From assembly GCA_018715175.1 (NCBI GenBank), contig DVME01000102.1:69-64068 (forward strand): a stretch of DNA of 64,000 bases, given 5' to 3'. The position numbers and the translations under genes are program-made. Each line of letters begins with the position of its first letter. Position 1 is the stretch's first letter. This document shows, piece after piece, positions 1 through 64,000 of this stretch. Below the pieces are notes generated by a model. It made no database searches and had not been told where the DNA came from. It saw only the letters and a program-made list of their open reading frames with translations. Source of the DNA: Candidatus Limiplasma stercoravium. Its GTDB lineage: Bacteria; Bacillota; Clostridia; Christensenellales; Aristaeellaceae.

Positions 1-134
1 TCCCGTCGTGGACGAAGAAACCTTCCTGCGCATGCTCAACTGGCGCTAACCGATTCTGGGGCGTCTGTATCCTTGAAGTGTTCCCGCATAGGCAAACGTA
101 TGCGCGGTGAAACGGAATGTAGGTTGATGAACGA

Positions 135-1565
135 ATGAAGAACATTGCCACCTTTGGCGAGCGTTTGACTTCGCTCATGGAGAGCCATGACCTCAGCGCC
201 GCGGCGTTGACGGAATTGACAAAACTGCCCAACACAATGGCCATGGTACGCTTGATGCGCGACGAGACAAGCGAAAGCCGGCGCCAATCTTTCTATGAAA
301 GTCTCCGCGCGAGCGGCAGCCCGTTTACCTCCGACGAGCTCACCGAGCTGGAGGCGGCGCTGACGGTTTCCCGTCTGGGCAAGCGTTCCTATAAAGCGTA
401 TCGCGGCTTGTTTGACCTACTGTTCATGCCCGCGCAAAAAAGCGATAACGCCGGTTGCTTTTGCGAGCTGACTGCGCGGCTGCGCGCGCTTGCGCCGGAC
501 GTGCCGTTGCAACTGATGTGTACCAACTGCTGTGACACCGGGCTCCTGCCCGCCCTGGCACCGCTGTTTGAAGACCGGTCGCGCCTGATCGAGATGCACC
601 ACTTCACCTCGGTCAATGCCGACACGCGAAATCCCATGCTGCTGCTCGGCTCTGCCTGGAGACTGATTCACGACAGCCGCTACCGTCCCTATATCGTTAC
701 CCAGCGCGACAACGGCACCGACGCCTATTACTGCGCTCCCAACACGCTGTTTTTCAAATTCGGCCTCGGCGCGGCGGCCCGGGAAGCCATGTGCTTTGTC
801 AGCGTATCCGAAGGGCTTCGGCGCGTGTACTTTCAGGAAGGTTCTTTCCTTTTTGATACGGTGTTTCGCAGCCTGCATGGGCTGGATCCATCTCCCAAGC
901 CGCTTCGCGGGCATTGGGGGATTCGCAATCAGCGCGAACTTTTGGCGTTCTTAACCCGCATGTATCAAAAGGCTTTCAACCGAGCCATTTACGTGCTCCG
1001 GCCCGAGCCGGGCTTTGAATTCATCGAACCGGAAATATTGATTCGGCAGCTCCAGGAATCGCCTTCGCACCTAACGGCGGACGCCAGAAGCAACATGGAC
1101 GGCCTGCGCGAAATGATGGAGCTGCGTTATCGTCTCTACATGGGCGGCGCCCAGCCGGTCTGCCTGACCCTTTCCAAGGAAGAGACGAAGCGTTTTTTGC
1201 TCACGGGCCGCGCGGACGACCAGCCTTCCACGCTGCGCCCGCTGACGCTGGAGGAACGCCGCCGTTGGATGCGCCGGTTTTTCGACCGGTTGACGGCAGA
1301 CACATCCTTTCAGGTTCGTTTTCTACAGGACGGTCTTAAGCAGCGGCGTTACCGGCTGGTCTGCTTTGAGGGACAGGGGTTGATGCCGCTCAAGCTGGGC
1401 GACGCAAACGAGCGGCTCGGCTATACGCACGCGCTGATTGCCGAACCGCTGCTGGTGGAACAATTCACGCGCTTTTACAAAAACGAGCTGCTTACATACC
1501 ACGTCTACAGCCGCGAGGACTCCGTGGCGTGGCTCAAGCAAACGGCGGCGGAAATTCTATACTAA
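135..1565 (+). CDS. Uncharacterised ~470-aa protein with N-terminal XRE/Cro-like helix-turn-helix (paralog A of three in the window)
   Basis: 476-aa ORF. The N-terminus FGERLTSLMESHDLSAAALTELTKLPNTMAMVRLMRDE looks like an XRE-type HTH. It is collinear with ORFs 1584..2984 and 35287..36705, sharing blocks such as VSRLGK/VNRLGK/VSRMG, LMCTNCCDTG/LCVNCLDSG/ILINGCHPA, RNP/NDP, RYRPY/RYSLY/RYTPY and a C-terminal LT.EER/CTPSER/FTPAER. I recognise no family for the C-terminal ~400 aa. Confidence 0.7.
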   Translation: MKNIATFGERLTSLMESHDLSAAALTELTKLPNTMAMVRLMRDETSESRRQSFYESLRASGSPFTSDELTELEAALTVSRLGKRSYKAYRGLFDLLFMPAQKSDNAGCFCELTARLRALAPDVPLQLMCTNCCDTGLLPALAPLFEDRSRLIEMHHFTSVNADTRNPMLLLGSAWRLIHDSRYRPYIVTQRDNGTDAYYCAPNTLFFKFGLGAAAREAMCFVSVSEGLRRVYFQEGSFLFDTVFRSLHGLDPSPKPLRGHWGIRNQRELLAFLTRMYQKAFNRAIYVLRPEPGFEFIEPEILIRQLQESPSHLTADARSNMDGLREMMELRYRLYMGGAQPVCLTLSKEETKRFLLTGRADDQPSTLRPLTLEERRRWMRRFFDRLTADTSFQVRFLQDGLKQRRYRLVCFEGQGLMPLKLGDANERLGYTHALIAEPLLVEQFTRFYKNELLTYHVYSREDSVAWLKQTAAEILY

Positions 1566-1583
1566 CTAAAGGACGGGGCGCGG

Positions 1584-2984
1584 ATGGGAAACGTTCAAAC
1601 TTTCGGCGAAACCCTTGACGAGTTGATGCGTCAGCGGGGCATTGACGCCGCGCAGCTTGGTTCGTGGCTAGGCGGCCGCCAAAACCTGTCGCGGCTGTTG
1701 CGTGACGAGGCCAGCATCAAGCGCATGGGTGAAGCGTTGGCGCTTTTGAGCGCAGACCTTCTACCGCCCGAGGATATAAAGCGCCTGTCCCTGGCCATGG
1801 AGGTCAACCGCTTGGGAAAGGCGGATTTTGAGATTCAATGCGCGTTGCACAAGCTGGTGTTTCACTCGGACATGCCGCAGTACGGAGACATCCATATGGA
1901 AAACGGCACATCCCTTTCAGCGTACCTGTGCCGCTTCGGGGGCGGCGAACCGCTGAATATCCTATGCGTCAATTGCCTAGACTCGGGCGTTTTTTCGGCT
2001 TTCCGCGATCTTTTGAGCGACCCGCAGCGCCGCGTCAAGGTGCGCCACTATGTCAACGTCAACGCGGAAAGCCGCAATCCCGCGCGCATTTTTCTGGCGG
2101 TCGGCTCCACGCTGTTCGACCGCCGCTACAGCCTTTATACCGCCAGCAACGCCCACTACGGACAGGACGCCTTTTTGTTGCTTCCCTATCTGCTGTTTGT
2201 GCAAAGCGGCGGCGCGCAAGCCGTACTCTCCATCCGCGCTGACGGCACCGCCCGCGTGCTTTCCACAGGCAGGCGCGCTAACGTTTTCGAAGCGGCCCAA
2301 CGCCTGCTGAGTGCCTTGCCATCGGATACCACGCTGCTCACCGGGGAAACCGCCGAAGCCATGAAGCTGGACGTCATGCTGTTTGACCGTTACCAGCGCG
2401 AGAAAAACCGCGCCCTGTACATGATCCGCCCGGATCCCGATACCTCTCTGATGCCGCCCCAGGTGCAGCTGTCGCTGTGGCGTGACGCAGCGTTTCCCTC
2501 GGTCTCGCAACGCGCCCAACACCGGGTGGAATCCATCATTCGCGGCCGCTACGCGCATTTTCAAAAGCGCCTCAAGCCGGCCTACTTCATCCTCAGCCCC
2601 GACCAGACGCGCCGTTTTTTTCAGACCGGACGGCAAAGCAGCCAGCCTTCCTGCTTTCGCGCATGCACCCCGTCTGAGCGCGTCGAAATTCTCCAAAGCC
2701 TGCTGAGCGCGCTCCATGCCAACAAGCGATTGCACCTGCGTTTTCTCAAACCCGGACATGAAATTCATAACCACCAGTTCTGGGGCCACGAAGGATTCGG
2801 CGTCGTTATTCGGCCGAAGGGTCGGCAGGGCGCAGCCATCCCGCGGGAACTGGTGGTCAGGGACGCATCCTTTCAGACGCAGTTCAAAGGGTTTGTGCTT
2901 GACACCCTGCCCCGTGGCTTTATCTACGACGAACCGGAAAGCCTTGCCCTGCTGGAATCCATGCGCGTGGAAATAAAAATTTAG
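1584..2984 (+). CDS. Uncharacterised ~470-aa XRE-HTH protein (paralog B, tandem to A)
   Basis: 466-aa ORF that starts 18 nt after paralog A. N-terminus FGETLDELMRQRGIDAAQLGSWLGGRQNLSRLLRDE. Same block order as ORFs 135..1565 and 35287..36705. Confidence 0.7.
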   Translation: MGNVQTFGETLDELMRQRGIDAAQLGSWLGGRQNLSRLLRDEASIKRMGEALALLSADLLPPEDIKRLSLAMEVNRLGKADFEIQCALHKLVFHSDMPQYGDIHMENGTSLSAYLCRFGGGEPLNILCVNCLDSGVFSAFRDLLSDPQRRVKVRHYVNVNAESRNPARIFLAVGSTLFDRRYSLYTASNAHYGQDAFLLLPYLLFVQSGGAQAVLSIRADGTARVLSTGRRANVFEAAQRLLSALPSDTTLLTGETAEAMKLDVMLFDRYQREKNRALYMIRPDPDTSLMPPQVQLSLWRDAAFPSVSQRAQHRVESIIRGRYAHFQKRLKPAYFILSPDQTRRFFQTGRQSSQPSCFRACTPSERVEILQSLLSALHANKRLHLRFLKPGHEIHNHQFWGHEGFGVVIRPKGRQGAAIPRELVVRDASFQTQFKGFVLDTLPRGFIYDEPESLALLESMRVEIKI

Positions 2985-3012
2985 CGCCATCGGTTTCTTT
3001 TTCGCAAAATGG

Positions 3013-3021
3013 TGGTATAAT
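3013..3021 (+). promoter_or_regulatory. Extended -10 element (TGGTATAAT) upstream of the mini-NrdD ORF
   Basis: TGGTATAAT lies 36 nt upstream of the ATG at 3057. There is no convincing -35, which is consistent with an extended -10 promoter. Confidence 0.4.
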
Positions 3022-3028
3022 CGTCTTG

Positions 3029-3043
3029 CACAACATCTAGTGG
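3029..3043 (+). promoter_or_regulatory. Candidate NrdR-box-like imperfect palindrome
   Basis: CACAACATCTAGTGG sits just downstream of the -10. It matches about 11 of 15 positions of the NrdR box consensus as I recall it (ACACAATATATTGTGT). Only one copy is seen. Confidence 0.25.
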
Positions 3044-3056
3044 GAAAACCCTGCGC

Positions 3057-3344
3057 ATGAAAGGATGGTATACCATGGCTTGTACGATTACGGTAAAGAA
3101 TGGCACGCTTGAAAACGGCGAGGCGGAAGCCTATATCGCCCGTGCAATCGAAAAATTTGGCGTCGAACCCCGGCATATTGATATTACCGTTCAGGGGGAC
3201 GAGGTAGACCTGGATTACGATTTGGGCGCGCGGGATTTTCAGCGCATCCGCCGTATCACGGGCTATCTGGTGGGCACGCTGGATCGTTTCAACAATGCCA
3301 AACGCGCCGAGGAGCACGACCGCGTCAAACACGGCGTCTGCTGA
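3057..3344 (+). CDS. Stand-alone NrdD-type glycyl-radical domain protein (95 aa; the start may instead be ATG 3075)
   Basis: The C-terminus FQRIRRITGYLVGTLDRFNNAKRAEEHDRVKHGV matches the C-terminal glycyl-radical loop of class III RNR NrdD (R..GYL ... FN.(G/A)K..E...RVKH). It has no catalytic barrel, ATP-cone or CxxC Zn-ribbon. It has its own promoter-like element. Confidence 0.7.
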   Translation: MKGWYTMACTITVKNGTLENGEAEAYIARAIEKFGVEPRHIDITVQGDEVDLDYDLGARDFQRIRRITGYLVGTLDRFNNAKRAEEHDRVKHGVC

Positions 3345-3352
3345 AAAAAGGC

Positions 3353-3381
3353 TTGTCAAGGCGCGAAAATGCGCGTATAAT
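3353..3381 (+). promoter_or_regulatory. Sigma-A type promoter for the serS leader (TTGTCA-17-TATAAT)
   Basis: TTGTCA at 3353..3358 and TATAAT at 3376..3381, with a 17-nt spacer. Confidence 0.6.
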
Positions 3382-3387
3382 ACCGCC

Positions 3388-3616
3388 ATGGCCTTGACCG
3401 TGATCCTGGCCGCCCCAACCGTTCATCAGAGAGCAGCCGTCCGGTGCAAGGCTGCGGCGGCGGCGGCCGTTCCGTCACGTGAGCCTCGCGGCGACGAGCC
3501 GCGCGGGAGCGCCCGATATCGTGCAAAAAAGCGAAGGCGCAAGCCTTAAGCCGGGTGGCACCGCGGAGAACGCTTCCTCCGTCCCTGCAGCGTGAAAGCC
3601 GTAGGGACGTTTTCTA
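3388..3616 (+). promoter_or_regulatory. T-box leader (tRNA-sensing riboswitch) controlling serS
   Basis: AGAGAG box at 3428..3433. T-box core GGGTGGCACCGCGG at 3553..3566. This is followed by a terminator hairpin (CGTCCCTGC 3580..3588 pairs with GTAGGGACG 3601..3609) and TTTTT at 3610..3614, directly upstream of serS. I did not assign a specifier codon. Confidence 0.75.
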
Positions 3617-3650
3617 TTGGGTGGTTTCAGTGATCAAAGGAGGTACGACC

Positions 3651-4922
3651 ATGCTTGACATCAAACGAATCCGGCAAAATCCGCAGGAGCTCACAGACGC
3701 GCTCAAAGCGCGGCACAAGGATATTGACGTAGCGCCCTTCCTGGAGGCGGACGAAAACCGCCGTAAACTCATGGCCCAGGCCGAGGAAAAACGCGCGCTG
3801 CGCCGCGCCACCAGCAAGGACATCAGCGTGGCCAAGAAAAACGGCGTCCCCGAGTCGGAAGTTGCCGGCATCATGGACGCCATGCGCCGCTTGGGGGACG
3901 AAATTGACGAGCTGGAGGCCCAGGCCCAACGCCTGGAAGCCCAGATGAACGACTTTTTGCTCACCGTGCCCAACCTGCCGCATGCCAGCGTGCCCGTAGG
4001 CGCGGACGACCATGACAACGTGGAAGTCCGCCGCTGGGGGACGCCGCGCGCCTTTGCCTGGGAGCCCAAGGCGCATTGGGACATCGGCGCGGATTTGGGC
4101 ATCCTGGACTTTGCTACTGCCGCCAAAGTCAGCGGCGCGCGCTTCACCTTCTATCGGGGGCTGGGAGCGCGGCTGGAGCGCGCCATCATCAACTTCTTCC
4201 TCAACACCCATGTGCAAAACGGCTACGACGAAGTCTATCCCCCCTACATGGTCACCCGCGCCGCCATGACCGGCACCGGCCAGCTGCCCAAGTTTGAGGA
4301 AGACGCTTACAAGGTGGATGCGGACACCTTCCTGATTCCCACGGCCGAGGTGCCCGTCACCAACATGTACCGCGAAATGATCCTGGACGGCGCCAAGCTG
4401 CCCATCCGCCATTGCGCCTATTCCACCTGTTTCCGCGCCGAGGCCGGCAGCGCCGGGCGCGATACGCGCGGGCTGATCCGCCAGCACCAGTTCAACAAGG
4501 TAGAAATGGTAAAAATCACCAAGCCCGAACAAAGCTACGACGAGCTGGAAAGCATGACCGCCGAGGCCGAAAAGGTGCTTCAGCTCCTGGGCCTGCCCTA
4601 CCGGGTGGTCACGCTGTGCACCGGCGACATGGGCTTTAGCGCCGCCAAGACCTACGACGTGGAGGTGTGGATGCCCAGCTACGGCCGGTATGTGGAGATT
4701 TCCAGCTGTTCCAACTGCGAGGATTTCCAGGCCCGGCGCGCAGGCATCCGCTATCGGGAATCCCCCAAGGACAAGCCCTGCTTTGCCCACACCCTTAACG
4801 GCAGCGGCGTGGCCGTGGGACGAACCGTGGCGGCCATCCTGGAAAACTATCAAAACGAGGACGGCAGCGTAACCATCCCCGAAGCTCTCGTTCCCTACAT
4901 GGGTACCAATCGTATCGGCTAA
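3651..4922 (+). CDS. serS: Seryl-tRNA synthetase
   Basis: Starts [14 protein letters not shown] after the RBS AAAGGAGG. Class II aaRS blocks are present: [25 protein letters not shown] and [18 protein letters not shown]. The longer ORF from 3555 overlaps the T-box leader, so I rejected it. Confidence 0.95.
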
Positions 4923-6757
4923 GGTTTCCGGCGCTGGGCGCGGCCTGATGACGGGCCGCGCCTTTTGGTTTCCTGCCGCGGCCGAACCAGGCATTTGGGC
5001 CCGTAGCCGATCAGATCGCCACGGCCGCACCGCTGCAGCGCCTCGCGCACCAAGTCGTGGTTGGCGGGGTTTCGATACTGCAAAAGGGCGCGCTGCATGG
5101 CTTTTTCATGCGGCGATTTGGGCACGTAAACGGGGCTCATGTCCCGCGGATCCAATCCGGTATGGTACATGCAGGTGCTGAGCGTGCCGGGCGTGGGATA
5201 AAAATCCTGCACCTGTTGGGGCTGATGTCCGGTGTCGCGCAAGTATTCGGCCAGCGCAACCGCGTCGGACAAGGTGCTTCCCGGGTGGCTGCTCATTAGG
5301 TAGGGCACCAGGTATTGTTTAAGCCCCAGGCGGCGGTTGAGCGATTCGTATTTGCGCACAAAGGCGTCGTAAACCTCGCGGGGCGGCTTGCCCATGCGAC
5401 AGAGCACCGCAGGGCTAATGTGTTCGGGCGCGACCTTGAGCTGGCCGCTGACATGGTAGCGGCACAAATCGCGCAGAAAAGCGTCGCTGGAATCCGCCAT
5501 CAGGTAGTCGAAGCGAATGCCGGAGCGGATGAACACCTTTTTTACGCCAGGCAGAGCGCGCAGGCGGGCCAAAAGCCGGCACAGCTCCTCATGGCTGACC
5601 TTCAAATGCGGACAGGGCGTAGGATACAGGCATTGCCGCTTGCGGCAGGCGCCCTCGCGCAGCTGGCGGTCGCAGGCTGGCGCGCGAAAATTGGCCGTGG
5701 GGCCGCCCACGTCGTGGATGTATCCTTTGAAGTCCTCTAGCCGCGTCAGCGCCTTGGCCTCAGCCACCAGCGAATCCTCGCTGCGCGAGGTTACGATGCG
5801 CCCCTGGTGAAACGTCAGCGCGCAAAAGCTGCACGCGCCAAAGCATCCTCGCACCGCGCTGAGGGAAAAACGCACCTCCGAAAGCGCCGGCACGCCGCCC
5901 TCGGCGTCGTACATGGGATGAGCGCGCCGGGTATAGGGCAGGGCGTAAACGGCGTCCAGCTCTTCGCGGCTTAAGGGCATCGCAGGCGGATTCTGTACCA
6001 GATAGCGTTTGTCGTCCTGCTTTTGGCACAAGCGGCGGCCGCGCACGGGATCCTGTTCCTCGTATTCCAGGGCAAAGGCGCGCGCATAGGCTCGCTTGTC
6101 CGAAGCCACCTGCGCGTGATCGGGTACAAGCACGGCGTCGGACGGCGGCTCCTTGGCCATGTAGCACACCCCGCGCAGCGACGCAAGCTCCTGCGCCGGT
6201 TGGCCGCGGCGCACCCAGTCGCAGCACTCCAGGATGCTCCTTTCCCCCATGCCGTACATCAACAGCGTGGCCGCGCTGTCCACCAGCACGCTGCGGCGCA
6301 CCTTATCGTCCCAATAATCATAGTGAGAAAACCGCCTCAGCGACGCCTCCAGCCCGCCGATGAGCACCGGAGTGCCCGGATATGCCTCATGAATGCGGTT
6401 ACAGTACACCGTGACCGCCCGATCCGGCCGAAGCCCCGCCTGTCCGCCGGGCGCGTAGGCGTCGGTATGGCGGCGCTTTTTGGCGACGGTATAGTGGTTG
6501 ACCATGCTGTCGATTACGCCGGACGTCACCAAAAAACCAAGCTTTGGCCTACCGAAGCGCTTGAACGCCTCAGCGCTGTGGTACGGGGGCAGGCACAGCA
6601 TGGCCACGCGATAGCCGGCGTTTTCCAGCACGCGGCTGATGATGGCGTGGCCAAAGGACGGATGATCCACATACGCCTCCCCCACCACATAGACAAAATC
6701 GGGCGCATCCCATCCCCGTGCGGCGACGTCTGCCTGGCTGACCGGCAAAAAATCCAT
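4919..6757 (-). CDS. ygiQ: YgiQ-family (UPF0313) radical SAM protein
   Basis: Starts [17 protein letters not shown] after a GGAGG RBS. CX3CX2C motif within [12 protein letters not shown]-terminal block [23 protein letters not shown] is typical of YgiQ. Confidence 0.85.
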
Positions 6758-6909
6758 GAAGCACCTCCGCTTTCGCTTTGCAACAGTATACCACAAACCG
6801 CCGCCGGGCGCCGCGCCGCGCGCGGATTTTTTTGTCTTGGGAAGAAACGCCATCCCAGGATCGTTCTATGGTCAACTCGCCGTTTGGCGAAATGAGGAGG
6901 ATGGAGCCG

Positions 6910-9384
6910 ATGATTTCTACCCTGATTCGACGGTGTGCGGCCGCGCTGCTGTGCCTTCTGATGCTTTCGCAGGTTTCGGCAGGCTGGGCGGCGTCTGTCG
7001 ACCTGGAAGCGGAAATGGGCATCAGCGGGGCCGTCACCTACGTGCGAACCGTACCGCTCACCGTTACGCTCACCAATAACGAAACGGACGAAACCGGCAC
7101 GGTGTGGATTGACATCTCACGCTCATCCAACCAGTACGACCGTTATGAGATGCCCGTGACCATCGCCGCCGGCGCGACGGTGCAGGTTACGTTGCCGGTT
7201 TTGCTGACCATGCGGCAGGACAGCTATGAAGTTGTGTGGGAATCCGGCGGTAAGGAAAAGCGATCCGCGGTAAAAATCTCGCAGGTTATCGATCCCACAA
7301 GCATCATCGTAGGCTTGATGGAAGGCCAGGATCCACAAGCCTCCAATCTGAGCAGCGCCTTGAGCACCAAAAAGCTTGCCAATGGCGAAAGCTGGAGCCA
7401 GGTGGCGCTCACGTCGGACGAATTTCCCAGGGATGTGGAACTTCTGCGCTTCTTTGACGTTCTGGTAGTGGACGGCGCAAACCTCAACGCCCTGGACGAC
7501 GCGCAACGCGACGCGTTTGACCAATGGCTGCGCGAGGGCGGTCTGGTGCTGGTAGGCGGCGGCGCGCAGGCGGCTTCCGTATTTCCGTTTTTCGAGTCCT
7601 ACACGGGCATCCGCGCAGGAACGGCGCAACCTACGCAGGACATATCCGCCCAGCTGATCGAGCTGATGGATCTCAGCGCCTTTGCCATCCAGCAGGAGGT
7701 CACCCTCGCGTCGCTTGAAGGCGCGTCTGGCAAAAGCATCGGCGACGGCTTGGCGGATCTGTGCTCGGTGGCGAACGGGCGGGTGCTGACGTGTTCGTTT
7801 TCCTTCAGCGAAAAGCCTTTGTGCGGATGGCTGGGGCGCAACGCCGCCTTACAAAAGCTCTTGACTTACTGCGCCAACGACGCTTATGCGTCGCTTTTGG
7901 AACAGCGTTTCCGCGTCTACTATTCTACTTACAACGCGCATCGCTCCAACGAAAGCCTTCTCACCCAAATTGCCATACCCAATTCGCCGGGACAATGGAT
8001 CCCCTTGGCGGTCATCATCGCTTTTATCGTATTGGCTGGTTTTGCGGGGTACTTGATTCTGCGCCGTCTGGATCGGCGGGAATGGATGTGGGCGGTTGTG
8101 CCGGCGCTGGCCGTAGCCGCTTCGCTGGCGGTGTGGGGGCTGAGCGGCTCGCTCGAGCAGCGCGAGCCCGTAGGGGTCAGTTCTACCGTTTGCGTCATTC
8201 ACACGGATGGTTCGTCGGATGTGTCCACCAGCGTGATGGCGGCCAAAGCGCAAGCCGAGCCTCTCACGCTTAGCGCTGTCGAGGGCGAACCGGATCTCGG
8301 CCCATCGGTCAACTACTATTACTATAACGACGACCCCAGTTCCCCCGGCGTGCCCGCCAGCTTGCGTTACCGCTATACCTACGGCGATTCCAGCTCCCTA
8401 ACCTTTGCCAAGGTCACCGCGTGGCAGCCGGTGAGCATGGCGTTTCAGGGAGTGCCCGTTAAAGATTTTCGCGGCGTTTCCGGCGTATGCGAATGGGACG
8501 GAGAAGACCTTTTGTTTACCCTGACCAATCAAAGCGGCCATACGCTCCCTGGCGGCGTGATTCTCTGCGCCTATGGTTACGTTACGTTGCCTTCGGTGGC
8601 GCCGGGACAAACGGCGCAGGCCCGGCTGCGCGCGCAGGGTTCCAATGGCGATGTGATAGACGGAGTGCTCAGCAGCGATCCGATGTCGGACGATCTGGCT
8701 TATTTTTCCGATATCGTGAACGTCTATGCATACCAGGTCTTTGGGGAAGTCGAGGACCCGGAGCAAAACAGCCTCAACAGCGTGCGGCGCATGCAGCTGA
8801 CCGCGCTGGACACGTCGCGCTTCGTGTACGCCGCCTTTTTGGACGATTTGGCCGACATGCAGCTGCTTGCGGACGGCCAGCCCGTCACCCGTCAGGCTCA
8901 TGTGGGCATGCTGGCGGTGGATCTTGACTATCGCTCCGTCAACGCCCAGGGGCAGGCGCGCTTTTTGCCTTCCAGCTTCCAGGTTTACCAAGCGCAGCAG
9001 GCACAGGGAGAAGCGCCTGTGGCAACGCAGTCCCTGCAAGACGAATATCACTACTATCAGCTGAGCGCGCAGCCCATTTTCGCCATTGATATCTCCGCTC
9101 TGCCCCAGGACATGGACGTCGACCTGTTCAGCATCTCCACGCCTTATCAAAACGCTTCCTACCGCGTCAGCCTGTACAACTTTCAAACCCAGCAATGGGA
9201 CGAGCATGCGGTTTGCCTTTACAATCTGTCCAGCGGTTCCCGAAGCCGCACGTCCACCTTGCCAGAACTTTCACTCTATGAAAGCGAAGGGTTTCTGTAC
9301 GCGCGCTTTGTCAGCGCCGACGATACCGAGTATGCCGAGATTCTGTCGCCTCGGCTGATTGTGGAAGGGAGTGTGCAGCCATGA
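6910..9384 (+). CDS. Large secreted/membrane protein of unknown function, first gene of the ABC-2/MoxR/VWA operon
   Basis: Signal-peptide-like N-terminus MISTLIRRCAAALLCLLMLSQVSAGWA after the RBS GAGGAGG. Two central TM helices (WIPLAVIIAFIVLAGFAGYLIL and WMWAVVPALAVAASLAVWGL). It contains a GATase1-like segment FDVLVVDGANLNALDDAQRDAFDQWLREGGLVLVGGG. The start codon is uncertain (6868/6892/6901/6910). Confidence 0.6.
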   Translation: MISTLIRRCAAALLCLLMLSQVSAGWAASVDLEAEMGISGAVTYVRTVPLTVTLTNNETDETGTVWIDISRSSNQYDRYEMPVTIAAGATVQVTLPVLLTMRQDSYEVVWESGGKEKRSAVKISQVIDPTSIIVGLMEGQDPQASNLSSALSTKKLANGESWSQVALTSDEFPRDVELLRFFDVLVVDGANLNALDDAQRDAFDQWLREGGLVLVGGGAQAASVFPFFESYTGIRAGTAQPTQDISAQLIELMDLSAFAIQQEVTLASLEGASGKSIGDGLADLCSVANGRVLTCSFSFSEKPLCGWLGRNAALQKLLTYCANDAYASLLEQRFRVYYSTYNAHRSNESLLTQIAIPNSPGQWIPLAVIIAFIVLAGFAGYLILRRLDRREWMWAVVPALAVAASLAVWGLSGSLEQREPVGVSSTVCVIHTDGSSDVSTSVMAAKAQAEPLTLSAVEGEPDLGPSVNYYYYNDDPSSPGVPASLRYRYTYGDSSSLTFAKVTAWQPVSMAFQGVPVKDFRGVSGVCEWDGEDLLFTLTNQSGHTLPGGVILCAYGYVTLPSVAPGQTAQARLRAQGSNGDVIDGVLSSDPMSDDLAYFSDIVNVYAYQVFGEVEDPEQNSLNSVRRMQLTALDTSRFVYAAFLDDLADMQLLADGQPVTRQAHVGMLAVDLDYRSVNAQGQARFLPSSFQVYQAQQAQGEAPVATQSLQDEYHYYQLSAQPIFAIDISALPQDMDVDLFSISTPYQNASYRVSLYNFQTQQWDEHAVCLYNLSSGSRSRTSTLPELSLYESEGFLYARFVSADDTEYAEILSPRLIVEGSVQP

Positions 9385-10319
9385 TTGAGCTTCGCGGCTT
9401 AACGCACCGATACGGCTCCTTTATTGCGCTGGATCAGCTGAGCCTAAAGGTTCCCAAAGGCGATCTGCACGGCTTCGTCGGGCCCAACGGCGCCGGGAAA
9501 ACCACCACCATGCGCATCCTGGCCACGCTGCTCAAGCCAACTTCCGGCCAGGCGCTGGTGGACGGCAGCGACGTGGCTCTCCATCCGCGGGACGTCCGTC
9601 GCGTCGTAGGCTACATGCCGGACTTCTTCGGCGTATACGACCGGCTGAAGACCTGGGAATACCTGGACTTTTATGCGCGCTGTTACGGCTTTGACGCCTG
9701 GAAGCGGCGATGCACGATTGACGGCATGCTGGAGCTGGTCGGCCTCACCGACAAGCGCGACAACTATGTGGACGAGCTCTCCCGCGGCATGAAACAACGC
9801 CTCTGTCTCGCCCGCGCGCTCATTCATGACCCTGCCCTGCTTTTGCTGGACGAGCCGGCCTCCGGCATGGATCCGCGGGCGCGCTCAGAAATGAAAACCA
9901 TTCTGCGCACCCTCAAATCCCTGGGCAAAACGGTATTGATCTCCTCGCATATCCTGCCAGAGCTATCCGAAATGTGCGACTCTCTGACGATCATCGACCA
10001 CGGCCGGCTGGTGTTTTCAGGCACGGTGGAAGCGCTGGGGCAGCGCATGAGCGGCAACGCGCCCCTGAGCGTTCAGCTGTTGCAGCAAGCCGCTGCGGAA
10101 ACGATGGACACGGCCGAAAGGCTGCTGCGGGAGTTCCCAGGCGTTACGGGTGTAAGCCGTGAGCCGGATCGCGTTTTTCACGTCTCATTTACGGGCGATC
10201 CAACCCAGGCCGCGGCGCTGCTTCGCTCGCTGGTCAACGCCGGCCTTCCGCTGGCGGATTTTCACCGTGCCCCGGTCAATCTGGAAAAGGTATTCATGGA
10301 GGTGACCCAGCATGAATAA
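9381..10319 (+). CDS. ABC transporter ATP-binding protein (ABC-2 type)
   Basis: Walker A GPNGAGKTT, signature LSRGMKQRL, Walker B LLLLDEP. Its start overlaps the upstream stop (ATGA). Confidence 0.9.
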   Translation: MIELRGLTHRYGSFIALDQLSLKVPKGDLHGFVGPNGAGKTTTMRILATLLKPTSGQALVDGSDVALHPRDVRRVVGYMPDFFGVYDRLKTWEYLDFYARCYGFDAWKRRCTIDGMLELVGLTDKRDNYVDELSRGMKQRLCLARALIHDPALLLLDEPASGMDPRARSEMKTILRTLKSLGKTVLISSHILPELSEMCDSLTIIDHGRLVFSGTVEALGQRMSGNAPLSVQLLQQAAAETMDTAERLLREFPGVTGVSREPDRVFHVSFTGDPTQAAALLRSLVNAGLPLADFHRAPVNLEKVFMEVTQHE

Positions 10320-11205
10320 CCCCATTTTTGCCTTTCAAGCGCGTAGGCGCATGCGTTCCCTGCAAGTTCCCATCATTCTGACGCTGTACACATCGGCGTT
10401 GACAGCGGTTGCCGCGTTAACCTCATACGCCCGGTTTTTGGGCCCGACTTTTCTCATTGGCGATATGAGTGCTCAGCTGGCAGGATATCTGCTGGTGCTC
10501 CTGCTGCAATTCGCGCTGTTGTTGCTTGTGGCCCCGGCTGTTACCGCATCCGCCATATCCGGCGAGCGTGAGCGCCAAACCCTGGATCTGCTGCTGGTCA
10601 CCGGTACCAGCTCGCTTAAGCTGATGCTGGGCAAGCTGCTGGAAAGTTTTTGTTTTCTGGCACTCATGGTGGTATGTTCCATGCCCGTGCTCTCCCTCAT
10701 CATCCTCACCGGAAGCGCGACGGTAACGCAGGTGCTCCAATCCGTTGCGTTCCTGATTCTGTTCGTTCTTTACGCGCTCAGCATTGGCCTGATGTGCTCC
10801 ACGCTGTTCAGGCGGGCGGCGACCTCCACCATCGCCAGCTATTTGGCGGTTTTTCTCATCGGCATCTTGACCCTGCTCCCGCTATGGTACGATGTCAAGC
10901 GAATTGGCGATCTCTACGACGCTTTGACCGAATCGGGCATCCAGGTGCAAGCCTTGGATTACACGCCTATTTCCTTTATCATCAATCCCGGACTGGGCCT
11001 CTTTGCGTTGCTGGAATCGCAAACCGCAGTCTTTCACAACAGCTTATGGAGCGTCAGTTACACGCTGTCCGTGACTTTGGACTTTCTGCCCCTGCAAAAA
11101 TGCGTGTATGGAAACATGATCTTTATGGCCGTCGCGTCCGCCGCGCTGATCTTACTGGGAGCGCTCAGGCTCCGGCCGGGACGCGAGCGGATTCGGAGGC
11201 GCTGA
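10312..11205 (+). CDS. ABC-2 family permease (NosY/GldF-like)
   Basis: 297-aa polytopic membrane protein with about 6 hydrophobic segments. It overlaps the ATPase gene by 8 nt. Confidence 0.7.
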   Translation: MNNPIFAFQARRRMRSLQVPIILTLYTSALTAVAALTSYARFLGPTFLIGDMSAQLAGYLLVLLLQFALLLLVAPAVTASAISGERERQTLDLLLVTGTSSLKLMLGKLLESFCFLALMVVCSMPVLSLIILTGSATVTQVLQSVAFLILFVLYALSIGLMCSTLFRRAATSTIASYLAVFLIGILTLLPLWYDVKRIGDLYDALTESGIQVQALDYTPISFIINPGLGLFALLESQTAVFHNSLWSVSYTLSVTLDFLPLQKCVYGNMIFMAVASAALILLGALRLRPGRERIRRR

Positions 11206-11207
11206 AG

Positions 11208-12554
11208 ATGACTTCAATTCAAATGGCATTACGGCCCATGCGCCGCCGCATGCGGTTGCGGCGGATGGTCACCTGGACGGCGTACGGCGCTTTCGTCGGC
11301 GCGGCCTGCACCTTACTGGTTCGCGTAGCTTCGTTTCTTTGGCTGCTCTCCAACGCATGGCTTTGGGAATGGATCGCGTATTTGAGCGGCCTTGCGGCGT
11401 TTGCGCTGGGCGCTTGGCTTTGGCCCATCTCTGACCTGGCGGTGGCGCGGGAAGCGGACGGGCTGGGGCTGAAAGCTCGCGCGCAGACGGCGCTGATGCT
11501 TGAAAGCCTCGATACGCCCATGGCCCGCGTTCAACGCGAGGACGCCTTGCGCGCCCTAAGCGGCCTCAACGCCAAGGCGCTTCCCCTCAAAGCGCCCAAG
11601 CCGGCATGGATTGGCGCGTTGACCTGCGCCGCGCTCTTTGGCTTGAGCTTTTTCCTTCCCAATCCGCAACAAGAGGCCCTGGACGCAAAGGCCGCCATTC
11701 AAGAGAGCTTGGCGCAGCAGGCCGAACAGGTGCAGGCCGCCGCGACAAGCCTTGACGAGAACGCGGTGACCGCGCAGGCGCTGATGAAAGAACTGGCCCG
11801 AGAACTTGACAAAGCGCAGACCGCACGCGAAGCGCTGCTGGCGATCGACCGGGCGGAGCGCAGCCTTAACGAAGCGTTGTCCCAAATGCTAACGGATGCG
11901 GCAGCGGCCTTGGAAAGCGCCGGTCAGGACGCCCTGGCCCAAGCGCTTATGCAAGGCGATTCGCAGGCGTTGGCTAGAGAACTGGCATCCATCCCTGACG
12001 CTTCCAAAGCGCTGGCGGCCGCGGCTGCCAGCGCCGCCAGCGCCGAAGCCGCCCAGACTCTCAGCGCTGCCGCACAAGCATTGGAAAGCATGGATGCGGA
12101 TTTGGCCGCCCAGGAGCTGACCGCCCTTAGCGATTCCACGGCACAGGCTCTTGAAGCAATGGCGAACGCGCGCACGGCGGCTGCCGGCGCCTCGATGTCC
12201 TCAGCCGGGGCCAGCCTGGGAAGCGGCGGGGAGGAAACGCAGGACGCAAACGGCCAAAGCGCTTCCGTCAGTCCGCAGGCGCCCCAAAAGCAAACCCGTG
12301 AATACGAAGCCGTCTACGATCCGACGCGCCTGGGCGTATCCGGTACCGTCACCCAGGAGCGGGGCGTATGGCACGAAGGCACGATTTACGAGGCGGACGC
12401 CGGCACGGGCGAGGGCGCGCCGGAGGAAAGCGTCCCCTACAACCGGGTATTTGCGGAGTATGCGCAGGCCGCGACGGACGCGATGCAATCCTCCAACCTC
12501 CCCCTTTGGGCACGGGAATGGGTGGAGGAATACTTTCAAGCGCTGCAACCCTAA
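11208..12554 (+). CDS. Membrane-anchored Ala/Gln-rich (coiled-coil-like) protein of unknown function
   Basis: ATG at 11208 follows GGAGG and lies 2 nt after the permease stop. There are two N-terminal TM helices, a long Ala/Gln/Leu/Glu-rich region, and the C-terminus YNRVFAEYAQAATDAMQSSNLPLWAREWVEEYFQALQP. The listed ORF 10650..12554 extends upstream only as out-of-frame overlap with the permease. Confidence 0.65.
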   Translation: MTSIQMALRPMRRRMRLRRMVTWTAYGAFVGAACTLLVRVASFLWLLSNAWLWEWIAYLSGLAAFALGAWLWPISDLAVAREADGLGLKARAQTALMLESLDTPMARVQREDALRALSGLNAKALPLKAPKPAWIGALTCAALFGLSFFLPNPQQEALDAKAAIQESLAQQAEQVQAAATSLDENAVTAQALMKELARELDKAQTAREALLAIDRAERSLNEALSQMLTDAAAALESAGQDALAQALMQGDSQALARELASIPDASKALAAAAASAASAEAAQTLSAAAQALESMDADLAAQELTALSDSTAQALEAMANARTAAAGASMSSAGASLGSGGEETQDANGQSASVSPQAPQKQTREYEAVYDPTRLGVSGTVTQERGVWHEGTIYEADAGTGEGAPEESVPYNRVFAEYAQAATDAMQSSNLPLWAREWVEEYFQALQP

Positions 12555-12572
12555 CACACGGGAGGATTCGGC

Positions 12573-13553
12573 ATGATTGCTAGAGAGGAAATCGAAGCGT
12601 TTGCCCAAAAGGTAACCCAAATCCGCGAGGAAATCGCCAAAGAGATCGTCGGACAACAGGAGGTGGTGGAGCAATTGCTCATCACCCTGATCGCGGGCGG
12701 CAACGCATTGCTGGAAGGCGTTCCGGGCCTTGGCAAAACGCGGCTGGTACGCACTTTGGCCCAGGTGTTTCGCCTGCCTTTCAACCGCATTCAGTTTACG
12801 CCCGATCTGATGCCCTCGGACATCACAGGCACGAACCTCATCGTCAAAGCCGAAGGCGGCAACGAGTTTCGCTTTCGTCCCGGCCCGGTTTTCGCCTCCG
12901 TCGTATTGGCGGACGAAATCAACCGCGCCACGCCCAAGACGCAATCTGCCTTGTTGGAAGCCATGCAGGAGCACAGCGTGACCGTCGCCGGAGAAACGCA
13001 CGCCCTCCCGGAACCCTTTTTTGTGCTGGCTACGCAAAACCCCATCGAGCAGGAAGGCACCTATCCCCTGCCGGAAGCGCAGCTGGACCGTTTTTTGCTC
13101 AAAATTCTGGTGCGCTATCCCAGCGTGGCGGAATTGGACGCTATCGTCCGCCTCACCACCGTTCCCCAAAACCAACACGCCCAATGCGTGGCCGGGGCCG
13201 ATACCCTGCTGGAGCTTCGACGCGTCGCCGAGGAAGTGCCGCTGGCCAAAGCCGTTTGGGACGCGGCTCTGGGCCTGGTGATGAACACGCATCCGCAGCG
13301 GCCGGAAAGCCCGGAGCGAGTCAAGCGCTCGCTGCGCTTTGGCGCAAGCCCGCGCGCTGCTCAGGCCATCGTCGCTGCCGCGCGCGTTCGCGCGTTGATG
13401 CAGGGGCGTTACAACGTCGCCTTTGAAGACCTACGCGCCGTCGCGCCCGCCTGCCTGCGCCACCGCGTGTCGCTGAGTTTTGAGGGCATGGCGCAAGGCG
13501 ACACGGTGGAACAGATCATCGAGCTTTTGCTGGAACAGCTGCCCACGGCGTAA
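12573..13553 (+). CDS. MoxR-family AAA+ ATPase
   Basis: Walker A GVPGLGKT. Walker B VVLADEINRATPKTQSALLEAMQE. The ~326-aa length is typical of MoxR. Confidence 0.9.
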   Translation: MIAREEIEAFAQKVTQIREEIAKEIVGQQEVVEQLLITLIAGGNALLEGVPGLGKTRLVRTLAQVFRLPFNRIQFTPDLMPSDITGTNLIVKAEGGNEFRFRPGPVFASVVLADEINRATPKTQSALLEAMQEHSVTVAGETHALPEPFFVLATQNPIEQEGTYPLPEAQLDRFLLKILVRYPSVAELDAIVRLTTVPQNQHAQCVAGADTLLELRRVAEEVPLAKAVWDAALGLVMNTHPQRPESPERVKRSLRFGASPRAAQAIVAAARVRALMQGRYNVAFEDLRAVAPACLRHRVSLSFEGMAQGDTVEQIIELLLEQLPTA

Positions 13554-13571
13554 CAAAAGGAGGGCTATGCG

Positions 13572-14432
13572 TTGCTTTCGGACGCTTTTTTGAACCGTTT
13601 GGATACGCTTGCCCTGCATATACGCCGTCAAAGCGGCGCTGCCGGCGGCGGACTGAGGCGCTCCAAAGCGCTGGGCAGCAGCGTGGAGTTCTCGGATTTT
13701 CGGGAATACGCGCCGGGCGACGACATCCGGCGCATCGACTGGAACGCTTACGCACGTTTTGAGCGCCTGTTTCTCAAGCTTTTTTTGGAAGAGCGCGAAG
13801 TACAGGTAAACCTGATTGTGGACGCCAGCGCGTCCATGGGCTTTGGCAGCCCGTCCAAGCTGCGCTGCGCATCCTTGCTGGCACAGGCGATCGGATACCT
13901 GGCGCTGCGCGGCGGCGACTGCGTGACCGCGTTCACCCTCGGAACCGAAGTGCGCCGCACGCGCGCGCTCAGAGGCCGTCATTGCTATGCGGAATTGGCG
14001 GCGTTTTTGGATGGCGCGATCGCTCAAGGCCAAGCGCGATTGAACCAAAGCGTGCCATCTCTGCCTTTGCCTAACGGCGGCATGACGGTGCTTGTGGGCG
14101 ACGTGCTATGCGAGGACGGATACGACCGCGCGTTTCATTCGCTCATCTACCGCCGTCAGGAACTGAGCGTATGCCAGGTGCTGTCCCCTCAGGAATGGGA
14201 GCCGTCGCTGGAAACCATCGCGGAACTGGAGGACAGCGAAACCGGCGACACGTTCGTGGTGGCTGCCGGGTACGACGTGCTGCGCCGCTATCGGGAGGCG
14301 GCGCAAAGCTATGTGGCGTCGCTGCGCGCGTTTCTGCACGCCCGCGGCGCGGCGCATGTACTGCTTTTGACCGAAGACGACTTTGAAAAAGCATTGTTTC
14401 GCGCGCTGAGCCGCTCGGGGCTGGTTGCCTGA
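13572..14432 (+). CDS. DUF58 domain protein (VWA-like, MoxR partner)
   Basis: Carries the DUF58 hallmark SVEFSDFREYAPGDDIRRIDWNAYARFERLFLKLF. TTG start after AAAGGAGGG. It lies directly downstream of MoxR, as in Bat-like operons. Confidence 0.85.
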   Translation: MLSDAFLNRLDTLALHIRRQSGAAGGGLRRSKALGSSVEFSDFREYAPGDDIRRIDWNAYARFERLFLKLFLEEREVQVNLIVDASASMGFGSPSKLRCASLLAQAIGYLALRGGDCVTAFTLGTEVRRTRALRGRHCYAELAAFLDGAIAQGQARLNQSVPSLPLPNGGMTVLVGDVLCEDGYDRAFHSLIYRRQELSVCQVLSPQEWEPSLETIAELEDSETGDTFVVAAGYDVLRRYREAAQSYVASLRAFLHARGAAHVLLLTEDDFEKALFRALSRSGLVA

Positions 14433-16227
14433 GCCAAAAAGGAGGCGACGCCGTTTGGAATGGCTGAATCCTGCCGGCGCATGGGCGTTTTTGGGCTTGA
14501 TACCGGTGGTGCTTCTTTATATGCTGCGGCGTAAAGCCAAGCGCGTGCGAGTGCCAAGCCTGGTGTTATGGCGCCTCACGCAGCAGCGCGCCGACCCCGC
14601 GCATCCCTTTGAGCGATTGCGAAACCAGCTGTTGCTATGGCTTCAGGTAGCGCTGGTGGCGTTGATGGCGCTGGCGTTGATGCGCCCGGTATCCGCAGGC
14701 GGCGAGCGGGGCGAAAGCGTGCTCATCTTCGACCTGTCCGCCAGCATGCAAACGCGCAATGAAGCGGGCGTTTCCCGGCTGGAGGAAGCGCAGCAGGCGG
14801 CCTATTCGCTTTTGGGCGGCATGCGCGACGGCGACGCGGTTACGGTGCTGGCCGCAGGGAGCCCCTATTCCCAGGTGCTTTCGCGCTCGACCGATAGGGC
14901 GGCCATCCGTCAGGCCATCGCCGGACTGCAAGCGCAAAGCGGCGGGAGCGATTTGTCAGGCGCGCTGGCCTTGGCCAACGCCATGCGCCGGGACATTCCA
15001 GGCTTGCGCGTCACCGTTTTTTCGGATTCGGCCATCAGCGACCAGCAGGCGGAACTATGGGCCGTCGGCAGCCCTGTTGCCAACCGCAGCATCCTATCGG
15101 CGCGCGTTCTTGAACAAGAAGAAGGCAATATCGCCTTTTGCCGGGTACTCAGCCGAGGCGCGGATGTCATGGCGGAAATGGAATGCCTCGCCGACGGGCG
15201 GCTTTGCGACGCGCGCACGGTCAGCCTGCCGGACGGCGTGGAGCAAAGCGTGTCGTTTTTGTTGCCCGAAGACGTGGAAACGGTCTGCGTGCGCTTTTCG
15301 CAAAGCGACGCTTTGACCGTCGACGACGAGCGTTTTGCCGTGCGCGAGCGGCCCGCCGGCCACACGGCGCTTTTGGTTACGCAGGACAACGTGTTTGTGC
15401 AAACCGCCTTGAGCCTGCGCTCCAGCCTGAGCGTGACTGCCGCTTCGCCGTCGGATGCGCAGGCAAGCGGAAAGTACGACCTGTACGTGTACGATGGACT
15501 TGTGCCTGATGCGCTTCCCGAGTCCGGCTCGCTGATGGTCTTTGCTCCGAATCGGGAAGTTTTGGGCGTCGTTCCCGGGCCTGCGCAGGCAGCCGCAGCC
15601 TTTGTGCGCGCCGCCGCCGGCTCAACCGCCAATGCGCTGTGCGAAAACCTGGACTTGGACGAAATCGCCCTGCTGTCCTTCCGTCCGCTTTCGGGCGGGA
15701 CGGCGGTGTGGCGCATCGGCGAGGACGCCCTGCTCAGCGTCACAGAGCAAAACGGCAGGCGCGCCGCTATTTTCGGCTTTGATGTCCATGAAAGCAACCT
15801 GCCGCTCAAGGCGGATTTCCCGCTGCTCATCCAAAACCTGCTGGACTATCTCCTGCCCGAAGCGTCCGCCTCGGCAACGGACGCCGTATGCGGCGACAGC
15901 GTCGACCTACGCCTGGACGAACGCACCCTCGATGCCTACGTGTCCACCCCATCCGGCGCGCGTGCCGAGGCGCCCGGCGGCCTGCTCAGCGACACGAGCG
16001 AGGCCGGGCTGTACACGCTGGTGGAACGTTTTGAGGACGGGCAGCGGCAAACCGCGTTCGCGCTTCATGCACCTCTGGCGGAAAGCGACACCCTTACCGT
16101 GGCGGACTCCACGCAGGGCGAGCATGGGCAAGGCGAGCCGGGCGGCCAGGAATGGACGGTATGGCTGCTTTTGCTGGCGCTTTTGACGCTGTTGGCGGAA
16201 TGGGAGGTGAGCCGCCGTGGGGTTTGA
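14425..16227 (+). CDS. BatA-like membrane protein: N-terminal double-TM domain plus VWA domain
   Basis: N-terminus AWAFLGLIPVVLLYMLRRKAKRVRVPSLVLW (BatA/aerotolerance-regulator N-terminal type). MIDAS-like motif DLSASM. C-terminal TM WTVWLLLLALLTLLAEW. It overlaps DUF58 by 8 nt. Confidence 0.75.
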   Translation: MPEPKRRRRRLEWLNPAGAWAFLGLIPVVLLYMLRRKAKRVRVPSLVLWRLTQQRADPAHPFERLRNQLLLWLQVALVALMALALMRPVSAGGERGESVLIFDLSASMQTRNEAGVSRLEEAQQAAYSLLGGMRDGDAVTVLAAGSPYSQVLSRSTDRAAIRQAIAGLQAQSGGSDLSGALALANAMRRDIPGLRVTVFSDSAISDQQAELWAVGSPVANRSILSARVLEQEEGNIAFCRVLSRGADVMAEMECLADGRLCDARTVSLPDGVEQSVSFLLPEDVETVCVRFSQSDALTVDDERFAVRERPAGHTALLVTQDNVFVQTALSLRSSLSVTAASPSDAQASGKYDLYVYDGLVPDALPESGSLMVFAPNREVLGVVPGPAQAAAAFVRAAAGSTANALCENLDLDEIALLSFRPLSGGTAVWRIGEDALLSVTEQNGRRAAIFGFDVHESNLPLKADFPLLIQNLLDYLLPEASASATDAVCGDSVDLRLDERTLDAYVSTPSGARAEAPGGLLSDTSEAGLYTLVERFEDGQRQTAFALHAPLAESDTLTVADSTQGEHGQGEPGGQEWTVWLLLLALLTLLAEWEVSRRGV

Positions 16228-18880
16228 ATTTGCATATCCCTGGGCGCTTCTGCTACTGGTGCCGGCGGTTGCGTGCGTCGTGCTCGTCAACCGGCGTTAC
16301 CGCCTGGGCGGTCTGTCTCTCAAGCGAAAGGTATGCCTTGCGGCGCGGCTGCTCCTGGTGGGGCTGTTGGTTTTATCGGCTGCCGCGCCGTCCGTATTGC
16401 TGCCGTCCGGCTCGGCTTGCCGGTGGTTTTTGTTGGATGTGTCTGATTCTGCAAAGGCGCAGCGCGACGCGCTGACGGCTTTGGCGCGCGACGGCCTGCA
16501 AACCCTGCCCGACGGTCAGCGCGCCGGGGTGATCGCATATGGTCGGGAAGCCATGGTGGAAACGCCGCTGAGCGACCATCCCGTGCTGGGCGACCTGCGC
16601 ACGGTGCCAGGCGCGGACGGCACCGACCTGGACGGCGCGTTGCGTCTGGCCAGCGCGCTTCTGGGCGGCAGCGGCGGGCTCACGGTGCTCAGCGACGGCA
16701 AGGGCGAGGTAAGCACCGCCACCCTGGGAATGCTGCGCGGTTTGGGCATTCCCGTAGACGTGCTCGTGCTGCAAGCGGACGCCGGCACGGACGCGCAAGT
16801 CACGGCGTTAAGCGCGCCGGCCCGGGCCTTTGAGGGGCAATCCGTCACCCTGAACGCCGTCATCGACGCGACCGAAGCGATGGAGGCTACCCTGGAATTG
16901 TATCAAAACGGCAAATGGACTGCTTCACGGACGGTTTCGCTGCTTCCCGGAGAAAACCGCTTCGCCTTTGCGGATACGGCCCAAACCAGCGGCGTGGTCA
17001 GCTATGAGGCGCGTCTGGTCAGCGCCCAAGACACCCAACCCCGTAACAACAGCGCTTCCGCTTACACCCGCGTCACCGGCGCGCCCAAAGTCATCATCGC
17101 CAGCACGGAAAGCGGCATGCAGCCGCTTTTGAGCGCAGCCGGCTTTTTGACCGAGCAGGCCGAACCCGCGTCTTTGCCTGCGTCCGCCGCAGGCTACTTG
17201 GCCTATGACGCCATCGTGCTGGACAATGTTTCCTACGACAGCCTCAACGAACGTCAATGGCAGGCCCTTAATGATGCCGTGCGTATCCTGGGCCGCGGCC
17301 TGTGCGTGCTGGGCGGCGACGAAAGCTACGCCTTGGGCGGGTATCGCGGAACGCTGCTGGAGGAGCTTTTGCCGGTGCGCATCGACGTGCGAAACAAGCT
17401 GCGCATGCCGGCGTTGTCGTTGGTCATCGCCATTGACAAATCCGGCAGCATGGCGGACGGCCTGTATGGTTATACGCGCATCGAGGTGGCCAAGGAAGCG
17501 GCCATGGGCGCTATTGAAGCCCTGAACAGCCAGGACTATGCGGGCGTGATCGGCTTTGACGAAGCGGCCATGTGGGTGGTGCCCTTTCAGCCCGTCGAGG
17601 ATCTCAACGACCTTCAGGCTCAAATCGGCACCCTTCGCGCTTCGGGCGGGACGGCTTTCTACTCAGCGCTGGACGAAGCGTATCAGGCCCTTGCCTCATC
17701 GCAAACGCCCCAAAAGCACGTTATTTTTCTCTCGGACGGACAACCCGGCGATTCTCACTTTGAGTCGTTGGCGCTGGGCATGAGTCAAGCGGGCATCACA
17801 TTGACCACCGTAGCCGTAGGCCAGGGAGCGGATGTTAAGCTCATGGAGCTGCTGTCCACCCTGGGTGGCGGTAGATGCTACCAGGTCGGCGAATTCGACA
17901 GCATTCCCAAAATCTTTACCAAGGAAACGATTCTGGCAGGCGGTTCCTACGTGCAAAACCGCTCCTTTGTGCCGGTCGTCTCGGATTCTTCAGCCTTTAT
18001 GGGCCTGGATGCGCTGCCGATGCTGGAAGGCTACCTGACCACCGTAGAAAAAACGGGCGCGACCGTGGCGCTGCGAAGCGATACCGACGATCCCCTTTTG
18101 GCCTATGGGCATGCAGGCGCCGGCACGGTGCTGTGTTGGACCAGCGACGCCCACGGCGCCTGGACCAGCGCTTACCTGGCCTGGGAAGACGCGCCCCGGT
18201 TCTTTGGCAATATGGTCACGCGCGTTCTGCCCGCCGAGGACGGCGGCAGCCTGACGGCGCGCGTGAATGATGGGAAAATGGAAATCGTCTACGAAACGGA
18301 AACCGCCGAGGGCGCTAGCGCGATGGCAGAGGTGTCCATGCCGGATGGCACGGCCCAAAGCGTTTCCCTTGTCGAAACCGCGCCCGGCGAGTACCGGGGC
18401 AGCCTGGAAGCGAACGCGCAAGGCGTCTATGCCCTTCGCGCAACGCTCGCCAGCGGCGGACAGACGGTATACGCTCAGGAAGGCGGAGCGGTGGTTGGAT
18501 TTTCCAGCGAATACGACGTGCGCGCCGTCTCCAGCGGGTGGGAAGCGCTTGCGCTTGAAACCGGAGGCCGGCTGCTCACGCCGGGCGAGGGATTCTATCA
18601 AACGCCTGTGCAATCGTCCAGCGTGCGCAAAAGCCTCCAAGAGCTGTTGTGCGTCCTCAGCCTTCTGTGGCTGCTGGCGGATATCGCCCTGCGAAAGCTG
18701 CCCTGGGACAATGCCTTGAGCGAATTGGCCGGCAGGCCGCCGCGCAGGGCCCAAACACCCAAACGTCCCTCAAAGCAACCGGCGTCTCCGACGAACCGCG
18801 AAGAACCTGCACAGGATACGGTCAGCGCGCTGCTGGCGGCCAAGCGCGCCCACGACCGTCGGGAGTCCGTCAACGAATGA
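16217..18880 (+). CDS. 887-aa membrane protein: BatA-type N-terminus, VWA, GATase1-like domain, second VWA, C-terminal TM
   Basis: GTG start that overlaps the upstream gene by 11 nt. Two DxSxS motifs: DVSDS and DKSGSM (the latter with GGT and LSDG). GATase1-like block YDAIVLDNVSYDSLNERQWQALNDAVRILGRGLCVLGG. C-terminal TM LCVLSLLWLLADIAL. Confidence 0.75.
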   Translation: MGFEFAYPWALLLLVPAVACVVLVNRRYRLGGLSLKRKVCLAARLLLVGLLVLSAAAPSVLLPSGSACRWFLLDVSDSAKAQRDALTALARDGLQTLPDGQRAGVIAYGREAMVETPLSDHPVLGDLRTVPGADGTDLDGALRLASALLGGSGGLTVLSDGKGEVSTATLGMLRGLGIPVDVLVLQADAGTDAQVTALSAPARAFEGQSVTLNAVIDATEAMEATLELYQNGKWTASRTVSLLPGENRFAFADTAQTSGVVSYEARLVSAQDTQPRNNSASAYTRVTGAPKVIIASTESGMQPLLSAAGFLTEQAEPASLPASAAGYLAYDAIVLDNVSYDSLNERQWQALNDAVRILGRGLCVLGGDESYALGGYRGTLLEELLPVRIDVRNKLRMPALSLVIAIDKSGSMADGLYGYTRIEVAKEAAMGAIEALNSQDYAGVIGFDEAAMWVVPFQPVEDLNDLQAQIGTLRASGGTAFYSALDEAYQALASSQTPQKHVIFLSDGQPGDSHFESLALGMSQAGITLTTVAVGQGADVKLMELLSTLGGGRCYQVGEFDSIPKIFTKETILAGGSYVQNRSFVPVVSDSSAFMGLDALPMLEGYLTTVEKTGATVALRSDTDDPLLAYGHAGAGTVLCWTSDAHGAWTSAYLAWEDAPRFFGNMVTRVLPAEDGGSLTARVNDGKMEIVYETETAEGASAMAEVSMPDGTAQSVSLVETAPGEYRGSLEANAQGVYALRATLASGGQTVYAQEGGAVVGFSSEYDVRAVSSGWEALALETGGRLLTPGEGFYQTPVQSSSVRKSLQELLCVLSLLWLLADIALRKLPWDNALSELAGRPPRRAQTPKRPSKQPASPTNREEPAQDTVSALLAAKRAHDRRESVNE

Positions 18881-19490
18881 AGTTGGTGCGCACGGCCGGT
18901 TCAGGCGTAGGCGCGACGACGCCCGAGCGCTTGCCCAGCTCGATGCAGCGAATCAGCCACGCCATGCCCTGCGCCAGAGAACGCATGATTTGCAGGCCTT
19001 CCTCGTCTTGCAACACCTCTTGCGGCGTATTGCCGTGCACCTGGTTCCAGTACTGCGACGACGCCACCGGCATACGGTTGATGGTGAAGTATTTGTTCAT
19101 GTCGTCAAACGCCGTGGCGCAGCCGCCTCTGCGCGCGCTGACCACCGCCGCGGCAGGCTTGTAGGCCAGGCGAGCGCCGTGCGCGAAAAACAGGCGATCC
19201 AAAAACGACTTCATCTGTCCCGACACGCCCGCATAATACACCGGGGAACCAAAGACCAATCCGTCCGCCTGCGCGCATACGTCCGCCAGGCGGTTGACCG
19301 CGTCGTCAAATGCGCAGCGGCCCAGCTTTGCGCATTGGCGGCAGGCGGCGCATCCGCGAATGGGCGAAACGCCGATGTGCTCGATCCGGCTTTCGACGCC
19401 CTGCTTTTCCAGCTCGCGGGCGACCTCGGATAGCGCCGTATAGGTGCAGCCTTTGGGGTTGGGACTTCCATTGATCAAAACCACGTTCAT
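18870..19490 (-). CDS. Flavodoxin-fold FMN reductase / iron-sulfur flavoprotein (Isf)-like
   Basis: N-terminus MNVVLINGSPNPKGCT. Compact Cys cluster CAACRQCAKLGRC (CX2CX2CX5C). GLVFGSPVYY block. Confidence 0.7.
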   Translation of the reverse strand: MNVVLINGSPNPKGCTYTALSEVARELEKQGVESRIEHIGVSPIRGCAACRQCAKLGRCAFDDAVNRLADVCAQADGLVFGSPVYYAGVSGQMKSFLDRLFFAHGARLAYKPAAAVVSARRGGCATAFDDMNKYFTINRMPVASSQYWNQVHGNTPQEVLQDEEGLQIMRSLAQGMAWLIRCIELGKRSGVVAPTPEPAVRTNFIR

Positions 19491-19561
19491 GTTTTCGCCC
19501 TCCTTTGTCTGCTTTTCAGTATAGCAGGTTTTCGCGCAAAAAAGAAGCCACCGCCTTCCCT

Positions 19562-19589
19562 TTGCAATTTTGCGGCGGCGTAGTATAAT
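19562..19589 (+). promoter_or_regulatory. Promoter for iorA-iorB-paaK (TTGCAA-16-TATAAT)
   Basis: TTGCAA at 19562..19567 and TATAAT at 19584..19589. Confidence 0.5.
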
Positions 19590-19620
19590 AAAACCTATCT
19601 TGACAAAGGAGGCGCGATGG

Positions 19621-21420
19621 GTGCGGGAATTTCTGATGGGAAATCAAGCCATCGCAAGGGGCGCTTGGGATGCCGGGGTCAACGTGGTCTGCGGCTATCC
19701 GGGCACGCCGTCGACGGAGATTTTGGAAACTGTGGCCAAACAAAACGACGGCCGCGTTTATGTGGAATGGTCGGTCAACGAAAAAGCGGCGCTGGAGCTG
19801 GCCGCGGGCGCGGCCTACGCGGGCGCGCGCGCTTTGGTCACCATGAAGCAGGTGGGGCTCAACGTGGCGGCGGATCCGCTGATGAGCCTTGCGTACGTGG
19901 GGGTCAAAGGCGGGCTGGTAATTGTGGCAGCGGATGATCCCGGCCCCATTTCCTCCCAGACAGAGCAGGATACGCGGCAGTTTGCGCGCTTTTGCAAAAT
20001 TCCCGTGTTTGATCCCCAATCGCCTCAGGAGGCCTACGACATGGTGGGCGACGCCTTTACGCTGTCGGAAAGAATCGGCTCCCCGGTTCTTTTGCGCCCG
20101 ACCACCCGCGTATGCCACGGCTGCGCGGTCGTCGCCTGCGCGGACACGCCTAAGGAGCACGCGCCTGAAGGGTTCGTGCGCGATCCCGCGAGATGGGTCA
20201 TCTTTCCGCGCTCGTCCTACCTGAATCATCTAAAAATCGAAAAGCGAAACCCCGAGCTGGGCGCCGAATTCAGCCGCTACGCCCGCAACCGTCTCTCCGG
20301 CGGCGGACGGATCGGCCTGGCGGCGGGCGGCGTGAGCCGCGCCTATCTGAAAGAAGCCCTGCGTGGATACGAGCCGTCCGTCCGGCTTTTGGAGGTCGCC
20401 ACGCCGTTCCCGTTCCCCGAGGCGCTGGCGGAAACGTTCTTGCGTTCCGTGGATGAGGTGTGGGTCTACGAGGAGCTGGATCCGGTAATCGAGCGAGAGC
20501 TCGTCACCCTGTGCGGCAAGCTGCATCTGATGATCGACATTCATGGAAAATTGGACGGCTCCTGCGCCCAAGCGGGCGAAAACAGCGTGGAAGGCGCCGC
20601 GGCGCTGCTTGGCCAATGTTTGCCCGCTTATGCTCCCCCACCTCTCCCGCAAAGGCCGCAGCCACCCGCGCTTGCGGTACGGCCGCCCGTCCTGTGCGCG
20701 GGCTGTCCGCACCGGGCGTCGTTTTACGCCGTCAAGCGGGCGCTGCACGGGCGCAAATACGTGGCTTGCGGCGATATTGGCTGCTATACGCTGGGCAACG
20801 CCATGCCGCTGGATATGGTGGACACCTGCCTTTGCATGGGCGCGGATGTGACCATGGCACAGGGGCTGCGGCGGGCCGAACCGGATCGTCTGGCCGTTGC
20901 CTTCATTGGGGACTCGACGTTCTTTGCCTCAGGCATCACGGGCGTAATCAACGCCGTATACAACGAGACCGACCTTCTGCTGATCGTTTTGGATAACTCC
21001 ACCACCGCCATGACCGGCCATCAGCCGCATCCCGGCACGGGTATTACCATGATGGGCCACCGCAAGCCGGGGCTGTCCATTGAGGCGGTGCTCACAGCCG
21101 TGGGCGTGGGCCATGTGGCCACCGTGAATCCCCTGTCGTTGACGGAGGCCGTTCAAGCCGTCCGCGACGCGGCGGATCTTACGGGCGTACGCGCCGTGGT
21201 GTTTCGCTCGCCATGCATAGCTGTTGCCAAGGGAACAGGGACTTTTGTCGTGACCGACCGCTGCATTCATTGCCGCAAATGCGTGACCGAGCTTGGCTGC
21301 CCTGCCATCGCAGCGCAGGGTGGCGAGGTCGTTATCGAACCTTCCCTCTGTTTTGGCTGCGGCCTATGCGCGCAGGTCTGTCCCGTCAAAGCCATTGAGC
21401 GCGGGGAGGTGGAAGCATGA
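19621..21420 (+). CDS. iorA: Indolepyruvate:ferredoxin oxidoreductase subunit alpha
   Basis: The GTG start sits 8 nt after AAGGAGG (ATG 19636 is an alternative). LMGNQAIARGAWDAGV N-terminus. TPP-binding region GDIGCYTLG...FIGDSTFF. Two C-terminal ferredoxin motifs, CIHCRKC..C and CFGCGLCAQVCP. Confidence 0.9.
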   Translation: MREFLMGNQAIARGAWDAGVNVVCGYPGTPSTEILETVAKQNDGRVYVEWSVNEKAALELAAGAAYAGARALVTMKQVGLNVAADPLMSLAYVGVKGGLVIVAADDPGPISSQTEQDTRQFARFCKIPVFDPQSPQEAYDMVGDAFTLSERIGSPVLLRPTTRVCHGCAVVACADTPKEHAPEGFVRDPARWVIFPRSSYLNHLKIEKRNPELGAEFSRYARNRLSGGGRIGLAAGGVSRAYLKEALRGYEPSVRLLEVATPFPFPEALAETFLRSVDEVWVYEELDPVIERELVTLCGKLHLMIDIHGKLDGSCAQAGENSVEGAAALLGQCLPAYAPPPLPQRPQPPALAVRPPVLCAGCPHRASFYAVKRALHGRKYVACGDIGCYTLGNAMPLDMVDTCLCMGADVTMAQGLRRAEPDRLAVAFIGDSTFFASGITGVINAVYNETDLLLIVLDNSTTAMTGHQPHPGTGITMMGHRKPGLSIEAVLTAVGVGHVATVNPLSLTEAVQAVRDAADLTGVRAVVFRSPCIAVAKGTGTFVVTDRCIHCRKCVTELGCPAIAAQGGEVVIEPSLCFGCGLCAQVCPVKAIERGEVEA

Positions 21421-22007
21421 ATTGTCTGATGTGCGGCGTAGGCGGCCAAGGAACGGTGCTGGCTTCAAGGCTCATCGCTGACGGGGTCATGCGGCGGGGC
21501 GAGCCGGTGCTGACGGCGGAAACCATCGGCATGGCGCAGCGTGGCGGATGCGTGGTAAGCCACGTGCGCTCCGGCTATGACGTTTGTTCTCCGCTGATCC
21601 CTATGGGGCAGGCGGATACGATCATCGCTTTTGAGCCCGGCGAGGCCGCGCGCTGTGTACCCTACCTGAAGTCCGGCGCGACGGTGGTGGTTAACACCAA
21701 GGGCGTCATGCCCGTGACCGCTTCGCTGGGCCAGGGATACCGGGCTGAGGACATGCTGGATTACCTGCGCAATCTGCCCGATATCCGCCTGTTGGAAGTC
21801 GACGGTGCGGCCCTCTGCGCAGCCTGCGGCTCCTCCAAGGTACTCAACGTAGTGCTTTTAACCGCCGCCGCGGTGCTTGGCGCGCTGCCCATTGACGTGG
21901 ACGAGCTGCGCCGCGCCATTTTGGAACGCACAAAGCCCGCTTTCCACGCGGTGAACCTCAAAGCCATGGAGCTGACCACATGCGCACTAAAGGAGGCACG
22001 GCCATGA
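21417..22007 (+). CDS. iorB: Indolepyruvate:ferredoxin oxidoreductase subunit beta
   Basis: 196 aa. N-terminus CGVGGQGTVLASRLIA is typical of the 2-oxoacid:Fd oxidoreductase gamma-like fold. ATGA overlap with iorA. Confidence 0.85.
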   Translation: MNCLMCGVGGQGTVLASRLIADGVMRRGEPVLTAETIGMAQRGGCVVSHVRSGYDVCSPLIPMGQADTIIAFEPGEAARCVPYLKSGATVVVNTKGVMPVTASLGQGYRAEDMLDYLRNLPDIRLLEVDGAALCAACGSSKVLNVVLLTAAAVLGALPIDVDELRRAILERTKPAFHAVNLKAMELTTCALKEARP

Positions 22008-23236
22008 AAATGACGGAAGCCCAATTTGTCCTGATTCGGGAACAGTTGATACGCCTGAAGGCCAACGGCGGTTTTTATGCGGACAAGCTGCGCGATGTGG
22101 ATGTCGCGCGCATCCAAAGCCAGGAGGATTTTGAAACGCTTCCCTTCACCTGGAAAGGCGACTTGCGCGAGGCGTATCCCCTGGGTCTTCAAGCCGTGCC
22201 GGACGAGGACATCGTGCGCATTCATTCCTCCTCGGGAACCACGGGCACGCCGGTCATCATTCCCTACACCGCCCAAGACGTGGAGGATTGGGCCGAGATG
22301 TTCAAGCGCTGCTACGAAACCGCCGGCGTCACCAAGCTTGACCGCATTCACGTCACCCCCGGCTACGGATTGTGGACCGCTGGAATCGGCTTCCAAAACG
22401 GGGCCGAGCGCCTGGGCGCCATGGTGATTCCCATGGGCCCCGGAAATACGGACAAACAGCTGCGTATGATGATGGATCTTCGCTCCACGGTGCTTTGCGC
22501 CACCTCTTCCTACGCGCTTTTGCTAGCCGAAGAAATCGCAAAGCGCGGCATCGGCGGGCAAATCTGCCTGAAAAAAGGCATTATCGGCTCCGAGCGCTGG
22601 GGCGAAAAGATGCGCCATCGCATTGCCAGCGAGCTGGGCGTCAAGCTATACGACATCTACGGCCTAACCGAGATTTACGGGCCGGGCATCGGCATCAGCT
22701 GCGATTACGACTGCGGCATGCACATGTGGGACGACTATGTGTTCTTTGAAGTTGTGGATCCCAAAACCGGCAAGGTCTTGCCCGACGGACAGGTGGGCGA
22801 GCTGGTAATCACCACGCTTCGCAAGCAGGGCGCGCCGCTGATTCGTTACCGCACGCATGACCTTACCCGCGCGCTGCCGGGCGACTGCCCCTGCGGGCGT
22901 CCCTATCCGCGCATCGACACCATTTTGGGCCGCACGGACGATATGGTGAAGGTAAAGGGCGTCAACATCTTCCCCAGTCAAATCGAAGAAATGCTCGCCA
23001 CCGTCAAAGGCGCGAGCAGCGAATACCAGCTGATGATCGACCACATGAACGGCCGCGACATTTGCACGCTTTTGGTGGAAGCCAACGCCGAAGCCAACAA
23101 GTATCTTTTGGAGGCAGAAATCGGCGAGGCGTTCAAGCAGAAAATCGGCATCACGGTGGTGGTGAAGCCCGTGGATATCGGCGAATTGCCGCGCAGCGAG
23201 AAAAAATCCACCCGCGTGTTCGACAACCGCTATTAA
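22004..23236 (+). CDS. paaK: Phenylacetate-CoA ligase family protein
   Basis: AMP-binding motif SSGTTGTPV, plus YGLTE. ATGA overlap with iorB. The iorAB-paaK arrangement is a known aryl-acid pathway module. Confidence 0.85.
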   Translation: MKMTEAQFVLIREQLIRLKANGGFYADKLRDVDVARIQSQEDFETLPFTWKGDLREAYPLGLQAVPDEDIVRIHSSSGTTGTPVIIPYTAQDVEDWAEMFKRCYETAGVTKLDRIHVTPGYGLWTAGIGFQNGAERLGAMVIPMGPGNTDKQLRMMMDLRSTVLCATSSYALLLAEEIAKRGIGGQICLKKGIIGSERWGEKMRHRIASELGVKLYDIYGLTEIYGPGIGISCDYDCGMHMWDDYVFFEVVDPKTGKVLPDGQVGELVITTLRKQGAPLIRYRTHDLTRALPGDCPCGRPYPRIDTILGRTDDMVKVKGVNIFPSQIEEMLATVKGASSEYQLMIDHMNGRDICTLLVEANAEANKYLLEAEIGEAFKQKIGITVVVKPVDIGELPRSEKKSTRVFDNRY

Positions 23237-23260
23237 GGCCGCAAGAGGTCAATCGCTCCC

Positions 23261-23306
23261 GCTCAGACCGTTGTCCTGATTCTCTTAACGGTCTGAGCGC
23301 TTTTTT
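23261..23306 (+). terminator. Rho-independent terminator between the convergent paaK and GNAT genes
   Basis: 12-bp perfect stem: GCTCAGACCGTT (23261..23272) pairs with AACGGTCTGAGC (23287..23298). It is followed by TTTTTT at 23301..23306. Confidence 0.8.
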
Positions 23307-23320
23307 CTAATCTCAGCCCA

Positions 23321-23704
23321 TCACGCCTGCCCCTTGGGAAGCTGATAGGACGTGAGGCTCCTTTGGCATCCATTTTTTTCGTAGAATGCCTCCATGCCGG
23401 GTTGTGCGCCAAAATACAATAGCGTCGGCGCGTGTTCTTTGGCCAGCTGAAGCAGCCTGCTGCCGATGCCGCGCCTTTGATACGCCGGAAGAACCAGCAA
23501 CTCCGTGATGGTGCCAAAGAAATATCCGTCCGTCAAGACGCGCAGGCAGCCGACCAGCCTTGAGCCGTCGTAGGCGGTCAGATTGCACGTTTTGCGCAAA
23601 GCGGCTTGCGTTTTGGGCAAGTCGTAATTCCCGGGCCAGATTTCGTTGACAAAGTTCAAAAACTCGGCCGCTTGCAGATGTTCGTCGTTGACGCGAAACG
23701 TCAT
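23321..23704 (-). CDS. GNAT-family N-acetyltransferase
   Basis: 127 aa from MTFRVN after a GGAGGA RBS. Acetyl-CoA motif A: LVLPAYQRRGIGSRLL. Confidence 0.8.
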   Translation of the reverse strand: MTFRVNDEHLQAAEFLNFVNEIWPGNYDLPKTQAALRKTCNLTAYDGSRLVGCLRVLTDGYFFGTITELLVLPAYQRRGIGSRLLQLAKEHAPTLLYFGAQPGMEAFYEKNGCQRSLTSYQLPKGQA

Positions 23705-23723
23705 GCTCTTTCCTCCCGGCGCA

Positions 23724-24710
23724 CTACATCCATCCTTCATGCGTGGCTTTGTAGTCCGCCACCAGCTGGTCAGCCTCTGCCAGCAGCGCTTGAACCTCTG
23801 TTTCGTCGTACACGGTGCTTCCGCTGGCGCAGGCATGCCCTCCGCCGCGGTAGCGCTCCGCCAGGGCGCTAATGGTCACAAACCGCGAACGCAGGCGCAC
23901 GCGAATGCTGCCGTCCCCGTCCGGCGTCTCGATAAAGGCGATCCAGCACAGGCAGCCCTTGATGGAATCCATGCTCGACACGCAGGTGCAGGCGGCTTCA
24001 AAGGTGAGGCCGAAGGTTTCCTGCATGGCGCGGCTGACGTAAAGATACGCCACGCCGTTTTCCGTGCGCCTGATATGCTCGTAGAGGTACGCCTTGAAGG
24101 TGAGGGAATCAAAGTCTTTGAGGTACAAATGCGCGTAGAGCGATTCGGTATCGACGCCGGCATCCAGCAGCATGCCCGCGTAGCGCAGCGTTTCACCGGT
24201 GACGCCGCGAAACTTGAACCGTCCAGAGTCCGTCACCATGCCGGTGTAGAGGCATGTGGCGGCCCTTGGCGTCAAAACCAGCTCGTCTCGATAGGCGTAA
24301 TAAAGCGCCGCGATCATCTCACAGGCGGACGAACGCTCCTCCTCCACCCATGCATAATCCCCATAGGGAACCTTTTCAATGTGATGATCGATGTTGATAA
24401 GCTCCCGGCACAGCGCATACCTGGGGTTGGAAATGCGCCCCCGGTCTCCCGTATCCACGACGATGCCCAATGCCCCGACGTACATTTCATCCGGCAAAGG
24501 CGGGTCGTCGGGGCCCAGGAAGGCCAGGTAATCGGAGTGCTGATCGTCAATCAGATAGACCTCTTTGCCGGGATAGCTTTGGCGTAGGATCTCCTGCAGT
24601 CCTTTGGTCGCGCCTACGCAATCGCCGTCGATGCGAATGTGGCGAAACAGCATAATCCGGGGGGCTTCCCGGATGCGCTGCATGATTGTCTCCAACATGT
24701 TATCCTTCAT
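23724..24710 (-). CDS. DHH/DHHA1 phosphoesterase (NrnA-like), copy 2
   Basis: Motifs DGDCVG, VVDTGD, NIDHH and GGGHACASG. ATGA overlap with the upstream DHH gene. Confidence 0.85.
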   Translation of the reverse strand: MKDNMLETIMQRIREAPRIMLFRHIRIDGDCVGATKGLQEILRQSYPGKEVYLIDDQHSDYLAFLGPDDPPLPDEMYVGALGIVVDTGDRGRISNPRYALCRELINIDHHIEKVPYGDYAWVEEERSSACEMIAALYYAYRDELVLTPRAATCLYTGMVTDSGRFKFRGVTGETLRYAGMLLDAGVDTESLYAHLYLKDFDSLTFKAYLYEHIRRTENGVAYLYVSRAMQETFGLTFEAACTCVSSMDSIKGCLCWIAFIETPDGDGSIRVRLRSRFVTISALAERYRGGGHACASGSTVYDETEVQALLAEADQLVADYKATHEGWM

Positions 24711-25642
24711 GGCTGCACCCGCTTTTGCAAATCGTCCAGCAAGCGCATGGCTTCCTGGCGGTCTTTTAATGTCGCTCCACAAGCATTGGCATGACCTCCG
24801 CCGCCATATTGGACGGCGATGTCGTGAATGTCCAGCCGGTTTGAGCGCAACTCACACAGCACGCCTTCCTCGGTTTCGGTAAAATTGGCCCAAGCCTCCA
24901 CGCCGCGAATGTCCGCCATGACGTTGACCATGCCGCGGGAAATGCTGAAGGTATCCTGGCCCAGCTCGCGCATTTCATCACGCGTTGTATAAATGCTGGC
25001 AATGCCCGGACGGGAGAGATCCATTTTCAGGATAAAGCGCGCGCGCAGGCAAAGCTGGTCGTAGTTGTTGGCGTAAAGGCTTTGATAAATATCCCTCGCG
25101 TCAAAGGGCCGCTCCCGCAAAAAGGCGGCCAGGCGAAAGGTGCGCGGGCCCGTAGGCTCGTAACGAAAGCGGCCTGAATCCGTCACCATGCCGGTATACA
25201 GCGCTTTGGCCGCCGCAGCCGATACCGGCAGACCGCAGGTTATGGCAAACTGCGTGACCAAACCGCAGCAACTTTCAAAGCTCGGGTCAACAACTTCCAC
25301 CTGCGCAATGGGCTCGCAGAAAAGGTGATGATCCATGCGGGCCGTCGCCTTGGCCGTGGCGTATCGCTTATCGCTGATCAGCCGCTGCGCGGACGTATCC
25401 AAAATGATGGCCAGCGCATCCAAAAACCACTCGTCCGGCACCTCGTCCATCTCGGAACCGTCCATAAAGGCATAGCGCCCCGCCGAATCGCCCACAGCGT
25501 ACACCTGTTTCTCCGGGAAAGCGTCTCGCAGGATGTGTTTGAGACCGATTTGACTGCCCAGGGCGTCGCCGTCCGGCGAGGAATGCCGGTGGATGATAAT
25601 GCGATCATACTGCCCAATCCATTCCATGAGTCTGTCAAACAT
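24707..25642 (-). CDS. DHH/DHHA1 phosphoesterase (NrnA-like), copy 1
   Basis: Motifs HSSPDGDALG, ILDTS, MDHH and GGGHANACG. I chose the start MFDRLMEWI because it follows a GGAGG RBS. Confidence 0.85.
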   Translation of the reverse strand: MFDRLMEWIGQYDRIIIHRHSSPDGDALGSQIGLKHILRDAFPEKQVYAVGDSAGRYAFMDGSEMDEVPDEWFLDALAIILDTSAQRLISDKRYATAKATARMDHHLFCEPIAQVEVVDPSFESCCGLVTQFAITCGLPVSAAAAKALYTGMVTDSGRFRYEPTGPRTFRLAAFLRERPFDARDIYQSLYANNYDQLCLRARFILKMDLSRPGIASIYTTRDEMRELGQDTFSISRGMVNVMADIRGVEAWANFTETEEGVLCELRSNRLDIHDIAVQYGGGGHANACGATLKDRQEAMRLLDDLQKRVQP

Positions 25643-26849
25643 GGGAACCTCCATCAAAATAGCCTTGATATTCCACGCGGTAGGCGCTGTTGGGAAAGAG
25701 GTAACGATGCAAATCGATGAAATAGTCGTCCGTCATGCTGGCCAGGTAATCCACCACCAGTTGGTTGGGCTCGGTGTTTTCGTAGGGAACACGGCGCCGG
25801 TAATGCGAGCGAGCCACATACCCCAGATGGTGCGTAAACACGGGCGAGCGCCGGTTGCCTGCGCGAAGGTCGTCCAACAGCTGTCCGTATAGCTCGCGCA
25901 TCATAGGCTTGACGGTTACGTCCAGCCGCGCGCGGGTCGCGGCGTTTTCGTAAATGAGCGCGTAGTTTTCGCGCTTGGCGGCCTGAAGCGCCGCAAAATG
26001 CCGCTGATCCAGCCGGATGGAAGGCTGGCCATAGCTGTTTTCAATGATGTTGACCATAAGATTGTTGATGATTTCTGCATTATAGGCGCCAATATCGCCA
26101 TCCGAAAAGGCGCTTTCGTCCAGCAGCTTGACGCGCGCGGCGTCTTGACGATCCTTGCCCAAATACGCGATGATGTCGGAAATCTGCACCACGCTGCCTT
26201 CCAGCGTCGAGGGCTGAATGCCTGCCGCAAAAACAGGATCCACCGCCGCCCGCTCCAGCATCCGGTCAAAGTCTTCAAAGGTTTCCATGGGCGCGGGGCA
26301 GTATTGCGCGCGCTCCACCTCGCCGTTGTGACCGGCAATGCCCGAAAGCGTTTGCAAGCTGAGATTGAAAGGATACACCGCGTCCAGCACCCGCACGGAT
26401 TGCAGGTTGTGATAAAAATGCCGCCCCGTGTGCTCGCAATACAGCTCGTCCAAGTACGCCTCGCCCGTATGCGCGAACGGAGGATGGCCAATGTCGTGCC
26501 CCAGGGCGATGGCCTCGATAAGGTTGACGTTCAGGTTCAGCGCCTGTCCGATGGTTCGGGCAATGCGGGAGACCAGCTGCACGTGCAGCCCCCTGCGCGT
26601 AACATCGTCATTGCGAATCAGGGAAAATACCTGCGTCTTGTCGCTGTATCGGTTGTAATATGGGCAATGAAGAATCTTGTCAACATCATGCACATAAGAC
26701 GGGCGCCAAATCGTGCCGCCGTCGCGTTGCACCTTTTCGCGCCGAAGCGCCAGACGGTCGTCACAGGCCAAACGCACAAACGTCCCTGTTTGTTTTTCGC
26801 TTTCCATTCGCCGGGAAAGCGCATCGGAAAGTCTTTCGTATCGTAGCAC
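25635..26849 (-). CDS. dGTP triphosphohydrolase-like HD-domain protein
   Basis: HD motif GHDIGHPPFAHTGE. RSPF-like N-terminal region (RPSYVHDVDKILHCPYYNRYSDKTQVF). GTG start after GGGGGA. It overlaps the next gene by 8 nt. Confidence 0.85.
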   Translation of the reverse strand: MLRYERLSDALSRRMESEKQTGTFVRLACDDRLALRREKVQRDGGTIWRPSYVHDVDKILHCPYYNRYSDKTQVFSLIRNDDVTRRGLHVQLVSRIARTIGQALNLNVNLIEAIALGHDIGHPPFAHTGEAYLDELYCEHTGRHFYHNLQSVRVLDAVYPFNLSLQTLSGIAGHNGEVERAQYCPAPMETFEDFDRMLERAAVDPVFAAGIQPSTLEGSVVQISDIIAYLGKDRQDAARVKLLDESAFSDGDIGAYNAEIINNLMVNIIENSYGQPSIRLDQRHFAALQAAKRENYALIYENAATRARLDVTVKPMMRELYGQLLDDLRAGNRRSPVFTHHLGYVARSHYRRRVPYENTEPNQLVVDYLASMTDDYFIDLHRYLFPNSAYRVEYQGYFDGGSHV

Positions 26850-27017
26850 GGTTTATCCCCCAACGGCTAAAGCCGGTTGCTCTATGAGCCTCTATTGCTA
26901 TCCCTGAAACGGCGGCGTAAACAAGCCATACCGCGACACCGGGTCTCCGATTGGAGTCCCCCTTCGCAACTGCGTTGGCCGTGCCGAATCAATACCCGCT
27001 TCACGCTGCATCCTCCC

Positions 27018-27599
27018 CTACGCCACCAACCGCTCGCAGGCGCCCAGCACCAATTCGCGCAGCGCTACCGGGAACCCTTCCACCTCGTGAATGTGCAAGG
27101 TGGACAGATATAGGATGTTGATGACGCCCTCGATGGTTTCATCCGAGACGTTAAACCGAATTTTTTCACGTTTCAGGGTTTGAAGGATGGACGACGCCAT
27201 GCTCAGGAAATGCTCGCGGGCCTCGTCGCGGCTTAACAGGGATTTGAGCAAGGGGAAATCCTCGCTGAGGAATCGAACAATCCCCCATTGATTGAGCATA
27301 TCGAAAGCTGCGTTCACCGCCGTGGCCGCTCGAACGCGGTTGTCCTGTCCCTGCGTGTCTTTAAGCACCTCTTCCATGCGGCGGATGATGGCGCTTTCCA
27401 TGTGCAAGCCCACCTCGCCAAAGAGAAGCTCCTTGCTTTCGTAAAACTTGTAAAACGATGACTTGGAAATACCGGCATCCGCGGTCAACGCCTCCAGAGA
27501 CGTCTTGCGAAACCCGCACGTCGCCGCATGACGGCATGCGCTTTCAAACAGCAGCTGACGGATATGCTCGCTCTGTTCCGGCGTGAAAGCCTGTGGCAT
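27018..27599 (-). CDS. TetR/AcrR-family transcriptional regulator
   Basis: 193 aa from MPQAFTPEQ. HTH region FRKTSLEALTADAGISKSSFYKFYESKELLF. The listed 375-aa ORF extends upstream into the permease gene in another frame, so I rejected it. Confidence 0.85.
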   Translation of the reverse strand: MPQAFTPEQSEHIRQLLFESACRHAATCGFRKTSLEALTADAGISKSSFYKFYESKELLFGEVGLHMESAIIRRMEEVLKDTQGQDNRVRAATAVNAAFDMLNQWGIVRFLSEDFPLLKSLLSRDEAREHFLSMASSILQTLKREKIRFNVSDETIEGVINILYLSTLHIHEVEGFPVALRELVLGACERLVA

Positions 27600-27652
27600 G
27601 CGATCACCCCCCCAATCAAAGTGTACCCGATTCGTTGCCGTTTGACAAGCCG

Positions 27653-29959
27653 TTATTCCACGGACTTCAAGGCTTCCACCATGTCGATGCTGCGCACCTT
27701 GCGCGTGAGGAACATCTGAATCAACAGCGAAAACGCATAGGTAATCACACACGAAAGAACGATGGAGAATGCGCTGGTATAACTGGGATAGCGAAGAGAC
27801 TCCGTCTGGCAAACCAGCAGCACCACTCCTGTAAGCAGCACGCCCGGCACAATGCTGACCGCCACGCCCAAAAAACTCAGAATGGCGTTTTCGCCAACGA
27901 TAAGCCGGCGGATCTCCTTTTGATGGTAGCCCAGCACTTTGAGCGTGGCATATTCGCGCACGCGCTCCGAGAAATTCATCAAACCCATGTTGTAGCAAAT
28001 TACGAACGCGAGCGCCAGCGCCACCAGCGTCAGCAGCACGAAGATGCTGGTCAGCATGGCCAGCATGTTGGTCAGCTCCGTCATCTGCTCCGTGGGACGT
28101 TCCAGGCTGTCCACCTCGTCCATATCGCTCAGCTCGCTCAAGCATTGCTCCGTAGGCGCGCGTAGCTGAATGGCAGTAGGCGCGAACGCGCCCTTACGCA
28201 GGCTTTCCCACGTGGTGCGGTTCATGTACAGGCCCTGGGATACGTTGTTTTCCACCGTTTGCACAACCGTCACGCACACCGGCTCGTCGTCCCCTGGAAA
28301 ATAAAGCGTTAAGGTATCGCCCTCCTCAACCTCAAGGGTCTGGGCAAGCTTTCGTGTGATGGCGGCGCCGCCGGAAGCAATTTGCACCAGCGTCTCGTTT
28401 TCACCCAGGCGAAGGGTGGTCATTTGGTCTTGGACAACGGTCAGGAGCGTTACGCGCGTTTGGGTTTGGGAAATCGCGCTGACCGATTTTTCCATCACGC
28501 ATTCCACTGCCTCCGCGTCCAAGCGCGTGGTATAGGCGTGCGCGTCGCCCGCCTGGTCGTTCAGCTCTGCGCGCACGTCGTAGGACAGCGTTTTGGTGTA
28601 ATGGTTGAGCGCAAGAGCGTTGACGGAATCCTGCAAGCCGAAGGAGGCGATGATCAGCGCGTTGCAGCTGAGCACGCCGACAAAGGACATGATGGAGCGC
28701 ATGCGGTTGCGCATCAGGTTACGAAGAACCATTTTGGCGTTAAAGCCCAACCGCTTCCACAGAAACCCGACGCGCTCCAGCAGGATGCGGCGGCCCGCCT
28801 TGGGCGCCTTGGGCCGCAGCAGCGCCGCCGTGGTCTCGCGGGCACTTTTTTGATAGGTAATCAGACAGATGACCATGCTCATCGCCACCGTGAGCGCCAC
28901 CATGCTCCAGGCTTGCAGAGAAATGGGCGGCGTAATGCGGTATGGGTAGTCGTTTTGGCCAATGAGCAACGCCCAAATGAGATATGGGAGCGTCGTATGC
29001 CCCACCACCACGCCTGCCACCGAGCCCACCAGGGACGGCAGCACCGCATAGGACAGATAATGCCCCCGTATTTTGCGCGCGCTATATCCCAGCGCCTTAA
29101 GGGTGCCCAGCTGCAAGCGCTGGTTGTCAATCATGCGCGTCAGCGTGGTCATCACGATCAGCGCGGCCACGGCATACGCAAGAATGGGAAATACCAAAGT
29201 CAGGTTGCGAAACATGTCCGCGTTGCTCTGGGCGCTGGCGGTGCTGGGATGCGCCCCGCGATCCATCACCAACGCTTCTGGCAGCGCCTGGCGGATAGCG
29301 TGCTCCACGTCCTCTTCATCGGCGCCTTGCGCAATGCGCACCAACACCTGCGTCAAAGGCAGGGTTTGCATTGCCTCGGCATTGATGAGCATGTAGCCGT
29401 ATTCGTCTGGATTGGGGTAAACGTTGTCCGTCACACAGATGTATTCCGGGCTGTACACCGTGCCGCGTATGATAAAGCTGTATTCCTCCTGCGCCCACTT
29501 GACCGTCACGCGATCTCCCACATTCAGCCCATGCGCCTGGGCAAAGGCGCCTTGCAGGAGGCAACCGCGCAGATCCGTTTCGTTGAGCGTCTCGCCGTCC
29601 AGCAATAGCGGGACGTTGATATCCATCGCGCCGCTGTACGCCGCGACGTTGAGCGTTGGCTCGCCAGGCAAGGTCGTTTCCAAATCCGCTACCGCGCGTG
29701 CCCGAACCGCTTCCACGCCCTCGATGCTGCGTAGGGTCAGCAGCGTATCTCGATCCACCTGCAAAAGCTGTACCCAGAAGTCTGCCAGCCCGTTTTGGCC
29801 AAAGTACACGTCGATGGTGGCCTGCGCCATGCGCGATACCCCGTCCAGCGCGGAAAACAATAGTGACCCCAACGAGCACAGAAGCACGATGGACAAAAAT
29901 TGCATCATCGCCCGGCGCATATCGCGCAGGAGCTTTCTTCGCAGCATGTTGCCCGCCAA
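27653..29959 (-). CDS. ABC transporter permease with two FtsX domains (MacB-like); no ATPase gene adjacent
   Basis: 768 aa. It has two FtsX-type modules (LGTLKALGYSARKIRGHYL and YATLKVLGYHQKEIRRLIV), each preceded by a large extracytoplasmic domain. TTG start at 29959 after GAGGGGAG (ATG 29947 is an alternative). Confidence 0.8.
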   Translation of the reverse strand: MAGNMLRRKLLRDMRRAMMQFLSIVLLCSLGSLLFSALDGVSRMAQATIDVYFGQNGLADFWVQLLQVDRDTLLTLRSIEGVEAVRARAVADLETTLPGEPTLNVAAYSGAMDINVPLLLDGETLNETDLRGCLLQGAFAQAHGLNVGDRVTVKWAQEEYSFIIRGTVYSPEYICVTDNVYPNPDEYGYMLINAEAMQTLPLTQVLVRIAQGADEEDVEHAIRQALPEALVMDRGAHPSTASAQSNADMFRNLTLVFPILAYAVAALIVMTTLTRMIDNQRLQLGTLKALGYSARKIRGHYLSYAVLPSLVGSVAGVVVGHTTLPYLIWALLIGQNDYPYRITPPISLQAWSMVALTVAMSMVICLITYQKSARETTAALLRPKAPKAGRRILLERVGFLWKRLGFNAKMVLRNLMRNRMRSIMSFVGVLSCNALIIASFGLQDSVNALALNHYTKTLSYDVRAELNDQAGDAHAYTTRLDAEAVECVMEKSVSAISQTQTRVTLLTVVQDQMTTLRLGENETLVQIASGGAAITRKLAQTLEVEEGDTLTLYFPGDDEPVCVTVVQTVENNVSQGLYMNRTTWESLRKGAFAPTAIQLRAPTEQCLSELSDMDEVDSLERPTEQMTELTNMLAMLTSIFVLLTLVALALAFVICYNMGLMNFSERVREYATLKVLGYHQKEIRRLIVGENAILSFLGVAVSIVPGVLLTGVVLLVCQTESLRYPSYTSAFSIVLSCVITYAFSLLIQMFLTRKVRSIDMVEALKSVE

Positions 29960-29988
29960 CCTTACCGGCTCCCCTCAAAGCGAAATAT

Positions 29989-30020
29989 GCTGAAAACAAA
30001 CAGACAAAAGCGTTTTCAGC
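29989..30020 (-). promoter_or_regulatory. Operator-like inverted repeat GCTGAAAAC-N14-GTTTTCAGC in the permease leader
   Basis: Perfect 9-bp arms at 29989..29997 and 30012..30020. The half-site is shared with the repeat at 30051..30078. Confidence 0.5.
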
Positions 30021-30032
30021 AAAGCGAAAAGG

Positions 30033-30051
30033 AAACGCGCCAAGCGCGTTT
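30033..30051 (-). promoter_or_regulatory. GC hairpin between the two operators (possible leader attenuator)
   Basis: AAACGCGC-caa-GCGCGTTT. On the minus strand it is followed by CCTTTTCGCTTT. The short loop and interrupted U-tract make a terminator function uncertain. Confidence 0.3.
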
Positions 30052-30078
30052 GAAAACAAAAGCCGCATTTTGTTTTCA
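30051..30078 (-). promoter_or_regulatory. Operator-like perfect palindrome TGAAAACAAAA-N6-TTTTGTTTTCA at the predicted transcription start
   Basis: 11-bp perfect arms immediately downstream of the predicted -10. This geometry is typical of a TetR operator, and the TetR gene is the last gene of the unit. Confidence 0.55.
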
Positions 30079-30083
30079 GCCTT

Positions 30084-30113
30084 ATTATAACCTCAACGCT
30101 TTGAAAAAGTCAA
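30084..30113 (-). promoter_or_regulatory. Promoter of the permease-TetR unit (TTGACT-18-TATAAT on the minus strand)
   Basis: On the reverse complement, TTGACT maps to 30108..30113 and TATAAT to 30084..30089. Confidence 0.6.
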
Positions 30114-30129
30114 CGCGAGACGAAAAACG

Positions 30130-30618
30130 TTACAGTTCGGACACAAAAGGACGCACGCCAAGAATCTTGACCAACCGTTTAACCGGTTGAGAGTAGGTAT
30201 CCATTGGGCGCATCCAGGCGTCGTCGGTGTGGGCGGCCAGGTATAGCCTGCCGCCCTCCACCGCGACCACCAGCGCCGAATGGGTCAAAATACCGTTGCG
30301 ATAACCCATAAACACCACGTCGCCAATGTCGGCCAGATCGTCCTCAACCTCCTGGCCATAGGGCCCTGCGCCGCGGTTGGAAGTTAAAAAGGCATAGAGC
30401 CTGCGGGCGGATGTCCAGCTCGCGCTTCGGTCTCCCGCGGAACGATAGTACCAACCGTCTACCGGCGTGGGATTCATCTCCCCGCCGCCCGCGTATAGGC
30501 ATTGCGATACGAAGTTGGCGCAATCCCCGCCCAGGCCGCTGAAGTCCAAATACCGGGCGTTTCGGCCAAAAGCCCACCGCCTGGCATACTGCACGGCCTT
30601 TTGCCGGTCGTAACCCAT
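30130..30618 (-). CDS. Putative amidase-domain protein (Amidase_6-like, Cys-His papain-like fold)
   Basis: N-terminus YDRQKAVQYARRWA. Catalytic-Cys block GGDCANFVSQCLYAGG. A later His block ILTHSALVV. Confidence 0.7.
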   Translation of the reverse strand: MGYDRQKAVQYARRWAFGRNARYLDFSGLGGDCANFVSQCLYAGGGEMNPTPVDGWYYRSAGDRSASWTSARRLYAFLTSNRGAGPYGQEVEDDLADIGDVVFMGYRNGILTHSALVVAVEGGRLYLAAHTDDAWMRPMDTYSQPVKRLVKILGVRPFVSEL

Positions 30619-30662
30619 GAAGCTCCCACCTCCCCGTGGAGTCTATGCCAAAAGCCCGGCTT

Positions 30663-31688
30663 TTACCTTCCCACCAGCGCGTCAAACTGTTCGCGCGTCA
30701 AATCGCAGCGGTAGAACAGCTCGTAATACTCATGCACCGACTCGTACAGGTCGTAATCCGTGTACTCGGGATACAGCAAATCCCCCAGCCACAGGATGCC
30801 CAAATACCGCTGCACGGAAGGCGGAAAACCCAGCCAGTTATACGGCCCAAAGGGAACCAGGTAGTAGCGGCCGGAAGCGATGGCGTCCAGCCCAAGCCAC
30901 AGCGCATCCGAGCCGGCCGTCTCGTAGACGGAATCGGGCGAAAACAGGATGACTTCGGGATTCCACAGCAATAGCTGCTCCATGTCGGTCTCGTTGCCGG
31001 TTCCTTTGGAAGAGGGGCTATCCACAACGGCCAGGTTTTCGGTCATCAGATCGATAACCTCGCTGTGATACGAACCCCGCGCGATAACGTTCAGCCCCTC
31101 CGTACCTGTCAAATACAGGGCGGTCACGCGGTTCTCCCCCACCTTTTCCATCAGTTCCACCGCCATGGCATAAATGCGGTCGCAGTAGGAAGCCAGCGTT
31201 TCCGCAGCCTCAGGCAGGCTCAGCAATTCTCCCAACAGGCGGTAGGTATCGCCCATGGTTTGCGTGCTGGCGTCAATGTGTACAAACGGAATGCCCGTTT
31301 GCTCGCAAAGCGCGTCCAGCTCCTGCGCCATGCCGTCCTTGGGCTCCCCAACGTCGATAACCACATCGGGCGCGGCCAGCAAAAGCTCTTCCAGGTTCAT
31401 CTCGCCCTTGCCGCCGTAGAGCTGTCCCAGCACCGGCATGTTGTAGTAGCGCTCGCTAAGGTACAGCGCGGCGGTGGCATTCCATTCCTCCGCAATGCCC
31501 ACCAGCTCGTCGGCAGCCAGCGGGAACACCACCATCTGCGCCAAAGGCCCGGAAACCGCTACTTTTTCCACTTTCTGCGGCAACGTTACGCTCCGTCCGA
31601 GCGAATCGGTGAAGGTGCGCTCCTGCGCGTAGGCGGGCAGCGAAACCGCAAGCACCAAAGCAGCCAACAACACATCCATTTTTTTCAT
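30663..31688 (-). CDS. ABC importer substrate-binding protein (Peripla_BP_2; FecB/BtuF-like)
   Basis: Starts MKKMDVLLAALVLAVSLPAYAQE (signal peptide). Blocks KVAVSGPLAQMVV and LLAAPDVVIDVG are typical of siderophore/cobalamin/heme-type binding proteins. Confidence 0.8.
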   Translation of the reverse strand: MKKMDVLLAALVLAVSLPAYAQERTFTDSLGRSVTLPQKVEKVAVSGPLAQMVVFPLAADELVGIAEEWNATAALYLSERYYNMPVLGQLYGGKGEMNLEELLLAAPDVVIDVGEPKDGMAQELDALCEQTGIPFVHIDASTQTMGDTYRLLGELLSLPEAAETLASYCDRIYAMAVELMEKVGENRVTALYLTGTEGLNVIARGSYHSEVIDLMTENLAVVDSPSSKGTGNETDMEQLLLWNPEVILFSPDSVYETAGSDALWLGLDAIASGRYYLVPFGPYNWLGFPPSVQRYLGILWLGDLLYPEYTDYDLYESVHEYYELFYRCDLTREQFDALVGR

Positions 31689-31690
31689 GT

Positions 31691-32491
31691 TCAACCATCC
31701 TTTCTTGGTAGATCCTCCAGCGCGTTGAGCGGCAGCAGAACGCGCGCTCGGTCGTGGTGCAGGCTTTCCACCGCATATCCCGGCCCATACAGCGCGTCCA
31801 CCACACGCTGAATCACGACATCCTTGGGCCGGCCGTCGGCCATCACGCGTCCGTTTTGCAAAGCGACAATGCGGCTGGAATACAGGTAGGCATGCTCCGG
31901 GTCGTGGGTGGTGGTCAGCACGCAATAGCCTTCGCGCGTCAGCGAGCGCAAAAGCGAAAGCACGAGCGCCCGGTTGCCAAGATCCAAATTGGCCGACGGT
32001 TCATCCAGGATCATGAGCCTTGCTTGCTGCGCAAGCGCCCGCGCAATCAGCACCAGCTGCCGCTCGCCGCCGCTGAGGGAAGCGAAGCGGCGTCCGGCAA
32101 GCCTTTGCGCGCCCACCCGTTCCAGCGCCTGGGAAACCAGCCGGCGCTCCTTCGCACCCGGCGACGAAAACGCGCCCACATGCGCCGTGGTGCCCATGAG
32201 CACCATTTCTTCCACGGGATAGGAAAAGGCGGGATAATGCGCCTGGGGAATGTAGGCCATGTAGGACGCCAGCTCGCGCGGCGAAAGGCGGCGGATGTCG
32301 CGGCCGTCGATGACCACGGAACCCTCGCAAGGCGTCAGGGCGCCGATGAGACACTTGAGCAGGGTGCTCTTTCCCGCACCGTTGGGGCCCAGCACGCTGA
32401 CCATCTCTCCCCGCGAAAGCGAAAGGCTGACCTGGTCAAGCACCCTTCGGCCCGCATAGGCATAGCAGAGCTTTTGAATTACCACGGTCAA
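31691..32491 (-). CDS. ABC importer ATP-binding protein (FecE/BtuD-like)
   Basis: Walker A GPNGAGKST, signature LSGGERQ, Walker B LMILDEP. Confidence 0.9.
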   Translation of the reverse strand: MTVVIQKLCYAYAGRRVLDQVSLSLSRGEMVSVLGPNGAGKSTLLKCLIGALTPCEGSVVIDGRDIRRLSPRELASYMAYIPQAHYPAFSYPVEEMVLMGTTAHVGAFSSPGAKERRLVSQALERVGAQRLAGRRFASLSGGERQLVLIARALAQQARLMILDEPSANLDLGNRALVLSLLRSLTREGYCVLTTTHDPEHAYLYSSRIVALQNGRVMADGRPKDVVIQRVVDALYGPGYAVESLHHDRARVLLPLNALEDLPRKDG

Positions 32492-33495
32492 AAGGCGTCA
32501 CCCCTTCTGGTGATGAGCCACAGGAAGAACGGCGCGCCCAACAGCGATGTCAGAATCCCGATGGGGATTTCGACCGCCAAAAGGCTTCGGGATACGTCGT
32601 CCACGGCCAGCAAAAACACCGCGCCCAGGAGCATGGAGGCGGGCGTAAGCACGCGGTGATCGTTGCCCACCAAGCGGCGCGCCACATGCGGCACAATCAG
32701 GCCCACCCAGCCGATAACGCCGCTGACCGAAACGCTAGCGGCTGTCAAAAGCGTTGCCGACACGGTGGCAAGGAGGCGCAGGCGCTCAGGGGCAACGCCC
32801 AGGCTTCGCGCCTCGTCGTCGCCCATGGCCAAAATGTTGAGCTTCCAGCGCGTTAGCCACAGCGGTAAAAGGCCCAGCGCCATGGGAATGGCGGCGAAAG
32901 CCAAGTCGTCAAGGGTCGCGCCGGACAGACTGCCCATCAGCCAATAGGTAATGGCGGGAAGCTGGTTGGTTGGGTCGGCCACCAGCTTGATGTAGGACGT
33001 TCCAGCCCCAAACAGAGAACTAAGCATCATGCCGCAGAGAATCAGGGTCAACAGCTGTTTGCCCTTCGCACGGCGGCTGACGGCAAAAGCCGCGCCCACA
33101 GCCACCAGGCTCATGGCAAAGGCCATGCCCGTCACGCCGCGGCTCCCCAGGCCCAGCCAGATGCCCAGCGCGGCGCCAAAGGCGGCGCCGTTGGACGCGC
33201 CCAGCACGTCCGGCGAGGCCATCGGGTTTTGAAAGACGCTCTGATAGGCGGCTCCGGCGGCTGACAGGCACATCCCCACCATGCAGGCCAGGCCCACACG
33301 CGGAAGGCGGATGTTAAACACGATCCTTTCCATCGCCTCCGGCCAAGCGGTTTCCAGGCCGAAAAGCCGCCCCCACAGGATGCGTACGAGTTCGCCCGTC
33401 GCAATGGGGAAACGCCCCAGCAAAAAGGAAAGCAACACCGTCCCCAGCAAAGCGGCCCCGAACAGGCCAAGCATCGCCGCATGCCGCTTACTCAT
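32488..33495 (-). CDS. FecCD/BtuC-family ABC importer permease
   Basis: Starts MSKRHAAMLGLFG after a G-rich RBS. Polytopic protein with blocks RLPRVGLACMVGMCLSAAGAAYQSVFQNPMASPDVLG that are typical of FecCD. ATGA overlaps on both sides. Confidence 0.9.
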   Translation of the reverse strand: MSKRHAAMLGLFGAALLGTVLLSFLLGRFPIATGELVRILWGRLFGLETAWPEAMERIVFNIRLPRVGLACMVGMCLSAAGAAYQSVFQNPMASPDVLGASNGAAFGAALGIWLGLGSRGVTGMAFAMSLVAVGAAFAVSRRAKGKQLLTLILCGMMLSSLFGAGTSYIKLVADPTNQLPAITYWLMGSLSGATLDDLAFAAIPMALGLLPLWLTRWKLNILAMGDDEARSLGVAPERLRLLATVSATLLTAASVSVSGVIGWVGLIVPHVARRLVGNDHRVLTPASMLLGAVFLLAVDDVSRSLLAVEIPIGILTSLLGAPFFLWLITRRGDAF

Positions 33496-34091
33496 GCCAG
33501 ACCTCCCCCCACAAAGGCGTCGCGCCAAAGCGACAGCGCTTCCCTCGCCGCCTGCGCGCCGGCGGTTTGCACGTTTACCACCTGCGCGCGCGCCTCCAAA
33601 TACCGCCGAAACGCATCATAGGCCGCCAGATACGCATCGTCCAGTCCGGCCCGGCGCGCCATGCCCAGGCTGTTCTCGCGCGACTTGAGCACGCCGACAA
33701 TGGGTGTGGAGCCGCCGAAAGCCGCGTACAGCGCTTCACGAAACGGCGCCAGCGTCAGCTCGTATCCGCCGACTTCATCCAGCACCGCAAAGGGATGGCT
33801 GCCGATGCCGCGCAAAAGAGGCAATGTAAAGCTCAGGAGCGCTTCTTCCCTTCGCTGGACGGTACCGTTTTCTCGAATCAAAAACAGCCCGCGTTCCTGC
33901 GTCTCAAAGGCGCGAGCGTCCACCCCGGTCATGTCTTTGGGCCGGCGGTGCGCATAGCCGCGCCTGTCGCCTTGCTCCACGCGCAGGGTCATGTATCCGC
34001 CGGCCCAAGGCAGCGCACGGCCAAGGGTTTGGAGAATCATCGTGCTTTTGCCACAGGCGCGCGGCCCCTCCAAAAGCAAAACGCGCTTCAC
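33492..34091 (-). CDS. P-loop NTPase (THEP1/NTPase_1-like; family assignment tentative)
   Basis: 199 aa. Walker A GPRACGKST at the N-terminus. Walker-B-like FAVLDEVG. It is translationally coupled to both neighbours. Confidence 0.55.
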   Translation of the reverse strand: MKRVLLLEGPRACGKSTMILQTLGRALPWAGGYMTLRVEQGDRRGYAHRRPKDMTGVDARAFETQERGLFLIRENGTVQRREEALLSFTLPLLRGIGSHPFAVLDEVGGYELTLAPFREALYAAFGGSTPIVGVLKSRENSLGMARRAGLDDAYLAAYDAFRRYLEARAQVVNVQTAGAQAAREALSLWRDAFVGGGLA

Positions 34092-35107
34092 CGCGCGCTT
34101 CCTCCCGCGCGAACGCGGATGAGCTGCGCCGCAATGCTGATGGCGATTTCGGCCGGCGTTTCGGAAGCGATGTTCAACCCGATGGGCGTGAGGATGCGCG
34201 CGATCTCGCTTTCAGCGAAGCCCATCGCCTTCAGCTTGGCCGCGGCGTCCGCCGCCTTTGCCGCGCTGCCGATGACGCCGATGTAGCGCGCGGGCGTTCT
34301 CAAAACCTGGGCCTGAATGATCAGGTCGTCCTTGTGTCCGCGCGACATGACGCACACGTAATCGTCCGCCGTAATTTGAACCGCGGATGACAAATTGGAA
34401 AAATCCGCCTCGCGCACCTCTTCCGCGCCGGGGAAAAGCGAAGCATCCAGGAATTCTCGGCGGCTTTCCAGCACCACGCAGCGAAAATCCACCCCGGCCA
34501 GCACAGGGGTCAGCGCCTGCGCCACGTGGCCGCCGCCAAAGATGTACACACGCCCCGGGCGCACCAGGCGCTCGAGAAAGTAAACGCGCCCTTGGGCCTG
34601 CACGCATACCGGCCTGGCGGCTCTTTGCGCCACAACCTCGTCGGGAAGCTTAGCGCCCGTCACATGGCCGCCTGCGTCAATGGCGCTGAAACCGCCCTCG
34701 CCTCCCGGGGTGATGTCCTGCGCCAAATAGCCTTCCTCACCGGCTTTGTCCATCTCCAGCAGCGCGTTCAGCGCGGGCGTCAGACGCGGCGCGTCGTTGC
34801 TGCCATACGGCTGAATGACCACCTGTACCCTTCCGCCGCAAACCATATCCGCGCCGCCGGCGCTCGCGTCCAACTCATAGGTTTGCAATTGCGGGATTCC
34901 CTTGGCAAGCGCCTCGGCGGACTGCCGGATGCATTGGTATTCCACCACGCCGCCGCCCACAGTACCGCAAACGCGGCCCCGGCGGTCGCACAGCATGCGC
35001 GCGCCCGCGCCTCTGGGCGTGGAGCCCTGGGCATGAACCACCGTGGAAAGCGCTGCGTTCCCGCCGTGCAAGAGGCATTTCATCATTTGCTCCCACAATT
35101 CGCGCAT
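34088..35107 (-). CDS. XdhC/CoxI-family protein (cofactor-insertion chaperone family)
   Basis: Starts MRELWEQ after AAGGAGG. XdhC N-domain block ALSTVVHAQGSTPRGAGARML...GTVGGG. Rossmann-like C-domain block VYIFGGGHVAQAL. Confidence 0.8.
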   Translation of the reverse strand: MRELWEQMMKCLLHGGNAALSTVVHAQGSTPRGAGARMLCDRRGRVCGTVGGGVVEYQCIRQSAEALAKGIPQLQTYELDASAGGADMVCGGRVQVVIQPYGSNDAPRLTPALNALLEMDKAGEEGYLAQDITPGGEGGFSAIDAGGHVTGAKLPDEVVAQRAARPVCVQAQGRVYFLERLVRPGRVYIFGGGHVAQALTPVLAGVDFRCVVLESRREFLDASLFPGAEEVREADFSNLSSAVQITADDYVCVMSRGHKDDLIIQAQVLRTPARYIGVIGSAAKAADAAAKLKAMGFAESEIARILTPIGLNIASETPAEIAISIAAQLIRVRAGGSAR

Positions 35108-35138
35108 CAAGCGACCTCCTTGACACTTTGTTTTTCCC

Positions 35139-35168
35139 ATCATATCATATTTTTTGATAAATCAACAA
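35139..35168 (-). promoter_or_regulatory. Candidate promoter of the XdhC-importer operon (TTGTTG-18-TGATATGAT, minus strand)
   Basis: It lies in the AT-rich divergent intergenic region. The 5' UTR is short, with no riboswitch-sized leader. Confidence 0.4.
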
Positions 35169-35219
35169 GCCACTCCCCACAAAGCGGATGGATTTTGTTC
35201 AAATTTGGCATTTTCTCTT

Positions 35220-35246
35220 TTGTAAAAATTAGTTATCTGATATAAT
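35220..35246 (+). promoter_or_regulatory. Candidate promoter of HTH paralog C (TTGTAA, extended -10 TGATATAAT)
   Basis: TTGTAA at 35220..35225 and TGATATAAT at 35238..35246. The 15-nt spacer is short, so this probably relies on the extended -10. Confidence 0.45.
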
Positions 35247-35286
35247 CATTGAAACAACAGACCGCATCAACAAGGAGGCTGTCGCC

Positions 35287-36705
35287 ATGCCCGTGCCGAG
35301 GACTTTTGCGCAATGTCTGACTTCTCTGATGCAGGAGCGCCAGCTGACGGCTTCAGCCCTGGGCGCGCGTATCGGCATGCGCGCCGATCTTCGCCGCGTG
35401 CTGGAGGACGAGGCCACGCCGTCCCGTCAGGCGGCGGTTTTTCGCCGTTTGTGCGAAGGCGCGTTCTTTAGCGAGGCGCAACAGCAGCAGCTGCGAAACG
35501 CGCTCGAGGTCAGCCGCATGGGAATCGACCGCTACCTTACCTTTACTTCCATGGACAAGCTGCTGGGCTTTGCGCCAATGGACGCGCATGCCGAACCGAG
35601 GGTTCTGGGCGGCGAGGCCCTCAGCCGATACTTTGAAACCTGGGTTCAATCGGACTGCCTGGACATTATCCTGATTAACGGCTGCCATCCGGCGCTGCTG
35701 GGCGCCTTGGCCACGCTTTTTTCGGATCGCAACCGTCCCATGCGCATGGATCATTACGTACAGCTGGACAAACCGGGCAACGATCCCGCCAGCTTTTTGC
35801 TATCGGCCGCGCCCATGCTCTTTGATCCGCGCTACACCCCCTACGGCGTCCACGCTTCCATCGCTAACCAGCATGAGATTACGGGGCATTTTTTGCTGGT
35901 TCGCGCCGTGCGCGGGGATCGCGCGCGGCAATGGTTTTTTTTGATCAATGCGGACGCGACGGCTTACGAGCTCGCCAACGCCGGGCGCGTGGACATTTTC
36001 GCCTTCGTCCAGCGCATTCTGGGCGATCTCACGCCCAGCCCCTTGATGCTCAAGGAATTCCAATCCGGGAAGCCGGACTATCTATCCTTCCTGATGCAAT
36101 GCCTCCGCCGCGAGCTCAACCGCTCCACGTACAGCTTGTCTTCCAACCTCTGCCTGTGCAAGACGCCTACGGACATCCTGCTCAACAGCTTTTGCGAAGG
36201 CGGGGTCATGCCGTCCCAGGACGTGGAAAAAATGATCAACAAAGCGCTGCCGGTATTCAAAAAGCGCTATTACAATTGGTTTCACCGCTCCAAACCGGTT
36301 TACGACATCTTTACCAGCCAGGGCGTTGACACGCTGATGGAAACCGGTTGCCTTTGCGATCACTTTTTCGCCATGCGGCCCTTTACGCCTGCTGAACGGC
36401 TGGAAATCCTGCGCCAACAGCTGCTTTTCGCCCAGGCGAACCCGCGCTATGACATGCGTATGCTCAAGCGGGAATACTCGCCGCGCTTTCTGTTTGTCTG
36501 CTATGAAAACCTTTGCGTCTCGCTGGTTCCTAGCAGCGTGGACTATAACCTGACAAACGGTTACGATCAGGTGACGTTCAGCATGCCCGGCTTTGTCCGC
36601 TTGCTGCGGGAATACTTTTTGGAGGTGCTTGTGCCCAATTATTGCCACACAAGGGAAGCCTCTTTGGAATATTTGAGGCAGGCGCTGGCGCGGTACGGGG
36701 GCTAG
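35287..36705 (+). CDS. Uncharacterised ~470-aa XRE-HTH protein (paralog C)
   Basis: 472 aa. N-terminus FAQCLTSLMQERQLTASALGARIGMRADLRRVLEDE. Collinear with ORFs 135..1565 and 1584..2984. Confidence 0.7.
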   Translation: MPVPRTFAQCLTSLMQERQLTASALGARIGMRADLRRVLEDEATPSRQAAVFRRLCEGAFFSEAQQQQLRNALEVSRMGIDRYLTFTSMDKLLGFAPMDAHAEPRVLGGEALSRYFETWVQSDCLDIILINGCHPALLGALATLFSDRNRPMRMDHYVQLDKPGNDPASFLLSAAPMLFDPRYTPYGVHASIANQHEITGHFLLVRAVRGDRARQWFFLINADATAYELANAGRVDIFAFVQRILGDLTPSPLMLKEFQSGKPDYLSFLMQCLRRELNRSTYSLSSNLCLCKTPTDILLNSFCEGGVMPSQDVEKMINKALPVFKKRYYNWFHRSKPVYDIFTSQGVDTLMETGCLCDHFFAMRPFTPAERLEILRQQLLFAQANPRYDMRMLKREYSPRFLFVCYENLCVSLVPSSVDYNLTNGYDQVTFSMPGFVRLLREYFLEVLVPNYCHTREASLEYLRQALARYGG

Positions 36706-36731
36706 GGCCTGTCCGGGAGGAACTGGCTTTC

Positions 36732-38678
36732 CTAGGCCGGCTCGACCGGCAGATGCATGTGCTCGTCCGCCTCCTGCCAAGGCACCAGATAGCCCGCCCC
36801 GTGAGAACAAAATACGCTGTGAGGCGTTTGGTCGGTATCGGCCAAGGCGTTGTACGCGATCTCGGCTATGACCGCCTCCGCATTGTGGCAGGGCTCGTAT
36901 CCGTCCGCTACAAGCTGAATGTCGCCCCGGCCGCGCGTGAGGGCGCGAAGCGCGGGCGGATACGCCATCATCGTTTGAACCGGGCCGCGTCCCGTCAGGC
37001 GCACGTCGTCTTCCATGGGCTCCGGCGGATCGTAGCACGCGCTCATGGATGTCAGGTCGGTCATCACGCGGCCCAAACAATCCGTCGGTACGGTCAGAAC
37101 GAAAGCATAATACGGCTCCAGCAGCACGCTTTGCGCCTTGAAAAGCGCCTGGCGGATGGCGCGGTAAACCGCCTGCCGAAAGTCTCCGCCTTCGGTGTGC
37201 TTAAGATGCGCCCGCCCGGATAGCAGTTCCACCCTCACATCCGTCAGCGGCGCGCCGGTCAGGACGCCCCGATGTTCCCGCTCCAAAACGTGCGTGCCGA
37301 TCAGCCGCTGATAGTGTAGCGGCAGGTCGTTGACGTGGCACCGGCTTTCAAAGACAACGCCGCTTCCCCTTTCGCCCGGGCTGAGGCGCAAATGCACCTC
37401 CGCGTAATGGCGAAGCGGCTCGTAATGCCCGCATCCTACCACCGGCGCGGCCACGGTTTCATGATACAGCACCAGCGGCTCCCGAAAGCGCGCCTCGATG
37501 CCAAAGCGCCGCCGGAGCAGCTGAGAAAGCACCTCGGTTTGCACCGTGCCCATCACGCGGGCCGTCACGGTCGCGTTTTGCGGCTCCCAGCCGACGCTGA
37601 GCGTCGGCTCTTCCTCCTCCAATGTTCGCATGGCGCTCAAAAGCGCGTGCGGCGTTGCTCCCTGAGCGGCCTCCACGCGGGCGCTGAGCACCGACGCGGT
37701 GGCGAACGCCCTGGCAGGGGCCGTCCACACGCCGTCGCGCAGCATATCTCCGCAGCGCGGCGTCGACCAACCGGTCACGCCGACCGCGTCGCCCGGGCCG
37801 GCTTGCTCCAAGGAAGAAAACGCCGCGCCGCGGTAGAGGCGCAGCTGATGCACTTTTTCCACGCCGTCGCCGACGCGCAGGGCGTCTCTGGGCCGAAGGG
37901 ATCCCGAAAACAGGCGCACAAAAGTAACGCGCTCGCCGCTTGGATCGCGGCGCACCTTGTAGACCACGCCGTCCAAGCCGGAGCAGTCAGGCGCCTGAAA
38001 ATCGCTCAGCCGTGCCAACGTCTCCAGCAGTTCTTTCACGCCCGTGCCGCTCAGCGCCGCTCCCGAAAGCACCGGAAACGCCTCCCGCCGATGAAAGCGC
38101 CGCGCCAGCGTTTCCCAAGCTGTTTCGCGGGTGGCGGTTGCGTTGAGATACGCCTCGCAAAACGCGTCGTCGATCATCGAGAGCGCTTCCATGTCCGGCA
38201 TACCGTCTGTAAGCGCGACCAAAGCGGGGCTGAGGCGCCGCTTGGCCTGGCGCAAGGTTGATTGCAGATCGCAGGACGGCAAATCCGTCTTGTTGATAAA
38301 CAGAAGAACCGGCAAGCGGTAACGCGCGGCCAGCGAAAACAGCGAGGCGGTATGCGCCTGTATGCCCGAAGCGCCGTCCACCACCAGGATGGCCAAATCC
38401 ATGGCCAGCATCGCGCGCTCGGTTTCGCCGCCAAAATCGGCGTGCCCCGGCGTGTCAATCAGCGTCATGCGTCGGCCTTCCAGCTCAAATGCCGCTTGAT
38501 CGGAAAAGACGGTAATGCCCCTTTCCCGTTCAATTTCGTCTGCATCCAGCGCCGCCGTGCCGTAATCCACGCGCCCAAGAGCGCGCACCACGCCGCAGGC
38601 GTGCAGGATGCGCTCGCTCAACGTGGTTTTGCCGGCGTCCACATGCGCCAAAATTCCAAACGCGCACGGTCGTTTCAT
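36732..38678 (-). CDS. Translation-factor-family GTPase (TetM/TetO/EF-G-like paralog)
   Basis: G1 AHVDAGKTT, G2 RGIT, G3 DTPGHADF, G4 NKTD. The 648-aa length resembles ribosomal protection proteins. Similarity to Tet(M)/(W) looks distant, so I make no resistance claim. Confidence 0.8.
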   Translation of the reverse strand: MKRPCAFGILAHVDAGKTTLSERILHACGVVRALGRVDYGTAALDADEIERERGITVFSDQAAFELEGRRMTLIDTPGHADFGGETERAMLAMDLAILVVDGASGIQAHTASLFSLAARYRLPVLLFINKTDLPSCDLQSTLRQAKRRLSPALVALTDGMPDMEALSMIDDAFCEAYLNATATRETAWETLARRFHRREAFPVLSGAALSGTGVKELLETLARLSDFQAPDCSGLDGVVYKVRRDPSGERVTFVRLFSGSLRPRDALRVGDGVEKVHQLRLYRGAAFSSLEQAGPGDAVGVTGWSTPRCGDMLRDGVWTAPARAFATASVLSARVEAAQGATPHALLSAMRTLEEEEPTLSVGWEPQNATVTARVMGTVQTEVLSQLLRRRFGIEARFREPLVLYHETVAAPVVGCGHYEPLRHYAEVHLRLSPGERGSGVVFESRCHVNDLPLHYQRLIGTHVLEREHRGVLTGAPLTDVRVELLSGRAHLKHTEGGDFRQAVYRAIRQALFKAQSVLLEPYYAFVLTVPTDCLGRVMTDLTSMSACYDPPEPMEDDVRLTGRGPVQTMMAYPPALRALTRGRGDIQLVADGYEPCHNAEAVIAEIAYNALADTDQTPHSVFCSHGAGYLVPWQEADEHMHLPVEPA

Positions 38679-38688
38679 AGGCGGCCTC

Positions 38689-39858
38689 CTACTTGAACAC
38701 CTGATAAATCCCGCATTTCAGATATTGCGTCTCAGGCGCCGAAGGCAATATGGGATGGTCGCGCCCCTGTGTGCGCCACTCCATTTGGCGCAGTTGCACC
38801 CGCGCGTCTTTTTGCGCGTCCAAGAGCATCTTCTGAAATAGCGGCGGCGTCACGTGCTGGCTGCATGAGCAGGTAACCAAAAATCCGCCGTCTTTCAAGA
38901 GCTTCATGGCCCGCAAATTGATTTCCTTATAGCCGCGCAGGGCGCCTTCCACGGCCGAGCGCGTTTTGGCGAAGGCCGGCGGATCCAGGATGACGACGTC
39001 GTAACGGCGTTTTTCCTCCAGGCTAGCGCGCAGAAAATCAAAGGCGTTGGCGCATGTGAAATCCACGCGATCCGTCACGCCGTTCAGCCGCGCGTTCTCC
39101 TGGGCGCAGAGGCAGGCGTGCTCGCTGATGTCCACGCCCAAGACCTCCTTGGCGCCATACCGGGCCGCATGCAGCGCAAAGCTGCCCGTATGCGTAAAGC
39201 AGTCCAGCACGCTTGCGTCGCGCACAATGGGCGCGATCGCGGCACGGTTTTCCTTCTGATCCAGGAAAAAGCCGGTCTTTTGGCCTTGGCGCACATCCAC
39301 CAAAAACCGAACGCCGTTTTCCTGAATTTCCACACGCTCAGGTACGGCGCCATACAAAAGGCCCGTGCGCTGCTCCAGGCCCTCCAGTTCGCGCACAGGT
39401 ACGTCGTTTCGCTCGTAAACGCCCATGGGATGCAGCTCTTCCACCAGCGCGCTTACCAGCTCTTCTTTGAACGGCTCCATGCCCCGGCAGAGAATTTGCA
39501 GGACAATCACGCCGCCAAAGCTATCGGCAATCACCGCGGGCAAGCCGTCGCTTTCGGCAAACAGCAAGCGGCAGCTGTTGAGGTCGGCAAACAGGCGGCG
39601 GTACGCCAGGGCGCGCTTGACGCGGCCCCGGATGAACGCGCCGTCAATGACTTCCTCCCGGCGGCTGAGAACGCGCAGGCTGATCATGGAAAGCGGGTTA
39701 TAGACCGCCATGGCCAAAAAAGCGCCTTTGGACGAGAACACGCGCGCAACGCCGTCCGTTTCCGGGCCGGTCACGCGGTCGATATCGCTGCGAAAAATCC
39801 AAGGATGTCCGCCATATACGCGCTGTTCCTTTCCCCTGTGCAAAAAAATATCGATCAT
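38689..39858 (-). CDS. Class I SAM-dependent rRNA methyltransferase (RlmI/YwbD-like, PUA + MTase)
   Basis: N-terminus LHRGKEQRVYGGHPWIFRSDI. SAM motif VLDCFTHTGSFALHAA. DVVILDPPAF block. Confidence 0.8.
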   Translation of the reverse strand: MIDIFLHRGKEQRVYGGHPWIFRSDIDRVTGPETDGVARVFSSKGAFLAMAVYNPLSMISLRVLSRREEVIDGAFIRGRVKRALAYRRLFADLNSCRLLFAESDGLPAVIADSFGGVIVLQILCRGMEPFKEELVSALVEELHPMGVYERNDVPVRELEGLEQRTGLLYGAVPERVEIQENGVRFLVDVRQGQKTGFFLDQKENRAAIAPIVRDASVLDCFTHTGSFALHAARYGAKEVLGVDISEHACLCAQENARLNGVTDRVDFTCANAFDFLRASLEEKRRYDVVILDPPAFAKTRSAVEGALRGYKEINLRAMKLLKDGGFLVTCSCSQHVTPPLFQKMLLDAQKDARVQLRQMEWRTQGRDHPILPSAPETQYLKCGIYQVFK

Positions 39859-39960
39859 AAGCCCCTCCCCGTCGTACTATGTGCATTATAACACACTTTT
39901 CGCAATTGACCAACCACTCCAAAGGCTGTGAAAACAAACTGTGAACAATGGTTCGGTTTC

Positions 39961-39989
39961 TTGACGTTGCCAGTTGCAAAGGTTAAAAT
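39961..39989 (+). promoter_or_regulatory. Promoter of the ABC exporter operon (TTGACG-17-TAAAAT)
   Basis: TTGACG at 39961..39966 and TAAAAT at 39984..39989. Confidence 0.55.
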
Positions 39990-40055
39990 ATCCTTTAATC
40001 GTTCATAGGAACGTGGGCTTTTTGCGCATCATACGGGGGGAGGGAAACCGCAAGC

Positions 40056-42269
40056 ATGCATAAAATGTTTAAGCACCTCAAGCCCTACGCCTGGATGCTG
40101 GCGGTCATTGTGGCGCTCTTGGTAGTGCAGGCCATGAGCGAGCTCACGCTGCCCACCTACACAGCGGCCATTGTGGACGTTGGCATCCAGCAGCAAGGCA
40201 TCCAGCACAGCGCCCCCGACGCTGTGCGCGCCAGCGTGTTGAATTCGCTTGCGCCGTGGATGGAAGGGGCGGAGGCGTATTACGAGCCGGCGGACGCGGA
40301 AACGCTTTCGCGCCTGGGCGTCACGCTCCAGGATGAAGAAGTGATGGTTCGCCAGGAGGTGGACGAGGAAGTCCTGAGCGAGCTGGACGAGCAATTTGAC
40401 CGCGCCTGGACGCTGGAGGCGATGGTCGAAGGCTCGGGCGATCTGGACCTGAGCTCCTACTTTGGCCAGGATCTCGATACCAGCCTTTCCGCCGGCGAAG
40501 CGGCGTCCCTGCTTGCCTCGCTCAGCGCCTCGCAGCGCTCTGCGGTGTTGAAAGCCGTCGACGAAGCGCTGGACGCGCATTTGCCGCAAGGCACGCTGCG
40601 GCAGGCGGCCATCTCCGCCGTGTGCGGCGAATATGAAGCCCTGGGCATGGATTTGCACGCCATTCAAAACGCCGCCATCTGGCAAAACGGTCTGAAGATG
40701 CTGCTCATCGCCCTTCTGGGAACGGCGGCGGCGGTGGCGGTCGGCTTCTTTGGCAGCCTCACGGCGGCCGGCCTTGGCCGTGATCTCAGGCGCAAGGTGT
40801 TCCATCAGGTTATCCGCTTCAGCCAGCAGGAAATGGATCGCTTTTCCACCGCTTCCCTCATCACCCGTTCCACCAACGACATCCAGCAGGTGCAAAACGT
40901 GACGGTCATGCTGCTTCGCATGGTCATCTACGCGCCCATCATCGGTATTGGCGGCGTGATCAAGGCCCTGAACGCCAACTCGTCCATGGCCTGGGTGATC
41001 GCGCTGGGCGTGGCGCTGGTGATGGCCATCGTGCTGGTCTTGTACTTGCTGGGCATGCCGCGCTTTAAGCGCATGCAAAAGCAGATCGACGACGTGAACC
41101 GCGTCATGCGCGAAACCCTGACCGGCCTGCCGGTCATCCGCGCCTTCTGCACGCAGTCGCGCGAGGAGGAGCGTTTCGACGCGGCGTCCATGGCCTTGAA
41201 AAAAACGCAGCTCTTTGTGGGCCGGCTGATGGGCGGTATGATGCCGCTGATGATGCTGACCATGAACGGCATCAGCGTTCTGATCATGTGGGTGGGCGCG
41301 GGCAGCATCGACGCTGGGGCGATGCAGGTGGGCGATATGCTGGCCTTCATCCAATACACCATGCAGATTATCATGGCGTTTTTGATGATCTCGCTGATGA
41401 GCGTTATGCTTCCCCGTGCCAGCGTATCCGCCGGACGCATTCAGGAGGTTTTGGACACGCCGGAAAGCATTGCAAGTCCGGCTTCGCCGAAGCCTTTTGA
41501 CGACAGCCTGCGCGGTACCGTGACATTCCAGGATGTTCGTTTTCGTTATCCAGGCTCGGAGGAAGACACGCTCAGCCACATCAGCTTTACGGCCCTGCCG
41601 GGGCAAACCACGGCCATCCTGGGCGGAACGGGCTGTGGCAAAAGCACGCTGATCAACCTGATCCCGCGCTTTTACGATGTGACAGAAGGCCAGGTGCTGG
41701 TGGATGGGTGCGACGTGCGCCAGGCCGACCTCAACGCCTTGCGCGACCGCATTGGCTATGTGCCGCAAAAGGGCGTTCTGTTTTCCGGCACGGTAGAAAG
41801 CAACATCGGCTTTGGATCCAAGGACATCGCGCCCGAGCGGGTGCGGGAGGCCGCGCAGATTGCGCAGGCCGAGGGCTTTATTCTCCAGCGGGAGGACGGC
41901 TATCAAAGCGACATCGCACAAGGCGGCGCCAATGTGTCCGGCGGGCAAAAGCAGCGCCTGTCCATTGCCAGAGCCGTCGCCAAATCGCCTGAAATCTATC
42001 TTTTCGACGACAGTTTTTCCGCCCTGGACTTCAAAACCGACGCCCAGGTGCGCTCGGCTTTGGCCCAAACACAGCGAGACGCTACGGTAATTGTGGTGGC
42101 CCAGCGCATTTCTACGGTCATGCACGCCCAGCAGATTCTGGTTTTGGATGAAGGCCGTCTCGTGGGCAAGGGAACGCATGCCGAACTGATGCGCGATTGC
42201 GAGATTTACCGTCAAATCGCCATGAGCCAGCTGTCAAAGGAGGAGCTAGAACGTGGAACGCAAGCATAA
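40056..42269 (+). CDS. ABC exporter, fused TMD-NBD half-transporter with enlarged first extracytoplasmic loop
   Basis: 737 aa. Walker A GGTGCGKST, signature VSGGQKQRLSIARA, Walker B IYLFDDSFSALD. About 170 acidic residues lie between TM1 and TM2. Confidence 0.9.
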   Translation: MHKMFKHLKPYAWMLAVIVALLVVQAMSELTLPTYTAAIVDVGIQQQGIQHSAPDAVRASVLNSLAPWMEGAEAYYEPADAETLSRLGVTLQDEEVMVRQEVDEEVLSELDEQFDRAWTLEAMVEGSGDLDLSSYFGQDLDTSLSAGEAASLLASLSASQRSAVLKAVDEALDAHLPQGTLRQAAISAVCGEYEALGMDLHAIQNAAIWQNGLKMLLIALLGTAAAVAVGFFGSLTAAGLGRDLRRKVFHQVIRFSQQEMDRFSTASLITRSTNDIQQVQNVTVMLLRMVIYAPIIGIGGVIKALNANSSMAWVIALGVALVMAIVLVLYLLGMPRFKRMQKQIDDVNRVMRETLTGLPVIRAFCTQSREEERFDAASMALKKTQLFVGRLMGGMMPLMMLTMNGISVLIMWVGAGSIDAGAMQVGDMLAFIQYTMQIIMAFLMISLMSVMLPRASVSAGRIQEVLDTPESIASPASPKPFDDSLRGTVTFQDVRFRYPGSEEDTLSHISFTALPGQTTAILGGTGCGKSTLINLIPRFYDVTEGQVLVDGCDVRQADLNALRDRIGYVPQKGVLFSGTVESNIGFGSKDIAPERVREAAQIAQAEGFILQREDGYQSDIAQGGANVSGGQKQRLSIARAVAKSPEIYLFDDSFSALDFKTDAQVRSALAQTQRDATVIVVAQRISTVMHAQQILVLDEGRLVGKGTHAELMRDCEIYRQIAMSQLSKEELERGTQA

Positions 42270-44085
42270 TGCCCCCCGTCGCGGGCCCAGCATGCCTCCG
42301 GGCGTCGGCGAGCGCGCCAAGGATTTCAGCGGAACGCTGCGCAAACTCTCTAAGCAGCTGGGGCGGTTTCGCATCAGTTTGGCGGGCGTCGTGGCGCTGA
42401 GCGCGGGAAGCGCCGTTTTCAGCATCATTGGGCCCAAGAAGATGGGCGAAATCACCACCGAGATTTTTGCCGGCCTGATGCGCAGGCTCAGCGGAGGCAG
42501 CGGTATTGACTATGAGCAAATCGCCCGGCTTTTGCTGGTGCTGTTGGGCTTGTATGCGCTCAGCGCCTTGATGAGCTTTTTGCAAAGCTTCATCATGGCC
42601 GGGGTCAGCCAGCGGCTGAGCTATGACCTGCGCAAGCGCCTGGCCGCCAAGGTGCATCGCTTGCCCATGAGCTACTTTGACCGCGTAACCCACGGTGAAA
42701 TCCTCAGCCGCGTCACCAACGACGTTGATACCCTGGGCCAGAGCATGAGCCAGAGCCTTTCGCAAATCGTCAGCTCGCTAACCACGGCCATCGGCGTTTT
42801 GGCGATGATGTTTAGCATCAGTTGGCAAATGACGCTGGTCGCGCTGTGCATTTTGCCGCTGAGCGGCCTGCTAATGGGCGTCGTCATTAAAAAAAGCCAG
42901 AAGTACTTTGTCGGGCAGCAGCGGTATCTAGGCGAGGTCAACGGCCAAGTCGAGGAAATTTTCAGCGGCCACGGCGTGGTCAAGGCCTTCAACGCGCAAG
43001 ACCGCGTTTCCCAGGCCTTTGACAAAACCAACGACAAGCTGCACCGTTCGGCCTGGAAGTCGCAGTTTCTCTCGGGCCTGATGCACCCGATCATGAGCTT
43101 CATCGGCAACCTGGGGTATGTGGCGGCGGTGGTGATGGGCGCGGCCTACGCCGCCTCCGGCGCGATCACCGTGGGCGATATCCAGAGCTTCATCCAATAC
43201 GTCCGCAGCTTCAACCAGCCCATTTCCCAAATCGGGCAGATTGCCAACGTGCTGCAAAGCACCATGGCTGCCGCCGAGCGCGTGTTTGAATTCCTTGACG
43301 AGCCCGAGGAAGCCCCCAGCGTTCCCAATCCCGTCAGCATCGAGGGCATCCGCGGCGAGGTCACGTTCGACCACGTGCGCTTTGGTTACACGCCCGATCG
43401 CACCATCATCCACGACTTTTCCGCAACCGTGCGCCCGGGCCAGAAAGTGGCCATCGTTGGGCCCACGGGCGCCGGCAAGACCACGATGGTTCGCCTGCTC
43501 ATGCGCTTTTACGACGTGACCGGCGGGCGGATCCTGATCGACGGACACGACATCCGCGACTTTGACCGCGACGAGCTGCGGCTGCTGTTTGGCATGGTGC
43601 TTCAGGATACCTGGCTGTTTGGCGGCACCATCGGCGAGAACATCCGTTACGGACGCCTGGACGCCACGGACGAAGAAGTGATGGCCGCTGCGCGCGCAGC
43701 GCACGCGCATCACTTCATCAAGACGCAGCCGGGCGGCTACAACATGGTGCTCAACGAGGAATCCAGCAACATTTCTCAGGGGCAAAAACAATTGCTCACC
43801 ATTGCGCGCGCAATCCTGGCCAATCCCAAGATTCTCATTCTCGACGAGGCCACCAGCTCCGTGGACACGCGCACGGAAGCCTATGTGCAAAAGGGCATGG
43901 ACGAGCTGACGCGCGGCCGCACGAGCTTTGTGATCGCCCACCGGCTTTCCACCATCCGCGACGCCGACCTCATTTTGGTCATGCGCGACGGCGACATCGT
44001 GGAGCAGGGAACACACGAGGAGCTCCTGGCCCTGGGCGGGTTTTACAAGGAGTTGTACCAGGCGCAATTTGAAAAGGCGGCATAA
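42253..44085 (+). CDS. ABC exporter half-transporter (partner subunit)
   Basis: GTG start after AAGGAGGAG that overlaps the upstream gene. Walker A GPTGAGKTT, signature ISQGQKQLLTIARA, Walker B ILILDEATSSVD. Confidence 0.9.
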   Translation: MERKHNAPRRGPSMPPGVGERAKDFSGTLRKLSKQLGRFRISLAGVVALSAGSAVFSIIGPKKMGEITTEIFAGLMRRLSGGSGIDYEQIARLLLVLLGLYALSALMSFLQSFIMAGVSQRLSYDLRKRLAAKVHRLPMSYFDRVTHGEILSRVTNDVDTLGQSMSQSLSQIVSSLTTAIGVLAMMFSISWQMTLVALCILPLSGLLMGVVIKKSQKYFVGQQRYLGEVNGQVEEIFSGHGVVKAFNAQDRVSQAFDKTNDKLHRSAWKSQFLSGLMHPIMSFIGNLGYVAAVVMGAAYAASGAITVGDIQSFIQYVRSFNQPISQIGQIANVLQSTMAAAERVFEFLDEPEEAPSVPNPVSIEGIRGEVTFDHVRFGYTPDRTIIHDFSATVRPGQKVAIVGPTGAGKTTMVRLLMRFYDVTGGRILIDGHDIRDFDRDELRLLFGMVLQDTWLFGGTIGENIRYGRLDATDEEVMAAARAAHAHHFIKTQPGGYNMVLNEESSNISQGQKQLLTIARAILANPKILILDEATSSVDTRTEAYVQKGMDELTRGRTSFVIAHRLSTIRDADLILVMRDGDIVEQGTHEELLALGGFYKELYQAQFEKAA

Positions 44086-44090
44086 TCCTT

Positions 44091-44133
44091 GCGGCCGCGC
44101 CCCACGCGTTTGGCGGGCGCGGCCGCGTTTTGT
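44091..44133 (+). terminator. Rho-independent terminator after the ABC exporter operon
   Basis: 12-bp GC stem: GCGGCCGCGCCC (44091..44102) pairs with GGGCGCGGCCGC (44115..44126). It is followed by GTTTTGT. Confidence 0.8.
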
Positions 44134-44147
44134 CCCGCAAAATCTGC

Positions 44148-44176
44148 TTGTGATGGCAATTCCCCTATGCTATAAT
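44148..44176 (+). promoter_or_regulatory. Promoter of rex (TTGTGA-17-TATAAT)
   Basis: TTGTGA at 44148..44153 and TATAAT at 44171..44176. Confidence 0.55.
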
Positions 44177-44266
44177 ACAAATTGGCTTTTTGCGGCCTCT
44201 TGAACGCGCGGGACATGCCTTGCGCTGTTTTGGGGGCTGTCCGCATGGAATGGAGGAACGCGCGTC

Positions 44267-44896
44267 ATGGCAGGATATATCTCGGAAGCGGTCATCAAGC
44301 GGCTTCCCGCCTACTACAGACATCTCAAAGAGTTGGAAAAGGAAGGCGTTTTGCAGATTTCCTCGCAGGAGCTGGGCCAGCGCATGCGGCTGACGGCATC
44401 GCAGATCCGGCAGGACATCAACAGCTTCGGCGGTATCGGACGCCAGGGCTACGGCTACTCGGTCGCCGGATTGCGCGAGCACATCGGCCGCACGCTCGGA
44501 GTAGACCGGCAGCACCACCTCATCATTATTGGCGCGGGCAACATCGGCCGCGCGGTGGCCCTGTCGGACTCCTTTGCCAAGAACAACTTTGTGACCGACG
44601 CCGTGTTTGACGACGATCCGCAAAAAATCGGCGTCTGCATCGGTGAAATGCAGGTGCAAGATGTCCGGCTTGCCAAACGTTATATTCAGGAACATCCGGT
44701 GGATATCGCGGTGCTGGCGGTTCCGGTCGACGGCGCGCAGCGTTTGGTGGAAGAATTGTTCGCCTGCGGTGTGCGCGGCTTTTGGAACTTTGCGCCCGTG
44801 GATCTCAAGCTGCCAGACGGCGCCTGCGCCGTTAACGTACATCTGGACGAAGGCTTGGAAGTGCTTAGCTACCGCATGCTCAACCATCAGCCGTAA
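44267..44896 (+). CDS. rex: Redox-sensing transcriptional repressor Rex
   Basis: N-terminal blocks VIKRLPAYYRHLKEL and SSQELGQRMRLTASQIRQDINSFG. Rossmann motif IIIGAGNIGRA. Confidence 0.9.
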   Translation: MAGYISEAVIKRLPAYYRHLKELEKEGVLQISSQELGQRMRLTASQIRQDINSFGGIGRQGYGYSVAGLREHIGRTLGVDRQHHLIIIGAGNIGRAVALSDSFAKNNFVTDAVFDDDPQKIGVCIGEMQVQDVRLAKRYIQEHPVDIAVLAVPVDGAQRLVEELFACGVRGFWNFAPVDLKLPDGACAVNVHLDEGLEVLSYRMLNHQP

Positions 44897-44908
44897 GGAG
44901 GTTTTCCC

Positions 44909-46717
44909 TTGCCAAGCAAGCGCAGCGGCGCGGCTTCGGCCGGCAGCGCGTCACAGGACGCGCAAAAGCTTATTGTCAACGAAAGCGGCGCTTTCGCGGC
45001 GCCAGCCAGCCTCGAAACGCTTCAGCATTCCAGCCTGCTTTCGGATTCTAACGAGGCATCCTCCTACTTTGACGACGACCCGTCCTGGCGCGATTCGGTA
45101 TCCGACGTGCCCGTCCAATCGCGCGCGCCGTCAGCTTCGCCGCCTCGCCAGGCTTCCCCTTTGCCCCGGCAGCCCATTGGCCGCACGCAAACCAAGCCCG
45201 CCGCGCCGCCGGCACGCGAGCGCGACAGTCGCAGGGGCGGCGGCGCCAAGGCGTATCTGTATGTGGCGGTAATCGCGCTGAGCTTGTTGGGCGTGATGGT
45301 GCTGGGCGTGGTGATGATGCCGCAGATGGCGGGTTACTTCTGGAAGGACTTTGACAACTTTGCCTTTATCAACGGCGAGCTTTTGCGCTACGACGCCGAT
45401 GTCGTGGCAACCTATAAGCAGTACCGCGCCTACATGGACCGGGATGTCATTTACCCCGGCATCTTTATCGACGGCATCCACGTGGGCGACATGACGATGG
45501 AGCAGGCGCGGGAAGCCGTGGGCGAAACGCAGCTGGACGCGCAAAACGCCTTTGACGTGACGGTGGTCATCGGCAATCTCAGCCGCACCATCAACCCCAG
45601 CAATGTGCCGGCCCAGCGCAACCTGGGCAATGTGCTGGAGCGCGCCTACGCCATTGGACGCACCAATACCTCGGCGCTGCAAACCTCCACACCTTTTCGG
45701 GAGCGGCTGGACACGGCGCTGAATCTGCGCACCAGCGGCGTCAACCTCACCACCACCGCCAGCTACGACCATGACGCCGTGCGCGCTATCGTCGATGAAA
45801 TCGCCGCCTACGTCACCCGCGATCCGGTGGATGCGCAAATTCTGTCGTTTGACTACAACACGCGCACGTTTTCCTTCACCGACTCGCAGCCCGGCGTCAC
45901 CCTGGACGCCGACCTGCTTTATGAGCGCGTGACCGAGGCCCTGGATCGCTGGGAGAGCGGCGTCACGGTCACGGTGGATCCCATCGTCACAGAGCCTTCG
46001 ATCACAAAGGAATTCTTGGCGAAAAACTTTACCTTGGTAGCGGCCTATACCACGACCACCACCAGCGATTCCGATCGCAACACCAATATCGACCTCGCAT
46101 GCAAGGCCATCAACGGCACCGCGCTCCTGCCTGGAGAAACCTTCAGTTTTAACGATATGACTGGACAGCGCACCACGGACAAAGGCTACAAATCCGCCGG
46201 CGCAATCTCCGGCGGAAAAAGCATCGACGAGGTGGGCGGCGGCATCTGCCAGGTGTCCTCTACCCTGTTCAACGCCGTGGCAAGGGCCAATCTGGAAATC
46301 GTGGAGCGCAGTCCGCACGCCTGGCCCAGCACCTACGTCAACATCGGCGAAGATGCAACCGTTAACTGGCCCAACCTGGACTTCAAGTTCAAGAACAACA
46401 CCGACAGCCCCATCTTTATCATCACCTATTACGACAACCGCAAGATGAGCGCGGAAATCTGGGGCATGTCCCTTGGCGAGGGCGTCACCATTGATTTGGA
46501 AAGCACCGTGGTACGCACCATCGACCCGCCGGTGGAAGTCAAATACGTCCAGAACTCCAGCCTTCCTTACGGCACCAGCGAGGTGACCGTGAAGTCGCGC
46601 ACCGGCTACGTGGTGGACACCTACAAGGTCTGGAAGCTCAACGGCCAGGAAACCAGCCGCGAATTGCTGCACACCAGCACCTACAAGGCGTACCAGCAGG
46701 TGGTGGAATACAACTAA
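44909..46717 (+). CDS. VanW-family protein with N-terminal membrane anchor
   Basis: TTG start after AAGGAGG. TM helix YLYVAVIALSLLGVMVLGVVMM. VanW-core block GGGICQVSSTLFNAV. Confidence 0.8.
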   Translation: MPSKRSGAASAGSASQDAQKLIVNESGAFAAPASLETLQHSSLLSDSNEASSYFDDDPSWRDSVSDVPVQSRAPSASPPRQASPLPRQPIGRTQTKPAAPPARERDSRRGGGAKAYLYVAVIALSLLGVMVLGVVMMPQMAGYFWKDFDNFAFINGELLRYDADVVATYKQYRAYMDRDVIYPGIFIDGIHVGDMTMEQAREAVGETQLDAQNAFDVTVVIGNLSRTINPSNVPAQRNLGNVLERAYAIGRTNTSALQTSTPFRERLDTALNLRTSGVNLTTTASYDHDAVRAIVDEIAAYVTRDPVDAQILSFDYNTRTFSFTDSQPGVTLDADLLYERVTEALDRWESGVTVTVDPIVTEPSITKEFLAKNFTLVAAYTTTTTSDSDRNTNIDLACKAINGTALLPGETFSFNDMTGQRTTDKGYKSAGAISGGKSIDEVGGGICQVSSTLFNAVARANLEIVERSPHAWPSTYVNIGEDATVNWPNLDFKFKNNTDSPIFIITYYDNRKMSAEIWGMSLGEGVTIDLESTVVRTIDPPVEVKYVQNSSLPYGTSEVTVKSRTGYVVDTYKVWKLNGQETSRELLHTSTYKAYQQVVEYN

Positions 46718-46720
46718 CGC

Positions 46721-48277
46721 CTATTCCCGGCGCAAGTCGTCCACCTGTTCGGCGATGAGTTCCGCGCCGTCCTGTCCCTCAAAAACAACGTTGTACAGCG
46801 CCAAATGCACAACATTCAACGCCATCAGCCCTTGTCTGGCGCAGGGCTCAACCCCGTCGGCCATGGCAGGCGCCATGGGCGGCGCGTCGGGCGCAAAGGA
46901 GAAGCGAACGTCGCTAAGCTCCACGCGCTCGATTTTCTTTTCCGGCAAGCCCAGCAAATACCCAGCGCACGCGCCGCAACCCAGCGCTGTTACGCGCGAA
47001 AAAGCAATGCGGCCCACGCGCGGCGTGCGCTCGTCCACCGGCTGCGCATCCCGGCTTTGAACATAGGGCGTATGACCGTCGGGATCGCAAAAATACATTT
47101 CGTTGACCACCAGGGGAGCGCTGACGCGCTCCATTTTGACATCCTCAAATACGATGCCGTCCACCACGCCCCATTTGCCGCGGCCACGCCGGGTTTTGAT
47201 GCGAAGGCCGCGGTCGGTGCGGCGCATCAGGCAATGATGCACGCGCACATCCTTGACGCCGCCGGCCATTTCGCTGCCGATGGTCACGCCCCCGTGCCCG
47301 TTTTCCATCAGGCAATGCATGATTTCAACGTTCTCGCACGGCGTTTGACGGGCGCAGCCCATGTAGAGCTTGCCAGATTTGATGGCCACGCAGTCGTCGC
47401 CCAACGAAAACCGGCATCCGGCCGCCAAAACGCCCTGGCAGCTTTCCGGGTCAAAGCCGTCGGTATTGGGGCTGTCGGCTGGCGCGGTCACAAAGAGATC
47501 CAGGAACCGCAGGTTTTGGCTGAAATACGGATGCAGGTTCCATGACGGGCTGTTGGCAAAGCACAGGCCCATGACCGTAACGTCGCGGCACCGGCATAAA
47601 AACAGCAGTCTTCCGCGCCAAGCGCCGCGGCGAACCTTTGGGTTTTGCCACCAGTCGCCCAGCTGCGCGCATCCGTCCGCCAGGCCCGGGCCGTACAGGT
47701 GTACGTCCTCCACCTCCACGCCGTTGAGCAAAGCGGCATACATGTCCAGCGGATTGCCTTCCCAGGCGCCCAGGTCGTACTCGCCGGCCTCATCGGTGGC
47801 CAAGGTCAGCCCTGGAAGAATGGGAAACCGGCTTCGCTCGGTCCAAAGCCGCAGCGCCGCGCCCTCCTGGAACTCAACTCGGACATGGCTTTTGAGAAAC
47901 AGCGGCCCCACGGCATACTCTCCCCGGGGAATCAGCACCCGTCCGCCCGGCGGACAGCAGGCGATGGCGGCTTGCAGGGCCGGCGTATCATCGTGCATGC
48001 CGTCGCCCAACGCGCCCATGCGCCGCACGTCCAGCGTGACCGACTCCGCCAGCGTTGTGAAGGAAAGCCTGGCCTCGCAAGCGTCGCCGTCCCAGGCGCA
48101 TAGCTCGTAAGCGGTGGCCGGCCACAACCCGTACAACGACGTGACCACCCTGCCGGTTTCGCCCCAGGGTTTTCCGTTGAGGGTCAGGCGATAGGGGCGA
48201 AGCGTTTCATAGAGGCCGCCATCCATCAAGGCGACCGAGGCCGCCCGCCCGGTCACAAACAAGCATTGGATATTCAT
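46721..48277 (-). CDS. GH28 polygalacturonase-family glycoside hydrolase (no signal peptide)
   Basis: GH28 signature blocks are present: NTDGFDP, GDDCVAIKSG, GHGGVTIGSE and RGLRIKT. Starts MNIQCLF. Confidence 0.85.
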   Translation of the reverse strand: MNIQCLFVTGRAASVALMDGGLYETLRPYRLTLNGKPWGETGRVVTSLYGLWPATAYELCAWDGDACEARLSFTTLAESVTLDVRRMGALGDGMHDDTPALQAAIACCPPGGRVLIPRGEYAVGPLFLKSHVRVEFQEGAALRLWTERSRFPILPGLTLATDEAGEYDLGAWEGNPLDMYAALLNGVEVEDVHLYGPGLADGCAQLGDWWQNPKVRRGAWRGRLLFLCRCRDVTVMGLCFANSPSWNLHPYFSQNLRFLDLFVTAPADSPNTDGFDPESCQGVLAAGCRFSLGDDCVAIKSGKLYMGCARQTPCENVEIMHCLMENGHGGVTIGSEMAGGVKDVRVHHCLMRRTDRGLRIKTRRGRGKWGVVDGIVFEDVKMERVSAPLVVNEMYFCDPDGHTPYVQSRDAQPVDERTPRVGRIAFSRVTALGCGACAGYLLGLPEKKIERVELSDVRFSFAPDAPPMAPAMADGVEPCARQGLMALNVVHLALYNVVFEGQDGAELIAEQVDDLRRE

Positions 48278-48284
48278 GGGCGCC

Positions 48285-49376
48285 TCACTCCCCCATCCGC
48301 AGCCGCTGCGCATAAGCCATCATGAACGGCCCGACGCCCTTGCTGTCGTCGCAAGCGCGCGGCTCGCTGAGATAGTAGGCCACCGACCCGTCGCGCTTTT
48401 CGCCGGGGCCAAGCCCTGCGACCAGGCAAATGTCGTGCAGCCGCACCACGCCATCCTTGTCGGCATAGAGCTTGTCCGAAACCAAGCTGTCAAACGCCTT
48501 GGCCCCCAGCGCCGCATAGCGGCCCTGCAGCAAGGCTCCCATGCGCTCGCCCTTCATCAGCGCATAGGCGATCATCGCGGATCCTGAGGTTTCCAGATAG
48601 TTCCCCGCTACGTCCGCGCGGTCGATCACCTGATAGAACAGCCCGGTCTTGGGGTCTTGGTAGCGCAGAATGCCCCGGATGGCCTCGCGGAAAATGGCCT
48701 CCAACGCCTTGTAATGCTCGAAGAGCTGCTCGTTCATGCCGTCCATGCAGTCCACCAGCGCCATCAGGTACCAGCCCATGGAACGAAGCCAAAAATTGGG
48801 CGAGCAGCCGGTTTGTTTGTTGGCCCAGGGCTGTACGCGCGCCTCGTCGTACGCGTGATAGCAAAGGCCCTTCGCTTCGTCGAAAAGAAATTTGCGCACG
48901 TTTTGAAACTGCATAACGATATCGGCCACCTTGCGCATGCCGCCAAAGCGCATTTCATAGGCCATGACAAACGGCTGGGCCATGTACAATCCGTCCAGCC
49001 AGATTTGGTTGGGGTAGATGGATTTATGCCAATAGTTTCCGCATTGGCATCGGGGATGCTGCCTAAGGCGCTCCATGTGCCATTCAATGGCCTTGCGGTA
49101 GCGTTCGTCGCCAGTTTGATCCAGCGCGAAAAAGAGCGTCTTGCCGGTGTTAATGCTGTCGATGTTGTACTGCCCGCGCTCATAGGTGGGGATGTCTCCG
49201 TCCGGCATGACGCGCTGGGAAAGGTAGTCAAGGACGAAATCGCAGTAGCGCGCGTCCTTGGTTGCCTGGAAGAGATGGACGCAACCGATGAGCACGCATC
49301 CGTCCTCATAGTTCCAATAGGGCTTGTAGGGCTTGTACCGGGCCAAGAAACCGTCAATGTACGCCTTCACATCCAT
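48285..49376 (-). CDS. GH105 unsaturated rhamnogalacturonyl hydrolase (YteR/YesR-like)
   Basis: Blocks WNYEDGCVLIG, IWLDGLYMAQPF and SGSAMIAYALMKG are typical of the GH88/GH105 (alpha/alpha)6 hydrolases. Confidence 0.85.
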   Translation of the reverse strand: MDVKAYIDGFLARYKPYKPYWNYEDGCVLIGCVHLFQATKDARYCDFVLDYLSQRVMPDGDIPTYERGQYNIDSINTGKTLFFALDQTGDERYRKAIEWHMERLRQHPRCQCGNYWHKSIYPNQIWLDGLYMAQPFVMAYEMRFGGMRKVADIVMQFQNVRKFLFDEAKGLCYHAYDEARVQPWANKQTGCSPNFWLRSMGWYLMALVDCMDGMNEQLFEHYKALEAIFREAIRGILRYQDPKTGLFYQVIDRADVAGNYLETSGSAMIAYALMKGERMGALLQGRYAALGAKAFDSLVSDKLYADKDGVVRLHDICLVAGLGPGEKRDGSVAYYLSEPRACDDSKGVGPFMMAYAQRLRMGE

Positions 49377-49394
49377 GCGCTTCGCTCCCCCTTG

Positions 49395-49412
49395 TGTGTA
49401 AGCTCTTACACA
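49395..49412 (-). promoter_or_regulatory. cre-like / LacI-type operator palindrome TGTGTAAGCTCTTACACA in the GH105 leader
   Basis: Perfect 8+2+8 palindrome about 20 nt upstream of the GH105 start. The core TGTAAGCTCTTACA fits the cre consensus TGWNANCGNTNWCA except at the central G. A related site lies at 59836..59849. Confidence 0.45.
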
Positions 49413-49547
49413 TTATTCTCAAGATAGTGAAACCGTTATTATAACAGCTATGTTATTATAGGCATTTGATACCTCAATTTCGTGTAAGTACTTTCTTCCA
49501 TCGAACAACTGAGGTATAATGAGGTTGCCGACCTTGACGAAAGCGAG

Positions 49548-50954
49548 ATGACGTTTGCCGTGAAGCGTGCCGACAACACCCGGCAAATCCTGGAGGGCAA
49601 CCTGCTGCGCGCCATGCTCTCCATTGCCGTGCCGGTGGTGGTCAACAGCTTTTTGCAGACCCTCTACAACCTCACCGACACCTATTGGCTGGGACAAATC
49701 GGCAAGGAGCCGCTGGCCGCCATCAACCTAGTCACCCCTGTGCAAAACATCGTCATCGGCTTTGGCGGTGGGTTGACCGTGGCGACCGCGGTCATGGTGT
49801 CCCAGTACATCGGCGCTCGAATGCAAACAGAGGCGCGGCGCATGGCCAACCAAATTTTCGCCTGCGCCATGGGCTTTTCCTTGCTGTGCGCGGGCGCGCT
49901 GGCTGCCGTGACGCCCCTGCTGGTCTCCTGGTTGGGCGCGAACGGCGAAACCTACCGGCATGCCGTAAGCTACCTGCGCATCGCCATTACCGACATGCCC
50001 TTTCTTTTCATCGTCAATCTTTATCAAGCCGTCCGTCAGGCGCAGGGCGATACCGTGCGGCCCGTGGCCCTCAACCTTCTGGGCATCGCCGTCAACATGA
50101 TTCTCGACCCGGTGCTGATGGTTGTATGGCGCTTGGGCGCGGCGGGCGCCGCGCTTGCGACCGTCCTGGCCAAAGGGGTTCCCGCGGCCATCGCGCTGGT
50201 TTTGCTGTCCCGCCGGGACGAGCTGACGCGCCTGAATGTGCGCCTGATGAAGCCCGAGCGCGAAAACCTCCGCGCCATCGTACGCATCGGCCTGCCCACG
50301 GCGCTGGGCGGAAGCACCATGCAGCTTGGCTTTTTGCTGATGAGCCGCAGCGTATACGCATACGGCGTAGACGCCATGGCCGCTTACGGCATCGGCAACA
50401 AGGTCAACGGCTTGATCTCCCTCCCTTCCAACGCCATCGGCTCGGCGGTGAGCACCATCGTGGGCCAAAACATGGGCGCTCGCCAGCCGCAGCGCGCTTG
50501 GCAATGTTACCGTGTGGCATCCGTGGCTTCGGTGGCGTTCCTGTTTGTGGGCGGGCTGATCCTCTCCCGTCCGGCCGTGTCCACAGCCATCGTGAGCATC
50601 TTTTCCAATGACGCGTCCGTCATTGGCATGGCTGCTGACTTCCTGAGCATCATGGCCTTCTGGTGTTGGACAAACGGCATCTACAACGCCGCAACCGGCC
50701 TGTTCCAAGGCGCCGGGCATACGCAGGTCACCATGGCCGTCAGCGCGTCCCGGCTTTGGGTGTTTCGCTTTGCCACGCTCTATGTCTGCGAGCATATGCT
50801 GAACATGGGCGTGCGCAGCGTCTGGTATTCCGTGGTCGTTTCCAACGGGATCAGCACGGTTCTTCTTTTCGCGCTGGCTTTGAGCGGCCTATGGCGCAAA
50901 AACCGCCTCCGTTTGAACGAGGATCAGGCGTGTGCGCAGAACCATCCGTCGTAA
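49548..50954 (+). CDS. MATE-family efflux transporter
   Basis: 468 aa with 12 TM-like segments. N-terminus LLRAMLSIAVPVVVNSFLQTLYNLTDTYWLGQIG is typical of MATE/NorM. Confidence 0.85.
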   Translation: MTFAVKRADNTRQILEGNLLRAMLSIAVPVVVNSFLQTLYNLTDTYWLGQIGKEPLAAINLVTPVQNIVIGFGGGLTVATAVMVSQYIGARMQTEARRMANQIFACAMGFSLLCAGALAAVTPLLVSWLGANGETYRHAVSYLRIAITDMPFLFIVNLYQAVRQAQGDTVRPVALNLLGIAVNMILDPVLMVVWRLGAAGAALATVLAKGVPAAIALVLLSRRDELTRLNVRLMKPERENLRAIVRIGLPTALGGSTMQLGFLLMSRSVYAYGVDAMAAYGIGNKVNGLISLPSNAIGSAVSTIVGQNMGARQPQRAWQCYRVASVASVAFLFVGGLILSRPAVSTAIVSIFSNDASVIGMAADFLSIMAFWCWTNGIYNAATGLFQGAGHTQVTMAVSASRLWVFRFATLYVCEHMLNMGVRSVWYSVVVSNGISTVLLFALALSGLWRKNRLRLNEDQACAQNHPS

Positions 50955-52267
50955 CAGTCAATATAAGGGTCTGACATACCGCGCAAACGAATGGTTAAGT
51001 GCGGCCCTTGGGCTGCAAAGAGCATTTCGACGCCGCCCGGACGTTCGCCAATAAGCTGACAGCGCACCCGCAGCATGCCTGACGAAACGCCAGCCGAGGT
51101 CAGCGTGGGTATCTGCGTGCCGCTGAACACGCCTTTTTGAACACATCCCGGCGCGCCCCAGGCAAACACGTGCACGCCATGCTTCCATTCCAGGCGCACC
51201 TCGTTTGGGCCGAAGGCGACGGCTTCCAGGCCGGAGGTGTTGGACGCCACGCGGTACGTGCCCGTCCACGCCATTCGCGCGCCCGGGTCATGGCGCACGC
51301 CGCGCACCTCAAGCGCATCCAGCCGCTCTCGCAATTGCCCCCGGCCCGCGGGCGCCTCCTCCGGCTGTGAAAAGCTCTCAAAGAAGGCGTCGTAGATGCG
51401 CTGCACCCCAAAGGCGTCCAGCCGCGTATCGGCCGTGGTGCACAGCAGCAAATCACGCTGCGGCCAGGCCACGGCCAATTGACCGCCCATGCCGTACATG
51501 GCCCACCCGGATCGCGTCATCCAGAATTGCCAGCCATATCCGTGCCGCTCCTCCGGGTTGCGCTCCAAAGGCGTGTCGATGCGCCGTGTCGTCGCCAGGG
51601 ACAAATATCCTTTGTCCAGCACGCCGCGCCCGCCGTCCATGATCAACTGCGCGACTTTGCCCAAATCCTCCAACGTCATCATCAGCCCCGATCCGCCCTG
51701 CGGCGCGCCGGATGGATCGGTCAGCCATTTTTTGGGGCCCGTCGCGCCCGCCGCGTCAAAAACCCGGTTTTGCAGGAATTCCAGCAGTCCTTGCCCGCTG
51801 AGGCGCTCGCACAAAACCCCAAGCACCTGCGTGGCGGAAGTGTCGTACTGAAACAGGGTGCCCGGCTCGTGCGTGGGCGCAACCGTAAAAAACGACGCCG
51901 CCCAGCAATCGCAGGGCGCGGTTTTGTACGTGGTCGCGCGGTGGCACGTCGCCATGCGCAGCATATCGCTGATGCAAAGCCGCGTCAGCCGTTCGTCGGG
52001 GCGCGGCGGCAACAGGTCGGGAAAGTAGCGCACGATGGGATCGTCCAAACGCAGCAGCCCTTCGCCGGCCAGCATCCCGACCGCCAGGGACACCATGCTT
52101 TTGCTGACCGAATACATGCGGTGCGGCTCGCCCCTGTCGAACGGCCGCCAATCGCCCTGCGCGCGGATGTCTCCGCCTTGGCGCAGCTCAAAACCGTGCA
52201 TGCATACTTCGTCGCGCTCCAGCCGATCCACAAAGCGCAGAATTTGCCCGTCGGTCAATGCAATCAT
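50924..52267 (-). CDS. Beta-lactamase-fold serine hydrolase (possible family VIII esterase)
   Basis: SxxK motif YSVSKSM. 447 aa. ATGA-coupled to the upstream GH43 gene. Confidence 0.75.
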   Translation of the reverse strand: MIALTDGQILRFVDRLERDEVCMHGFELRQGGDIRAQGDWRPFDRGEPHRMYSVSKSMVSLAVGMLAGEGLLRLDDPIVRYFPDLLPPRPDERLTRLCISDMLRMATCHRATTYKTAPCDCWAASFFTVAPTHEPGTLFQYDTSATQVLGVLCERLSGQGLLEFLQNRVFDAAGATGPKKWLTDPSGAPQGGSGLMMTLEDLGKVAQLIMDGGRGVLDKGYLSLATTRRIDTPLERNPEERHGYGWQFWMTRSGWAMYGMGGQLAVAWPQRDLLLCTTADTRLDAFGVQRIYDAFFESFSQPEEAPAGRGQLRERLDALEVRGVRHDPGARMAWTGTYRVASNTSGLEAVAFGPNEVRLEWKHGVHVFAWGAPGCVQKGVFSGTQIPTLTSAGVSSGMLRVRCQLIGERPGGVEMLFAAQGPHLTIRLRGMSDPYIDCYDGWFCAHA

Positions 52268-54123
52268 GGCACGATTCCCTCCGTTTGAGGCGTGTAGCGA
52301 ATTCTTTCAAACGACGCTTCCGCGCCGAAGAGCGCGTACAGGCCGACCATCGCGCCGGTGAAGCGCTTGCCAATGGCGACGCCTTCGTCGCTGAGGTAAG
52401 CGGTATCCTCAACGCGGCACAAAAGCTGCTCTGGCGCGCCTGCCTGCGCAAAGGACAGCCAGCGGCATAACCCCCTAGCTTGAACGCTCAGCGTGATTTG
52501 ATCGCCCGGCATTGCCTTTGTTTCCACAACCGCCCGCTCGTTCGCCTCGTAGCCTGCCTGCTCGTACGCGCGCAGCCGGCAGCCTTCTGCGTTTACGCAC
52601 ACGCCCAAGGCCAAAAACGAATGCTCGTCATAATAGCAAACCACCCCGGCTTCTCCGGCGCAAGGCACGGTCAGGACGGCGTCAAAGCGGAAGGAAAAAG
52701 CCGTCTGCCGCCGCAACAAAAGGCTGGTGCAGCGCCGGTCTGCTAGCGCAAACGCGCCGCCCAACAAAACCAGCCGCTCCCCTTCCCAACGAATTTCCCC
52801 ATCTTTGGGTGCTCTGGGGGTCAGCCAGTCCGTGGGGCCCGGCGCTTTGACGCTTGGCAGCGGAAGCGGCCTCATGGACGAAGGCCCGTCCAACAGAGGC
52901 CAACCGTCCGGCGTCCAGCGCAGTTCGTCCAGGGCGGTTTCGCGGCCTAGCACCGTATGCTTGCCCTCCAAAGCCCGGCCACACAAATAGGGCATGAACC
53001 ACCTTCCGTCCGCCAGCATGACGGGCTTCCCATGTCCGCAGCGCTGGATGAGCGCGCGCTCATCCGTCTGGCGAATCGCCGGCCCGTAGGGGCTCTTTTG
53101 ATAGGGGCCCCACAGCGTGCGCGAGCGCGCGACGGTTTCCCGGTGTCCCATGCCCGTGCCGCCTTCGGCCAGAAACAGATAATACCAGCCGTCCTTTTTG
53201 ACCAGGTGCGGGCCTTCCGGCGACCGTCCGTAGCTTCCGTAATACAACAGCTTGGGCCGGCCCATTGGCGTCAGCGTGCGCAGATCCATTTCCATGAGGC
53301 GCGCGCCGCGGTTAACCAGCAGGTAATGCCGGCCGTCATCGTCGTGAAACAGCGACGGATCAATGCCTTCCTCGTGAAAGAACACCGGCTTGGTATACGG
53401 CCCTTCCGGTCTGGCGGCGCTGACGATCATCTGCCGGCGGCGAATGGGGCCCTCATCATTGTGGCGGTAGGTGGCGCAAATGTAAAACCGGCCGTCCGCG
53501 TAGGAAATGTCCGGGGCCCAGTATCCGCGTCCGCCTTCCAAGCCCTCCAGCTCCGCCCAGTCGGGATTCTCGATGGCGTGGCCGATCAGCCGCCAATGCA
53601 CCAAATCGCGCGAATGGCTGACGGGGATGCAGGGAAAGTAGACGAAGGTGGAATGCACCATGTAGAAATCCTCGCCGACGCGAACGATGGAAGGATCCGG
53701 ATACATGCCCCGCAGCACGGGATTTTTGTACATGCTTTCCAGCGGCGCCCCGACGAGCGATTGAAAATACGCCTCCAGCGCGGCATGCCCGCCCATGCGC
53801 GACAGCTCGTAGGGCGTCAGGCCGTCCGCGTCCGCACGCAGGGGATCCAAACCGCCGCGTTCGACGAGATAGCGGCATTTTTCGACGTCGCCGCTTTGCG
53901 CTGCGTAATGCAGAAGATCCCGCCCACGACGGTCTACGGCGTTGAGATGAACGCGCAGGGCGTATTCCACCAGGTAGCGCAGCGTCTCCAGGCTGGCGTC
54001 GCGGGCCGCGGCGTGGCTGAGGGGTTCGTCGTCGCCTGCCTCAATCAGCGCGGGATCGTCCGTCAGCAGGCGCTTTACGGCGTCCAGGTCGCCCCGCACA
54101 AGGGCCTCATGCAAATCCTTCAT
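52264..54123 (-). CDS. GH43 glycoside hydrolase with N-terminal ankyrin repeats
   Basis: Starts MKDLHEALVRGDLDAVKRLL. ANK-like repeats (GRDLLHYAAQSGDVEKCRYLVERGGLDP and DGLTPYELSRMGGHAALEAY). GH43 blocks NPVLRGMYPDPSIVRVGEDFYMV and GPHLVKKDGWYYLF. The listed 873-aa ORF overextends into the upstream gene. Confidence 0.8.
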   Translation of the reverse strand: MKDLHEALVRGDLDAVKRLLTDDPALIEAGDDEPLSHAAARDASLETLRYLVEYALRVHLNAVDRRGRDLLHYAAQSGDVEKCRYLVERGGLDPLRADADGLTPYELSRMGGHAALEAYFQSLVGAPLESMYKNPVLRGMYPDPSIVRVGEDFYMVHSTFVYFPCIPVSHSRDLVHWRLIGHAIENPDWAELEGLEGGRGYWAPDISYADGRFYICATYRHNDEGPIRRRQMIVSAARPEGPYTKPVFFHEEGIDPSLFHDDDGRHYLLVNRGARLMEMDLRTLTPMGRPKLLYYGSYGRSPEGPHLVKKDGWYYLFLAEGGTGMGHRETVARSRTLWGPYQKSPYGPAIRQTDERALIQRCGHGKPVMLADGRWFMPYLCGRALEGKHTVLGRETALDELRWTPDGWPLLDGPSSMRPLPLPSVKAPGPTDWLTPRAPKDGEIRWEGERLVLLGGAFALADRRCTSLLLRRQTAFSFRFDAVLTVPCAGEAGVVCYYDEHSFLALGVCVNAEGCRLRAYEQAGYEANERAVVETKAMPGDQITLSVQARGLCRWLSFAQAGAPEQLLCRVEDTAYLSDEGVAIGKRFTGAMVGLYALFGAEASFERIRYTPQTEGIVP

Positions 54124-55631
54124 AGCGCCTCCACGCGAAAGTCTGCGAAGTCGGCGTAACCTTCGTTCTCCTGCGCAAGCGACATGCAAAACAGCGCCGT
54201 GCGAGCGCCGACCCAGGTATGCCGGCCCGGGGCGTATACCGGCCCCACCTGCGCAAAGCGCACGCCGTCCATGCTCATAGAAAACTGCGCAAGCGCGGTG
54301 TTGAGGCCGGTTTGATTCACCGTCAGGCGAAGCCACTGCACGGGCGTTTCCTGGCAGCTCGTCACTCTTTCCTGGTCTGCGTCGCCAGAACCGCTCAGGA
54401 GCCAAAGCCCGTCCTCCCGCCGCTCCAGGCAGACGAAGGCGTACCCGTCGCCCAAAAGCGCCAGCCCCGCCCGCTGCGACAGCGCCAAACCGCCGGCGTC
54501 TACGCGAACCGTCGCGGAAAACGAGGGACAGACCAGTTTTTGGCTCAGAACCTGGGGGCATTGCCAAAGCGTCTCTCCGGTTGGAAACGCGCGCAGCCGC
54601 AGCCAGCCGGGGCGCTGTGCAACCGTCGCGGCGCCCGGCGGCGGATTGCCCATAAACTGCCATTGCAGCCCGAGACGTGAAAAATCGTCCGAGGCTTGCA
54701 GGGAGCGCATGGGGCTTGTGGGGAGCGAAGGCTTGGCATGCCGCAAGCAGGGCTGTCCGCCCGCTCCCATTTCCGGCCAGCCGTCTTCGAGCCAGCGCAT
54801 GGGTTGCAAATGCAAAACGCGGCCATACAGCCCTAAGGATTGAAAATGCAAAAACCAGCTCTCGCCGCGCTGCGTTTCCACCCAAGCGCCCTGGTGCGGT
54901 CCGTTGACAGGCGTATCGCCCTGGCGAAGCGTTACGCGCTCCTCAAAGGGCCCAAGCAGCCTGCGCGAACGCAGCACCGTCTGCCAGCCGTGTTCCACGC
55001 CGCCGGCCGGCGCAAAGATGTAGTACCAGCCTTCGCGTTTGTAAGCCTTGGGGCCTTCGATGGTGGGCTGGGTTGCGCGCCCGTCGTAGAGGATATGATC
55101 CTCCCCGATCGCTTTCGTCCCGTCTGGGCTCATGGGGAAAATGCCAAGCGCGCTTTTGAACCCAATGCGGCTTCTGGCATAGCCATGCACCACCCAGGCG
55201 GAGCCGTCGTCATCCCAGAAAGGACAGGGATCAATCAGTCCCTTCCCGGGAAGCACGCAGACAGGCTTCTCCCATTTTCCCAACGCATTGCGCGCTCGCA
55301 CGCAAAAGATGCCCTCGTCGGGCATGCCAAAAAACACATAGAACCAGCCCTCGTGATAGCGAAGGCTGGGCGCCCAAACGCCTTGCGCGTGCTGCGGCAC
55401 ACGGTAGCGAGGCAGCGGGATTTCCTCCAGGGCGTAATTGGACAGCGTCCAGTTGACCAAATCGCGCGAGGTCAGAATGGGAAGGCCGGGCACATAGTTG
55501 AACGAAGAAGCCGTCAGGTAATACGTGTCGCCCACGCGAATGACGTCCGGGTCGGAGTAATCACAATGGAGAACGGGGTTTACATACGTCCCGTCCCCCT
55601 GGTCGGAAAGCCACAGCCTGTCTGTCTTCAT
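54120..55631 (-). CDS. GH43 glycoside hydrolase (beta-xylosidase/alpha-L-arabinofuranosidase type) with C-terminal beta-sandwich
   Basis: Blocks NPVLHCDYSDPDVIRVGDTYYLT, WAPSLRYHEGWFYVFF and GPKAYKREGWYYIF. Starts MKTDRLW. Confidence 0.85.
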   Translation of the reverse strand: MKTDRLWLSDQGDGTYVNPVLHCDYSDPDVIRVGDTYYLTASSFNYVPGLPILTSRDLVNWTLSNYALEEIPLPRYRVPQHAQGVWAPSLRYHEGWFYVFFGMPDEGIFCVRARNALGKWEKPVCVLPGKGLIDPCPFWDDDGSAWVVHGYARSRIGFKSALGIFPMSPDGTKAIGEDHILYDGRATQPTIEGPKAYKREGWYYIFAPAGGVEHGWQTVLRSRRLLGPFEERVTLRQGDTPVNGPHQGAWVETQRGESWFLHFQSLGLYGRVLHLQPMRWLEDGWPEMGAGGQPCLRHAKPSLPTSPMRSLQASDDFSRLGLQWQFMGNPPPGAATVAQRPGWLRLRAFPTGETLWQCPQVLSQKLVCPSFSATVRVDAGGLALSQRAGLALLGDGYAFVCLERREDGLWLLSGSGDADQERVTSCQETPVQWLRLTVNQTGLNTALAQFSMSMDGVRFAQVGPVYAPGRHTWVGARTALFCMSLAQENEGYADFADFRVEAL

Positions 55632-56338
55632 CGCATTCCCTCGCCGCGCCATTGGTCGTAGCCTTCAAAGAGCAACGCCGCATATTCCCCGCCCAGCGCA
55701 TGCAAGCCCTGCGCAATCAGTCCGCCAAACGCCAACGCTCCCTTGGGCGAAAGGTGCGTGTTATCGCAAAGGCCCTCGGGAAACGCCGGGTAAACGCCGC
55801 GCGGCAGGTTCATGTAATAGGAGCGGCTTTCCTCCTCAGGAATCGCATCCACCAGCTCCTCGCTCATCCGGCAAAGATCCACCAGCGCCGCCTTCAGCCG
55901 CGCGGCCGTCTCGCGCACGGCCTGCGCATGCTGGTCATGGCGAAAAGGCGCGTTTGGGTCGCGCCACAGCCGCCGCGTCAGCGGCGTAATCAACACCGGA
56001 TACGCGCCTTTGTTGCGCGCCGCATTGACAAAGCGCTCCAGGTTTTCGCTGTATTCGCCAAAGGGCGCGGCATAACGGGCGGGATCGTCCTGTTTTTCGT
56101 CGTTGTGTCCAAATTGCACAAACAGGAAATCCCCCCGCGTCATGCGGTCATAGATGGGCATCAAAAGCCCTTCGTCCAAAAAGCTCTTGGTGCTGCGGCC
56201 GTTTCGGGCATGATTTTCGATGCGCACCCCGTCGCGCTTCACATAGCGGTCAAACACCTGGCCGATTCCCGTTTGGGGATAGGTAAGGATGCTATTGGTC
56301 TGCACGGTCGAGTCGCCCGCCCAGAAGATCGTCGTCAT
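55628..56338 (-). CDS. SGNH/GDSL esterase, rhamnogalacturonan acetylesterase-like (CE12)
   Basis: Block I FWAGDST, block II NGRSTKSF, block III FGHNDE, block V DNTHLS. Starts MTTIFWAGDS. Confidence 0.8.
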   Translation of the reverse strand: MTTIFWAGDSTVQTNSILTYPQTGIGQVFDRYVKRDGVRIENHARNGRSTKSFLDEGLLMPIYDRMTRGDFLFVQFGHNDEKQDDPARYAAPFGEYSENLERFVNAARNKGAYPVLITPLTRRLWRDPNAPFRHDQHAQAVRETAARLKAALVDLCRMSEELVDAIPEEESRSYYMNLPRGVYPAFPEGLCDNTHLSPKGALAFGGLIAQGLHALGGEYAALLFEGYDQWRGEGMR

Positions 56339-56343
56339 GCCGG

Positions 56344-57216
56344 TTACTCCTTCACCGCGCCAATGTTGATCCCCTTGACGAAATACTTTTGCAAAAAGGG
56401 ATAGAGAATCATAAAGGGCAGGATGGCCACGATGACCGCGGCATTTTGCACCGTGTTTTCGGTTGCGCCGCCAATGGCCTGAGGCAAATCCGAGCCCATC
56501 ATGATGGAGCGCAGTTTCATTTGGAAATTGTACATGGTTTCTTTGGTAATGTAAAGCTTGTAATTGGTATAATCGTTCCAATAGGCCACCGCAAACATCA
56601 ATCCGATGGAGGCCAACGCCGCCTTGGACAGAGGCAGCACGATGCGCAGGAAGGTCTGCATGGGCGTACAGCCGTCCAGCGTGGCGCTTTCAAAAAGGCT
56701 CACGGGGATGCCTTCAAAGAAGTTGCGCATAAGCACGAGGTTGTAAACGTTAATGGCCGGCAGGAGGATAACGCCCCACAGCGAGTTGGTCAGGCCGAGG
56801 TTTCGCATGACGATATAGGAGGGAATCATGCCTCCTTCAAAAATCATGGTAAACAGCAGAGCTCCGGCCAGAAAGTTGCGCCCCGGCATATCGAACTGGA
56901 TCAGCACGTACGCGCCCAGGGTGGAAAGCATCAGGCCGAAAAACGTGCCGCCCACGGTTGTGAGAATGCTGTTCATCAGCGGTTTGTAGAGCGTGGGATT
57001 GGTAAATACCGATATATACCCAGCCAGTCCGAAGCGCTCCGGCCAAAGCTTCATGCCATAGCCGGTGGTCAGGTCAAAAGAGTCCACCAGCACCTTCCAG
57101 ATGGGGATCAGGATAATAAAGCATACCAGCAGGAAAAAAAGTCCATTGATGATGGAAAAGGCGCCGAACTTGCGTTTGCGGCGTTGGAAAGCGATACCGG
57201 CTTGTACCTGGGCCAT
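56344..57216 (-). CDS. Carbohydrate ABC transporter permease (LplC-like)
   Basis: Starts MAQVQAGIAFQRRKRKFG after AAGGAGG. Six TM segments. EAA-like loop ESATLDGCTPMQTFLRIVLP. Confidence 0.85.
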   Translation of the reverse strand: MAQVQAGIAFQRRKRKFGAFSIINGLFFLLVCFIILIPIWKVLVDSFDLTTGYGMKLWPERFGLAGYISVFTNPTLYKPLMNSILTTVGGTFFGLMLSTLGAYVLIQFDMPGRNFLAGALLFTMIFEGGMIPSYIVMRNLGLTNSLWGVILLPAINVYNLVLMRNFFEGIPVSLFESATLDGCTPMQTFLRIVLPLSKAALASIGLMFAVAYWNDYTNYKLYITKETMYNFQMKLRSIMMGSDLPQAIGGATENTVQNAAVIVAILPFMILYPFLQKYFVKGINIGAVKE

Positions 57217-57233
57217 GTTTGCCGCCTCCTTGC

Positions 57234-58175
57234 TTAAACGATACCGCGTCCGCGGACTTTTTTGCTTGCGAAGTTGCACGCCAGCACCAGCACCATGCCC
57301 ACCACAGAGCGAAACAGGCCGATGGCCGTGGTGTAGCCGTAATTGGGGATGCCGCCGCTGTTAAAGGTTTGGTAGTAGACGTAGGTTTGCAGCACCTGTG
57401 CCTGATCCATCACGGCATCGTTTTGCAGCACAAACGCGCTTTCAAAAAGGTTCATAACCTTTGCCAGGTTGAGAATAAGGACGGTAATAATGGTATTGGC
57501 CAGTGACGGCATGGTGATATACCACATCTTTTTCCACCGGCCTGCGCCGTCGATGGAGGCCGCCTCGTAGATGCCGGGGTCGATGCCCGTCAGCGTCGCC
57601 ATAAAAATGATGGTGCCCCACCCCGTATCGCGCCAGACGTTGATAATATAATAGGCTGTGCGCCACCATTTGGAATCGCCCAGAAAATAAATATTGGTTT
57701 CAATCACGCCCAGCTTGAGGAGGATTTGGTTAACCAGGCCTGCCGTCGTGGGCGATAAAATCAGCTGAAAAACGGAGGCCGTCACCACCCAGGACATGAA
57801 GTGTGGCAGGTAGATGACGGTTTGGGCAAGCTTTTTGACGCGCAGGTTGACCATTTCGTTGAGCAGCAGCGAAAGGATCACCGCGGCAAAGGTATTTAGG
57901 AGGAGCTTGACGATGCTCAGTTCCAAAGTATTGGAAAACGCCGTCCAAAAATTGGGCATGGAAAACAGGCGCTTAAAGTTGTCCATTCCCACCCAGACGG
58001 GATCGGTAATGATTTTGTAGTTGGTAAAGGAATACAGTATGCCAAACATCGGCAGGTAATGAAACACGACGGCAAACGCCGCCACGGGCAAAAATAGCAG
58101 ATAGAACCAGCGATATTTATAAATGCGCGCTTTCAGGGGCGCTTTGTGGACGACGACCTTCGCGGCAGTTTCCAT
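57234..58175 (-). CDS. Carbohydrate ABC transporter permease (LplB-like)
   Basis: Starts METAAKVV after GGAGG. Blocks YKYRWFYLLFLPVAAFAVVFHYLPMFGI and EAASIDGAGRWKKMWYITMP. Confidence 0.85.
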   Translation of the reverse strand: METAAKVVVHKAPLKARIYKYRWFYLLFLPVAAFAVVFHYLPMFGILYSFTNYKIITDPVWVGMDNFKRLFSMPNFWTAFSNTLELSIVKLLLNTFAAVILSLLLNEMVNLRVKKLAQTVIYLPHFMSWVVTASVFQLILSPTTAGLVNQILLKLGVIETNIYFLGDSKWWRTAYYIINVWRDTGWGTIIFMATLTGIDPGIYEAASIDGAGRWKKMWYITMPSLANTIITVLILNLAKVMNLFESAFVLQNDAVMDQAQVLQTYVYYQTFNSGGIPNYGYTTAIGLFRSVVGMVLVLACNFASKKVRGRGIV

Positions 58176-58251
58176 GTCATAACCTCCCAATGATTCGCAG
58201 CGCGATCCGCCTAAGATGAGGGCGGCCCAAGGGCCGCCCTCAAGGGCAGAA

Positions 58252-59763
58252 TTAGTTGGTTGCGTTGAGGCTTGCCACAATAATGTCGGACCATTCCTTG
58301 CCGCCGTCTGCTTCAAAGCGGGCCATGGCGTCCTCGTAAGACAGCTCACCCATGGTGACCTTGGCGATCAGTTCGTTTTTGAGGGTGGTCAGATCGCCGT
58401 TGTACATGCTCATTTCCTCCGTAGAGGGAACGATTTGGGCCAGCTTGGAGTGGGTGTTGAATACCTCGGCGGAGAGGCGGGCTTCCGGCTTGACGCTTTC
58501 TTCCTGCGGGTCGTAGTAGCCTTCGGCAAAGGTGGCCAGCGCAAGCATGGGGTCAATGTGGTTCTTGGTATAGGCGGTTCCGGGAGTCTCCAGGTTCTCC
58601 AGCATGTGGAACTCGCCCTCGGCGTAGGTCACTTCGGCGTCGGTGCCGGCGAAGAGCGTTTCGGCCGCGGTGCTCCAATGCGTTCCTTCGGCGCCGTAGG
58701 TCCACAGCATCTGCATATCGCCGCCGTCGAGCATGGTGTCGATGAAGTACTTGAACACGCCTTCGGGATTCTCGCACGCGGAGGTAATGGCCCATACCGG
58801 CGGCACACGGTCAAAGTAAGCGTCCACTTCCGCGATGGGCTCCAGGGCCACCAGCTCGCCGCTGAGACCGTTGTTTTCCAGGTTGGTCTTGAGGTTGGTG
58901 CCCCAGGTGCCGGCCCAGTAGGTGAACACGCCGAAACCGTCGTCATAGAACTTGTTGCGGCAATCCTTGGTGCCGTTGGTCAGCGTGGTGGGATCAATCC
59001 AGCCCTTGCTGTAGGCTTCGGCCAGGCGCTCCAGCGCGCCCTTCATGCTTTCCTGGGTGAAGCCGTCAATCCAAGTGCCGTCTTCCAGCTGCACAAACGA
59101 GGGATACGCATCCTGGTAAAACTCCGGCAGGTAATTGGTAAAAGGCGCTTCTGTTCCGATGAAACCGGCGGCGGATACGCCAAAGGTGTCGTCCACGCCG
59201 TTTCCATCGGGATCCTGGGTCACGAAAGCGTCCAGCATCGCGGTATATTCTTCATAGTTTGTAGGCGCATCCATGTCCACAGCGTCCAGCCACGCCTGCT
59301 TGACATAGGTCAAACAACCATTGCCGCGCGTGGGCGCAAAGCCGTACAGCCGCCCGTCGATCTTGAGGCCCTCGATGACGCTGTCGCCAATAAAGCGGCC
59401 GCTGTTTTTGGTCGCGCTGTTTTCCCAGGCGTCGGTCATATCCCACAGCACGCCTTCGGAGGCATAGGCGGAATAATAAGTGGAGGAAAGGATCAGCACG
59501 TCGGGCCAATCGCCGGAGCTGATGGTTTGCTGAAGCACGTCGTAATAGGCGTCATGATCCGGCTGGGTAATTTCCAGCTTGATGCCGGTCAGTTCTTCCC
59601 AACGGGCCACGAACTGCGCCTGGCCGTTTTCGCTGGTAACAACGGTACCGTCAATGAAGATGGAAATCTTTTCGGGTTTGGCGACTTCCTCGGCGGATGC
59701 GTTTACAACCGCCAGCGTCGCCAACAGGGTAAGCGCGAGCACCAGAGCCAAAAGCTTCTTCAT
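58252..59763 (-). CDS. Extracellular solute-binding protein (large LplA-like family 1 SBP)
   Basis: Starts MKKLLALVLALTLLATLAVVNASA (signal peptide). About 500 aa, Trp/Tyr/Asp-rich, typical of oligosaccharide-binding proteins. Confidence 0.85.
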   Translation of the reverse strand: MKKLLALVLALTLLATLAVVNASAEEVAKPEKISIFIDGTVVTSENGQAQFVARWEELTGIKLEITQPDHDAYYDVLQQTISSGDWPDVLILSSTYYSAYASEGVLWDMTDAWENSATKNSGRFIGDSVIEGLKIDGRLYGFAPTRGNGCLTYVKQAWLDAVDMDAPTNYEEYTAMLDAFVTQDPDGNGVDDTFGVSAAGFIGTEAPFTNYLPEFYQDAYPSFVQLEDGTWIDGFTQESMKGALERLAEAYSKGWIDPTTLTNGTKDCRNKFYDDGFGVFTYWAGTWGTNLKTNLENNGLSGELVALEPIAEVDAYFDRVPPVWAITSACENPEGVFKYFIDTMLDGGDMQMLWTYGAEGTHWSTAAETLFAGTDAEVTYAEGEFHMLENLETPGTAYTKNHIDPMLALATFAEGYYDPQEESVKPEARLSAEVFNTHSKLAQIVPSTEEMSMYNGDLTTLKNELIAKVTMGELSYEDAMARFEADGGKEWSDIIVASLNATN

Positions 59764-59835
59764 GTTGGAGACCTTCCTTTCTTTCATTCGTCCAGCTTGT
59801 CAACGCGGATGCGTTTCTGTGTCTGCATCGTACCA

Positions 59836-59849
59836 TGTAAGCATTTACA
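59836..59849 (-). promoter_or_regulatory. cre-like site TGTAAGCATTTACA in the leader of the SBP operon
   Basis: It lies within the palindrome CATGTAAGCATTTACATG, about 75 nt upstream of the SBP start. It shares the pattern TGTAAGCnnTTACA with 49397..49410. Confidence 0.4.
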
Positions 59850-59940
59850 TGACAAGAAACACTTTTTGAAACCGCGAACAAATCTTACGATTTCGAGCCT
59901 TTCAAGCGGTCAAAATTTGTTCCTTGACAAGCCTTATCCC

Positions 59941-59968
59941 TTGTAATTCTTCAATTATCTGTTAAAAT
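59941..59968 (+). promoter_or_regulatory. Candidate promoter of the AraC-family regulator (TTGTAA-16-TAAAAT)
   Basis: TTGTAA at 59941..59946 and TAAAAT at 59963..59968. Confidence 0.45.
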
Positions 59969-60025
59969 GAGAGTAGAGAGACAGGATTTTTGCCTGCGCT
60001 TTAGCAAGGACAAGGAGGCGTCGCC

Positions 60026-62239
60026 ATGTCCCACGTAAGGCCCAAAAACCGCAAGCGCCGTGAAACCCTTTCCTTGCGCATGGCGCTGTCGTACAGTTTG
60101 TTTTTGCTGGTCTGCCTGGCGCTGTCGCTGGGTCTGTTTTTGAACGCCACGCACAATGCCCGGGACACGTTTTGGACGCAACGGACGGATCAATTGGCGC
60201 GCGATGCCGATACCCTGGCACACTACCTCAGCGTGATGAACAACTACACCCGCCAGTTTCTCAACGATTCTACCTTCGTACGTCTTTCCAACATGGCCGG
60301 GCCGTCGGATCAGGGGTTCATTCGCACGGCCTACGACGTGATGCAGGGGTTTTCCGCGCGGATGTATTCTTTGTTGGATATGCCTGTAACCCAAAGCAAC
60401 GTGTATTTGAGCAAATCCGGTTATGTGATTTCGGCAAGCCAGTTCACCGAAGTGCGCGAGTATTACGATCACTACCGCATCCTCACCCCCGGTTTGTACG
60501 ATCAATGGCTGGAGGCGCTGGTTACCTCCGGCGCGGAGGGGACTTTCATTGACGCTCAGCCCTTTACCGGCGTTCACGGAGCGTATTTTTTTGCACGGGA
60601 CATTGACGCCATCCTCAACCGCAGCGTACCGGCCGTCATCCTCTTTGAGATGGACATGAAGCGCCTGCGCAGCCTTTTTCTCTCCGACGACATGGGCGAG
60701 GACGCCGTGGTGGTTGTCTGCGGAGAGGACGGGACGCAAAAGCTGGTTTTGAGCGACGGCGACGCGGCGCAAGTCGCGCAAGCGATGCAGGCGGCCGCGT
60801 ACGACAGCCGCGGCTTTGCCGCCGAGGGCAACCGGGTGTATCTGCGCGTGACCGCGGACAACGGCTGGGTGTATATGGCCGCGTTGGATCGGGGCCTGTG
60901 TGACGAAGCGCTGGGACGCCACGACGCCGCCTTTGTCCTGGTGCTGATCGTCGCGCTGGCCGGCGGCGCGGCGCTGGTGTTCACGCTGGTTCGGCATAAC
61001 ATGCGGCCCATCCGTCAAATGGGCACGCAGCTGCAAAAGGCCGAGGACGACCGCGACCGGTTGATGAAAGAAATGGACGACCAACGCCCCATGCTGTGCG
61101 CCAGCTATCTGCGCAAGCTGCTTTCGGGGCATGTGTCCTCCGAGGGCGAGTTTTCGTATATGATGAACTTCCTGAGCTTGGAAGGCGCCAAATGCTTTTA
61201 CGTGCTGTACGCCAAAACCTATCGCCGCCAGGACGCGACCGCTGATCCCGTCGCAGAACACGAGGCCATTTGCGACCACATCCACCGCTTTCTCGTCGGA
61301 GACTTCCCGGTGTATTTTTACACCACATTAGATCGTTCATACGTGGTGCTGGCGGCCTATGGGGATCGTCCTCAGGATCCGCTGATGGATTTGCAGCGCC
61401 GCGTGCTTTCGCTGCACAACGACCTCGACGATCGGTGCGGGCTGTGGTTCTACTGCGGCGTAGGCGAGCGCTGCGCCGACGCGAAACAGCTTTGGGAGTC
61501 CTATGAGCAGGCGCGGTCGGCGTCGCGTTTCACGGCCAAGACCCACATCTTCCTTCCCTATGAAATGATGCGCAAAGACAGCGCCTCGTTTTATTATCCG
61601 GTGGAGATTTCGGCCAAGTTACAGCATTTTATCACCACGGGCAACAAAAGCCAGGTTCAGGAAATGTTTGCCCTCATCCATCGTGAAAACTTCGTGGAGC
61701 GTTCCCTGCCGGTCAAGCTGTTGAGCTTTTTGCTCTCGGATCTCAAGAATACGCTCCTGAAGGCGCGCTTTCAGGTGGCGCCTCAAACGCCGGAGGAAAC
61801 CCAGCGCCTCAACGCGCTGGACGAGCGGCTTTACGAGCAGCCGGATTTCCCGCAGCTGGAGACCACCGCGCTTTGCCTGTGCGAGTTTTTCGTTCGCTCC
61901 GCGGAACCCAGCGACCCCATTCCCGAGGTGGAGCGCTACCTGCTGGAAAATTTCACCGATCCTTCCATGTGCTTAAGCAAGCTTTCAGCCCGCTTCAACA
62001 TTTCGGAAAGCTATCTGTCGCATTTGTTCAAAGACCGCATTGGCCAAAACTTCTCGGCTTATTTGGAAAACCTGCGGCTCAACGAGGCGGTGCGCCGCCT
62101 CCATGATCCGCAGGTCAACGTCAGCAGTCTGTATGAAGATCTGGGTTACAACAATCCCACCACGTTCCGCCGGGCTTTCAAGAAGCGCCACGGCATTTCT
62201 CCAAGCGAGATGCGCGCGAGCTTCAAAACCTCAAACCCC

Positions 62240-62245
<6 letters not shown>
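60026..62245 (+). CDS. Membrane-anchored AraC-family transcriptional regulator (YesS-like)
   Basis: 739 aa. N-terminal TM YSLFLLVCLALSLGLFL and a second TM near residue 300. C-terminal AraC HTH: LSARFNISESYLSHLFKDRIGQNFSAYLENLRLNEA...GYNNPTTFRRAFKKRHGISPSEMR. B. subtilis YesS, from the rhamnogalacturonan locus, has the same size and architecture. Confidence 0.8.
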
Positions 62246-63311
<1,066 letters not shown>

Positions 63312-63319
<8 letters not shown>

Positions 63320-64000
63320 CTTCGCTGCCTCCCTTCATCTTTTTGCTGGTGCCGAAATACTTGGTCACGAGGTTCATCACGACGATGGATGCGTACACGA
63401 TGGCAATGAGAATGGTGGCGTAAGCGCAAGCCACACCGTATTTGCCTTTTTCCGCAAACTCGTTGATCTGCGTGGTGATGAGCAGGTACTGCGGCGTCAC
63501 CAGCAAAATGATGGCGCTGATGGCGGTGATGGATCGCACGAAGGTGGTGACCAAGCCGCTCAAGAAGCTGTCTTTAATCAGCGGAAGCGTCACGGAAGTA
63601 AACACCTTGCCGCTTCCGGCGCCCAGGTCGTAGGCGCTTTCCTCAATGGATTTGTCAATTTGACGAAGTGCTGAGATACCGCTTCGGGTACCCACGGGGA
63701 GGCTGCGCACGATAAAGACAATAACCAAAATAGCGCCCGTACCGTAAATCCATTGCATGAACCCCGTATGGAACACGCCGTTGGCAAACCCGCGAATGTA
63801 TCCCACGCCCAGCACCGTGCCGGGCACGGCCATGGCCAGCATGCTGGTAAATTCGATAAGGCCCTTTGTATGGAACTTCTTTTTGACCACCAGGTAGCTG
63901 ATAATCATGGACAGAAGCGCCGTAATGGGCGAGGCGATGAGGCTGAGGACGAACGAATCGCGGAAAGCCTTGAGGCCGCTGTACTTGAACATGTATTCAA
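63312..64000 (-). CDS. ABC importer permease (FbpB/PotB-like), 5' part beyond the window edge
   Basis: EAA loop IEESAYDLGAGSGKVFTSVTLPLI. The reading frame is still open at position 64000, so the ATG at 63992 is probably internal. Confidence 0.75.

Follow-up and report, generated by a model that had tools for sequence, protein, structure and literature searches.

To our knowledge, neither the MoxR-DUF58-VWA (Bat) modules nor the GldG-type ABC-2 transporters, both very widespread, have a known mechanism. The Bat operons of Bacteroides, Leptospira and Borrelia (BB0170-BB0176) encode a MoxR ATPase of the AAA_3 type and a DUF58 protein, followed by BatA-hairpin membrane proteins with MIDAS-type VWA domains. 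The BatA-type VWA domain of Borrelia BB0173 faces the periplasm, as found experimentally (PMC5700661). In Rhizobium leguminosarum, an MRP-type MoxR stands at the head of the conserved operon RL3499-RL3502, the loss of which damages membrane integrity and morphology according to the part of PMC3893208 that summarises this work. In NorQ-NorD, CbbQ-CbbO and RavA-ViaA, the MoxR hexamer works via a VWA partner whose MIDAS engages the target, which is remodelled by ATP hydrolysis (PMC13036017; see also PMC4660213). On the transporter side, the ABC-2 ATPase and permease of GldA/GldF/GldG are combined with a partner that is anchored in the membrane and has a large ectodomain of GATase1-like (flavodoxin-like) type. 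NosDFY, in which the ABC-2 proteins NosF and NosY are joined by a large membrane-anchored extracytoplasmic partner, is needed for maturation of N2O reductase and not for classical export (PMC8457098). An archaeal arCOG01314 (DUF4350)-MoxR-vWA system, predicted to be a secretion or membrane-remodelling complex, unites a COG0714 MoxR, a vWA protein and a membrane-anchored, GldG-like extracellular protein of flavodoxin fold with membrane proteins that carry Ig-like domains (Makarova, Galperin and Koonin 2015, PMC5898192).

The locus described here lies in a window of 64,000 nucleotides and unites elements of both kinds of system in eight genes. As in a Bat-like module, a MoxR with AAA_lid_2 is followed directly downstream by DUF58 and then by BatA double-TM proteins with MIDAS VWA domains. 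The block differs from Bat operons in having neither the BatC/BatE TPR proteins nor BatD (a Pfam search of the eight proteins found no such domain), and the proteins that we call P4 and P1 occupy other operon places. Its VWA proteins are much longer, with beta-sandwich and GATase1-like domains, and the same operon adds the helical, three-TM P4 and an ABC-2 transporter with P1, in monoderm hosts. The Rhizobium operon, which offers the strongest experimental pointer to an envelope role, is a four-gene, proteobacterial unit without an ABC transporter. The archaeal system, another of the closest known ones, differs in its subunit families and in a described neighbourhood that holds neither an ABC transporter nor proteins with the BatA hairpin; it, too, is a prediction only. 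We found no paper describing an arrangement of ABC-2 with MoxR/DUF58/VWA genes, and an ABC-2-coupled Bat-like membrane system is apparently undescribed so far.

Organisation of the locus

The eight same-strand genes are packed tightly over positions 6910-18880, where a sequence-only reading of the window had placed them, and are bounded upstream by a divergent gene for a YgiQ-type radical SAM protein and downstream by a convergent one for FMN reductase (Table 1). Nearly all of the junctions in that reading were recovered: an ATGA overlap of P1 and the ABC ATPase (9381/9384), an 8-nt overlap of the ABC ATPase and the permease (10312/10319), the close spacing of permease and P4 (11205 to 11208), P4 and MoxR (12554 to 12573) and MoxR and DUF58 (13553 to 13572, an 18-nt gap), and an 11-nt overlap of P7 and P8 (16217/16227). 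The junction of DUF58 and P7 had been read as a further 8-nt overlap (14425/14432). The ORF can indeed open at TTG 14425, but P7 probably starts at TTG 14455, leaving a 22-nt gap, because this codon lies 9 nt past an AGGAGG (14440-14445) and the resulting 590 aa fit the called homologues (585-593 aa). The operon promoter is presumably located in the intergenic region upstream of P1, in which no consensus sigma-70 site was found; promoter- and terminator-like sites show no excess inside the block over shuffled sequence. P1 has an alternative in-frame ATG at 6868.

Table 1. Coordinates of the features of the eight-gene block and the evidence for each assignment.
Feature	Position	Strand	Evidence
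Intergenic region upstream of P1	6758..6909	+	Common to divergent radical-SAM gene; RBS GAGGAGG directly before ATG 6910
P1, 824 aa, signature protein of the cluster	6910..9384	+	AF2 model pLDDT 79.9; hydropathy
ABC ATPase, DrrA/GldA/NodI-like ABC-2 type	9381..10319	+	Pfam ABC_tran 1.7e-30, 106.9 bits
ABC-2 family permease, 297 aa	10312..11205	+	ABC2_membrane_3 4.6e-8, 33.0 bits vs cutoff 31.6
P4, 448 aa, unnamed family	11208..12554	+	Alignments, AF2 model, hydropathy
MoxR-type AAA+ ATPase, 326 aa, cytoplasmic	12573..13553	+	AAA_3 2.4e-63; AAA_lid_2 1.6e-17
DUF58 protein, 286 aa	13572..14432	+	Pfam DUF58 9.3e-30; no TM helix by hydropathy
P7, BatA-type, 590 aa from TTG 14455 (ORF open from 14425)	14455..16227	+	BatA 8.9e-12, VWA_2 1.1e-12
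P8, double-VWA membrane protein, 887 aa	16217..18880	+	VWA_2 3.7e-27 (two matched stretches), VWA 1.8e-18, GATase1_like 3.2e-9

Conservation across lineages

The order P1-ABC-permease-P4-MoxR-DUF58-BatA-VWA is kept in 53 of the 58 related loci that have enough flanking DNA for gene order to be scored, across Clostridia, Paenibacillaceae and Chloroflexota, that is, three lineages in two phyla. A search anchored on P8, at the far end, recovers the identical block. The closest relatives are metagenome-assembled genomes of gut and poultry-faeces Clostridia; Planctomycetes, which the sequence-only reading had also named, are absent from the 80 best loci. Flanking genes are unrelated among the Clostridial loci, and no cluster of flanking genes is shared by all three clades. 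Estimates based on where the HMM envelopes start show tight junctions across loci, with a median of +2 nt for P1/ABC and one of -11 nt for BatA/VWA2. Divergence is correlated over seven families (Spearman 0.60-0.85, highest for P1-permease at 0.85 and MoxR-BatA at 0.82), a correlation that shared species phylogeny alone also predicts. The sequence comparisons indicate that the eight genes are a real, conserved operon, and that the ABC-2 pair does not stand beside MoxR by accident.

The coupling, earlier described as fixed, is strong without being absolute: P1-ABC-permease stands without an adjacent MoxR module in at least two loci (L049 and L058), with an odd form in a third (L032). In nine Paenibacillus loci, all of one subclade, an opposite-strand MFS gene lies between DUF58 and BatA, so a single transcript is not obligatory. 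That each half is found alone elsewhere, together with this MFS gene and with the independent internal promoters of the Leptospira bat cluster (PMC3557215), could suggest two independent systems of separate function, brought together by chance or genomic hitch-hiking: a Bat-like MoxR module beside an ABC-2 transporter for efflux or immunity. We consider this quite unlikely given a gene order kept over two phyla while the flanks change between lineages, junctions that are overlapping or very short, the full-length conservation in all clades of P4, which sits between the two halves, and an ectodomain module common to P1 and P8.

The ABC-2 pair and the signature protein P1

A match to ABC_tran in the ATPase and a permease above the Pfam threshold place the pair among ABC-2 type (type V) transporters. 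The ATPase has a Walker A motif GPNGAGKTT, a Walker B motif LLLLDEPASGMD, an H-loop SSHIL and a family-specific signature motif, LSRGMKQR; its NCBIfam matches to drrA (253 bits) and GldA (217 bits) are both under cutoff. The permease also matches ABC2_membrane_2 (9.1e-7, 28.8 bits against a cutoff of 27.2), the Pfam family PF12679, which we take to include NosY and GldF, and, weakly, GldF in NCBIfam. Hydropathy gives it multiple TM helices with a loop of ~77 aa preceding the last.

A true exporter of a lipid-linked glycan, a wall or matrix polymer, a lipid or a peptide, with the Bat-like module handling, anchoring or sensing the product in a shared pathway and no single machine, would fit both the permease score and the membership of the ATPase in the DrrA/NodI/GldA-like ABC-2 group, the characterised members of which export drugs, nodulation factors and polymers; the occurrence of P1-ABC-permease alone also speaks for it. 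We nevertheless hold it to be unlikely. None of the three lineages has a glycosyltransferase, polymerase or biosynthetic gene conserved beside the block, the LSRGM signature separates the ATPase from canonical exporters, and the ectodomain of P1 is paralogous to those of the VWA proteins, which suggests direct assembly.

The AF2 model and hydropathy confirm the signal peptide and two TM helices expected of the 824-aa P1. The signal peptide is followed by a CARDB-like beta-sandwich (residues 30-127), a GATase1-like (GldG/DUF4350/ThuA-like) alpha/beta domain (~132-300), the two TM helices (~360-412) and a C-terminal ectodomain of beta-sandwiches (421-821). The cytoplasmic loop joining the TM helices is a near-invariant RRLDRREWxW, of which LDRREW.W is kept in the eight commonest loop variants among 85 aligned P1 sequences. 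Searches of Pfam and NCBIfam matched P1 to no family. The earlier proposal of GATase1-like ectodomains at both ends of the operon is borne out for P8 by Pfam (Table 1) and only weakly for P1, which gives E=0.012 with ThuA, aligns with P8 by hhalign at 93.5% and, as a profile, gives E=0.012 with the GATase1-like structure 3soz. P1 relatives weakly match DUF4350, ThuA, ABC_transp_aux and GATase1_like: two of 13 reach DUF4350 (best E=3e-4) and one of 13 family members reaches ABC_transp_aux (PF09822, GldG) at E=0.038, while the window P1 matches neither. On these comparisons, the likeness of P1 to GldG/ABC_transp_aux is at clan level (GATase1-like) only. P1 also differs from GldG in its signal peptide, central TM hairpin and second ectodomain, and the block differs from GldA/GldF/GldG in having no other gld genes and in the coupling of the pair to MoxR/VWA. 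The resemblance to NosDFY is an analogy of function only: P1 shows no likeness to NosD, a beta-helix protein, and neither nos genes nor a copper enzyme are present.

These matches bear on a further explanation, in which the block is a surface adhesion or gliding-type motility apparatus akin to Bacteroidetes GldA/GldF/GldG with the VWA domains as adhesins. GldA is the second-best NCBIfam match of the ATPase and GldF the best of the permease, and there is the weak ABC_transp_aux signal in P1 relatives; MIDAS VWA domains are classical adhesion modules, gliding is common among Chloroflexota, and surface movement is known from Paenibacillus species. This explanation is very unlikely: both scores are far under the equivalog cutoffs (216.6 against 402.6 bits for TIGR03522 GldA and 28.7 against 288.5 for TIGR03518 GldF), and Pfam reveals no other gld or T9SS gene in the block. 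We know of no mechanism for GldAFG itself.

The MoxR-DUF58 pair

The motifs predicted for the Bat-like half are all read in the translations (GVPGLGKT, VVLADEINRA, FREYAPGDDIRRIDWNAYAR, DLSASM, DVSDS and DKSGSM). Walker A and Walker B of MoxR are intact, and both are kept in 58 of 59 relatives. DUF58 is presumed to be the cytoplasmic VWA-like adaptor of MoxR; its DASASM is an intact DxSxS motif, kept in relatives, which raises the three MIDAS motifs first counted to four DxSxS motifs. Both ATPases look catalytically active, because the Walker A/B, H-loop and signature motifs are conserved.

MoxR has a secondary match to PF20030 (bpMoxR; 2.3e-14, 53 bits), and MoxR-vWA conflict systems are known (PMC7159879). 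An anti-phage or conflict system of this class is nonetheless scarcely probable. AAA_3 scores far higher (212 bits), Pfam detects no beta-propeller or effector domain, and none of the eight proteins has a specific match in PADLOC, the hits of the ABC and MoxR ATPases there being confined to the P-loop/ABC-type ATPase parts of defence systems (mad3, AriA, DolB). The block is moreover vertically conserved in lineage-stable contexts, with the GC content of its surroundings and no flanking mobile-element genes.

The VWA proteins and a shared ectodomain module

P7 opens with a hairpin of two TM helices whose loop is basic, continues with an extracytoplasmic VWA domain (DLSASM) and a region of beta-sandwich and GATase1-like type, and closes with a C-terminal TM helix ending in EWxV..RG. 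Its topology is read from hydropathy and positive-inside analysis, and the periplasmic VWA domain of Borrelia BB0173 agrees with it. The solved VWA domains closest to it are those of BatB (3ibs and 4jdu). P8 starts with a BatA-like double-TM hairpin, a first VWA domain (DVSDS) and a beta-sandwich, and continues with a GATase1-like domain into which the second VWA domain (DKSGSM) is inserted, a beta-rich region, a C-terminal TM helix and a cytoplasmic tail of 60 aa with conserved positions. The insertion is mirrored in the PDB matches, in which residues 333-407 (3rht) and 594-668 (3soz/2gk3) flank a VWA domain at 402-576. P7 is homologous to the N-terminal third of P8 at 99.3%, and P1 residues 35-212 match P8 residues 199-366 at 93.5% (hhalign). 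From these alignments, P1, P7 and P8 have in common an ectodomain module of beta-sandwich and GATase1-like domain.

The BatA domain and the BatB-like VWA fold would also suit a system for aerotolerance or against oxidative stress, to which the Bat name points; oxygen sensitivity was reported for the original bat mutants of Bacteroides, and convergent redox genes lie at two loci (FMN reductase here, AhpC/Redoxin in L085). Such a role is highly improbable, since the neighbouring redox genes are not conserved and the cluster is found in aerobes (Paenibacillus, Chloroflexia) as well as anaerobes. In Leptospira biflexa, moreover, complete bat deletion gave no oxidative-stress phenotype (PMC3557215).

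P4, encoded between the two halves

P4 had been read as a two-TM Ala/Gln-rich protein; hydropathy and the AF2 model give three TM helices instead. A basic helix precedes TM1 and TM2, which are followed by a small helical loop domain with an invariant Asp84 (motif AR..D...GL..R..TAL), TM3 and LPNPQ. Beyond this, a long helical region rich in Ala/Gln gives way to a Gly/Gln-rich stretch that is disordered, and the C-terminus forms a conserved hairpin (VPY..V..Y....P....V..YF). Searches of Pfam, NCBIfam, PDB and folds gave no match for P4. DUF4175 / TIGR02302 was matched by one of 20 P4 family members in one set (E=4.5e-4), and DUF4175 by none of 40 in another (E<=0.01); we take the architecture of N-terminal TMs and Gly/Gln-rich low complexity to resemble these low-complexity membrane proteins.

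A proposed mechanism

We put an evenly balanced probability on the eight genes encoding one conserved cytoplasmic-membrane system of monoderms (Bacillota, Chloroflexota), made of two co-inherited sub-modules in one complex. The first, Bat-like sub-module would comprise a MoxR AAA+ hexamer, the DUF58 adaptor, P7, P8 and P4, with P7 and P8 displaying three MIDAS-type VWA domains outside the cell membrane. The second would comprise the ABC-2 ATPase/permease pair and P1, a putative bitopic-hairpin counterpart, with large ectodomains, of GldG in GldAFG or NosD in NosDFY. From the module that they have in common, we infer that P1, P7 and P8 may form a single hetero-oligomeric array that faces outwards from the membrane. 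By analogy with target remodelling by NorQ-NorD and CbbQ-CbbO, MoxR-DUF58 would grip conserved cytoplasmic parts of the membrane subunits and, at the cost of ATP, put together, reset or switch the VWA array outside. Candidates for the parts gripped are the loops of the BatA hairpins, the juxtamembrane (D/E)W motifs and the loop of P4 that holds the invariant Asp. Whereas NorQ-NorD, CbbQ-CbbO and RavA-ViaA act on soluble or respiratory enzymes, the likely targets here are co-encoded membrane proteins and the adaptor is of the DUF58 type. The ABC-2 pair, in turn, might spend ATP on moving P1 and thereby the array, or might deliver a substrate to it.

Gene content and order, their conservation, the domain homologies and the intact catalytic motifs are observed; that the proteins form a physical complex, and in which direction force is transmitted, is what we infer from them, as is a physiological role that most probably lies in adhesion or in the integrity of envelope or surface. 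The suggestion of the sequence-only reading, in which two ATPases would build or reshape a VWA surface complex with the help of a chaperone, is compatible with all of these observations. The sub-modules can also function apart, because P1-ABC-permease occurs alone (L049, L058) and Bat-like modules are widespread without any ABC transporter. It is a doubtful but possible extension that the block typifies a hitherto unrecognised class of two-engine trans-membrane machine in monoderms, with an ABC-2 mechanotransducer in the style of NosDFY or GldAFG acting through P1 and a MoxR-DUF58 remodeller sharing one external VWA array. If true, cytoplasmic ATP-driven remodelling would switch an external MIDAS VWA array, giving a first mechanistic handle on Bat/MoxR-DUF58 modules.

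Here, the two types of system are locked in one operon over two phyla, joined by P4 and a common ectodomain module, and this predicts specific partnerships. The permease would pair with P1, and P1 in turn with P7 and P8 outside the membrane, while MoxR would contact DUF58 as well as the loops that P4, P7 and P8 expose to the cytoplasm. P1, the signature protein, stands for a large unnamed family with 3,045 cluster representatives at E<=1e-30 and 12,143 at E<=1e-3. The cluster is present in cultured Paenibacillus species, among them Paenibacillus alginolyticus DSM 5050, which makes it testable in culture, and also in abundant gut Clostridia, across many metagenome assemblies.

Composition and borders of the eight-gene block

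The block consists of eight ORFs arranged head to tail on the + strand. Its gene content was confirmed with Pfam and NCBIfam, which place the ABC ATPase in the DrrA/GldA/NodI-like group and identify an ABC-2 permease (scoring just over the Pfam threshold), a MoxR ATPase of the AAA_3 family, a DUF58 protein and a BatA-plus-VWA protein (P7). Pfam finds two VWA domains and one GATase1_like domain in the 887-aa P8, and no curated family in either database matched P1 (824 aa) or P4 (448 aa). The motifs quoted in the sequence-only reading were all found in the translations, and its three DxSxS (MIDAS) motifs are present; this count falls short, however, because DUF58 adds an intact DASASM as a fourth. 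Relatives retain the catalytic motifs of the two ATPases as well as the DxSxS motifs. In 79 of ~85 aligned members (the window and L001-L084, handles for related loci in other genomes) the ABC signature LSRGM(K/Q/E)QR replaces the canonical LSGGQ and is a possible simple marker by which to recognise the ABC ATPases of this cluster in sequence data. Hydropathy gave no TM segment for MoxR, DUF58 or the ABC ATPase.

The upstream neighbour is a divergent YgiQ-type radical-SAM gene and the downstream neighbour a convergent FMN-reductase gene, beyond which lies an iorAB-like oxidoreductase locus; the borders of the block are therefore sharp and its neighbours unrelated. Its GC content (0.60-0.64) is that of its surroundings. 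The junctions from which a single translationally coupled operon had been proposed are all present except the 8-nt overlap (14425/14432) before P7. This seventh gene is open from a TTG at 14425, and a second TTG at 14455 sits 9 nt behind AGGAGG. Because of this spacing, and because the resulting protein of 590 aa matches called homologues of 585-593 aa, a 22-nt gap between DUF58 and P7 is more likely than the overlap. No gap inside the block is larger than 22 nt, and a scan of the block showed no excess of promoter-like or terminator-like sites over shuffled sequence. The DUF58 start codon is spanned by a weak hairpin with a T-run behind it (GCGTTGCTTTCGGACGC TTTTTTGAAC); with a stem of only 5 pairs, located in coding sequence, it is probably not a terminator.

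Conservation of gene order and its exceptions

When one genome from each of 185,579 species was scanned with a profile, 267 relatives of P1 were recovered, the best 80 of which come from uncultured Clostridia (Candidatus Limiplasma and Oscillospiraceae-labelled MAGs), Paenibacillaceae (many cultured Paenibacillus species, and Gorillibacterium) and Chloroflexota (Chloroflexia, Anaerolineae and Limnocylindria). Close relatives of P1 were few in a word-indexed search, and on their contigs the whole set of eight genes recurs, at identities of 39%, 31% and as low as 24%. Conservation of the gene order elsewhere had been set beforehand as the check on a single unit. Profiles made from the eight window proteins served to annotate all loci, which were counted only where at least 8.3 kb was available downstream of P1. 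The order P1-ABC-permease-P4-MoxR-DUF58-BatA is present in 53 of 58 such loci (10 of 11 in Clostridia and other Bacillota, 23 of 25 in Paenibacillaceae and 20 of 22 in Chloroflexota), which supports the single unit. In most ordered loci the eighth gene, too, can be seen to begin before the fetched DNA ends. Look-ups anchored on P8, for which relatives of at least 45% identity were listed, showed the same block with different flanks at 45-48% identity. Across phyla the estimated junctions are short, with a median of +2 nt at P1/ABC and of -11 nt at BatA/VWA2, the latter equal to the 11-nt overlap in the window. The pairwise-identity matrices of seven families correlate at 0.60-0.85, most strongly for P1-permease (0.85), MoxR-BatA (0.82) and DUF58-BatA (0.80), a pattern that fits two sub-modules inherited as one block, with the proviso that shared phylogeny alone also gives positive values.

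P1 and the ABC pair are strongly coupled to the MoxR half, though not without exception. The P1-ABC-permease trio stands without an adjacent MoxR/VWA half in a Brevibacillus MAG (L049) and in Candidatus Acetocimmeria (L058), with housekeeping genes next to it, L032 has an aberrant arrangement, L055 carries a second permease gene, and L064 has no clear genes past MoxR; these exceptions indicate that P1 belongs with the ABC pair. In nine loci of one Paenibacillus subclade an opposite-strand gene for a transporter-like membrane protein, called as MFS from its sequence, lies between DUF58 and the BatA-type gene, splitting the block into two transcription units that are still adjacent. A single transcript is thus not obligatory in every lineage. 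Two additional small ORFs were seen in L004, which like L055 is a distant variant of the block.

A neighbour search of the loci found no extra gene conserved beside the block across lineages. Flank synteny is lineage-specific and of a housekeeping kind, with an enolase-superfamily gene and a hydrolase in Chloroflexota and aminotransferase, GH15 and CNNM genes in Paenibacillus. Redox genes run convergent to the block end in two loci, the window and L085; since conservation does not extend to other loci, this is probably a coincidence.

Coordinates of features in the window and in related loci
Feature	Locus	Position	Strand	Remark
P1	window	6910-9384	+	
ABC ATPase	window	9381-10319	+	
ABC-2 permease	window	10312-11205	+	
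P4	window	11208-12554	+	
MoxR	window	12573-13553	+	
DUF58	window	13572-14432	+	
P7, BatA-type	window	14455-16227	+	
P8, double-VWA (VWA2)	window	16217-18880	+	
Hairpin and T-run	window	13569-13595		
FMN reductase	window	18870-19490	-	overlaps last stop codon of block
iorA/iorB-like pair, then AMP-binding protein	window	19618-23236	+	
GH43 glycosidase	window	52264-54885	-	873 aa
Carbohydrate-uptake genes	window	56000-64000		
P1-ABC-permease trio	L049	9914-13952		then YebC, gyrase/topoisomerase-type (GyrB/GyrA-like) genes
P1-ABC-permease trio	L058	5776-10390		then sfsA, pseudouridine synthase gene, PGA_cap
Second permease gene	L055	13259-15362		sequence then ends
Inserted 470-aa membrane gene	L022	17751-19163	-	also L026, L027, L033, L035, L036, L038, L061, L062
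185-aa ORF	L004	12204-12761		after P1
202-aa ORF	L004	19869-20477		between BatA and VWA protein
AhpC-TSA/Redoxin	L085	12832-14523	-	

Three membrane proteins share an ectodomain kit

An AF2 model of P1 (pLDDT 80) contains a signal peptide, a beta-sandwich (30-127), an alpha/beta domain (~132-300), a TM hairpin (~360-412) and a C-terminal beta-sandwich ectodomain that includes a single helical hairpin. Conservation in P1 is highest in the cytoplasmic loop of the TM hairpin, RRLDRREWxW. GATase1-like ectodomains had been proposed for both ends of the block. Pfam bears this out for P8, while the alpha/beta domain of P1 appears GATase1-like only weakly by sequence: the window protein matches ThuA at E=0.012, a P1 profile matches the GATase1-like structure 3soz at E=0.012, and P1 relatives give scattered matches to DUF4350, DUF7408, ThuA, ABC_transp_aux and GATase1_like. 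A first P1 profile returned nothing useful from PDB sequences. Foldseek comparison of the whole model with the PDB was uninformative, yielding only generic multi-beta-sandwich proteins (complement C3b, transglutaminase, glycosidases) at TM-scores of ~0.1-0.15. When 1.84 billion cluster representatives were scanned in full with HMMER, the P1 profile matched 12,143 at E<=1e-3, of which 3,045 reached E<=1e-30. Among the weaker matches some may stem from the shared ectodomain module only; even so, P1-type proteins form a large unnamed family.

In profile-profile comparison the N-terminal ~340 residues of P8 proved paralogous to P7 (99.3%), the common stretch comprising a double-TM hairpin, a VWA, a beta-sandwich and the start of a GATase1-like domain. 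P1 35-212 aligns with P8 199-366 (93.5%, E=2.3e-7) over the beta-sandwich and into the beginning of the GATase1-like domain. One ectodomain kit on membrane anchors is thus common to three of the eight proteins. In P8 a second VWA is inserted inside the GATase1-like domain, with PDB 3rht and 3soz/2gk3 flanking it, and the nearest solved structures to the P7 VWA are the BatB-type 3ibs and 4jdu. By hydropathy and charge distribution, every VWA domain lies outside the membrane; for the BatA-type VWA of Borrelia BB0173, a periplasmic orientation has been demonstrated by experiment (PMC5700661).

P4, previously read as having two TM helices, has three by hydropathy and in an AF2 model. An invariant Asp sits in its small helical loop domain, TM3 is followed directly by a conserved LPNPQ, and beyond this come a long helical region rich in Ala and Gln, a disordered stretch rich in Gly and Gln, and a conserved hairpin at the C-terminus. 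Given its strongly basic N-terminus and three TM helices, the long C-terminal part should lie outside the membrane. No sequence relatives were found in the PDB, and Foldseek with the model gave nothing at E<=0.001. A profile lacking the low-complexity region reached only close relatives in a search with a word-index pre-filter. A suspected assignment to DUF4175/TIGR02302 was dropped, with one weak match among 20 A2 members and none among 40 A8 members.

A putative membrane machine

The block is conserved and encodes two intact cytoplasmic ATPases, three paralogous ecto-proteins and a conserved linker protein, and we infer that its products form one membrane complex. Its ABC half resembles GldAFG and NosDFY, in which an ABC-2 pair has a large membrane-anchored extracytoplasmic partner (PMC5898192; PMC8457098), and tested negative for membership of GldA, GldF and GldG alike. 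In MoxR/VWA pairs, of which NorQ-NorD is the best resolved, the VWA adaptor couples the AAA+ ring to the remodelled target (PMC13036017). The MoxR half would follow this rule, with DUF58 as a cytoplasmic VWA-like adaptor. Candidate targets of MoxR-DUF58 would be the only conserved cytoplasmic features, namely the BatA hairpin loops, the juxtamembrane motifs (LDRREWxW in P1, EWxV..RG in P7, LRKL.WD and a conserved tail in P8) and the invariant-Asp loop of P4. This overall mechanism is plausible and is offered as a proposal only.

The closest published idea is the predicted archaeal DUF4350 (GldG-like)-MoxR-vWA 'secretion or membrane remodelling complex' of Makarova et al., which, unlike the block described here, has neither an ABC transporter nor BatA-type proteins (PMC5898192). 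Full-text literature on MoxR/DUF58/ABC-2/GldG/Bat combinations yielded no description of this arrangement. The cluster is a widely conserved, new variety of Bat-like MoxR/VWA systems, and through it two old unknowns become specific partnerships open to testing in bacteria that can be cultured. The name Bat implies a role in aerotolerance, which was not reproduced in Leptospira (PMC3557215). A defence role is unlikely, as PADLOC gave no specific defence-system match for the block proteins. The sole experimental hint to physiology comes from the Rhizobium RL3499 operon, for which a defect in envelope integrity and morphology is described (PMC3893208).

Other features of the window

Scans of the whole 64,000 nt gave no tRNA genes and no Rfam matches. 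The AMP-binding protein that follows the iorA/iorB-like 2-oxoacid:ferredoxin oxidoreductase pair also carries AMP-binding_C_2 and reads as phenylacetate-CoA-ligase-like; such a combination is typical of anaerobic aromatic amino-acid fermentation. Ankyrin repeats occupy the N-terminal part of the GH43 protein, a fusion that seemed unusual for a bacterial glycosidase, and its neighbours are genes for sugar ABC permeases and for an AraC-type regulator that has a GGDEF_2 domain. GC content falls to 0.53-0.56 across the region of the carbohydrate-uptake genes, the remainder of the window being at 0.60-0.64.
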